From Raja brachyura (lineage: Eukaryota), in contig OY740799.1 of assembly GCA_963514005.1 (NCBI GenBank), forward strand, positions 25,978,001 to 26,042,000: 64,000 nt of DNA, written 5' to 3'. Within the stretch, counting starts at the first letter, position 1; each line of letters starts with the position of its first letter. This document shows positions 1 to 64,000 of this stretch, piece by piece. Both the position numbers and the translations under genes were made by a program. Below the pieces are notes generated by a model, which made no database searches, had not been told where the DNA came from, and was given only the letters and a program-made list of their open reading frames with translations.

Positions 1-648
1 AAGGTAGGGGTATCAAAAACAAGAGGACAAATGTTTAAGGTGAGAGGATGAAGTTTTTAAAGGGTATTTGAGGGGATCATATTTTACACAAAGTGTGTTT
101 GAAATCTTTAACTCACAGCCAGAGGAGATGGTGGAATCACAGGCAATTCACAATAGAGGTGTATAAAATCATGAAGGGAATAGATAGTGTGAAATCACAG
201 TCTGTTACCCAGAGTAGGAGAATCAAGTACTAAAGAACACAGGTTTAAAGTCAGAGGGGAAAAAAATGAATGGGAAGCTGAGATGCAAGTTTATCAAATA
301 GAGGGTGCTGGCATAAGGAACAGAGGAAGTAGTTGAGGAACATACTATAACATATAAAATACTTTTGGACAAGTCCGGGGATAGGAAAGTCTTAGAGAAA
401 TATGGACCGAACACAGGAAGATTGGACCAGTGCAGATGAGATATCTTGGCCGACATGGACAAGTTGGGCTGAAGGCCCTATTTCCATGCTGTATGACTCC
501 ATGGCACCACCTTTAAGAGACAATTAGGCATTGACCTCAAGGAGAAAGGTTTAGAGGGGTATGGTCCTAAAGTGGGCAATTAGAGTTAGTGTCGATGGTC
601 AGAAAGGTAGGCATGAGTGTGATGGCTGAAGGGCCTTTTTCTGTATTT
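1..648 (+). mobile_element. Two nested CR1-type (HER1-like) LINE 3'-end fragments
   Basis: Degenerate CR1 ORF2 C-terminal region (atagaggtgtataaaatcatga; gtttaaggtgagag) and the 3' UTR motif gggctgaaggcc...tttccatgctgtatgactc. The inner copy spans ~153-500. Confidence 0.75.
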
Positions 649-814
649 AACTACCCCAAATCTCAGCTTGTCTTCTGTACCAATTCTCCGTAGCCCTCAA
701 TTCCTCCATTTTTCAAATATTCATTATATTTTAGCATTTGAGAACCACTACTCTCTGAAAGAAGACATTTCTGCAAACATCAGTTTTAAATGGCTGACCT
801 CTTATCAGGTAAAT

Positions 815-1200
815 TGTAGGAAGGAACTGCAGATGCTGGTTTAAACACAAAATGTTGGAGTAACTCAGTGGGATAGGCAGCATCTCTGGAGAGAAGGAAT
901 GGGTGATGTTTCGAGTCAAGACCCTTCTTCAGACTGATGTCAGGGGAGAGGGAAATACATAGATAAGGAAGTGTAAGGTGTGAAAATAAGACAAAGGGAA
1001 TGAAGTTCAATGTAAATGTAGAATAGATCATTGTTAGCTGGGAGAAGCTAACAACAAAGCAAACAGAGATAAAATGTGGTCAGTGACACAAACTGGGAAG
1101 GGGGAGGGTTGGAGAGAGAGGGAAAGCAAGAGTTACTTGAAGTTAGAGAAGTCAATGTTCAAACCGCTGGGCTGTGAGCTGCCCAAGCAAAATATGAGGT
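815..1200 (-). mobile_element. Penelope-like element 3' end / pseudo-LTR
   Basis: Same terminal sequence as the RT+GIY-YIG element at 26262-27766. The GIY-YIG C-terminal remnant reads LIFCLGSSQPSGLNIDFSNFK on the minus strand, and a hammerhead-like core lies at 905-932. Confidence 0.8.
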
Positions 1201-3139
1201 AACTATGTGTTTGCAACTATGTCTCCTTGTTCGTGACTCTCCTCCCAAGGGTGCAAATTAAATAGCTGCCTTGTCTTGATTAATGTCAAGCATTCTGAAT
1301 GTTATTTGAAAGTGCGGCCATCCAGCCAGATAACTGGAGAGTATTCAATCATGATCGCGATGTGTCTTGTAGATGGCAGCACAGGAGAAAATCAACAGAA
1401 TGCCCAGCCTCTGGTTACCGCAGTTTTATGTGGTTGGGAAGGGCTGCCCTCTCTCAGCGTCGCTGTTGACAACCTCAACCCGAGTGGAAACAATGACCAT
1501 GGTGTTGGCTCCCAATTGTTGCCAAGGCCTCTCCTGTTGCATTGTTTTTCATAACTTCCAGAATCCTTCATTCAATAATAATTGCAGCAACGAAGGACTA
1601 ACAAATTACTTTTAAAAGTTGGAAGATAAGATTGTGGTGGTAAACCGATGAGTAACATAAAAACGGAGCATCAGAACTTTCAAAGGTATTTGAGAAGGAG
1701 AAGATTAAGGAGGGAAAACACAGATGACTTGAAAGCAAAAGACTATGATATTGGATATTCTTACCAAAACTCATTTTTAAAATATTCTTAAAACACTTAC
1801 AATACTCACCCAAGCATTGGAACTAGACTTTGTTTGATAGTGATAAGCCTTTTTGTACTGAGATCAGTGCAGGCGTCTGTGTCAATTGCACCACCAGGTA
1901 TAATTTTGAGAAAGTAGAAACAAGTACTGAAAGATTTTAAACACTCAATATACCTCGATCAGATCAGTGAAAAAGGATTGGCATTGTTTTGCACTGGACA
2001 AGTCTTGCTATATTGGGAAATATAGACAATATTTTGAATGTGGAGAATCTGAGGTTTGAATGTGACATTGTCAAATACCTACTGATACGCACAAATGACG
2101 TTTCCCCGCATTAAAAGACAATTGATGGCCTGTGATGCTATTTCTCACCATCAGTCACAGCCACATACGGAGAGATAGGAAACTAATGTGGTGGAAAGGT
2201 GGGTAGAAAATTTGGTTTATTATATTTAAGAAATTTCTCAGTGAGTCATTCATTTAAAAAAATCCAGAGAAATAATATGTTCAAAACTCAAAGCAGAAGA
2301 ATAAAAAAATGTATTAAGCAGATAAAAACAATTTCACATAGCAGCATTTCTGAGTTATCATTTCTTTCTGATCTTTGCAGTAATTGTTACTGTACTGAAT
2401 TCCTTGAAACTGGAAATATGGAGAAAGGAATCGCAGGTGTAGAATGACTCTGTTCAGCTTGAAAGAAGGACTCAGTTGATGTTAATTTCATTCTCTCACC
2501 CATTCCCATTCTCGCCTCAATCTCCAACCTAGTTACAATGAAGTTTAATGTTATTTGAGAAACTGTTTCTTCTCTCATATTACCGTGTAATTACCTCTAT
2601 TTCAAATCCACTTCTATTACATTTACTTCTCCGCTAAAGATATTGGTATTGTTATTTGTATTGCAATTTGATATTTACCATTTAACCTCTTCTGCCTTAC
2701 ATTTATCAAGATTTGTTTAACTTACAACTCTATCATGTTCTGATGAAAGGTCGTTGACCTGAAACATCACCTTTTGTTTTTCAGCTCTCTGGACCTGCTG
2801 ACTATTTTTCAGAACTTTTTTTCCATTTTTCACTCAGGTGGTAGGAGCCAGCCGGAAGGGGATGTGTACCCGGATCTCATTGGGGACCATTTTTGCAATG
2901 AGTCATCGCTGAGGTGGTATTGGGCTGTGGAGAAGAAACTGAGCCTCATATTCCATCAACTGATGCTTTTCTCAGATTTACACTAGAGCCACACTAAACC
3001 CCTATCTTGAAACTTGAACGACAGCCTCCAATGTTCAATGCCATCACAACACAGGAAGAAATTTTCCAATGGCTTTGTTTTTTGCTTTGTTGCAAAGTGG
3101 AGCCGATGATGACCTGTGACAGGGGGAAAGTAAGGTCTG

Positions 3140-4847
3140 AGAATGGGAAACGGTGAATTATGGTGAACCGTAAGCTTATTACACTTGAAGAGATGCTGAA
3201 CATACTAAGGCTTATGAAGGTTGATAAATCGCTTGGGCCTGGTTAGATTTACTCTCGGACACTGTGGGAAGCAAGAGAAGGGATTGCAGCCACCCTGGCT
3301 GAGATTTATGAATCATCACTAGACACGGGTGAGGTGCGATAGACTGAAGAGTGGCTAATATTGTGCCTCCATTTAAGAAGAGCTGCAAGGAAAAGCCTGG
3401 AAATTATAGATCAGTGTGCCTAATATCTGTGGTAGGCAAGTTACTGAAGAGTATTCTATGGGATAATATATGCATGCATTTGGATGGGACGGGGTTCTTC
3501 AGCAATAATCAGCATGGTTTTGTGTGTGAGGGATCATGTTTTACGAAGCTGATTGAGTTTTTTGAAGAAGTACCAAAAAGGTTGATGAGGGCAAAGCCAT
3601 AGTCATTTGTCTATATGGACCTCAGCAAGGCATTTTATAAGGTTCTGTGTGGTAGGTAGTTTCCTCTGGAAAGTTAGATTACATGGGATCCAGGGAGAGC
3701 TAGCTAACTGGATAGAGAATTGGGTTCAAGGAAGGAAGCAGAGGGTGATGGTGGATAGTTGTTTCCCAGACTGGAGGTCTTTTCCTATGGTGTGCCTCGG
3801 GAATTGGTGCTGGGCCCATTGCTGTTTGGGGTTTATATTAACAATTTGGATGACATTCTACAAGGAGAGGATTTATGAGGATGTTGCCAGGGCAAGAGGG
3901 CCGGGAATGATACTAAAGTGGGTGCAAAAATGTTTGCAAAGGTAGCAAAGATGTTTATCAAAAATTACAACAGGATCTTGATCGGTTGGGCGACTGGGAT
4001 GAGGAATGATTAATGGATTTTAATGCAGATAAGTTCAAGGTATTGCAGTTTGGGATGTCAAACCAGGACCTTCACAGTGAATGGCAACACCCTAGGGAGT
4101 ATTGTAGAATAGAGGGATCAAGGAGTGCAGATACATAGTTCCCTGAAAGTGGCGTCACAGGTAGATAGGGTGGTCAAGAAAGCATTTGGCATATTGGCCT
4201 TCATCAATCAGGGTATTGACTGTAGAAGTTAGAATGTTATGTTACAATTTTGCAAGATGTAGGTGAGGCCACATTTGGAATATTGTGTTCAGTTTTGGTT
4301 ACCCTGTTATCGGAAGGATATTGTTAAGTTGGTAAGAGTGCAGAGAAGATTACTAGAATGCTGCCAGAACATGAAGGCCTGGAATGATAGGGAGAGGTTG
4401 GGCAGGCTAGGACTTTATTTCTTGGAAAGCAGGAGGATGAGGGGTGATCTTATAGGGATTTATAAGATCATGCGGGAAATAGATAGATTAAATGCACAGA
4501 GATTTTTTACGCAGAGTAGGGGACTCAAGAACATAGGTTCTTGATTAACAAACCTTAATCAAGAGGTTTGATTAACATAGGTTTAAGGTACAAGAGGAAA
4601 GATTTAATAGGAACCCAATGGGCAACTTTTCACAAAGTGGATGATGGGTACATGGAGCGAGCTGCCAGTGGAAGTACGATAACAACATTTAAAATACATG
4701 TGGACAGGCTCATGGATAGGAACGTTTTAGAGGGATATGGGCCAAACACAGGCAGGTGGGACAAGATGGAGCATCGTGGTCAGCATGGGCAAGTTGGGCC
4801 GGAAGGTTTGTTTCCATGCTGTATGATTCTATCTCCCTATGACTATG
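3140..4847 (+). mobile_element. 5'-truncated CR1 LINE, decayed RT pseudo-ORF
   Basis: Frame-shifted ORF pieces ANIVPPFKK..PGNYRSV..ISVVGKLL, NQHGF..SCFTKLIEFFEE, RKQRV, RPHLEYCVQFW, RGDLI are canonical CR1 ORF2 motifs. The CR1 3' tail is at ~4795-4847. Confidence 0.92.
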
Positions 4848-4989
4848 CAGTTCAAAGCTACTGATGGTTCAATAGTCAGCCTCTGATATGCAATCCATTG
4901 TAATCCAAAATACATAGCATAGTGGATTGGTGGAGAATGGAGGCATCCTTCATCAGTTCAATTCACAACCCCTCACAACTGGTCTACAT

Positions 4990-5935
4990 GAGGTGCTGCT
5001 TGTGATCCGTGACCAGCTGGTGAAGAGGAGCATTGCAGTTTTACATTTTCTTAATGTCTCCATGCTCGACTGAGCCATTGCACCTAAATACGTTTAGTTG
5101 CAATGGATCTCAGATATTATAAATAGTGCCAGTGAAGTTATCCAATTCCTGTGGAATATTTCAAAGTTATGCAATTCCGATGCAGTATTTATGCAGCAGG
5201 TGGAGCCTGTAGTCAACAGTGATTCTAAGGACATTGAGATGAGGCACACCGTAATGGTGATACTATTGAACGATCAACTCTGTTGTTGAAGATCACCACT
5301 TCATGGCTCATTTTGTAGAAGTCTTACTTGCTACCTCACCGGCCCATGTTTAAATGTCACCCTGGTCTTGCTGCACAGACATGGTCTGCTTCAGTTTGTT
5401 AGTGGTTGTGAACTGAACTGAGCATAATGCAGTCAGCAGTTCTCTGATCTGACGGTGCATGTCTTGGTGTTAGCTGAGCTTGACAGTGATGAGGAATTCC
5501 CATAGTGATGTCCTGGGGTGAGATAATCGACCTCCCATAGACATAAACACCTTCCTTTGTATTGTGTGAGATATCACTGGCTTATGGAATGCTTTTCTCT
5601 TGATACCCTTCAACTGCAGTTGAAGCAAGGTTCCCTAATACCCCACTTGAACAAATTGTACCATGGTGTGAAAAACAGGCACTTATACCTTCCTGCTGGA
5701 TTTTGATTATTTTACTTAAGAATTTGAAGACTGTAATGAGATCTGGATCTGAGTGTTCTTGACAAAAGCCATGCTGGGAGCAGGCTGTTGGCGAATAAGT
5801 GCCACTTGATAACTCCAGGCGTGTTATCTTCCCTCGCATTGCTGATGATTGAGTGGGCTGATGGATCAGCATCTCACCACACTTAATTTGCTCTGCTTTT
5901 AGTGGACAGGACATTCCCAGCCAATTGTCCAAGTT
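4990..5935 (-). mobile_element. Old, diverged CR1/L2-like LINE RT remnant
   Basis: Minus-strand ORF 5582..5932 contains QHGFCQEHSDPDLIT, matching the non-LTR RT QxGF motif region; otherwise heavily decayed. Confidence 0.55.
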
Positions 5936-6489
5936 GTAAATGTAATTTACAGTAGATTCTTGGAATCAGAAATACAAACTGAAAAGTTTTAAAGTTGAAA
6001 TGGCAAATGCATTTTCTGTTTTTATTTCAATTTGCTGCATTCTGTCTCATGAATGCTAATACTCCAACTGTATAGGGACAGTTTGGATCGTAGAATGACA
6101 AGATGTAGAATTTGTCTTACACATTACAGCTGGGATATAATCAGGGACCATTATTGAATCCATTGCTCTTAGCCATTACTTGATATTATACGGAGTGAAT
6201 TGAATGGCTTCTGTACCACTGAGTCTGAACAATAACAGTGTAATTTCCGTAAGATTTACCTTATTCACAAACCAGAACTTGTAAAAAGAAAATCATTGAA
6301 CTACAAAAAAATAAATGAAGAATCTAATAATATATTGGAAACTGAGGTTAGTCTTTAATTCAACAGCAAGCTTGATTGTATATATGTAACTTGATGGACT
6401 TTTAGATTGCTTGGAAAATGGACATCTTGATTTTATTGCACCAGCTTCAATTTTCACCCAATCAACAGCTAAAAATGGCCTGTTTCCAT

Positions 6490-6717
6490 TATCATCGTTA
6501 ACTTTTTGCATATCTTTCATTCATTGTTCTTTATCTCTCAACATCATTTTCTATATCTCTCGTTTCCGTTTCCCATGACTTTCAGTCTGAAGAAGGGTCT
6601 CGACCTGAAACGTCACCCATTCCTTCTCTCCAGAGATGCTGCCTGTCCTGCTGAGTTACTCCAGCTGTTTGCATCTATCTTCAGTTTAAACCAGCATCTG
6701 CAGTTCCTTCCAACACA
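6490..6717 (+). mobile_element. Penelope-like pseudo-LTR fragment
   Basis: ctgaagaagggtctcgacctgaaacgtcacccattcc...ccagcatctgcagttccttccaacaca matches the terminus of the RT-bearing Penelope copy. Confidence 0.8.
6587..6614 (+). ncRNA. Minimal type-I hammerhead ribozyme-like core in a Penelope terminus
   Basis: CUGAAGA + stem II (GGUC-UC-GACC) + GAAAC + GUC. Stem I pairing is weak, so activity is uncertain. Confidence 0.55.
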
Positions 6718-7224
6718 TCGTGATTTTATTAATGGTCATGTTAATGCAAGTTAGATTTTATCCATATGTTGTTCATTTTAAAGGGGCATGATTTGCAGAA
6801 AAGCATATCTTCTGCTAGTTCCAATCTTTATCCAAGTCCGCCGCCCTTTTTTGCTAACACACATGAGCTCAGTACTATTTACTGGAAATAGGAAGTAAAT
6901 GAAATGTCCAAAATACACATTTTCAAAGTGAGCATTAAGGCTGTATTTTACAATAGTACAAAGCTAAAAATTGCAATTTATTTGAACATTGCGTATTATT
7001 AATCTTTGTGAATTGTATCAGAAAAGGAATACTTCTGAAGTGTATGGATCTGTACTTGATGGTTTAAAAGTGAAGAGGTATATCACAGCTATCACTGAGG
7101 TCAGAGCAGGGGCCGCACTCTGACATGTTTCTGTTTCACTTCAAATGTTTGATGTGGGAGCAAAGGTGAGAAACGCCATCTACTTAGGTGGTCCCTTGGT
7201 ACAAGACGAGTTACTTCCATTCCA

Positions 7225-7352
7225 AATACAGACACAAAATGCTGGAGTAACTCAGCAGGACAGGCAGCATCTCTGGAACGAAGGAATGGTAGACGTATCG
7301 GGTCGCGTCTATATTCGGTGTAAACCAGCATCTGCGGTTCCTTCCTACTAAT
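7225..7352. mobile_element. Penelope-derived mini-insertion with inverted halves
   Basis: Inverted pseudo-LTR piece joined to a forward 3' end. Flanked by the direct repeat ttccattcca (7215-7224 and 7353-7362). Confidence 0.7.
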
Positions 7353-7362
7353 TTCCATTCCA

Positions 7363-7800
7363 GTTATGTGAGGTCTGAGGCCACTGTGAGAGCTGTAGGA
7401 TTGTCCATACGACAGGTGGGTTTGGGAGAGGCTGTGTTCCATCTGCTGTTTACGTTGGACTTCACCGTGTTCCCAAAGCATGGACTCCAGGTCCTCAGTG
7501 CCATCCCAAATGCTCCTTGAATGGTCATGGCCCAGGGATTCCCAAGGGATATTGCTTATTTTTCCAAAGGAAGCTTTGAGAACATCCTTGAATCTTTTCC
7601 TCTGTTCACCTGGTAACCTCTTCCGTTGACATAGCTCAGAGTGGAATATCAGTTTTAGAGTGTGGCGCCAGGCAGGAGAATGATCTAGCTTGCTCAAAGG
7701 AACTATCTACATATGATTAGAACCTCAACATGGGCATGCTGGCTTGGGATAAGGTTCCTTCATCGATTCATTCAAGTGCATTCATAGAATTTTGCAGGAA
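7363..7800 (-). mobile_element. RTE-clade LINE 3' fragment
   Basis: Minus-strand translation LIFHSEL..KRLPGEQRKRFKDVLKASF..IPWESLGHD resembles the RTE C-terminal region (GGQRKRYKDxLK). Confidence 0.7.
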
Positions 7801-7861
7801 CATCTTTCCAAGACCTTGATGTACAATTTGAAGGGTAATCCAAATCTAAGGATGGCAAGGG

Positions 7862-8300
7862 GTGGGGCAGAACGGTGGCACAGCAGTAGACTTGCTGTCT
7901 TACAGCACCAGAAACACAGGTTCAATCCTGACTACCGATGCTGTCTGTTTGGAGTTTTACGTTCTCCCTGTGACCGCGTGGGCTTTCTCATGGGTGGTCT
8001 GGCTTCCTCCCACACTCCAAAGACTACATGCTTGTAGGTTAATTGGCTTTGGTAAACCAAAATTATAAAATGTCCCCAGTGTGTCGGATAGTGCCAGTGT
8101 ACAGGGATCACTGGACGGCATGGACACGTTAGGTCAAAGGGCGGGTTTCTATAAAATTCATATGTCCTCGTTGATTAGAATAAGGTTTATAATTCCATGA
8201 AAAATCATTCAATTTTAAACTGCATTTACTTCAAGTAATTTTTCTTTTGGACCTTATTTTGTGACCACCTATCTCTAAACTAAACTAAAATAAACTAAAA
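7862..8300 (+). mobile_element. tRNA-derived SINE (HE1-like), tail interrupted by a 111-bp local duplication
   Basis: A-box-like ggtggcacagcagtag, B-box-like ggttcaatcct, body gctgtctgt..ggagttt..cgttctcc, CR1-like tail atctctaaactaaactaaa resuming at 8271. Confidence 0.85.
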
Positions 8301-8659
8301 AGGGTCACTGCTGGATCCCCATGTAGGCCATGATCTCTCCGCTCGGTTTGAGGTCTTGTTTTTCAAGCATACTTTTCCACAACCAAATTCTCACTACTTC
8401 CCATTAGGGCAAATAAGTGGTAACATGTGCAGCATTCACAGACTCTGTGAAGCATGACAGAGTGAAAGAATGATTTCATTTAATTAACAAGGAAGAAATA
8501 GGTTCTCAGTTAGTCTAGAAAACATGACATACTTACTGCGGAATAAGGCAATATGTCCTTGTTGATTAGAATAAGGTTTATGTCCATGAAAAATCATTCA
8601 ATTTCAAACTGCATTTACTTCAAATAATATTTCTTTTGAACCTTATTTTGTTACCACCT
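8160..8659 (+). repeat. Local dispersed direct duplication of ~110 bp (8160-8270 vs 8551-8659)
   Basis: Both copies read atatgtcc(t)(c/t)gttgattagaataaggtttat...ccttattttgt(g/t)accacct with scattered substitutions. Confidence 0.9.
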
Positions 8660-11427
8660 TAGAAACAGGATGGATTTTCGGGTTTTGTGTCATAGCAATT
8701 TTAGTACAATTTTACCTTTACAGTAGGCTTACCTGTTCAGAAATATTTCTTGGATAATGTTCCAGCAGGGAAGATTGCATTTTACTCATTATCTTAAACC
8801 AACTCTACACTGACTGAAATCACAAGTAAATGTTCCTGAATGGTACGTGAATACTATGTTGCTCATTGCCAACTTTTACCATCGTGCATGGTAGGGGGGA
8901 CATCCAATTTCAAATTTAAGCTTTGGTCTTTGTGTCTTATTTCTCCTTCAGCCTACATTAACATAACGTTCAAAGAATATCAGCTTCATAGAGTTTGATA
9001 CAATAAGCATTCAAACATGTCTGCTTTCAGTGTAAATGTACCAGCAAGTTGAGAGTGTGCTTGTGTGCTTTTCAAAGGGACATTGAGAAGTGATCCTTTT
9101 GGGGGAAAATAAAATAATTTCAGATTATGGAGCACAAAGCGGCTGTAACAAGAAAATACTGTTTTCACCAAACCTCACATGTAACTTAGTCTTTGGAAGC
9201 TCTGTTGTAGTAAATTACTAGCTCAGAAAGGTCGCAACTTGTTTAAAGTTCAGGAAAATGTACTCCTTCAGTGGATCTGTGGGTGTAGGATAATGACTAG
9301 TCCTGCCCACTGTCTTGCAAGAAAACTCCAGTGAGAGCCTGGCTTTGTGTTACTTTTGAATAGCTCACAGATCCAATTTAGCAACAGTCAACCACGAGAA
9401 AAGAAATAAAAGGGGAGAAATGAAAACCAGTATTGATATCAAAGTTTAAAATGTTTTCCACTCTATTATACCAGTACATAAAAGAAATGAACTGTCTTCC
9501 TACAGTGCAATGGTTGAATGTATTGATGTATAAACAGCATTTTGTTTCTACAGAGTTCTTTGTGGTCAGTTTTCAGATCGAGAATGGTCCAAAGGAAAAT
9601 AAAATACACCAATCATCTCTTTGACAGATACCAGAAGTTAAAACACAACTCTTGACTGCTTTCAAGGCTGGCATAGTACGACCACGTTATTTGTTAAATA
9701 AGAATTTCTACAAAGATACAACATATAAAAACTGTTAAATATATAACTTTAGGTTTCTCAAAATACATTTAATGATCCTGTTGTCAAGAAATGTTACTTT
9801 CTCCTCTAATTTGATCTTTTTTTTTTCTTGCGGTAGATGGTTGATTGAAATGTGACACAGGCTGCAGGTAGCCAGACATGCTCATTGCGAATGCTGTTTG
9901 ACAGTAGCTACTTTTGTGCTGGGAAAGGAAATAAGAGCTGCAAACGGTTCACATTTTGTTCTTTCTTTCTGGTTGAAATACAACATGACTTAAGAATGAG
10001 AAATAAGTCAGCCAAACTAAACGGGAGAGCAAGATATCCTCCCAGCGCCAATGTTCGTATGTGTCTCTTTAGTGACAGGAAATAAACTATTTTTATCGCC
10101 ACGCTCCATTAGATCCTTAGACATCTTACATCAGGACTCCCTTTTTTTATTTTTCCAAGTAAAGACTTTACCCTAGCCAGTAATGATTTATTTCAGCTCT
10201 ATGAAAAAACTGAAGAAATCCTTCAGAAACCACTACAATTGAAACCAGTGAAGCTCATTGACAAATGAGATAGTGTCCACGTCAGCATTCTCCTTGTGTT
10301 CTTTGGTCTACTGTTTTGTGAACAACGATGAGGAAATAGATGTAGAGATGTCAAGAGTTACACACATAAAAGCACAGTGTCTTTGTTGAGGAGCCTTCTG
10401 TAATTCTGTCATTGTCCCACCTGAAGCAAAGATTCACCACCTGTTCAGGGCTGAAAGAAAGAGATCAGTCTTCAATGAAACAGGCTTTTCAGGGCTGAAG
10501 TATCAACAGGGCAACGGGTAGTCCAACACCGGTTGAAATGTAGGGGCAAAGTGTTCCGATCATGGTCAATATTGCTGCTATTCAAGCTTGGCTCGGCCAC
10601 CACCAGTGTTGTCCCAGTTGTGGTTCCGATTGAGTGAAACCTTTGCTCAAAAGTTATAGATGGGATTATGCTCTTTGATACACAGCCAAAGAGAGTGGTG
10701 GAAATAACATACAACAGATGAGAGTCTGCAGCAGTAGAACTTGGCCAGGGTAAATAGATCACGCAGTTCTAAGCTGCTCCTATAGGATTCTTTCTTGATG
10801 CATTTGTCAGGAGACCTGTGAATCAATAGAAACAAATGTGAGGACATCAAGTTTATTAACAATAAATACAATTGTAATTAATCACACCTATAATCTCCTG
10901 GGGAGTCTGGAACTTTTTCAAAGTTTTCAAATATCTAATGTTTTATCACCAAATTTATGTTTCTTCACTTCAAACTGGCAAGGCAAAACAATGGTTAAAA
11001 TGGCAACAGGGAAACAAAATAATGGAAATGGTTGTACAGTCAGCTATAATCTGTATGTGCAGGCTTTATTTTATCTGTTATAAAACCAAAAGCACGCAAT
11101 ACGCATTTGTAACTATTGTTGCCTCCAGTTCTTAGTGTTCTAACTAAATCTTATCTTTATGATGTGCTAGAAATTCTTCTGTCCAAAAATAACTGAACTA
11201 AACTGGCACTGGGCGGAATAACCTGAGCCTGTTTTGCTGTTGCTACTGGTGACAAGCTTTCATTTACAATCCTTGTGCAATGATATGTGGCTGTTTTCAG
11301 CTCGCTACACATTGTCCTTATTACTGCATTGTGTGCACTTACTAATGAACTAATATTTGTTCCTGTTGGCTTTATCCTGCACCGTCTGATATCAGGGCAT
11401 CTAACAAATAAAATATACTTGGGTACA

Positions 11428-11769
11428 TGTAGAAACAAAGAACTGCAGATGCTGGTTTATACCAAAGATAGACACAGAGCAGTAAGGCACCTACTATATT
11501 TGCTGTTCTAGATGTGGATTCCTGTACATTGGCAAGACCAAGCGCAGACTGGGCGATCGTTTAGCTGAAGTCTGCCTTAGCCTACCTGATTTCCCGGTTG
11601 CCAAAACGTTAACTCCCCTTCCCATACCCATACCTGCCTGGGCCTCCTCCACTGTCAGAGTGAAGCCAAATGCAAATTGGAGAAACTGCCCCTCATATTT
11701 TGCTTGGGCAGCTTACAAGCTAGCAGTATGAATATTGATTTCTCTATTTTCAACTAACTCTTGTATTTA

Positions 11770-11800
<31 letters not shown>

Positions 11801-12286
11801 CCTCCCCCACCCTAGTCGTCCTACTAGTTATACTGCTGTTCTGCTTAGTTTCACTGTTTGAATCTGCTTGTTATCGCCTTTTCCTGTCTCGCTGAGTTAA
11901 GGTCCCACTTACGTGACCTTTACAGGCGACTGCTGGCACCCGTGATAGGTCCCCGAAATTTTCAACATGTTGAAAATTCAGCGGCGACCAGAAAGACGCT
12001 ACAACACTTTGGAGACCTCTCACAACCATAGGATACCTCTCATGACCATACAGGCGACCCCTGGCGACATGTTGCGGGTGACCTCTCACGACCATACAGC
12101 CTGCATGGTCGTGAGAGGTCTCCTATGGTCATGAGAAGTCTCCAAAGAGTTGTAGCGTCTTTCCGGTGACCTATCACGGGTGCCAGCAGTCGCCTGTAAA
12201 GGTCGCGCAAGTGGGACAGGCCCTTTACTCCAGCATTTTGTGTCTATCTTCGGGATAAACCAGCATCTGCAGTTCATTCCAACACA
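11428..12286 (+). mobile_element. Penelope-like fragment (inverted terminus + GIY-YIG remnant + pseudo-LTR), interrupted by a MITE
   Basis: Translation CSRCGFLYIGKTKRRLGDR (GIY-YIG) follows an inverted terminal piece at 11428-11480. A (CT)n tract lies at 11770-11797. Confidence 0.85.
11900..12224. mobile_element. PIF/Harbinger-type MITE
   Basis: TTA TSD (11897-11899, 12225-12227); removing the element restores the Penelope motif gctgagTTActccagc. TIRs aggtcccactt / aagtgggacaggccct, with long internal inverted symmetry. Confidence 0.85.
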
Positions 12287-12334
12287 TTTATTTTCTTCTT
12301 GTTGCTTTTCACCATGTTGATGTGGGTAAGCCTG

Positions 12335-12710
12335 GCTGTATTGGAGGGCTTTCATATTGGGAAGAGATTGGATTGATTGAGATGTATTCCCTGTGGTATA
12401 GGAGACTGAGAGGGTGACCTGATAAAGGTATATAAAATTATAAGCATTGGCAGATTTGTTTCCCCATAGGAAGGAGTTTGAAAGGGTATTTGAGGGAAAA
12501 TGTTTTTTTTTTAACAGCGAGTAGTTAATGCCTGGAAATCTTTACCAGAGGAAGTGGTGGAATCAGATACAGAGTTATTTAAACATATACTTAAAAAAGG
12601 CATGGCATAAACATGCCTAATACAGAAAAAATGGGGTGAGAGTACATGGGATAAAAGGTTAGTAGGCGCAGGTAGGCTGAAGGGCCTCTTTCTTTGCTGT
12701 ACAACTGTAT
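12335..12710 (+). mobile_element. Degraded CR1 3' fragment
   Basis: gagactgagagggtgacctgataaaggtatataaaattata and the 3' ggctgaagggcct..gctgtac tail. Confidence 0.7.
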
Positions 12711-13954
12711 GTCCCTAACCCATGCTGGAGTAAACCCTTTCAAAGACTTTAATGAAAATCTTAGGTTTTTACAGCATGGTGATAGCTTCCTCCTGACCTT
12801 CACGGATGTCCTCTTTGGAAAAAGCTGATTTTAAATTCTCAAACTGCCAAAGTGGGACACCGATTATCTTGTCATGAGCCCAGGTCTCTAGATGCCTGGT
12901 TTCTCCAGTTCCCGACTACATGACTTCCCTGGGTTCAATGAAACAAACTTAGCTATAGTGATCAACTGTGTTTTGTGTACTTTTGCAAAAATGCAATGTT
13001 CCATCTTGGGTAGAGGAGGAAGTTGATGAGCAAGACTGTTCCTCCACACCATCATCTTCACCGCACCTGATCTCACAACTATTAACAACCCAGTTTATTG
13101 CATCATTATAAATGGAGGAAGTGACTGCAGAAAGAAATACGCAATGATGCTATTTAAATGGACGGCAACAGCATTACCTAAATTTACAGCTTTAAAACCA
13201 CAAAAGATGTGTAAGATCTGTTTTAAAAAAAAAAAAGTCCAGAATTAGCTTAGCTGGTTGTGAAATACTGCGAGTTACTCTCTCAGTTGTCGTCTACTTA
13301 TGACATGCAATCTTTAAATGTAACCACAGTGATTTGAATCACCGTTTATCATAATTCACCAGTTGCGTCAGACACTGTCTGCTGCTAAGGTGTCTACATT
13401 TTGAGACATGACCCAAGTCAGAGATCTTTGAAAGTCAGAGATCTTTCTATTTGTCTGCTTCACTACTGGGTTACCATTGATTTTAGCAGTAAAGCGCTTC
13501 CGTGTTCAGCTCCTCTCCTTTACCTCATGGGGACAGATGATTTAAAAGGGGTCAGTAACCCATATGGAAATAAAAAGGTAAGTGGAGAGATATTGTTGGT
13601 GCTTCAACTTATTTTAATATGTTCAATTATTTGTTAGTTCAGGACCTCCTCGGCATACAGACGCTCAACTTGTGTATGGCCTGTACATACGAGCGAGCAT
13701 TTGGGAGCCCGGCGGGATGGATTTGCTGGCTGCTACAGAGCTGCAGGCATCTTCTACCGCGTGGGAATTCAGATCACAGCAGCATTTCCAACATGTGCAC
13801 TGTGCAGGTCACACACAGTTTACAGCAATGGGACTCGCCATAACCTGGGGAGGACCCGCAATTTAAACTAATTTTCCTTATTTTAACTGTTGCAATCATT
13901 TTTACGTTGTAATTTGTATGCTCGATAATCCATTCAACACCTTTTAAATTTTTT

Positions 13955-14468
13955 GATTATCATAAGATCAAAAGGCATAGGAGCAGAATTAGGCCATTCA
14001 GTCCATTGAGTCAGAGTACCTTCTTAAGTCAAAGATAGACAAATTCTTGATTAGAACAGGTTTCAAGGGTAATGTGGAGAAGGCAGGAAAATGGGATTAG
14101 GAGGCAGAGATCGGCCATGATTGAATGGTGGAGTAGACTCGATGGGCCGAATGCCTAATTCCACTCCTATAACTTGTGAACCTGCAAGTCTACTGCACAA
14201 TTCGATCATAGCTGATGCATTTTTTCCTCTCAGCCCCATTCTCCTGCTTTCTCCCCGTAACCTTTGACGCCCTTACTAATCAAAAACTGTCAATCTCTAC
14301 TTTAAAAATACCCAATGACTTGGCTTCCACTGCCATCAATGGCAATTCACCACATCTGCCTAAAGAAATTCCTCCTCATCTCCTTTAATTCTGAGGTTGT
14401 GCCCTCTGGTTCTAGACTCTCCAACTATTGGAAACATCCTCTCCACATCCACTCTGTCTAGGTCTTTC
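13955..14468 (-). mobile_element. CR1 3' fragment (minus) with a nested plus-strand CR1 3' end (~14020-14182)
   Basis: ataggagcagaattaggccattc...ctctggttctagactctcc is the reverse of the CR1 3' end; the inner copy reads gatagacaaattcttgatta...gatgggccgaatgcctaattc. Confidence 0.7.
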
Positions 14469-14620
14469 AAAGAAACATTTGAGAATAGTTCAAAGGCCTT
14501 TGAAAGCCCTATGTTGGTGAGTCAGGGGTCAGGGCTCAACGGATAGCTGACTGAAGCCTGCTCACTGCCTACCGCCTCACAGAATGGGTTCTTGGGTGCA
14601 AAAGGTCAGCTCATCCTAAT

Positions 14621-14912
14621 TTAGAGCGGAAACAGGCCGTTCGACCCACCGAGTCCTCATCAACCTGAGATCCCCATTACACTAGCATCATCCTGCACAC
14701 TAGGGATAATTTACAATCCTTACCAAAGCCAATTAATCTACAAACCTGTACGTCTTTGAAGTATGGGAGGTAACCGGAGCACCCAGGGAAAACCCACGCG
14801 GTCATGCGGAGAATATACAAATTTCACACTGACACCACCTGTGGTCAGGATGGAATCCAGGTCACCGGCACTGTAGGGCAGCAACTCTACCGCTGCGCTA
14901 CCATGCCGCCCC
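14621..14912 (-). mobile_element. tRNA-derived SINE (HE1-like)
   Basis: Reverse complement of the SINE at 7862/29306: ggggcggcatggtagcgcagcggtagagttgctgcc... Confidence 0.85.
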
Positions 14913-15749
14913 ATACTGGAGTATGTCCTTGTGACGGAATAATTGTGTACAACACACTGGCAACATATGACGTTTTGTTCTGTGCAAGCATTTCATTTTA
15001 AAGTTCCTTCAAGCAAATCCACGCTAAATATATACCAGCACGTGCATTAAATTGCCTGGATGCATTGCCTCCGTATAGCAATTGAATGGAACCATTTACA
15101 CAGCAGCAAAGCTGCAGCTGGAATGCTACACGTCACTATTAAATTGGGCTGAAGTTTCAAGTACTTCACTGTATCCCACAAACGATCCCAAGACACTTCC
15201 CAGCAGTGTGCTCCAGGACGTTTTAACAATTAGCTATGTTGAGATTTTGGAGCAGAAAGATATCTTGAGTTCTATAAAAGATCTTTGACCTGAAACACTA
15301 ACACTCTTTCTAATTTTAGCACCATCTAATTTAACACTGTTAGTTTAAATCAATCCAACATTCATTTTGTTTGAAGTATGTGCAAATCCAACAAAGATGA
15401 CTCGTGGGAACAGTGAAAATGGTGAAGGGCTTCAGGTGCCAGTGAAGGTATAACAGAGCAAGTCAGTGCTGCACAACGGGAGAGACCAAGAATTGGCAGA
15501 TAACAGAGACATCAGCAGCTGGCATTTCTGACAATCAGAGGCTGTGTGGCAGCTTGGGATTCATGTGGGCACGTAACTGCTGCTGTATATCTGCATGAGC
15601 CTCCTGCACTGGACCACCCATGGTATCAGACTGATGCTGCATGGTGCGCCTATCATTTTGCACTGCAGTCTATTGCTAACATTAATAGAAACCTCACTGA
15701 CACAGAATACAGGCATAAAATAAACACACTTCCACATGCATCCATGATA

Positions 15750-16240
15750 TATTGAGGGAGTGCAGCGAACGTTCACCAAGTTGGCTGCTCTGACATAAGA
15801 TGGCGGGACTAACATATGATGAAAGAATGCATCAACTGGGTTTATATTGACTGGAATTTAGAAGGATGAGAGGGGATCTTATAGAAACATACAAAATTCT
15901 TAAAGGATTGGACTGGCTAGATGCAGGAAAAATGTTCCCGATGTTGGGGTGTGTCCAGAACCAGGGGTCACAGTTTAAGAATAAGGGGTAGGGCATTGGG
16001 ACCAAGATGAGGAAAAACATTTTCACCCAGAGAGTACAGAAGGCAGTGGAGGCCAATTCACTGGATGTTTTCAAGAGAGAGTTAGACATAGCTCTTAGGG
16101 CTAACGGAATCAAGGGATATGGGGAGAAAGCAGGAATGGGGTACTGATTCTGGATGATCAGCCATGATCATATTGAATAGTGGTGCTGGCCCGAAGGGCC
16201 GAATAGCATACTCCTGCACCTATTTTCTATGATTCTATAT
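15750..16240 (+). mobile_element. Relatively young CR1 3' fragment
   Basis: gagggagtgcagcgaacgttcacc, RMRGDLIETYKILKGLD.LDAGKMFP, and tail actcctgcacctattttctatg. Confidence 0.88.
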
Positions 16241-16464
16241 CATAATCATAGGGAGATAACCCATGGACACAGAATCTACAACTCACTGGCACACTATTAG
16301 AAGCGATTTAGAATGGCAAAATTAACCTGCCAACCAACACATCGGTTGAATGTGGGAGGAATTCGGAGCACCTGGAGGAAACTTGCATGCTCACAGAGAG
16401 ATCATGCAAACTCCACAATGAGAGTACCAAAGGACAGGGCACCACAGAAAGCATGAGGAGTGAT

Positions 16465-16812
16465 CATACTGAAACATATAGGACCGTTCGAGGCGCATGG
16501 CAGGTTAGAAGACAAGATATTCCATTGGGGGGAGAGTCTCCAATGAGAGAACATTGATATAAGATAAAGGGGCTATCGTTTAAACCAGCGTTGAGAGAAC
16601 TCACAGATAGTGGTGAATCTTTGGAATGCCCTGCCCCAGAGGGCTGTGGAGTCTGGATCATTTGGGGGCATTTTAAAAGGAAGATTAAGATGTTTAAGAT
16701 CTCTGGGGAACAGGCACAGCGGAGGAGTTGAGGCCAGCATAGATCAGCCATGACCATACTGAATGGCAGGGCCAAGCTGCCTATTCCTGCTCCTATTTCC
16801 TAAAGTTCTTAT
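16465..16812 (+). mobile_element. Older CR1 3' fragment
   Basis: atactgaaacatata..., gtggtgaatctttggaat, gatcagccatgacc, tcctgctcctatttcc tail. Confidence 0.65.
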
Positions 16813-16946
16813 TTGATTCTCTTATTTCTTTGTAACATTTTGAGATCAAGCATGGTTTAGTGTTAGCATTCTGGGCTGAGTTATGTTCAAGGTTTACAGT
16901 CCTACTCTAGACCTTGACTCACAAACCCAGTACTTCTGAGTGAGAG

Positions 16947-17144
16947 GGTTACACAAAAAGCTGGAGAAACTCAGCGGGTGCAGCAGCATCTAAGGAGCGA
17001 AGGAGATAGGCGACGTTTCGGGGGAAGGGTCTCGATCCGAAACGTCGCCTATCTCCTTCGCTCCTTAGATGCTGCTGCACCCGCTGAGTTTCTCCAGCTT
17101 TTTGTAACCCTCGATTCTCCAGCATCTGTAGTTCCTTCTTTAAC
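16947..17144. mobile_element. Penelope-derived hairpin mini-element (second subfamily)
   Basis: Near-perfect inverted arms ggttacacaaaaagctggagaaactcagcggg...gacgtttcgg / ccgaaacgtc...ctccagctttttgtaacc. Direct repeat acttctgagtgagag at 16932-16946 and 17145-17159. Confidence 0.85.
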
Positions 17145-17209
17145 ACTTCTGAGTGAGAGCTAGGCTGCCACGTGATGGGTTAAAGTGAGCTCTCATTTGC
17201 TGAGGGATC

Positions 17210-18395
17210 AGTGGGAGGGAAACTGTTGGAGAGAACTATTGGAGATAGGAGTTACTCACATTTGGAAGAGAATAGGCTAATTATGGTTAGCCAGCATGCC
17301 TTTGTATGCAGCAGATCGTGTCTCACTAACTTGATTCAGTTTTTTCAAGAGGTGACAAAGGAGAAGGTCGGGCAGTGGAAGTTGCATACATGGATTTTAG
17401 TAAGACTTTTGATAAGGTCCCTCATAGTAGACTAATCCAGATGATTAAAATGTCTGGGATTCACAATGACTTGGTTGTATAGATTCAGAATTGGCTTATT
17501 CATAGAAGACAGAGGGGCTATTGTAGAAAGTAGATTTTCTGGATGGAGATCTGTGACTTAAGGTTCCGCAGGGAACTGTTCTGGGACCTCTGCTGTTTGC
17601 GATTTTATATATATACATATATATATATGACCTAGACATAAATATAGATGGATTGGTGAGTAATATTGCTGATGGCACCAATATTGGAGGGGTTGTAGTC
17701 AGTGAAGAAGGCTGTCAGAAGATAGAGCGGATTATAGATCGGCTGCAGAAATGGGCAGTAGAATGGCAGATGGACTTTAACCTGAGCAATTGTGAGGTGT
17801 TGCACTTTGGGAGGTTGAATGTAAGGGGAGAATATAGTGTTATTGGTAAGACCCTCGACAACATTGACTTGCAGATGGATCTTGAAGTCCATTAATAGCT
17901 TCCGAAAGGTGGTAGATCATGTAGATAGGATGGTAAAGAAGGCATATGGTATGCTTGCCTTTATTGTAAGGCGCTTTGAATCTAAAAGTCAGGAAGTCTT
18001 GATGCAGCTCTGTAGGACCTTGGTTATGCCACATTTGGAGTATTGCGTGCAGTTTTGATTGTCTATTAAGCAGAATGCTTAATTAGAGAGTTTCAGCTCC
18101 AGAAAGAGGTTGGGGAGACTTGGATTGTTTTCTCTGGAACAACGAAGTTGAAGGGAGACCTGATAGAGGTATATCAAATGATGACAGGCATAGATAGGGT
18201 AGATATACAGAACCTATTTTTCCAGGTGGAAATGTCTAATACTAGAGAGCATAGCTATAAGGTGAGAGAGGGAAAGTTTAATAGAGATGTGCAGGGCAAG
18301 ATTTTTTCACAGACAGCAGTGGTGGCCTGGAACGCACTGCCAGGGTTTAGTGGTGGAGGCAGATATGATAGTGTCATGTAAGGGGCTTTTGGATA
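17210..18395 (+). mobile_element. 5'-truncated CR1 LINE RT remnant
   Basis: SQHAFV..RSCLTNLIQFF, VPQGTVLGPLLFAI, IADGTNIGG (FADDT), FN..CEVLHFGR, PHLEYCVQF, KGDLIEVY. Confidence 0.9.
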
Positions 18396-18489
18396 CTATA
18401 ACAGCGCTGCTCTGATCCCCATCACCAGCTGACAACCCAGGAAAGGCCAAACTGCAGCATAATTGCTAAAAGCTGCATCCATTTAGCTG

Positions 18490-18915
18490 ACTTCCCCCCT
18501 CTCCATCCCCTCCCCTCCCCCTCCCCCTTCCAAGTTCCCTGGCCAGTCTAGCTGTCTCCTACTACATATTATCTCTGTTTGCCTTGTTGTTACATTTTCC
18601 TTGATCTCCACTCCCTTTGTCCTGTTTTCACTTATTGTCCTACACTTCCTTATCTATACACTGGGGTACACAAAAGGCTGGAGAAACTCAGCGGGTGCAG
18701 CAGCATCTAAGGAGCGAAGGAGATAGGGGACGTTTCGGGTCGAGACCCTTCTTCAGACACCTTTAACACCTTATCTATACACTTCCTTGTCTATATACCT
18801 CCCACTCCCCTGACATCAGTCTGAAGAAGGGTCTTGACCCGAAATGTCACCCATTCCTTCTCTCCAGAGATGCTGCCTGTCCCGCTGAGTTACTCCATCA
18901 TTTTGTGTCTATCTA
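18490..18915 (+). mobile_element. Penelope pseudo-LTR with a nested minus-strand mini-insertion of the second subfamily (18663-18768)
   Basis: The nested piece is flanked by the 15-bp direct repeat ccttatctatacact (18648-18662, 18769-18783). Hammerhead-like cores at 18729-18756 (-) and 18821-18848 (+). Confidence 0.85.
18729..18756 (-). ncRNA. Minimal hammerhead ribozyme-like core
   Basis: Minus strand CUGAAGA-A-GGGUC-UC-GACCC-GAAAC-GUC, with all conserved core nucleotides and a 5-bp stem II. Confidence 0.55.
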
Positions 18916-19071
18916 AGCTCTACAATGTGTTATTCCTCATGCAATTAACTTTACAATTTTGATTGGCTGAAGAAATTGTCTGCTGGTTTTCCAACATTAC
19001 ATCAGTGAGCACACTGCACAAAGTAAACAAATGTATATACTGTAAAATAGCTTTACTTCAGACTGTAAACT

Positions 19072-19361
19072 ACAGAGATTCAGCAAAGAAACAGGCCCTT
19101 CGGCCCACCGAGTCCTCGCTGACTAGCAATCACCCCATACACTAGCAGTATCCTACACACTAGGGACAATTTACAATTTTACAGGAGCCAATTAACCTAC
19201 AAACCTGCACGTCTTTCGCATGTGGGAGAAAACCACAGCACCCATAGAAAACCCACGCGAGAAAGGGAGAAAGTACAAACTCCAAACAGACAGCATCCAT
19301 AGTCAGAATCAAACCCAATCTCTAGCGCTGTAAGGCAGCAACTCTACCGTTGCACCACTGT
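19072..19361 (-). mobile_element. tRNA-derived SINE (HE1-like)
   Basis: Reverse complement of the SINE consensus seen repeatedly in this window. Confidence 0.85.
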
Positions 19362-19530
19362 ATACTACAAGATCATGGAAACATAGAAACATAAAAATTG
19401 GTGCAGGAGTAGGCTATTCGGCCCTTCGACCCAGTACCGCCATTCAATATGATCATGGCTGATTATCCATAATCAGTACCAGGTTTCTGCTTCTCCCCTT
19501 ATCCCTTGATTCTGTTAGCCATAAATCTAA

Positions 19531-20192
19531 AGGGCCTGTCCCACTTACGTGTCCTTGGCACACAAATTACGCGACCTCGTGGTCGCGTTGAGGCGCACGG
19601 GCATCATATGTCCACGCGGGGCCGGTCCCACTGAGAAGCGCGGAAGAGTATGTAGTTGTGCGCAACGTCGCACGGGGCTCTGAAATATTTGTAGTGAACA
19701 AAATCTTTGCGCGCCAACGGCCTGTCGCGGAACTGGCAGCCAAGGTGGGACAGGCCCAAGACCCTGGCGCAACGCAACATCTCACCTCCAACAGCAGCAG
19801 AAGCAGGCAAACGATCGCCGAGCTCGGCCTGGGGCTCACGGCCGTTGCAGTCCGGATCCGCCCGCACTTTTACTCCCAGAGCGGGGCTAAGAAAATTGAA
19901 CATAGACACAAAATGCAGGAGTAACTCAGCGGGTCCGGCAGCATCTCTGGAGAGAAGGAATGGATGATGTTTCCGGTCAAGACACTTCTTTCAGACTGAA
20001 GAAGGGTCTCGACACGAAACATCACCCATTCCTTCTCTCCAGAAATGCTGTCGGTCCCGCTGAGTTACTCCAGCATTTTGCGTCCATCTTCAAATGACGT
20101 CACGTGCTCCAGACAGCTGTGCGGTCGAATGAAGTCGCGCGTGACCGTTGCGGCTCAACGAGACCACGAGGTCGCGTAATGGGACAGGCTTT
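19531..20192. mobile_element. PIF/Harbinger-type MITE (CpG-rich) containing a Penelope hairpin
   Basis: TAA TSD (19528-19530, 20193-20195); TIRs agggcctgtcccacttacg / cgtaatgggacaggcttt. Confidence 0.85.
19895..20093. mobile_element. Penelope-derived hairpin mini-element
   Basis: ~100-bp inverted arms centred on ttcagactgaa, with two hammerhead-like cores back to back. Confidence 0.85.
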
Positions 20193-21651
20193 TAACTCTC
20201 TCTTGCATACATCCAGTGAATTGACCTCCTCTGCCTTCTGTGGCAGAGAATTGCACAGATTCACAACTCTCTGGTTGAAAAGGTTTTTCCTCATCTCAGT
20301 CCTAAATGGCCTACTCCTTATTCTTAAACTGTGAATCCTGGTTCTGAACTCCCCCAACATCAGGAACATTTTTCCTGCATCTAGCCTGTACAATCCTTTA
20401 AGAATTTTATAAGTTTCTCCCATCCTTTTAAATCCAACGAATATAAGCCCAGTCGATCCATACAACAGAAGATGCAATGTAAATGCAATGACCTTACTTT
20501 CTTGCCCAATATTTGGAACAAGTTATTATAAGTTTAAACAGGGAACTTCAATGGTGAAAAACAAGGAAAAATAGGAATAATGTTTTTGCGGTGGGTTGCA
20601 TTCAACCTTTTCACAAACGTACCTTGTTCTGCAGGAACATCTGCCAAGGAAGCTAATGTATAGGCTGTATATGAAACTTCTGCTTAAATCAAATGCTTAA
20701 CATTGAAGCCTCTTTTCATTTGCAGTTTGTTTAATTAAATCAAATGACCAGGTAGCAAAGGTTACCCTCTACCCCCGCTGCACTGAGCAAAATTAAGATT
20801 AAATTTGGCTTGCAGAGCCCCTTTGTGGCACTTTGGGAAACTACATTCAGTTTTTTTTTTAATGAATTAATAGAAATAATGGAATTTGACAAGGTACAAT
20901 AAGCCCTCTCAAATCTCACTGCATCCCATAGGCAAATTAATTGAAATGTTCCCAAAAGCGTTGAAAGCTACTAATTCATTTCCTGTACCTTCCTTAGTGT
21001 CAAATATTTCCTGCCAGGCAAGTCATTTCCCCAAATATATTCATGCCTTGCATTGAGCTATGCAAGGAAAATTAATTTGAAGCACTTTAATTCCCATAAC
21101 CCTACCAATTCTTGAAGAATAAGGCAAGACGTCGCTTGATTTAGTACAATGAAACAGATTAGGCACCAAGTTATACTCTTTACATTAATTTATTTTTCTG
21201 CCCTTCATTCAATGCCAGTTAAGAAAAGCCAGTGGCAGAAACAATCACATTGTAATTCTAGTGTTGAAAATCTTAGATATGTTCTGGTGAAATTGGCAGC
21301 ATGGCGAGGACCACCAATGCGAGAACAATGTACCTGCAATCCCAATTTCTGAAAAGCATCCTTCGTGACTAAAAGGTAAATCCTGTTCGTAGACATGAAG
21401 CTCACACTTTTAATTATATCTATGTTTTAATACAACCTTTCATTGTTTGTTATGACCTTCTCACAATTTCTAAAATTTCTAAACATTATCATAACATTTC
21501 TAAAATGTTCAAAAATAATTGTAAAAAATAATAATTCTAAAAATAAATAGAATTTCTAAATAAATCATGAACATATTTTCAGTAATACAATGCATGAACA
21601 ATTACCTCTGCCAGAAGGTGTGGTATACAAAATAATGTGTAATATTTTGAA

Positions 21652-21863
21652 GGTAGACACAAAATACTGGAGTAACTCAGCAGGACAGGCAGCATCACTG
21701 GAGAGAAGAAATGGGTGACATTTCAGGTAGTGATCCTTGAAGGGTCTTGACCCGAAACGTCACCCATTCCTTCCCTCTGCAGATACTGCCTGTCCCGCTG
21801 AGTTACTTCAGCATTTTGTGTCTACCTTCGATTTCAACCAGCATTTGCAGTTCCTTCCTACGC
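21652..21863. mobile_element. Penelope-derived hairpin mini-element
   Basis: Inverted arms folded at the hammerhead stem II region. 15-bp TSD gtgtaatattttgaa (21637-21651, 21864-21878). Confidence 0.88.
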
Positions 21864-22292
21864 GTGTAATATTTTGAAATTGCAGCATAGTTCCAGTGGC
21901 AGAATCGGAGGGAAATCTACAAGCGTGCCACCGTACGTTATAATACTAGGGTCTCCAGCAGTGCATTTCACACAGCACATACAAATTATAAATGAGAGAT
22001 CAGCAGGGACCTCCACCTGAGACGGCAGAGTGTTTAGTCAGGGAAGGAAATAATGAGCATTTCATTTGCCATATCAGGGAGTTTGTTTGCTTCCTATTTA
22101 TTAAAATATTATTGAAGCTTTTAATAATCCTGCAGCTGGAAAGGCAATAATGCTGATCTGGCCTGGCCCAGGAGAATAATGTAAAATAGAACAGAGAAGA
22201 AGAATACTGGAGCATTACACCTCCACTTGCTGAAGCAATTTTCTGTAGCTCACATGCTATTTTCTAAAAACCATTAATACAATGTGGTTAGG

Positions 22293-22700
22293 AGTCTGAA
22301 GAAGGTTCTCGACCTGAAATGTCACCTATTCTTATTCTTATTCTCCAGAGATGCTGCCTGACCTGCTGAGTTACTCCAGCATTCTGTGTCTGTCTGTAAT
22401 ACAATATGGTGATTGATGCCTGCAAATAAACATGGCACAATAACGATACGTCAGAAATCCTTCCTGCTGGTGTAAGTATAAATATATCACACTGTTAATA
22501 AAATAAGATAGCTTCCATCGCTTAAGTCTAAGCACTCTATTAGCAGAGGTCAAACTTCAATTACAAACAATGACCCTCAGAAACAATCCCTCCTTCCACA
22601 AAACATGCTAGAGTAATAACTCAGTGGGTCGGGCAGCAACTCTGGAGAGCATGGATAGGTGATGTTTCTGGTCAGGATCCTTCTTCAGACGGGTCTCAAC
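22293..22700. mobile_element. Two short single-arm Penelope terminal fragments (22293-22395 +, ~22600-22700 -)
   Basis: agtctgaagaaggttctcgacctgaaatgtc...gctgagttactccagc, plus a reverse-oriented relative ending at cttcagac. Confidence 0.75.
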
Positions 22701-23670
22701 CTCCACACTATCACTTGAGCGTTTGACCGAGTGTGCAAACGCATGTAAAACTGAATTTTGCTTTTAATCAGATCATTGTTGTTTGATCTACAATGAATGC
22801 CTGCAGTGTGAGCCTTGCCCTGAATTGGAGAAGTAAATGATTTGAATCTCCTTGCAAAGATGATGAAAACAGAAATGAAATTGGAAGATTATTTTAAATA
22901 ATTTACTTGCTTATGTGGTGGGGTTAATGCCTTTGTGAAAGTGCAGCCAAATCACTTCTGCATTGATGACAAATTTTATTAGGTTTATATTAATCAGCAG
23001 AATTTAAGATCACATCCAAATGTGAGGCTATCAACCATCTAAATCAGATGCGTGATTTAGAGCAGCAGTGAAGGTTAGGAGATGTTGTCTGACTAATGAA
23101 TGTTCTTTCTTTACTGCACCTACACTGAATTTTTTTTTAACCAGCAGATAATCATAAATCTTTTGACGACAAGGCATGCTTACAGTTCAAAAAGCAAATT
23201 GCTCTTAAGAAATGAAATTGTTGTCAATCTGCAATAAAATGGAAATGAAGAATAAGTAATGTACTTACATCATCTGCACTTTGAAAATGGAATACAATGA
23301 ATTCAAATAAGTAAAACAATTTTGACCCTCATTTTCTTTCCCTTATCTTCCAATGTCAAGGAAATGAACTTTGCGTTGATGATGGTATCGACAGGTTTAC
23401 ATGCAAAGTAACCACAGTGGCCTGTGTGAGGTTCCCAGCAGGCAGGAACCGACACCAAAGCTAACTCTGCATCAAAAAACTGGATGCATGCAGAAATAAA
23501 TGCATGTAACTAGGTGGTTGTTCACTCTGGGGCAGGTCTTGCAAGGCATTATCCTGCTGTGCAGTACTGCTTGGCTGCACCAGACTACATTTAATTGTAA
23601 AAAAACCCCACTGCTCCCTGATAGCCCAGTTCTCCATCTTGAGATCAAATTCCCAGCCCTTGAGCACAAA

Positions 23671-23897
23671 TGTAGTTTAGTTTAGTTTAGAGTTACTGCA
23701 TGGATGCAGCCCCTTTGGCCCATCTAGTCCATGCAGACCATTGTTCACACTACTTCTATGTCATCCCTTCTTTGCATCCATCCCTACACATCAGGGGCAA
23801 TATTATAGGCAATTTATCCTACAAACCCAAGGTCAGGATTGAACTCAGATCAAACTGTGAGGCAATAACTCTATTAGTTGTGCCACTAGGCTGCCCT
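23671..23897 (-). mobile_element. Degraded tRNA-derived SINE
   Basis: (gttta)n tail and remnants of the SINE head on the minus strand. Confidence 0.6.
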
Positions 23898-24369
23898 GGT
23901 AAAGCCAGTTTTCTTTTTTTCTCTGTAATATCATTTAAAATGTGCTAAATGATTTTAATTTCAGTATAAAGATTTATAGATAAAAATAAAATTATGACTG
24001 CTATCACCAGTATACTGATATCTGAATTATACCTGGTTAGGCACTCCTGCTGTACAATACACTTCATGGAAGGCTAAATTACATCCTACTATTGCAATGG
24101 ACTCTTATCCTTGTCCGAATAAAGAGTTTATGCATGACCTTAACAGGATCCAAAGCAGTGGTGCAGATGCAATGTAATGAACTATAAAGCAAATGAGCTT
24201 AGTTTGATGACAAGTACCAGGATACGGCAGTGACAGTGTCATTAGTCAACTCCACACAGGGACAGTCACCACTATTTATACCGAGCTATTTCTGAGTTCA
24301 CCAAATGTTAGCCATGGAAATATTAAACTTGCATTAGTTGACTTATTTTCTTTATTAAATACATGAATT

Positions 24370-24711
24370 AGAAACATAGAAAATAGGTGCAGGAGTAGGC
24401 CATTCGTTCCTTTGAGTCAGCACCGCCAATCAATATGATCATAGCTGATCGTCCAAAATCAGTACCCCATTCTTGCTTCCTCCCCATGTCCCTTGATTCC
24501 GTTAGCCCTTAGAGCTATGTCTAACTCTCTCTTGAAAACATCCAGTGAATTGGCCTCCACTACCTACTGTGGCAGAGAATTCCACTACCTACAATGGCAG
24601 AGAACTCTCTGGTTGAAAAAGTATTTCCTCACCTCAGTCCAGGATACCCCTTATGCTTAAATTGTGACCCCTGGTTCAGGACTCCCCCGAAAACGGGGAT
24701 ATTTTTCCTGC
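24370..24711 (-). mobile_element. Young CR1 3' fragment
   Basis: agaaacatagaaaataggtgcaggagtaggccattc; same family as 15750 and 19379. Confidence 0.85.
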
Positions 24712-36665: not shown

Positions 36666-37774
36666 TTCTTCTCCTTTATGTAAACATCGTCCCGGTCTGA
36701 TTGGAGTTAAACAACTCTGGAAAAGGGTTTGTCCCCGAGTCTCAGAAAGATGGAGTTAATAATCAGTGTTATTAACTTGCTGCTGACTGCATACACAAAG
36801 CTAAACTCATTCCACAGCAAGAACGTTTTGATACCACATGGAGGATTTATTCACAGTGAGATCGAACAAACTCCACCAGAAACAAGCCCTCCCACAAAAG
36901 ACCAACAGTCAATTAAGCCATGCCCCTGATCAACCAGTTGACAAATACCATTCTTGTAGGGCAACATTTAACCTGCAATGTTTTGTATTTTTAAGGTAAT
37001 AAGGTAACGTCAACAAATCTATGACGTTACCTCATTGGCAAATGACAGCGTCTCGTGAGTCAACTCAAGAGTCATGTGTACCAATAACTAAACAATAAAA
37101 TTGTTCCTTGCAGCAACATAACCGGCCTTAAGAGCAATACACATAGGTAATATATAACAAAAACAAAATCAATATAGAGTTATGTTCCAAACAGATCTCT
37201 GTACAGTGTCCTCCACAATGTTTGAGACAAAGACACATCATTTATTTATTTGCCTGACTCCGCAAATTGAGACTTATAATAGAAATAATCACATGTGGTT
37301 AAAGTGCACATTGTCAGATTTTATTAAAGGCCGTTTTTATATATTTTGGTTACACCATGTAGAAATTACAGCTGTAATTATACATAGTCCTCCTATATCA
37401 GGGTACCATAATGTTTGGGACACATGGCTTCATAGGTGTTTGTAATTACTCAGGTGTAATAGCCTCCTTAATGCAGGTATAAGGGAGCTTCAGCACCTAG
37501 TCTTTCCTCCAGTCTTTCCATCACCTTTGAAAACGTTTATTGGTGTTTATCAACACGAGGACCAAAATTATGCCAATGAAAGTCAAAGAAGTCAATATGA
37601 GACTGAGAAACAAGAATAAAACTGTTAAAGACATCAGCCAAACCTTAGGTTTACCAAAATCAACTGTTTGGAACATCCTAAAGAAGAAAGAGAGCACTGG
37701 TGAGGTTACTAATCACAAAGGGACTGGCAGGCCAAGGAAGACCTCCACAGTTGATGACAGAAGAATTATCTTTA

Positions 37775-39054
37775 TCTATATATAATTAAAAGCCTCATCT
37801 TGATCACTTCCTGTCTGCGCTGTATATTGATTTTAGAAAAAAAGCGCTACAATATATTGCTATGATTTTTGGCCATCTTAACAGTCCTCCTCTGCTGAGC
37901 AGGCTCCGAGGATGAAAAATAAAAAGGGTATGAGTGTTTAAAAAACTTTGAGATCCTCCCGCCTGTCAATCACCACGATTAAGGTAATGGCCCCTTCTGG
38001 GGGGGGGGGGGGGGGCCTGGATGCCTGGACATGACTCAGTCACTCTGCAAGATCGCGAGGGAGAGGCCATGTCTCTCATTCTGAGCCGTGAATCAACTGA
38101 ACTGTGAGTCTGCAATGTATTTGCAAAAAATGATTTGTTAGCCCTTAATGAAAATGAAGTGATTTGTTTGGCCTGCCCTGTGCTTGAAACTGCAATGGCA
38201 ATGGAAATGAAATGAAAATGCAATGAGCTGTTTGTCCTGCCGGGAAATTGAAATGAAATTAAATGAGTTATTTGGTTGCCTGAAACCACAAATTTCGGCT
38301 TATAAGACCGCTATTGGAATAGAAACCAGTCCCTTGGCCCAAAATGCCCATATCAGCCCATGAGCAGCATTTTGGCACAAAAGGCCCGTGCCAGGCCAGG
38401 AAAAGTCCAGAAAAATAACCTTTCACTGAGATTTCACTCAGATTTCTTTTTTAAGAGCTTCGGCCCATCAGGCCTGTACTAGCCCAGGAGGATTCCCTTT
38501 AGCCCATCAATAAGTATTCCGCCTGCAAGTATTAAACCTCAGCCCAGTATTTTTCCCCCTCCCTTCATTGGCTCCCTGTGAGATACAGGCCAGGATAGAC
38601 TTTCCTCCTTCATTGCTGTGATCTGCAGAAAAAGATGAAAAATGTCAAAAATGGATTCTCCACCCTCTCCCCCTTCTCTCTCACAGGTCTGTTTTGGGCA
38701 GAATTTCTGGCAGTTTCTGAGCTGCCAGCCCACCAGGCCTGAGTGACTGAGCTGCCAGCCCACCAGGCCCAAGTGACTGAGCTGCCAGCCCACTAGGTCT
38801 GAGTGACTGAGCTGCCAGCCCACCATTCTTGAGTGACTGTGCTGCCAGCCCAATAATCCATTCGGCCCACAATGTCCATACTAGCCCTCTAGAAACCAGT
38901 CCCTTTGGCTCACAACACCCATACTAGCACTCCAGAAAGCCCCCCATCCCCACTCTGGCCACCAATATTGGAATTGGTGGAGAGGTGGAATAATGAGTTG
39001 GGAGACCAGCCCTCCCAGGTGAACATGGGACCCAACGGGTCCCACTTAGTCTAG
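37775..39054 (+). mobile_element. Non-autonomous Helitron (1280 bp)
   Basis: 5' TCTATATATAATTAAAAG, 3' hairpin tgggaccc-aac-gggtccca (39026-39044) then CTAG. Inserted between A and T with no TSD; removal restores the transposase frame RIIFMIKKNPQT. Confidence 0.92.
38717..38851 (+). repeat. 30-bp minisatellite (~4.5 units) inside the Helitron
   Basis: Unit ctgagctgccagcccaccaggcctgagtga repeated head-to-tail. Confidence 0.95.
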
Positions 39055-40499
39055 TGATAAAGAAAAATCCCCAAACACCTATCTGACAGATCAGAAACAC
39101 TGTTCAGCAGTCAGGTGTGGATTTGTCACTGACTACTGTCCACAGAAGACTTCATGAACAAAATACAGAAGCTACACTGCAAGATGCAAACCACTGATTA
39201 GCTGCAAAAATAGGATGGCCAGGTTACAGTTTGCCAAGAAGTACTTATAAGAGCAACTACATTTCTGGAAAAAGGTCTTGTGGACAGATGAGATAATGGT
39301 CAACTTATATCAGAGTGATGGCAAGAGCAAAGTATAGAGGAGAGAAGGAACTGCCCAAGATCCAAAGCATACCACCTCATCTGTGAAACACGGTAGTGGG
39401 GGTGTTATGACCTGGGCATGCATGGCTGCTGAAGGTACTGGCTAACTTATCTCCATTGATGATACAACTACTGATGATAGTAGCATAATGAATTCTGTAG
39501 CATATAGACACATCCTATCTGCACAAGTTCAAACAAATGCCTCACAACTCATTGACTGGTGGATTAATCTACATCAAAACAATGATCCCATACATACTGC
39601 TAAAGCAACAAAGGAGTTTTTCAAAGCTAAAAAATTGTCATTTCTTGAGTGGTTAATTCAATCACCCGATCTGAACCCAATTGAGCCTGCCTTTTATATG
39701 CTGAAGAGAAAACTGAAGGGGACTAGCCCCAAAACAAGCATAAGCTAAAGATGGCTGCAATACAGGCCTTGCAGAGCATCATCAGAGAAGACACCCAACA
39801 ACTGGTGATGTCCATGAATCGCAGACTTCAAGCAGTCATTGCATGCAAAGGATATGCAACACAATACTAAACATGACTACTTTCATTTACATGACATTGC
39901 TGTGTCCCAAACATTATGGTGCCCTGAAATGGGGGGACTATGTATAAAGGCTGTTGTAATTTGTACATGGTGAAACCAAAATGTATAAAAATGGCTTTTA
40001 TTAAAATCTGACAATGTGCACTTTAACCACATGGGATTTTTTCTATTACAAATCTCAAATTGTGGAGTACAGAGGCAGATAAATAAATGATGGGTCTTTG
40101 TCCCAAACATTATGGAGGACACTGACCTCTGTACATTCACTATTTTGTAAAAAACAACAGTCTTTTTGAGAAGTTGCACATAATTGCCTCTCGGAACCTT
40201 TGCTGGGTTAAAGCTGCATACAACAATGGATTGAAGCAGCTATCCTCAATAATCTGGTACGATATTATCATGAAACTGAGCATGCCAGGTGTTTTTGCAC
40301 CTTGGATCACCACGCAATGTCTCTCCAAGCCTGAAGTTACCTGATGCAGAGGTGGTGGACCTGAAACATCTTAGGTTCTGAGTAGAAGCAGGTCCACATT
40401 GTCACACTGAGGAAGTTTACCAGGTTAGACCTGTCGCAGGATCCGTGTGTCCATTGATCTCAACAAGATTTGTAAGGCTGCAGTTGCAAGGCAAGGTCA

Positions 40500-41100
40500 T
40501 AGATAAATGTATTCATGGAGCTATGTAGCACAGGATCAGGCCCATCACATGTTCCTGCATTTGGCCCATATGTCCTTAACCCGTCCCATGGTAGGGTAGC
40601 ATGCCAAACACCATCTTTACCATGTTGTCCACCTGACTCGCTACGTTCAGGGAACCATTCGCCCATATTCCAATATATCATTCGCCCATATTCCAAGATT
40701 TAATGTATATGTCCTGCTCTGGTTTGACATACCAAAGTGCAATGTTTTACACTTGTCAGAGTTAAATTCTATTTGTCATTCCTTGGGCCACCTTCCTAAT
40801 TGATTTAGATCTTATTGTAAGCTTAGATATATTTCCTCACTGTCACTATACCACCAATTTTGGTGTCACCTACAGATTTACAAACAATATTAACTGCATT
40901 TTCATCCAAATAGTTAATATACATAAAGTCCAGCACTAAACCCTGTGGCACTCCGCTGGTCATAGGCCTCCAATCAGCAAAACAATCCTCCATAACTACC
41001 ATTAGACTCCTTCTTTCAAGCCAATTTTGAATCCAATTGGCTATGCACCTCGGATTCAATGTGATCTATCTTTCCAGACTACCATGCAGGATCTTGTCAG
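40500..41100 (-). mobile_element. CR1 RT and 3' remnants
   Basis: Minus ORF IANWIQNWL..DWRPMTSGVPQGLVL..DTKIGG. Confidence 0.78.
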
Positions 41101-41952
41101 GGGACTTCAGGAGTCGCAGGGGAAACATTTAGTTCCTTTCCTTTAATATTTCAGTTTAACTGAGTGTGTTTGTGTTTATATTGTTTCCATTATTTTTATT
41201 GTAAATCATTAGTCTCAATTTAAAATGTTAAGAGGTTCTTAAAGGGTCCCACAGCTTTGACAGCTGGAATAGCTGGGACATTGGTGATTTGCTGGCTATT
41301 ACTTTCAGAGGATACTTCGCTGCTGGAAGAACTTCCTCTGACCATGTCACTGGAATCTGGGATGGTTCAGACCATCCACATTCACACAAGTTGAGGTGTG
41401 GGTAGGCTGTGGATTGTGATCCAAGTCACATGCACTAACACACACATGACAATTGGAGTAGGAGTAGGCACTCATCCCGTCTGGCCTGCCCTGTTATTCA
41501 ATATGATCATGATTGATCTGTCCCCAGCCTCATCTCATCTTGTCTTCTTTGTCAGACCAACAATTTGGCAACATTTCAGAACCCTTGCTTCCTCTTCAAG
41601 TGCTTTGCTTCAAGCAGCTTCCACAACCCTCTGGGGTAGAATATTGCAGAAATTCATCGCCCTGTGAGAAGAATGTATATTGTGCAAAGCCCCAAGCCTA
41701 ACCACTAAGCTTTTGTCGTAAATAACTTAAAATGATCACTTATGTAATAATATCGCGCTGGATTATTCCGGACATGTTTCAGTTCCTTTTGGCTCTACAA
41801 GAGCAAAATTCTTGTCAAAAGGTGTCCGATGGGATGTGGAACCAATAGGCACTAAGCCTTAATATTCTTCAACATTAGTTCTTTGCAAAAACGAAGCTTC
41901 AGTCAGAGCCTTCTATGAACAACAAATAATATTCAATTGCAAGGACTGCGAA

Positions 41953-42252
41953 GGGGGGCACGGTTGCATAGTGTTAGAGTTGCTGTCTTACAGCACCAGA
42001 GACCCGGGATTGATCCTGACTACGGGTGCTGTCTGTACGGAGTTTGTACGTTCTCCCCGTAACCTGCATGGGTTTACTCGGAGATCTTCGGTTTCTTCCC
42101 ACGCTCCAAAGACGTACAGGTTTGTAGGTTACTTGGCTTGGTATAACTGTAAAAATTGCCTCTAGTGTAGGGTAGTGTTAATGTGCGGGGATTGCCGGTG
42201 TTGTGGACTCAGTGGCCAAAGGGCCTATTTCCATGCTGTATCTAAACTAAAA
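41953..42252 (+). mobile_element. tRNA-derived SINE (HE1-like)
   Basis: Same head, body and tail as 29306. Confidence 0.88.
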
Positions 42253-42814
42253 CAAACATCATGACACATGCAAAGATTCAGTAATTAATATAGTTCATGG
42301 ATCCTGTTGCTATAATGTACTGGGATGAGCAGGTGTGCTGCTTTCCTTTCCAATGGTTTAATAGCTTTGTTCATATCTTGTTAAGTTTATACAATGTTAT
42401 TGTGCTAACAGCATGCCATCAGCAGTCTGCAGACGCATTGTATTATTAACTAACAAGGCAAGAAGGGTTGCAGCATATTATCCGATTACTTACAAAATTG
42501 CACATGTGATTAGTTTGATGCATTCAACACATTTTAACAATTAGACACGGGTCATTTGCTGCCCATAATCAATTCATGCAAAAAAATTGTTTCTTGTAAC
42601 TTGTAAATAAATTGTCTGACAAAATAACCATGAATGAATCGCATAGAACTATTACAAGGTAATGACTTTCATCTAAATGCCAAAGCAGAATAATGAATCA
42701 GCATAGAGCTGATTTTTTTGACCTTCAACTCTTCCAACTCACCTCTCCTTAAGGATAACAGGTTAAGAAAAGGAAATAGAACATGGAAACAAGTTTTTTA
42801 AACCCACTAAGTCC

Positions 42815-43300
42815 ACATAGAACACAGTACAGTACAGCACAGGAACACTTCGGCCCACAATGTCCATGCAGAACATTTAAACTAATCTCATGCACTGGTA
42901 CATCACCATATCGCTCCACATCCTCCATATCCATGAACCTTTCTAAATGCCTATTAAATGACCCAAATGTATCTGCCTCCACCACATTCCCAGAAATACA
43001 TTCCAGGCATCTACCATTCTCCATGTAAAAAAACTTGCCACACACATCTCCTTTAAACTTTGCCTCTTTCACCATAAAGCTCTACACACCTTACACTTCC
43101 ACCCTGGGGAAAAAGGTTTGGCTGTCTCCCCTATCAATGCCTCTCATAATTTTATATACTTCTATCAGGTCTTCCATCAACTACTGATGCTCCAGAGAAA
43201 ACAATCCAAGTGTATCCAACCTCTCCTTACAGCTAACACGCCCAACCCAGGCGGATTCTGGTAAACCTCTTCTTCATTGTCTCCACATCCTCCCTGTGAT
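42815..43300 (-). mobile_element. CR1 3' fragment
   Basis: catagaacacagtacag tail; VKEAKFKGDV..FNRHLE; cctctcataattttatatacttc. Confidence 0.78.
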
Positions 43301-44367
43301 TGAGAACACTGACCACCGACACTAATCTAATTTATTTCTCCTCATATTCCCATCATCGCGCTCAGACTCTATCACTCATCTGCATGAAGGGCAATTTACA
43401 TTGGCCATTTTATCTACCACCCCGCACATTTTTGGGAACAATTTAGAAAACTCAGAGGAAACACAATGGTCACAAGGGAAACTGTACGCAAACTGTACCC
43501 GAGGTCAGGATGGCACCTGGGTCTCTAGACCTGTGTGACTGTGCATACCTATGGGAACCTGTAAATAGCAACCACTTATGCTACTGGCATTTGAACTTCT
43601 GGTGCACTAATGTTATCCCACTTGCCAGAGGACGTTATTTCTCCCTATTTGCACCATCATAATCACATATTGAATGCCTCCATTACATCCCCCCCTTAAA
43701 TACAGTACCTCTGCTAAACAATCTGGGGACACATAGAAACATAGAAATTAGGTGCAGGAGTAGGCCATTCAGCCGTTCGAGCCTGCACCGTCATTCAATA
43801 TGATCATGGCTGATCAGAGGACACACAAGATATCTCCTTCTCAGCCACCACAATGCAATCCTTATTCCTTGCAATATCTAAACTCTTTCAAGTAGTTGCT
43901 TCTGTTGGGTAATTTCACAGCTTGCCATGTCTGTAAATGCACTTCAGAAACATTAACTCTGCAAAGCATCAATTGTTCAATGATCCAATGAATCAATGAT
44001 ACTTTGTTGTCGCATGTACCCACGTACAGTGTTTTTGCACACAATCCGGTATAATCATACAGCAGATCTCACCTTGGCAGTACACAAAGATTTGCCACTT
44101 TTTGACGGCGACAAAGTTACAAAAAGTTCACTGAACAGTCTATATTTCCTCGCAATGGTGAACCAGGCCTGCCGTCGCATGAGGCATCAAGCTCCCCCCC
44201 CCCCCGCCACCCACCCCTGCTGGTCCCCCTTCGTTCTCGGCAGCGCATTGTTTTCTCAAGTTGCTTTCTAAGGCAAAACACATAAACTGCTAGAGGAACA
44301 CAAAGCGTCAGGCTGCATCTGTGGTGGGAATGGACAGACGACATTTCGGGTCAGAACCATTCCTCCT

Positions 44368-44755
44368 CAGCCTGCATTCCTGGTTTCACAAATCATTCAA
44401 TTTTTGATGAGTAATTCTTTGAAACCCGCAAAGCTGTAATTTTCTGCTAACAATGTTAGGTCCATAGAGAACGGATCAGATTATTCTGTCTGTTCTTGGT
44501 TCAAATAAAGAACAAGTAATGATCAACTGTTTCATTCCTGGAAAGGTTCCATTGTGCTTGAGATGCATCTAATGAATTCTCCACAATCAGATTTGATGGT
44601 TTTGTGGTTTGCATTATTTCACTCGCCTTGCGAACAGTCAGATACAATAAAATCCCAACTTTTGTCCTTTCTGCAATTATCGCTCCACTATCTCCATTGT
44701 TTGGATGGTTACTGGCCTTGATATCCAGCAGCTTAGGAGGTTTTATTTGTTCCAT
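44368..44755 (-). pseudogene. Ancient Ty3/Gypsy gag N-terminal remnant
   Basis: MEQIKPP..L, KVGILLYL, NLSRNETVDHYLFF, then after a frameshift NQEQ..SDPF..DL.LLAENYSF..FKELLIKN*MIC. This follows the order of animal Gypsy gag motifs (KVAILL, PRKNETVERYxFF, RxQ, LIRDRIVCG). Confidence 0.6.
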
Positions 44756-45776
44756 TGTATACTTTTTCTATTGAACCACACACTCACTGCACCCTGGCAC
44801 ATTTCCACGTGCTATCCATAATTGGCAGAATCACTAACCGTTGTTCAATATTCCAATTCAAGAATGGAGTCTCTATTTCATAATTTCACCAATCAGCACC
44901 TGTGTACCATGGCTCAGTATTTGTTTCCCATTCATTCACTGAGATACTATAGGATACCCACTAATTAAGAATAACAAACAAGGATATTTTATTATAAAAT
45001 AATTTACATTGTGCAAAGGAACATTTTTTAATGGTGGCTTCCAAGTTGTTGCATGTTTGTCCTTGAGAAGTGTTACCTTCTTTAATTCCTGTGTTAAATG
45101 TGTACCTTGAGCACTGTTACTTAGGGCGTAAAGAGATTTTGACCTGGTGTTGATTGGTAGACTAGTATATTCTTTCCAAGCCTAAATAATATGTGGCATG
45201 CATTAAATAAATCAGGCTACAGCATTACCATATGTCCGCTTCTTTTGAACTTTTAGATGAAATAAATAAAGGGCTTGAGGGAGCTTTCAAAAAAGCCTTG
45301 GCTGTTTATTACAGTGCAGTCTGTAGATAATACACACTGGACACACGGTGGAGGGAATGAACACTTAGCATGCCAAATAAAATGGGGTGCATTGTTCTAG
45401 TTGGAGAGGCATGCACCCATGAGTTGACTCCTGGTCTGCAGATGGTAGAAAGTCATTTTGGAAGTAGAATCATTCAATATACAGATCTCCAATTTGCTCT
45501 TGTAATCTTGCATATGACTGCTCCAAGTAAGTTTATAGGCAATACAATTTGATGGTTGATGGATTTCAGCAACAGTAAAGCAGCTGAATGTCAAAAAGGC
45601 ATGGTTATACTCTTGCTGGAAAGAGATTTTTGCTTGGCATTTATTCGGCATGACTATTATGAGCTCAACCTTGAAGGTTGACCAAGTCTTGCTGTTTATA
45701 TACTTTGGGTAGTGTTCTGGGGAGTTTCAAATTGAACGGAAGTCTGTATAATTAGCAGCAAAATCCAAGGTGGTGG

Positions 45777-45781
45777 TGTGT

Positions 45782-45836
<55 letters not shown>

Positions 45837-45844
45837 CGCGCGTG
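45777..45844. repeat. Alternating purine-pyrimidine (TG/CG)n microsatellite
   Basis: tgtgtgcgtgtgcgtgtgcgcgtg...tgtgcgcgcgtg, ~68 bp of uninterrupted RY alternation. Confidence 0.95.
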
Positions 45845-46846
45845 CAGGAGGAAGGAGGAAGGAGGAAGGGATGCTAGCAACTTCCTTCTTTTTCTTTTTA
45901 AACGTGTTAAGAACCGTTCAACGGGGAAGAGGTAGAGAAGCAGAAAGGTTTGGAAGTGAAGGAACAGATTGTGGTGTAATGGACAGAGCAGCCACAAATG
46001 ATGGATCAATGCATTTCCAGTAATGAAGACTTTTAAAGGAAGTGGATTATTATCGGGACATGAGGACTCTAAGCCGACACTGATTGTATCAGGCACTGTA
46101 TCAAGATCTGAGACATAATGCAGGAACGCAGAACATGCTGGAGCAGCACTGTATGATTTTGTTTATATCCAACATGTCCTCACAGAATGTTAGACACTGT
46201 CCTTCTGGTTGTGGAATTTCTGGACTTTTCAACGATGAAACTCAGAATAATGAATATTCTTCTTGTTTTGCCTCGATTGTGTTAGTGGGTAGCACAGTAA
46301 CAGGGAACTCTGCTATCAAATCGGATCCCGAATTCACCCACTATGAAACCAAGCTCATTGATTTAGCAATAGCTGATCATTTTGCATTTTCATCTAAGCT
46401 AATCCATTTTACTTCACAGCAGTAGGTTTAATCTCAATAGAGATATCAATCCTTAAAGAATGAAAAAATGAACTTGCTCTAGATTGAAATTTTCCTCCTC
46501 CACCTCCAGCATTCTAGGCTTGGTTATAGTTCTGCTGCATTTAATCAATCACTCTGAATATCCTGGTCAATAGCCATTTTTGTGCATTGAGCATATAATC
46601 AGGTGCTTTTCAATGGCTCCTAAAGGCATTAGAGAATCGTTAATGGATACAGCTTCTTCTGATTTCTCTATTTGATTTTGTAGTGTCTCACTTACTTCCT
46701 CTACTTGCTCATCTGCACTAATGGAAATGTTCTCCTTATGAATTTACCATCAAAACCTTATTTTTAATTTATTTTTAATTCTCTTTAATTTCACTCAGAG
46801 TTTTCTTTTCAATATGGAAGAGATTCTGCATGATTTTACTTTCCGT

Positions 46847-47174
46847 TGAGTTTAGTTTATAGATGTAGCATGGAAACAGGCCATTTGGCTCACTGAGTTC
46901 ATTCTGACTATGGATTAGTTCATTCATTCACACTAGTTCCAACTTATCCCATTTTCCCACTCCATAGACACTAGGGGCAAATTACAGAGGCCAATTGACC
47001 TACAAACTTGCACATCATTGCGATGAGTGAGAAAACCCCCACTTGGAAAAAAAAACCCCACAGTGACAGGGAGAACATACAAACTCCGCACAGACAGCCC
47101 TTGAGGTCAGGATCTGGCCCAGGTCTATGGCATTGTGAGGCAGCAGCTACACCAGCTGTGCCACAGTGCCGCCC
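46847..47174 (-). mobile_element. tRNA-derived SINE, older copy
   Basis: (gttta)n tail and reverse SINE head gggcggcactgtggcacagctggt. Confidence 0.75.
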
Positions 47175-47579
47175 ACACCAGGTAGGTGTAACTTCACACT
47201 TTTGGTGTAAAATGTTGTACAAGGATTCTATCAGATCCCGTGCTTTAATAACATTTTTACCAAACAGCAATTAGAACTGTGCATTGTATTTCAAGTGTGA
47301 CCTAACCAATTTTGATACAAGCCAAGCATTAATCCTCTACTCAGCAATTCTTCCTCCTTTTATGGCAATAAACTGTAGTGCTTGGTTTAATTTTTCAGTA
47401 GTCTTATTACTCTGTTGTCAATGATTGCGATTTCTGAATTTGTATTTCCAGATCCCCGTCTTCTTCAAAATGACTTTGATCATTATTTCAGCAGGTGGAT
47501 GGTTGTAGCCTACAGCTCGATGCTGAGTTCAAGCAACACTTGAGCATCAGCCCTGAAGGCATCCATTTTAACAACACAG

Positions 47580-47755
47580 AGTTAGATATATTGTGTTAAT
47601 CTAAGAGAGTTAGAGAGAGCTCTTAGGGCTAGTGGAATCAAGGGGTATGGGGAGAAGGCAGGAACGGGGTACTGATTGTGGTTCATCAGCCATGATCACA
47701 TTGAACGGCTGTGCTGGCTTGAAGGGCCTACTTCTGCACATATTGTCTATGTATC
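47580..47755 (+). mobile_element. Young CR1 extreme 3' fragment
   Basis: gagagttagagagagctcttagggctagtggaatcaagggg...tctatgtatct. Confidence 0.8.
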
Positions 47756-48199
47756 TAATGTTCAAGACTTTTGGCACCATCGATGACAAAGCAGCCCGCT
47801 GGATTAGTATCCCATCCAACAGATGGAGCATTCACTCCTTCAGTCAATGGCATATCTTGTTATACTGCACGCCTTCATAATGAAGCTGGCATGGACTGAC
47901 AGCGGCTCTCAAGCCAACAACCTGCACTGACTAGATGGAGAAAGGAGGCGGAGGTCGGGGAACCCCACCACCCTCAAGCTCCCTCTCTCTGAGTTACAGG
48001 GCAGTCTGAATTGGAAATATATCGCTGTTCCTTCATTGACATGAGGTCTAAATCATGAAATTAGCCACCCAAAAGCATTGTGGTGTACCTGAGGAAGGAC
48101 TGCAATGGTTCACGAAGGGACCCCACCATGATCTTTTCAGGGGCAGTTTGAGATGCTCAAGAAAAGCAAAGCAAGTGAACAAAACAAAACTCCTGGCAA

Positions 48200-48480
48200 A
48201 GTGGAAACAGGCCCTTTGGACCACCGAGTTCGCACCAACCAGCGATCATTGCACATTAACACCACACTACACACACTAGGGATAATTTTACATTTACACA
48301 AAGTCAATTAGCCTACAAACCTGTACGTCTTTGGAATGTGGGAGGAAACTGAAGTTCTCCGAAAAAACCCACGCAGGTCATGGGGAGAACATACAAATTC
48401 CGTACAGACAGCATCCGTAGTCAGATTCAAACCCGGGTCTCTGGCGCTGTAAGGCAGTAGCTCTACCACTACGCCCATGT
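48200..48480 (-). mobile_element. tRNA-derived SINE (HE1-like)
   Basis: Reverse complement of the SINE consensus. Confidence 0.87.
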
Positions 48481-49768
48481 GCCATCCATAGGTAGCCCAT
48501 ATCCCATGTCAAGGCACAAAACCGAAGGCTAAAACCAGACCAGATATTTCTTACTATTCCAGCACCCAAGTGGTGTCATGGCAAAGTCCGATTGTGGTTT
48601 CACTTGATGTTGAGGTAAACTGGAACCTGGAACTTCTTGTGGCTCAGGACAGACTTGGAGCAAACCTGAATTATTAATGCTACTCTGCATCTTTGCTAAT
48701 AGGTATTTGCTTCTGAACGGTTCAATTCTGTTATCTTAAATTTAACATCATTTTGATTTAAGTATTATCGCTTTTGTTTTGCAGATACAAAAGTTGCCAC
48801 CATAATGTTCTACGAATGCCTACATATTCGGAGGACCATTCATTTAAAAACCTATTTATTGTGATGCCAGAAATAATTTGCAAGCCAGTTCTGTTGTCAC
48901 TTGCTCAAGCACACAAGAACTGATGTTTGTCCCAAGCAGACAATTTCATTACATAGAGCAAATGTTTTTGGTAGCAGCTTTGACAGAATGTGTAGCCTTC
49001 AGCAGTAGGTTTCTCATTCTGTTCTAAACACAAGAATTTCATGAGCGTAGATAGTAAATGGGCTCAGCTTCACTTGATCAATTAGGCTTAGTGTGTATTT
49101 TTGGCTTTTGAGGATAATGGTATTTAGAAAAAATACAATCTATTTTGATCTCTTTATCGATGGTGGGGCATAGTTCAAGTGGAGGGAATTCAGAGAATGT
49201 TCATTAAGTTGATTCCAGGAATGCAGTGAATGCATTATGAACAAAGGTTGAGCAGCTTGGATATATAATTATTTGAGTTCAGGAGGCAAGGTAATGTTAC
49301 TGATGCAGCATAGAAAGCATCTTATCCGGATATATCACAGCTTGGAATAGCAACTGCTCTGTTAAAAACTGCAAAACATTGCTGAGAGTTGTGAACGAAG
49401 CCAGGTCCATCACACAAACCAGCCTCCCCCCCCAAACACATCGCTCATCGATTCCATCTACACTTCACGCTGTCTTGGTCTACACTTCACATCCGGTGGT
49501 CATTCCTTTCCTCTTCCCCCAAGTTATTGCCCCCTTAAAATAGAAATAATGAGAAATGTCAACTCCCAAGGCTGTGAACGTTTGGAATTCCCCACCACAA
49601 AAGTTACTGAGGTTGAGCCATTGAATATAATCAAAGGTAGGAGAGCTAGAGTTTTGGACTATAGGTCAGTCAAGGTTATAATAAACAGGAGAGCGGACAC
49701 AGGGCAAAGATCAGATCAATGGCGTCACTTAAAGCTGGACTAGCTTTACATAAGCTGAAGAATCTTAT

Positions 49769-49956
49769 GTAAGAAAGAACTGCAGATGCTGGTTTAAATC
49801 AAAGGTAGACACAATATGCTGGAGTAACTCAGCGGGGCAGGCAGCATCTCTGGAGAGAAGGAATGGGTGACATTTCTAGTTGAAACATCACCCTTTCCTT
49901 CTCTCCAGAGAGGTTGCCTCTCCCGCTGAGTTACTCCAGCATTTTGTGTCTACCTT
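49769..49956. mobile_element. Penelope-derived hairpin mini-element
   Basis: Inverted arms folded at gacatttc-tagtt-gaaacatc. 13-bp TSD tgaagaatcttat (49756-49768, 49957-49969). Confidence 0.88.
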
Positions 49957-52157
49957 TGAAGAATCTTATCATCTACTCCTGCTCTTAATACTCACTGTTA
50001 TGTTCTCGAGAGAACAAATGTCAAGAAAAAATGTTCTAAAATACTTCTGGCACTAAATGGAAGACAGTGCAACCATTACATGCACCCTGGAGTCCCTGCC
50101 TTACCCTTTGCCAACACTGGGTTTGGGGTAGCCTGAGGTGGGAGGGGGAGAGGGCTTGGAAGTAATCTTCACGCATTTACCCATGAGATCTTACTGCCGA
50201 ATGCCCTAACATCCTTCCACACCTAATCGACTCTAAAATAGTTTGTATCCATTCTAACTCCATTATCACACAGTTTCCAACAGCTTTTGTGAAGTGGGAG
50301 AATGTGATTTAGATTCACCCCATAAAGTCTGCCTTTGGCAGCCTCATGTTCATTCTTAGCAGCCAACCTATTGTCATTGTTTTTAAGGTAAATACATACT
50401 TTATGAATTATTTTGCTATTTCTAATTAGTAAAATCTATATTTGCCAAACACAGTGCACTTAACATAAATCTAGAATATTATTTAAATATGGTAGAATGG
50501 GAAGCATGTGGAATAACTTTGACTTCCTCACACAGAACACAACTCATAGGGATGGCCATTTTTGCCATCTTTGTACTTCAGTAGTGAAGCAACTACTGTG
50601 TAATTTGTTGGCCTTATCCAGAAATCATTATGCAGGTGATTTTTTTAAATGTTTTTTTCCAGATCATAAGCTTCAACATTCAAAGATCCAGCAATAAAAA
50701 TCTGATGTCTCCAAATGTCAAGTACCAGAACAGCGTGCAAATCTCAAACATCTTCTACTGCAACTTGAATGGAAATTTCAAAAAGAATTTGGATCTCCAA
50801 TAGTTTTTTTTCCAGATATTTTGAAAAGGTTTTGCAAAGCTCAAGCATTCTCTTTAGATTACATCTGAAATCCAATAAGACTGCAGGGATCAGAAATGAT
50901 ATTACCATTCATGAAGCTACAAACCATTTCAGAGCTCTGCTGCATTGTTGCTATCAGATGCAACTTGTCTTTCACGAATGTCACTGCCAAACTTGTTTGA
51001 ATGAATATATGTTGAATTCCTTTTTATATGTTAAAATCATGGGGGGAAAAAAACAAAAGAGCATTAGTTTATAGGTAGCCTGGGAAATAAAAATAAAAAA
51101 GCACTGTTTGTAGCCCAGGCAAAACTCAGACGCTGATCAAGAGCTCACTAAATAGTTGATTAAATCATGTTAAATTCAAAGAATAGGACTCAAAGCTGTT
51201 CTGTCCCTGTCCAGTTTTGATATTAATACTGCTGGCATGTCACCTGTGGCTTAATAGGTAAACACTGCCACCGAAGGTTACTGATACAGTGACAAACACA
51301 CAAAAAATAAAAGGAATTGGGTGATTTGGCTCATTGTGCCTACTCTGCCACATAACAAGATAATGGATCATCCAGTACTTCAGTGCCATTTTCCTGGACT
51401 AAATCCATATCCATTAATCTAAAAAATCTATTCATCACTCTCTTGAATATAGTTGGAAACACTCTTGAGTGGAGAATTTTAAAAGATTCATTGCTCTCTG
51501 AGTAATTAAATTTCTTCTCATCTCGGTCCGGTCTCTCCTCCTTCCAGAAATTCCAGCTGAGGGTAATATCATCCCTACATCTTCCCTGTCAAGCCACAGA
51601 AGAGATTTATAACTTTCATTGCGAATCTCTCCAGGAGCTTATAAACATGGGAGGTGATAAATTGATCTCTGCTGAACCTCACCTCAAAAGCCCACCACAT
51701 CTAGGAATCAAGGTAGCAACTTCATTGCACTCTATTCATTGCTCACATACTGTTCCTTCGGTCAGGAGACCGGACCTGCACACAATTCATTCACTTGGAC
51801 ATTCCATAAATTCAGAAGGACTTTGTAACTGCTGTGTTCAAATCCTCTTGCAAAACATGCAAAACGAATTGTGCTTAAAAAGCATATGTGTATCGGCCTA
51901 GTTCATAAAGTTGATGACTTTAACCATGTCATAATGCAGTTTCACAAAGTTATTGACACCAAACACCCGATTTCATATGTGTGAATTATCATTCCATGGG
52001 ACAAACATTTATAATTCTATGCCAGTTCAAAATAATAAAACCATTTTTTTACTTTATCTTTTAGATCATGATTTTTCAGTTACCACCTTAATCTCATTAT
52101 ATGGTCCCGAAACATATGTTTTGCTCTGTTTACGATGTTTAAAATATGAATTAAAAG

Positions 52158-52380
52158 TTGTAGAAATAAGGAACTGCAGATGCTGGTTTACACAAAAGGA
52201 CATAAAGTGCTCAAGTTTGGGAGAAAAGTTTATTAAGTGCTGGAGTAACTCAGCAGGTCAGGCATCATCTCTGAAAAATATGGATAGTTTTGGATTGGGA
52301 GAAGGGAAGAAACGTCATTTATCCATGTTCCCTAGAGATACTGCCTGGCCCGCTGAGTTATTCCAACACTGTGTCCATTT
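52158..52380. mobile_element. Degraded Penelope hairpin mini-element
   Basis: Inverted terminal pieces joined near gaaacgtc. Confidence 0.65.
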
Positions 52381-52929
52381 CATTAAAACAATTGTGCTTG
52401 TTGTTCCTTAATTTGGTGGCTGTGAGAACGGATCAATGCAATTGATTGCCCACCTGCTTGCTGACATTATTGTTGCAGGATGAGAGAGACTACAGGAGAT
52501 GGTGCCTGAAAGGAAATAAAGGAAATCTATCATCACATCGTCAGGTCTTTGAACAGCTTTACTTCACTGTTCTCTACAGAGGATGGTTCTTTAGTTCTTC
52601 ATATATAAATAATTCTTAGCACATGAACTTGCTTTCCGGCAGTCATCAGATTCTACCAAAAATTCAAGGAAAACAGTAGATTTATGGCTCAGCAGCCTGC
52701 AAGGAAAATACTTCGTTATGTATCATTATGAGATCTGTACAGTTGTCAACATTGTTTACTTTAGTCTAGTTTAGAGATATGGCATTGAAGCAAGCCAATC
52801 AGCTGACCATCAATCACCTGTTTAGACTAATATGTCTGAAGAAGGTTCTCGACCCAAAATGTCACCTTCTCTCCAGCAATGCTGCCTGTCCCACTGAGCT
52901 ACTCCAGCATTTTGTGTCTAGCTTCGACA

Positions 52930-53685
52930 CTAATTGGGATCTCTTCCAGGGCAGGGGTGACCTGTATAAAAGGGAGTGTTGCACCCAAACTGGAGAGGGA
53001 CCAACATCCTAGCGGGGTTTGCTAATTCTACATGGGGGGGGGGTTAAACTAGATTGGCAGGGGGGGTGGGATCTCGTGCAGGACAGAGGTACGTGAGAGG
53101 TTAGAGGTGGGTATGGAGGGTGGTGTGGGAAAGGTTAGTGGACAGAACAGGCAGGTGAAAGGCGGAGAGCGAGGAGGGAGGGTTGGTTTAAACTGCACAT
53201 ATTTTAATGCAAGGGGCCTGATGGGTAAGGCAGATGAGCTTAGGGCATGGATAGGTACGAGCGACTGGGATGTTGTAGCCATGACTCAATCCTGGTTAAG
53301 GGAGGGGCCGGACTGGCAGCTCAATGTTCTGGGATACAGGAGCTTCAGGAGAGACAAGGGTGAGGGAATAAGAGGGGGGGGGGGGTGGTTGCATTGTTGG
53401 TTAAGGAGGATGTCATGGCTGTCTTCAGAGGCGACATTACGGATGGTTCTTAAGGAACAAGAAAGGGATGATCGGTTTGTTGGGGGTGTACTACAGGCCC
53501 CCGAATAGTCAACGAGAATTAGAAGAACAAATGTGCCGGGAGATTGCAGACAGCTGCAGGACAAATAAGGTTGTTGTAGTAGGGGATTTTAACTTTCCCA
53601 ATATAGACTGGGAAAATTGTTGCATGAAGGGTTCAGATGGGGTGCATTTCCTCATAAGTGTTCAGGAAAGTTTTCTTAAGCAGTA
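52930..53685 (+). mobile_element. CR1 internal fragment: ORF1 C-terminus and ORF2 APE endonuclease remnant
   Basis: DLFQGRGDLYKR (CR1 ORF1 esterase-like end), YFNARGL, VVAMTQSWL, GVYYRPPNS, VVVGDFNFPNIDW. Confidence 0.88.
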
Positions 53686-53816
53686 AGAGATCACTGCTTT
53701 TCGCCACAATCTTGCTTATTGGCATTTTACTCACATGCAAACTTAAAATCCCACATTCAAAAGAAAATTACTTGGAGTGTGGATCGATGGGTCTAACTAG
53801 ATAAACACCTGCTTAA

Positions 53817-55804
53817 GCGTGTGCAGACGTGGCGTAGAAGGACGAGAAGCCGAAGCAAAGAGGTGGAAGCCAAATAATCGAATGGAAACTAAGCCGAAAT
53901 GCCAAATAACTGAAAGCGTACGAAGCCGAAACACCAACTAACCGAAAGAGTGGGACGCCTAAAAGCAAACTCACTGAAAGGCCGATCTGCCGAAATGCCA
54001 CTTCACTGAAAGGCTGCGTCGCCTACAAGCCAACGTACTGAATGGCCGCTCTGCCGAAAAGTCAAATAACGGCCATGATGTCGCCGGGAGGGGGGGAAGC
54101 GGGACTTGTCAGCAATTGGTCCAGACCCCCACTTCCATCACATCATTGGCCGATGGAGACGGGAGGGTGGGGTCATTTTCCCACACAAGCCATAGGTGAC
54201 TGGGCAATCTAAACCCGAGTATCAAGTTGTAAGCGGCCGAAGGAGCACATCCCTCGGGACAGCCCCCACTCTCCCACGGCCACTGCCGCCCTCCGCCTCG
54301 TCTCCCCCGAGCGGCCGCACTGCGATGGGCTGTGTGTCGGCAGCGCCAGGTGGAGCAGAGGTGTGGGACAGGCTGGTCCCTCCGCCCACCCAGAGTCACT
54401 AACCGCGATGCACCGCCATCGGACCCCAACCCCCACACCAGGGTGATTCAATCCCCCAGACCTCCAGACCCCGCCCACACTTGGGGCATTGGCAGCCATA
54501 GTGATGCACTTTTAAAACATGGGGGGGGGGCACAAATTCCCTGTCAGGCCGATGACAAGTGTGCATGACAACGAACAATTTTATCTCCTCCCAACAAGCT
54601 CCCAAGCACAAAACACCAGGTAATCTGTAAACTGTTTTAAACAAAGATGGACACAAAAAGCTGGAGTAACTCAGCGGAATAAGCAGCATCTCTGGAGAGA
54701 AGGAACGAGTGACGTTCCGGGTCGAGACCCTTCTTCAGATCTGAAGACGGAGTCTGAAGGGTCTCGACCCGAAACGCCACCCATTCCTTCTCTCCAGAGA
54801 TGCTGCCTGGCCCACTGAGTTACTCCAGTTTTTTGTGTCTATCTTTAGTGTGACAGTTGTCTCATTTCATCGGCTTCATGTATTGCGTGCATTGAAGAGA
54901 CGCTAGACTATACATCTATTCATTCAAGTGTGCTTTTAATGAAATCTCACATCTTTGCGAGGGAGGGATGGAATGGATGTGACCACCGGCTAAAGCAAAG
55001 GCATAGGTAGGACAGGGAAGAACTATTTATACATGTAACATTTTTGTTTTTAAATCAGTAACTCTTTTTTGAGTTTTAATGCTGATCCCGTCCTGTGGGA
55101 AGGGTTTGTGGCAGCTGGTTTCATAGTGCCTTCATTAAGGGCACATTTGGATGAATAGATCCATTCAAGTGTTGTGGTCCGATGGGGGTTGGGGCCCGAT
55201 GGCAGTGCATCGTGGTCAGTGACTCTGGGTGGATGGAGGGACCAGCCTGTCCCACACCTCTGCTCCACCCAGCGCTGCCAACACACAGCCCATCGCAGTG
55301 CGGCCGCACGGGGGAGACAAGGCGGAGGGCGGCCGTGGCCGTGGGAGAGTGGGGGCTGTCCCGGGGGATGCGCTCCTTTGGCCGCTTACAACTTGGTGCT
55401 TGGGTTCAGAGTGCCCAGTCACCTATGGCTTGTGTGGGAAAATGACCCCCACCCTCCCGTCTCCATCGGCCAGTGATGTGATAGACGCGGGCTGGACCAA
55501 TGTGATGGACCAATCACTGACAAGTCCCACCCCCGCAGCAGTCACGTCCGTTATTTGACTTTTCGGCAGAGCAGCCATTCGGTGAGTTGGCCTTTCGGAG
55601 AACGGTCTATCGGTGAGTTTGCTTTTAAGTGTCCCACCCTTTCGGTTAGTTTGCTTTTAGATGTCCCACCCTTTCGGTTAGTTGGCGTTTCGGCTTTGTT
55701 TCTGTTCGGTTAGTTGGCGTTTCGGCTTTGTTTCTGTTTGGTTATTTGGCTTCCACTTCTTTGCTTCGGCTTCTTGTCCTTCGATGCCACGTCTGCGTAC
55801 CAGC
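53817..55804. mobile_element. Non-autonomous fold-back DNA element with ~620-bp inverted arms, TTAA-flanked (superfamily unassigned)
   Basis: Arms 53817-54435 and 55183-55804 are diverged reverse complements. TTAA at 53813-53816 and 55805-55808; subterminal arrays of (c/t)cgaaa-type motifs. Confidence 0.85.
54643..54846. mobile_element. Penelope-derived hairpin mini-element inside the fold-back spacer
   Basis: aagatggacacaaaaagctggag...cttcagatctgaag...ctccagttttttgtgtctatctt; axis at the hammerhead motif. Confidence 0.85.
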
Positions 55805-56331
55805 TTAAGTACTGACACCACAGTGGGTTCAGAACTGGCCAATTATTCTATTCTGCAGATCCATCATATACTGTCGACAGCATTTATACTTGCAGCAAAA
55901 CAAGTTTTTTTTTTTTTTTTACTTTATTTTATTAGAAGTAATCTATTTACAATAATGTAAACAGCTTTACAAACCTCAACTTAATTACACATTTTTTAAA
56001 TAACCCATTGACAGTTATCATCTTCTATTTTTTTGGAAATAATGAAAAGAATAGAATAGTTTTAAATCAATAAGAAAGTGATTAAATAATAATTTGATTA
56101 TATAGAAAAGAAGAAGAAAATAGAGCAAGGAAAAAAGATTATAGATTAACAAAAAGTGAAAAAATATTATATATATATATATATATCAATGAAAATCAAC
56201 AAAATATATTGTATCTAAAACTATTACAAATAATAATATCAATGAAGACATGCCTATTAATCCTAGTATAAGAATCAATTATTCTCATCAAATCCCGCTG
56301 GGTACCCGTCAGGCTGTGACGTCAAGAACAG

Positions 56332-59300
56332 CTACTTCTCTAGATACTGTATATATGGAGACCATATTTGTTCGAAGGTATTATATTTGTCCAATAGGAC
56401 AAATCTGATTCTTTCTAATTGTAACGTCTCCAACATCTCTGCTGCCCACATTTTAATTGTGGGGGATAATGTTCCCTTCCAAAATTTCAATATGATTTTT
56501 TTCCCTATTATCAAACAGTAATCAAAGAAATTTCTTTGATTTCCTGTAAGTACCGAATTTGAATCCAAAATCCCAAGTATTATTAACTTTGGGTCTGGAT
56601 CCAATCTAATTTTTAGAACCTCAGAAATAACCTTAAACATTTCTGTCCAATAGTAATTCAGTTTGGGACATGTAGCAAAACTGTGTGTTAAATTTGCTTC
56701 TAAGTTCTTACATTTATCACAAATTGAAGAGAGATTGTGAAAGATACTATTTAATTTAGTTTTTGAATAGTGTAATCTGTATAATACTTTGAATTGTATC
56801 AATGTATGTCTGGCATTTAACGAACACCGATGTATTTGCTGTAAACTTTCTTCCCAATTTTCTTTTGTTATGGATAAACCAATTTCCTTTTCCCATGCTT
56901 GCCGATATGTTTCCGTTGTTGGATTCTCCTTATCCAAGATTATGTTATATATATGGGCTATTAATTTTTCTGTATTTGGGTGTAAATTAAACAAATCATC
57001 TAATAATCCTGGTACTTTATTTTTATAATCTAGTGTGTTTGATTTTATATAATCTCTAATTTGTAAGTACCTAAACAAGTGTTGCGGAGACAATCCGTAG
57101 ATATCTTGTAACTCTTGGAATAAAAGAAATTTTCCTTTTCTATAAAGGTGCTCTATCCTTTTAATTCCTAAATCATCCCAATGTCTAAACCCTCCATCCA
57201 ATATAGAGGGCTTAAATAATGGGTTATTCATTATTGGTAGTCTAAGTGAAAGATTATCTAGCTGTAAAGTCTTAACTATTTGTTTCCAAATACGTCTATT
57301 ATTATAAATTATAGGGTTATCCCTATAAATTTTTTTTTGTACTTCCTTTGGGGCAAAGAGAACCGAGCCTACATTATAGGGTAAACAATCTTCCTTTTCC
57401 ATCTTTAACCACATTGGTTCATAATCCATATTTACCCACCAAAAATTCATGTTCTTAATCTGGACTGCCCAAAAATAATATAAAAAATTTGGAAGTGCTA
57501 ATCCTCCATTTATCTTAGATTTACATAAATGTTTTTTACTTATTCTATGATTTTTATAATCCCAAATAAAACTATAAATAATATTATCTATTTTTTTAAA
57601 AAAGGTCTTTGGGAGAAAAAAAGGAATAGCCTGGAACAAATATAATAATTGTGGTAAAAACACCATCTTTATAGCATTTATTCTACCAATCATGGATATA
57701 GGAAGTGTTTTCCAGTACAAAATATTTTTTTTTAATTTATCTAATAATAGAGGGTAATTAGATTTAATTAGTGAATTATAAGATTTAGTTACATTAATTC
57801 CTAAATATTTAAATTTGTCTTTAACTATTTTTAACGGATATTGTTGTAATATATTTAAGTTAATTCCTGTTATAGGCATAATTTCACTTTTATTCCAGTT
57901 AATCCTAAATCCTGAAAATGTGCCAAAAATAGTTATAACATTAAATAACTTAGGTATACTAATTTCCAGTTTTGTAATATAAATCAAAACATCATCTGCA
58001 TATAAAGATATTTTGTTAGTTGTTGTGTCAGTATTATAGCCATAGATTTCAGGTTCTGATCTGATTCTTTCCGCCAAAGGCTCTATCATCAAAGCAAATA
58101 GTAAAGGCGATAACGAACAACCCTGTCTACAACCCCTAGAGAGCTTAAATTTAGCTGATAATATTTGATTAGTTAAGATTCTTGCCGTTGCATGCAAATA
58201 TAAAATTCTTATCCATTTACAGAATCTATCCCCCAATTGAAACTTTTCCATTATATTAAATAAATATAACCATTCCACCTGATCGAATGCCTTTTCTGCA
58301 TCTAGCGATACAACTGCTAATTCCCTGTCCCGTATTCTTTTTGAATATATAATATTAAACAAGCGTCTGAGATTATGGGATGAGTAGCGTTTTGGGATAA
58401 AACCTGTTTGATCTTGATGTATTAATTTAGAAATCACCAAACTTAATCTCCGAGATAAAACTTTCGTTAGTATTTTTTGGTCTGTATTTAGAAGTGCGAT
58501 CGCTCTATATGATCCTGGATCTTCCAAATCCTTATCTGCCTTAGGAATAAGTGTAATTGTAGATTCGTTGAAAGATTCTGGCAATTTACCTTGTTCATAT
58601 GCATATCTATATACTGTATATAATCTTGGGGAAATCAGATCTAGAAATTTTTTATAAAATTCTGCACTTAGGCCATCGGGGCCCGCTGCTTTTCCATTCT
58701 TTAACGAACGAATTGATTCTTCAATATCTTTTACTGTTATTTCGGCGTTTAACAAATGTCTACCTTCCTGATCTAAACTGTTAATTTGACACTTTTGTAG
58801 AAATGTTTCCATATCCACTGTTTGTCCTGTTAATTTAGATGAATAAAGATTTTGATAATATTGTAGAAATCTGTCATTAATATCTTTTGGTATCGTCAAT
58901 ATATTTCCATCCACCGATCTAATTCTATGTATCAATTTTTCATCCTCTAATTTTCTAAGTTGTCTTGCTAATAGTTTTTGTGGTTTGTCTCCAAACTCGA
59001 AATGCACTTGTTTGGTTTGTTGAAATAGTTTAATGACTTGGTTAGAATATATTTTATTTAGTCTATATTTTGCTATTGCAATTTTGTTACTTAGCTCTTT
59101 AGAAGGGCGTTTTATATTTTCACTATCTAGTTGTTTTATCTCGTGTTCTAACTTTTGTTCCATCTTTCTATTTTCTTTATTAAGATAAGCCTGTGCAGAT
59201 ATTATTGCACCACGCATAAATGCTTTAAATGTGTCCCAGAGTAACGATGGTGAAGTCTCCGGTTTGTCATTAGTTTCAAAAAATAATTTAATCTGTTCCG

Positions 59301-60120
59301 TCACATGTTTACAACAGTCCTTATCCTTTAATATCTGGGGATTAAATCTCCAAGTAGTCGTTTTATTAAGTATATCTTTTAGTTTTATCTTAAATGTAAG
59401 AGGCGCGTGATCTGAAATAATAATATTGTGATATTTTGCGTCATACGTAAAAGGTAGTAATTTTGAATCTATTAAAAAATAATCTATCCTAGAATAAGTT
59501 CCGTGTACGGGCGAAAAAAACGAGTATTCTCGTCCGGATGGATAATCTAATCTCCAAATATCCTTAACATTCGATGTATTAATAAAAGAATTTATAAGTT
59601 TACTTGAATTAGAGGTAACTTTCCTTTTTGTAGAAGACCTGTCTAGGTAGCTATCTAAGGTGCAATTAAAGTCACCCCCAATAACTAAATTATATTGTGT
59701 GGAAATAGGAATATTATTAAATATTTTCTTAAAAAATAGTGGGTTATCAAAATTAGGGGCATATATATTCACCAAAATTACTTTCTGTGAATATAATTCC
59801 CCTGTAATTATTACATATCTACCCTCTTTGTCCTCTATTATAGAATTTTGTTTAAAAGTTATACCTTTACGGATAATTATTGCAACTCCTCTACATTTGT
59901 GTGTAAATGAAGAGTGATATACCTTGGAAATCCATTTCGCTGTTAATCTATATTGAGCATCTCTTTTGAGATGAGTCTCTTGGAGGAAGATCACGTCTGA
60001 TTTCAATCTATTCAACTGTGCTAGTACCTTTCCCCTTTTAATTGGTTCATTAATTCCCTTAACATTCCAACTACAGAAGGTAATTCCACCCCCCCCGGTC
60101 TTCACATTCATATCTTGCAT
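56332..60120 (-). CDS. L1 ORF2p (APE endonuclease, reverse transcriptase, C-terminal CCHC), 1262 aa from the first ATG, intact
   Basis: SWNVKG, LQETH, NIYAPN, GGDFN, SRIDY, SDH; GPDG, YRAIALLNTD, QTGF, LDAEKAFD, RQGCSLSPLLF, YADD, YLGI; CDKC..HSFATC. Confidence 0.97.
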   Translation of the reverse strand: MQDMNVKTGGGGITFCSWNVKGINEPIKRGKVLAQLNRLKSDVIFLQETHLKRDAQYRLTAKWISKVYHSSFTHKCRGVAIIIRKGITFKQNSIIEDKEGRYVIITGELYSQKVILVNIYAPNFDNPLFFKKIFNNIPISTQYNLVIGGDFNCTLDSYLDRSSTKRKVTSNSSKLINSFINTSNVKDIWRLDYPSGREYSFFSPVHGTYSRIDYFLIDSKLLPFTYDAKYHNIIISDHAPLTFKIKLKDILNKTTTWRFNPQILKDKDCCKHVTEQIKLFFETNDKPETSPSLLWDTFKAFMRGAIISAQAYLNKENRKMEQKLEHEIKQLDSENIKRPSKELSNKIAIAKYRLNKIYSNQVIKLFQQTKQVHFEFGDKPQKLLARQLRKLEDEKLIHRIRSVDGNILTIPKDINDRFLQYYQNLYSSKLTGQTVDMETFLQKCQINSLDQEGRHLLNAEITVKDIEESIRSLKNGKAAGPDGLSAEFYKKFLDLISPRLYTVYRYAYEQGKLPESFNESTITLIPKADKDLEDPGSYRAIALLNTDQKILTKVLSRRLSLVISKLIHQDQTGFIPKRYSSHNLRRLFNIIYSKRIRDRELAVVSLDAEKAFDQVEWLYLFNIMEKFQLGDRFCKWIRILYLHATARILTNQILSAKFKLSRGCRQGCSLSPLLFALMIEPLAERIRSEPEIYGYNTDTTTNKISLYADDVLIYITKLEISIPKLFNVITIFGTFSGFRINWNKSEIMPITGINLNILQQYPLKIVKDKFKYLGINVTKSYNSLIKSNYPLLLDKLKKNILYWKTLPISMIGRINAIKMVFLPQLLYLFQAIPFFLPKTFFKKIDNIIYSFIWDYKNHRISKKHLCKSKINGGLALPNFLYYFWAVQIKNMNFWWVNMDYEPMWLKMEKEDCLPYNVGSVLFAPKEVQKKIYRDNPIIYNNRRIWKQIVKTLQLDNLSLRLPIMNNPLFKPSILDGGFRHWDDLGIKRIEHLYRKGKFLLFQELQDIYGLSPQHLFRYLQIRDYIKSNTLDYKNKVPGLLDDLFNLHPNTEKLIAHIYNIILDKENPTTETYRQAWEKEIGLSITKENWEESLQQIHRCSLNARHTLIQFKVLYRLHYSKTKLNSIFHNLSSICDKCKNLEANLTHSFATCPKLNYYWTEMFKVISEVLKIRLDPDPKLIILGILDSNSVLTGNQRNFFDYCLIIGKKIILKFWKGTLSPTIKMWAAEMLETLQLERIRFVLLDKYNTFEQIWSPYIQYLEK

Positions 60121-60732
60121 TTTACTATTAGGGTGGTTTTTTTTGGAGTAGCCTTCTCGACCCCTCCAGCCCAGCGCTATACCCAAACGCCAATCCGATG
60201 AGAATTTCTATCTTCAGTAATCCATATACATATCTTCTTAGAGCGATTATACAATATCGTTCATAACTACATTCATATAATATATAACGCAAAATCAAAT
60301 ATTTAATATATAAGAAAAAGTACAAAGTGTAATTAAAAAAAGAGAAAGGGGTGTTAACAGCGTGCCCAGAAAAAAAAGAAACTACACTGGTATAGTGTGT
60401 AGTGTGCATTAGTGAAAGCCACACTAGCGTGGCTATTAATCTACTGACTTCCGTTTTTTTTAAGAAAAGAGATGTTAAGTGTTCCAGCTCCTGTCTATAA
60501 TACTATGTATATTGGGGTGGGGTACTAACTTTAAGTACTTAGTAAATATTTCTATTATTCATATTACTAATTACCAGTTATTAATTTCTAGTATAATTAA
60601 TATTATAGTAGGTAATACTATATTAGGGGGACAATTAAAAATTTACTAATTAATACCAAGCTATAACAACATGTCCATTATTGCCCCTCTTTCTTAATGA
60701 ATAATTCATAACCGCAGGTCGGTAATAAAAGT

Positions 60733-61872
60733 TTATTCTTCTTCTTCATCTTCTTCTTCAGCGCTTACTTCTTCTTCTGCTTCCTCTTCTGCCTTCTTCT
60801 GTATGCCTCGGGCGAATTCCAGTGCTTTGGTATGCTTAACAAAACGGAATTCCTTGTTGTCGTAGGTCACTCTCAATGTTGCTGGGTACATCAAACCATA
60901 TCTGAGATCCTTTACATCCTTTATATTCCGAAGAATACCTCTTGTTTCTGAGAATAAAGATCTTCTCTTAGCCACTTCAGCCGGGTAATCTCTGAAGATA
61001 CTGATATTAACTCCTTCATATTTCAGATTCCTCTTTCTTATTATTATCTTCATCATTTCTTCAAACTCGTGATCATAAGCCACCTTTACAATCATTTGTC
61101 TTGGTGGTGCACCACTCCCAGGGGCCCGTCTTAAAGCCCTGTGGACACGGCCCAACAATGGTTCTTGGTCCAGATCCAGAATGTCCTTTAGGAGTTTTGC
61201 AGCAAATTTTCGCGGGTCCTGATTTCCTTCCCGACCCTCGGGCAGTCCTACTATTCGCAAATTCTTACGTCTTTGTCAACCTTCCAAATCAATACATTTC
61301 TCATTTATTTTGTGGAGTAGCTCTGAGAGGCGTTTATTCTCGGCAAGTAACTTCTCAGTTTCCTTGGCACTTTTTACAGCAAAATCAGCCAAATCTTTAA
61401 TTGCGTCATTTTGTTGGTCGAGTGTGATGACAATAGGATCTATCTTATCATTCAGCATTTGTTCCAGCCCAGCAACCTTGTCGTTTACCTCAGAGATTCG
61501 GTTTTGAAATTCAGCATCCGCCTTTCTTTTCCATTCGTTCATTATATTCTTTACCATCTCGGTAACTTCTTTTGTTAATTCCACTTTAGTTTTCTCATGA
61601 GACACCAGAATCTCCGCTTTAAGAGTTTTTATTTCATCCTTATATTCTTTCTTCATGTCTTTAAATTCATCTTTATATTCCTTCTTCAGGTCTTTTATTT
61701 CTTTCACCAGTTTCTTCATCTCACCCATCAAGGAATTTTTAAATTCTTCCATTTCCACTTTCCTCTGTGAGATTTCTTCTTGGGAGGCAGTCAGACTCGA
61801 GCCCGAGGCTTTGGTGGCACCAGCCTCTCTTCTAAGGCCCGTTTTCTTCAGGGGAGGGGAGGAGGGTTGCAT
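60733..61872 (-). pseudogene. L1 ORF1p (coiled coil + RRM + CTD) with one in-frame stop at 61276-61278
   Basis: ORFs 61276..61872 and 60733..61260 are in the same frame, joined as IDLEG*QRRKNLRIVGLPEG. RVHRA, PRQMIV, IFRDYP, YPATLRV motifs; Glu-rich tail. Confidence 0.93.
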
Positions 61873-62417
61873 TTTAAATTTCTTACCGAAGTCGCGCGCC
61901 TGATGACATCACGCAGCCTTCAATCGCACCGGAGCCGTTTTAAATCGATCTCCTGCGGTAAGTAGCGTTAGCACCCTCCTTTAACCCCGTTTTTTTAACC
62001 GATTTTTACGGAGCTGATCTGGCGCTGTTCTCCCCTAGAACATGGCGCCACCGGAAGTCGCAGCAAAACAAGTTAATTGCAGTTCAATGGGTTCTCCGGT
62101 AAACTTCACACACACTGTGAATCTGAATCATTTGTTGTCTTCTAAGAACTAAGAAAAAATCGAAAATGCTGAGAAAAATCAGGCAGCATATGTGGAAAGA
62201 TAAATAGTCAACACTTCACATCCAGTACCCTTTGTCAGAATGGGAAAGTGAGAAGCTAGCTAGTTTTCGGTAACAGGGAAGGTGGAGGATGAATGGGTGG
62301 TTCAGAGAGAATCTCTCTGATGGGGTGAAATCAGATGCCCTAATGTGGTGGCTCAGGACCAGTCAAGACTAGATTAAGCATCTTTGCCTGTGTAATGTAA
62401 TAAAAAGGACCCACAGA

Positions 62418-62580
62418 GGCTGGTTTATAGCAAAGGCAGACACAAAATGCTGGAGTAACTCAATGGGTCAAGCATCATCTCTGGAGAAAATGGATAGGTC
62501 ACATTTCAAATATCGACCCGAAACATTGCCTATCCATTTTCGCCAGAGATGCTGCCTGACCAGCATTTTGTGTCTATCTT
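62418..62580. mobile_element. Penelope-derived hairpin mini-element
   Basis: agacacaaaatgctgg...catttc / gaaacattgcctatcc...cagcattttgtgtct. Confidence 0.78.
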
Positions 62581-62787
62581 TTCTTGCGTAATGCGTTGCT
62601 AAGCGTAAGGCTGTGGATTATATGAAAATGTGAAAATGGCTGTGAAAAAAAAAAACAGAATCAAAAAGATGACAAATCACTAGATCTGATAGAGCAGTAA
62701 GAAAGGGCAAGTTACCCACAACTGACTTCCAATACTACCTGCTCTAATCTGATAATATTTAAACTTCCACTGACAATCACTTACCAT

Positions 62788-63322
62788 CATAGAACGTAGA
62801 AAATTACAGCACAGGGATAGGCCTCATGGTCCACAATATCTGTGTCAAACATGATGTAAGGATAAACTAATTCATCTGCCACCACATGATTCATATCCCT
62901 CCATTCCTTGCATACCCATGTGCCATCTAAAAGCTTTACACCTCACTACCATATCTGTCTCCACCATCACCCCAGGGAGCGTGTTACAGGCACCCACCAC
63001 TCTTTAAAAAAATGTCACATCTCCTTTAAACTTTGCACCTTTTACCTCAAAGCTATGCTCTATAGTCTTTGACATTTCCATTTTGTGTGAAGGTTTCTGA
63101 CTGTCGAACCTATCTAAGCATTTTATAATTTTATATACTTCCATTAGGTCTCCCCTCAACCTAAAAGGTGCTAGGGAAAACAATACAAGTTTGTGCAACC
63201 TTTGCTTGTAGCTAATACACCCTGGACCAGGCAGCATTCTGGTAAACCTCTTCTACACCCTCTCCAAAGCCTCTACATCCTTCCTGTAATGGGGTGACCA
63301 GATCAGTACGCTATGTTCCAAA
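62788..63322 (-). mobile_element. CR1 3' fragment
   Basis: Minus ORF SYKQRL.KL.LFSL..RLRGDLMEVYKII..FKGDV; catagaacgtagaa tail. Confidence 0.82.
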
Positions 63323-63424
63323 TACATTTCATAGTTTGTGCAGAGATACTTAACCCAACAGACCTCCCATCCTGCCAGGTCAGGTTTCGTCAAGTTGAGT
63401 TTATTGTCATGTGCCGTGGGACGT

Positions 63425-63656
63425 AGCAGGGTGGCGTAGCGGGTAGAGCTCCTGCTTCAGCGTGCCAGGTTCGATCCCAACTTCAGGAGCTGTCTGTGTG
63501 GAATTTGAACTTTCTTCCTGTGACTTTGTCAATTTACCCTAGTGTGTAGGGAATGGATGTGAAAGCAGGATGATGTAGAACATGTGTGAGCAGGTGATGG
63601 ATGGTTGGCATGGGCTCAGTGGGCCAAAGGGCCTGTTTCCATGATGTATTTCTAAA
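63425..63656 (+). mobile_element. tRNA-derived SINE, internally deleted
   Basis: ggtggcgtagcgggtagagc, ggttcgatccc, tail gggccaaagggcctgtttccatg. Confidence 0.78.
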
Positions 63657-64000
63657 GTATGGTGAGGTACAGGTACAATGAAAATTCTTGCATGCAGCCT
63701 CGATTCTTTACCACTGCCACCACTGCTCTAGATATCCTCTATACACACATCCCTTCACCAAGGTGCTGCTTCAACTGCTGCTTCTGAATCAAATTGTAAA
63801 TGCACAATCGTAGTAGATTACTCTTGTGCCTGCACCCATTCACAGCAATTTTGCTGTTTTGAACGGCTCCATGAAGTGAGAGTTTGTAGAATTCTAGGCT
63901 GCGACGCAGTCATTGAAAAACTGCCTGTTCTGTAAACAGAAAGGAAAATGCCATCCGTATTCCCCCAAGGTAGAACAGAATAATTGGGCAGGGGGAACAC

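Follow-up and report, generated by a model that had tools for sequence, protein, structure and literature searches.

The stretch of DNA analysed here (the window) comprises 64,000 nucleotides of the Raja brachyura genome and contains seven short inserts (~200 bases) in which two copies of one sequence stand in inverted orientation. An inverted-repeat search combined with self-BLAST recovered, each in its place, all seven of the inserts that had been named in a preliminary description of this DNA, with arms of 42–95 nt and complementarity of 78–100%. As judged from sequence, all seven are head-to-head copies of the last 100–130 bases (the 3' end) of a Neptune-type Penelope-like element (PLE). 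When the inserts are folded as RNA, their z-scores against dinucleotide shuffles lie between -6.5 and -24 on either strand; a single terminus (z of -0.3 to -1.3) folds no better than shuffles. If transcribed, each hairpin would be predicted to fold into 60–90 base pairs.

The profile of the terminus matches the window 37 times, with 34 of the matches at E<1e-3, and does not match the reversed window. The arm family on which the counts below are based consists of 33 members in the 64-kb window, all from one 132-nt terminus; the weak profile matches at 30334, 34659 and 62179 and the divergent match at 2739 were left out. The density amounts to 7 hairpins and 33 arms per 64 kb. Three subfamilies are separable by eye, and the arm partners are of the same subfamily in 7 of the 7 hairpins. 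In the numbering of the terminus, +1 is the A that stands three bases ahead of the CUGA box, so that the hammerhead-like core spans +4 to +31 and its helix II +12 to +23. The features are collected in Table 1.

Table 1. PLE-derived inserts and associated features in the window.
Feature	Positions	Strand	Evidence
Left 15-bp target-site duplication of the 16947 insert	16932..16946	+	edge-repeat test; gone together with the insert in X14 and X17 contigs
16947 tail-less (short-end) arm, terminus +21 to ~+97, young subfamily B	16947..17022	-	arm alignment, profile
16947 tailed (long-end) arm, +9 to ~+131, without the start of the CUGA box	17024..17144	+	arm alignment, profile
Right 15-bp duplication copy of the 16947 insert, the copy kept at the empty site	17145..17159	+	edge-repeat test, contigs
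19895 symmetric hairpin, two short-ended arms, inner ends +1 and +4, no tail, no duplication	19896..20093	.	inverted-repeat search, edge test, profile
TAA-flanked, TIR-bounded non-autonomous DNA element enclosing the 19895 hairpin	19531..20195	.	boundary inspection
21652 hairpin, 15-bp duplication: short arm (-, inner +10), tailed arm (+, inner +9)	21637..21878	.	edge test, contigs, profile
49769 hairpin, 13-bp duplication: tailed arm (-), short arm (+), both inner ends ~+24	49756..49969	.	edge test, profile
52158 old hairpin, subfamily C: tailed arm (-, ~+15), short arm (+, +9), weak 7-bp repeat	52150..52388	.	edge test, profile
54643 hairpin: partial-tail arm (-, +3), 8-nt palindromic stub, 3-nt filler, short arm (+, +1)	54632..54845	.	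no duplication found
62418 old hairpin, subfamily C: tailed arm (-, +24), short arm (+, +17); 18-bp repeat, 3 mismatches	62380..62593	.	edge test, profile
7225 asymmetric insert, 10-bp duplication: inverted short arm (+18 to +99), tail-only arm (+88/90 to +132)	7215..7362	.	edge test, profile
18663 insert: inverted subfamily-B short arm (+2 to +96) and 8-nt stub, 15-bp duplication	18648..18783	.	edge inspection
22293 solo short arm from +1, 14-bp duplication (1 mismatch), 4 extra bases	22275..22410	+	edge test, profile
34477 solo subfamily-B short arm, 10-bp duplication, intact minimal hammerhead core	34467..34584	-	edge test, hammerhead descriptor
5'-truncated, frameshifted PLE: RT remnant, CX4CxxC linker motif, GIY-YIG remnant, 3' UTR, tailed terminus	26264..27799	-	translation, homology
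5'-truncated PLE: GIY-YIG remnant, 3' UTR, short-ended terminus, 12-bp duplication	25334..25843	+	translation, edge test

The Penelope origin proposed in the preliminary description is borne out by two longer copies that extend upstream of the same terminus, through a pyrimidine-rich 3' UTR into the remnant of a GIY-YIG-type endonuclease (25346–25831 and 26264–27799). The second of these additionally has a reverse transcriptase (RT) remnant, and its translation runs through RT motifs to a CxxC/YIG-type endonuclease (EN), with CX4CxxC between the two in frame 1. The RT piece shares 66% identity with an Amblyraja radiata protein and 56% with a Stegostoma protein (four homologues were returned) and also matches a protein bearing PF01541. 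An A. radiata protein annotated as nicotinamide riboside kinase 1 isoform X1 is made up for the most part of the RT sequence of this PLE and is apparently a gene-model artefact. A CX2-5CxxC linker between RT and EN is common to the Neptune and Nematis PLEs (PMC8557442), and the CX4CxxC before the endonuclease would put the parent with the Neptune/Nematis-type PLEs, an assignment made by motif. Direct Pfam scans of the decayed RT and EN pieces found no RT or GIY-YIG family, a PDB search with the same pieces gave no recognition, the 64-kb window holds no full-length pLTR-ORF-pLTR copy, and exact-motif scans of metagenome contigs and viral contigs yielded no match. Further traits of PLEs are present, namely an optional 30–40-bp tail at one end and an inverted, 5'-truncated head-to-head copy with a variable duplication.

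The terminus has the features of a minimal type I hammerhead ribozyme (the CUGAnGA box, helix II, GAAA and UH), with cleavage predicted after +31. Seven cores in the window satisfy a simple minimal-hammerhead descriptor, all of them outside the hairpins; by the same descriptor, none of the 14 hairpin arms has an intact core, and Rfam at the gathering threshold has no match in the window. Like the minimal hammerheads of metazoan PLEs, the terminus combines the core boxes with an extra base before helix II, a G-C first pair and a palindromic ACGU that replaces helix III (PMC4209133). It differs from published PLE hammerheads in that helix I, on inspection of the aligned copies, is only 2 bp instead of 4–5 bp, and in that the core is absent or decayed in most hairpin arms; the hammerhead of the D. 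virilis PLE likewise has a helix I of 2 bp, and in Schistosoma pairs of minimal hammerheads are described on opposite strands, 100–700 bp apart (PMC4209133). An older, divergent PLE-type minimal hammerhead lies at 2739–2801 (+); its loop is 3 nt long, and the first helix-II pair has undergone a compensatory change.

The insert edges of 23 loci were examined for direct repeats, with a chance level such that a score of at least 10 occurs in 0.3% of 600 random position pairs. The clean 13–15-bp repeats earlier attributed to three of the hairpins are exact (15 bp at 16947, 15 bp at 21652 and 13 bp at 49769), the repeats at 62418 (18 bp with 3 mismatches, P ~0.015) and 52158 (7 bp, P ~0.1) are weak, and none was found at 19895 and 54643. 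Seven further inserts, at 7225, 18663, 34477, 22293, 6435, 25732 and 35074, have duplications of 10–16 bp. Three of these had previously been listed as related inserts with repeats of 10–15 bp, which are indeed present at 7225 (10 bp), 34477 (10 bp) and 18663 (15 bp, exact, 18648–18662 and 18769–18783), but 18663 is no single hairpin: a young inverted arm and an 8-nt stub, the latter being the end of the subfamily-B tail, sit in the 3' UTR of an older copy. The 10 duplications are 10–16 bp long, all different and mildly AT-rich (32% GC compared with 41%), and no target motif common to them was found; this variability agrees with the retro-insertion postulated at the outset. The hairpin centres, as had also been claimed, are distinct in 7 of 7 cases within the window.

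Contigs of four out of 20 sequencing runs (X1, X8, X14 and X17) were compared over 16200–23200, a region that covers the hairpins at 16947, 19895 and 21652. In X14 record 10 and X17 record 17, which represent two related organisms from two studies, position 16931 is joined straight to 17145 in contiguous record coordinates, so that 213 bases are absent (the 198-base insert and one copy of the duplication) and one copy is retained. The search for an empty orthologous site with a single duplication copy, which the preliminary description had recommended, thus succeeded for 16947, and this hairpin is a true, recent insertion in which both arms arrived in one event. X8 probably has the empty site too, its record 24 containing the left piece only, at a depth of 56.7 that recurs at 17196 and 17200; among the X1 records listed, none bridges 16947. 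The junctions of 21652, 22293 and 22690 were found in relatives, so that these insertions are older; that of 22690 is common to all four runs. In the latter insert (22595–22707), a direct stub of 11 nt (+12 to +22) comes after an inverted short arm that reaches +2, and the 6-bp repeat has a score at chance level. An assembly fold-back artefact is ruled out as the source of the hairpins, since the single copy found at the empty site agrees with the duplication and the arms of the old hairpins are 9–26% diverged.

The outer ends of the arms, read by eye from the alignment, are bimodally distributed, with 19 of the 33 at ~+91–101, 12 at +128–133 and 2 elsewhere. Hence 31 of the 33 arms close at either of two sites ~34 nt apart, and the interval between these sites is the known PLE 'tail', a 30–40-bp extension that is often present on one end only (PMC8557442, PMC3846280). 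A tailed arm is paired with a tail-less arm in 6 of the 7 hairpins (P 0.06 against even odds), or in 8 of 9 pairs when 7225 and 18663 are counted (P 0.02 against even odds). This one-sided tail, overlooked in the preliminary description, ties the inserts to the known inverted-pLTR structure. Solo inserts with a duplication of their own end at either site, the short one (34477, 22293, 25732 and 35074) or the long one (6435), and because the short-ended solo inserts bear duplications, +98 is an end point in its own right.

The inner (5') ends are not random either. Seven of the 33 arms reach more than 130 nt upstream, into the UTR; among the other 26, inner ends are found at +1 to +4 (11 arms), +9 to +24 (11 arms), +48/+60 (2 arms) and +87/+88 (2 arms). 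The 11 ends at +1 to +4 have P ~6e-9 against a uniform distribution, a value to be read with the partial non-independence of the arms in mind. The inner ends of all 14 hairpin arms fall within +1 to +24, in line with the original observation that the symmetry axis lies in or next to the hammerhead. None of the 26 arms ends at the cleavage site (+31/+32), and units defined by cleavage, or circular units, are ruled out, as no arm begins anywhere from +28 to +35. The wall at +1 is no alignment effect, because the duplication or the partner arm directly abuts the +1 ends, and a spliced upstream exon is ruled out as its cause, the 11 arms having no common upstream sequence. The +1 site resembles an initiator consensus and reads also as a splice acceptor. 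In all three readable cases, too few to carry weight, G bases immediately precede +1; these might reflect the RNA cap.

Five inserts bear directly on how the two arms were made. In 7225, 18663, 62418, 52158 and, by 2 nt only, 54643, each arm holds bases that are absent from its partner, the short arm having 5' bases missing from the tailed arm yet no tail. It follows that neither arm was copied from the other.

We therefore favour, at a probability of about 0.62, a mechanism in which the hairpins arise when both nicked target strands prime reverse transcription, one at each start site, and the short cDNAs are then linked in head-to-head orientation. Staggered nicks 10–16 bp apart would come from the GIY-YIG endonuclease that the element itself encodes, and a dimeric RT would start one cDNA at the end of the tail (+132) and the other at its start (+98). 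Each cDNA would stop at the 5' end of the RNA (+1, initiator-like and just before the hammerhead) or earlier, often at about helix II, and end-joining with 0–11 filler bases would close the centre. The extent of the cDNAs would set the series of products, from a solo arm (34477) through an arm with an 8-nt stub (18663) and an arm with a tail (7225) to the full hairpin, and the ribozyme would mark the place without cutting the template. The two arms from +87/+88, beside the short site, hint that both primers can occupy one RNA, in which case full hairpins would need strand displacement or a second RNA. We infer that the RNA begins at +1; the splice-acceptor reading counts against this, as does the D. 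virilis PLE, with a start site ~120 nt before the hammerhead (PMC2377424, PMC4209133) and an intron that ends at helix I (PMC4209133).

The proposed steps are drawn from one window, with the biochemistry taken by analogy from a Poseidon, not a Neptune, element. For the Anolis Poseidon element PAc in vitro, both strands are described as cut and extended, uncleaved RNA as the substrate and a dimer as predicted, and the tail of the Anolis PLE extends from one of two internal RT start sites to the other (PMC11167929). The skate inserts resemble PAc in having two apparent internal RT starts that bound the tail, ~100–150 nt downstream of the hammerhead, in the extension of both strands and in that cleavage would be unneeded; they differ in the clade (Neptune compared with Poseidon) and in the joined head-to-head mini-products, which do not appear in the main text on PAc (PMC11167929).

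The best-surviving alternative, although an unlikely one, is that a single cDNA, by folding back or self-priming close to the hammerhead, serves as its own template, with the endonuclease resolving the second end 34 nt short and so leaving a one-sided tail. This resembles the interpretation of Arkhipova et al. 2013, who attribute palindromes at inverted junctions to self-priming (PMC3846280). The near-symmetric centres of 19895, 21652 and 49769 and the 8-nt palindromic stub of 54643 are what fold-back predicts and count against two primings; it is also favoured by the direct stub of 11 nt at 22690, by several arms whose inner ends fall at the base of helix II (+21 to +24) and by the shared subfamily of the arms in all 7 hairpins, and small asymmetries in old copies could have come from later deletions. 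Fold-back, however, cannot yield 7225 or 18663, whose arms do not overlap, nor, barring later deletion, 62418 and 52158; the short-ended solo inserts with duplications make +98 an independent end point; and the exact helix-II snap-back form occurs in no junction. The specific proposal of the preliminary description, fold-back 'at the ribozyme' as the main route, is not supported: 0 of 26 starts at +31/+32, a largest pile-up just before the ribozyme, outer ends at the two tail sites and the five inserts with mutually missing bases.

It is improbable that the hairpins arose by deletion from longer inverted PLE insertions or by the chance nesting of solo copies. Nesting does occur (18663/18818 is a nested pair), solo arms are closely spaced (33 arms over the 64 kb) and 19895 and 54643 have no duplications, but a single duplication brackets both arms in 16947, 21652 and 49769, the empty site of 16947 lacks both arms at once, the arm subfamilies match in 7 of 7 hairpins, and the inner ends pile up at +1 to +24.

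Mobilization of the PLE end RNA in trans by a host LINE of the L1/Tx1 type, through twin priming, appears very improbable. The window does contain an open APE-RT ORF of 1291 aa (56332–60207), and duplications of 10–16 bp and inversions are L1-like; against this, poly(A) follows none of the 8 long ends inspected, the 10 duplications have no common target motif, and PLE copies with RT and EN sequence close at the same two ends. In L1 twin priming, two primings from two nicks give an inverted 5' part, and the layout of 7225 is exactly of this kind; the inserts differ from L1 products in having no poly(A), and the arms of the full hairpins copy the same 70–90 nt, so that two RNAs or strand displacement would be needed.

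Amplification of the hairpins as MITEs through a DNA transposase, a notion prompted by their TIR-like look and by the position of 19895 within a TAA-flanked TIR element, with a junction perhaps paralogous in X17, is just as improbable, because the 10–16-bp duplications are all different, as opposed to 3-bp TTA/TAA in the three true TIR elements of the window, the centres differ in 7 of 7 hairpins, and the ends are asymmetric. The fixed short duplication and the homogeneous copies of a MITE are thus not seen; at most the notion applies to 19895, as passive cargo.

This hairpin stands apart. The palindrome listed in the preliminary description is present, but it has neither tail nor duplication and lies inside a TAA-flanked DNA element. 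Its arms share a variant, with a divergence of 0.09 compared with a same-subfamily minimum of 0.10. The X17 contig over its left junction is 10% diverged (12/120), compared with 2–6% for orthologous X17 contigs, which suggests a paralogue with the same junction, and a DNA transposon may have captured the 19895 hairpin and spread it as passive cargo. Of the features earlier named as evidence for DNA-transposon amplification, shared junctions may exist for 19895.

Several neighbouring elements were recorded alongside the inserts. Those at 11900–12224, 19531–20195 and 28047–28289 have the same TIR, 3-bp TTA/TAA duplications and different interiors and are non-autonomous DNA elements, presumably PIF/Harbinger-like; one of the three sits in a PLE terminus and one encloses a PLE hairpin. 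At 11424–11900, an inverted tail-only arm (+87 to +133) lies 26 bases from a direct endonuclease/UTR remnant, with no duplication found; this arrangement is possibly a long twin-primed product. The L1/Tx1-type LINE at 56332–61908 (-) looks young, with ORF1 in two frames and an open ORF2 that contains Pfam RVT_1 and Exo_endo_phos domains, and the segment 35886–36468 is GC-rich with open frames on both strands.

Beyond the window, the best 15 of 21,183 joints in the contig runs include joints from other loci in which an inverted arm ending at +2 is joined to a direct arm at -3 to +2, each row being represented in each run by 12–36 separate contigs near single-copy depth. Other direct-arm starts joined to +2 in the same best 15 are +9, +19, +20, +29 and +40, mostly with 6–36 contigs per run; the 'from' position in the joint table is set by the reference sequence used. 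These varied, multi-contig joints among the best 15 indicate that such hairpins are genome-wide and diverse. The depths of certain joints are very high (5691 for X14 18755–17107 and 2392 for X1 22389–16946, compared with ~22–33 for single-copy contigs), so that some junctions recur and not every one is a unique event. The earlier inference of independent integration events accordingly holds for the most part, given the distinct junctions, but not for these recurrent joints, nor perhaps for 19895. For the X1 joint 22389–16946, a possible reading is that two short ends meet tail to tail and that this unit occurs a few hundred times. Summed depths, which are no copy number, suggest ~10^5 related copies.

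With regard to known systems, the hairpins are a minimal, ORF-less form of the published inverted-pLTR-with-tail structure, that is, a new variant rather than a new system or kind of element. They share with EN+ PLE insertions the head-to-head inverted copy, the 30–40-bp tail at one end, the variable duplication and the junction palindromes (PMC3846280, PMC8557442, PMC2377424). The PLE insertions described from Adineta have duplications of 8–10 bp, and their inverted-junction palindromes are interpreted as self-priming (PMC3846280); the origin of PLE inverted repeats and of the one-sided tail is described as undefined (PMC8557442). Unlike inverted-pLTR PLE insertions, the skate inserts contain no ORF and consist of two stubs of 75–125 nt, whose inner ends meet a wall at +1 and whose duplications measure 10–16 bp. 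Animal non-LTR retrozymes, reported in one chondrichthyan, are likewise ORF-less, derived from PLE pLTRs and hammerhead-bearing (10.64898/2026.07.22.740005; PMC7761336). Retrozymes are direct tandem repeats cut into circles, whereas the skate inserts are single inverted pairs with no cleavage-bounded unit: all paired arms are inverted, and no arm starts or ends at the cleavage site. In the full texts searched, which cover few subscription papers, neither ORF-less hairpin stubs in elasmobranchs nor a two-priming account was found.

The dsRNA proposed in the preliminary description would be a putative siRNA or ADAR substrate. Divergence between the arms equals that from unrelated copies of the same subfamily in 5 of the 7 hairpins, a level in line with neutral decay that gives no sign of pairing being kept, and a strict test for variants private to both arms of one hairpin found none in 7 of 7. 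The hairpin products are probably dead on arrival. A wider scenario, in which the PLE transcript of skates and sharks starts 3 bases before the hammerhead, the dimeric RT fires routinely from both nicks, ~10^5 strong-stop-like hairpins result that record both PLE priming events base by base, and read-through dsRNA of 70–95 bp, a large self-targeting source, silences the parent, seems to us doubtful.

The stubs are the shortest possible products of PLE insertion, with clean duplications, checkable empty sites and apparently very many copies, so that one genome-wide count can choose between two primings and fold-back and map the 5' end of the RNA. Repeat annotators will confuse such stubs with MITEs or microRNA hairpins. 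Among related species, the presence or absence of a young copy such as that at 16947 serves as a marker.
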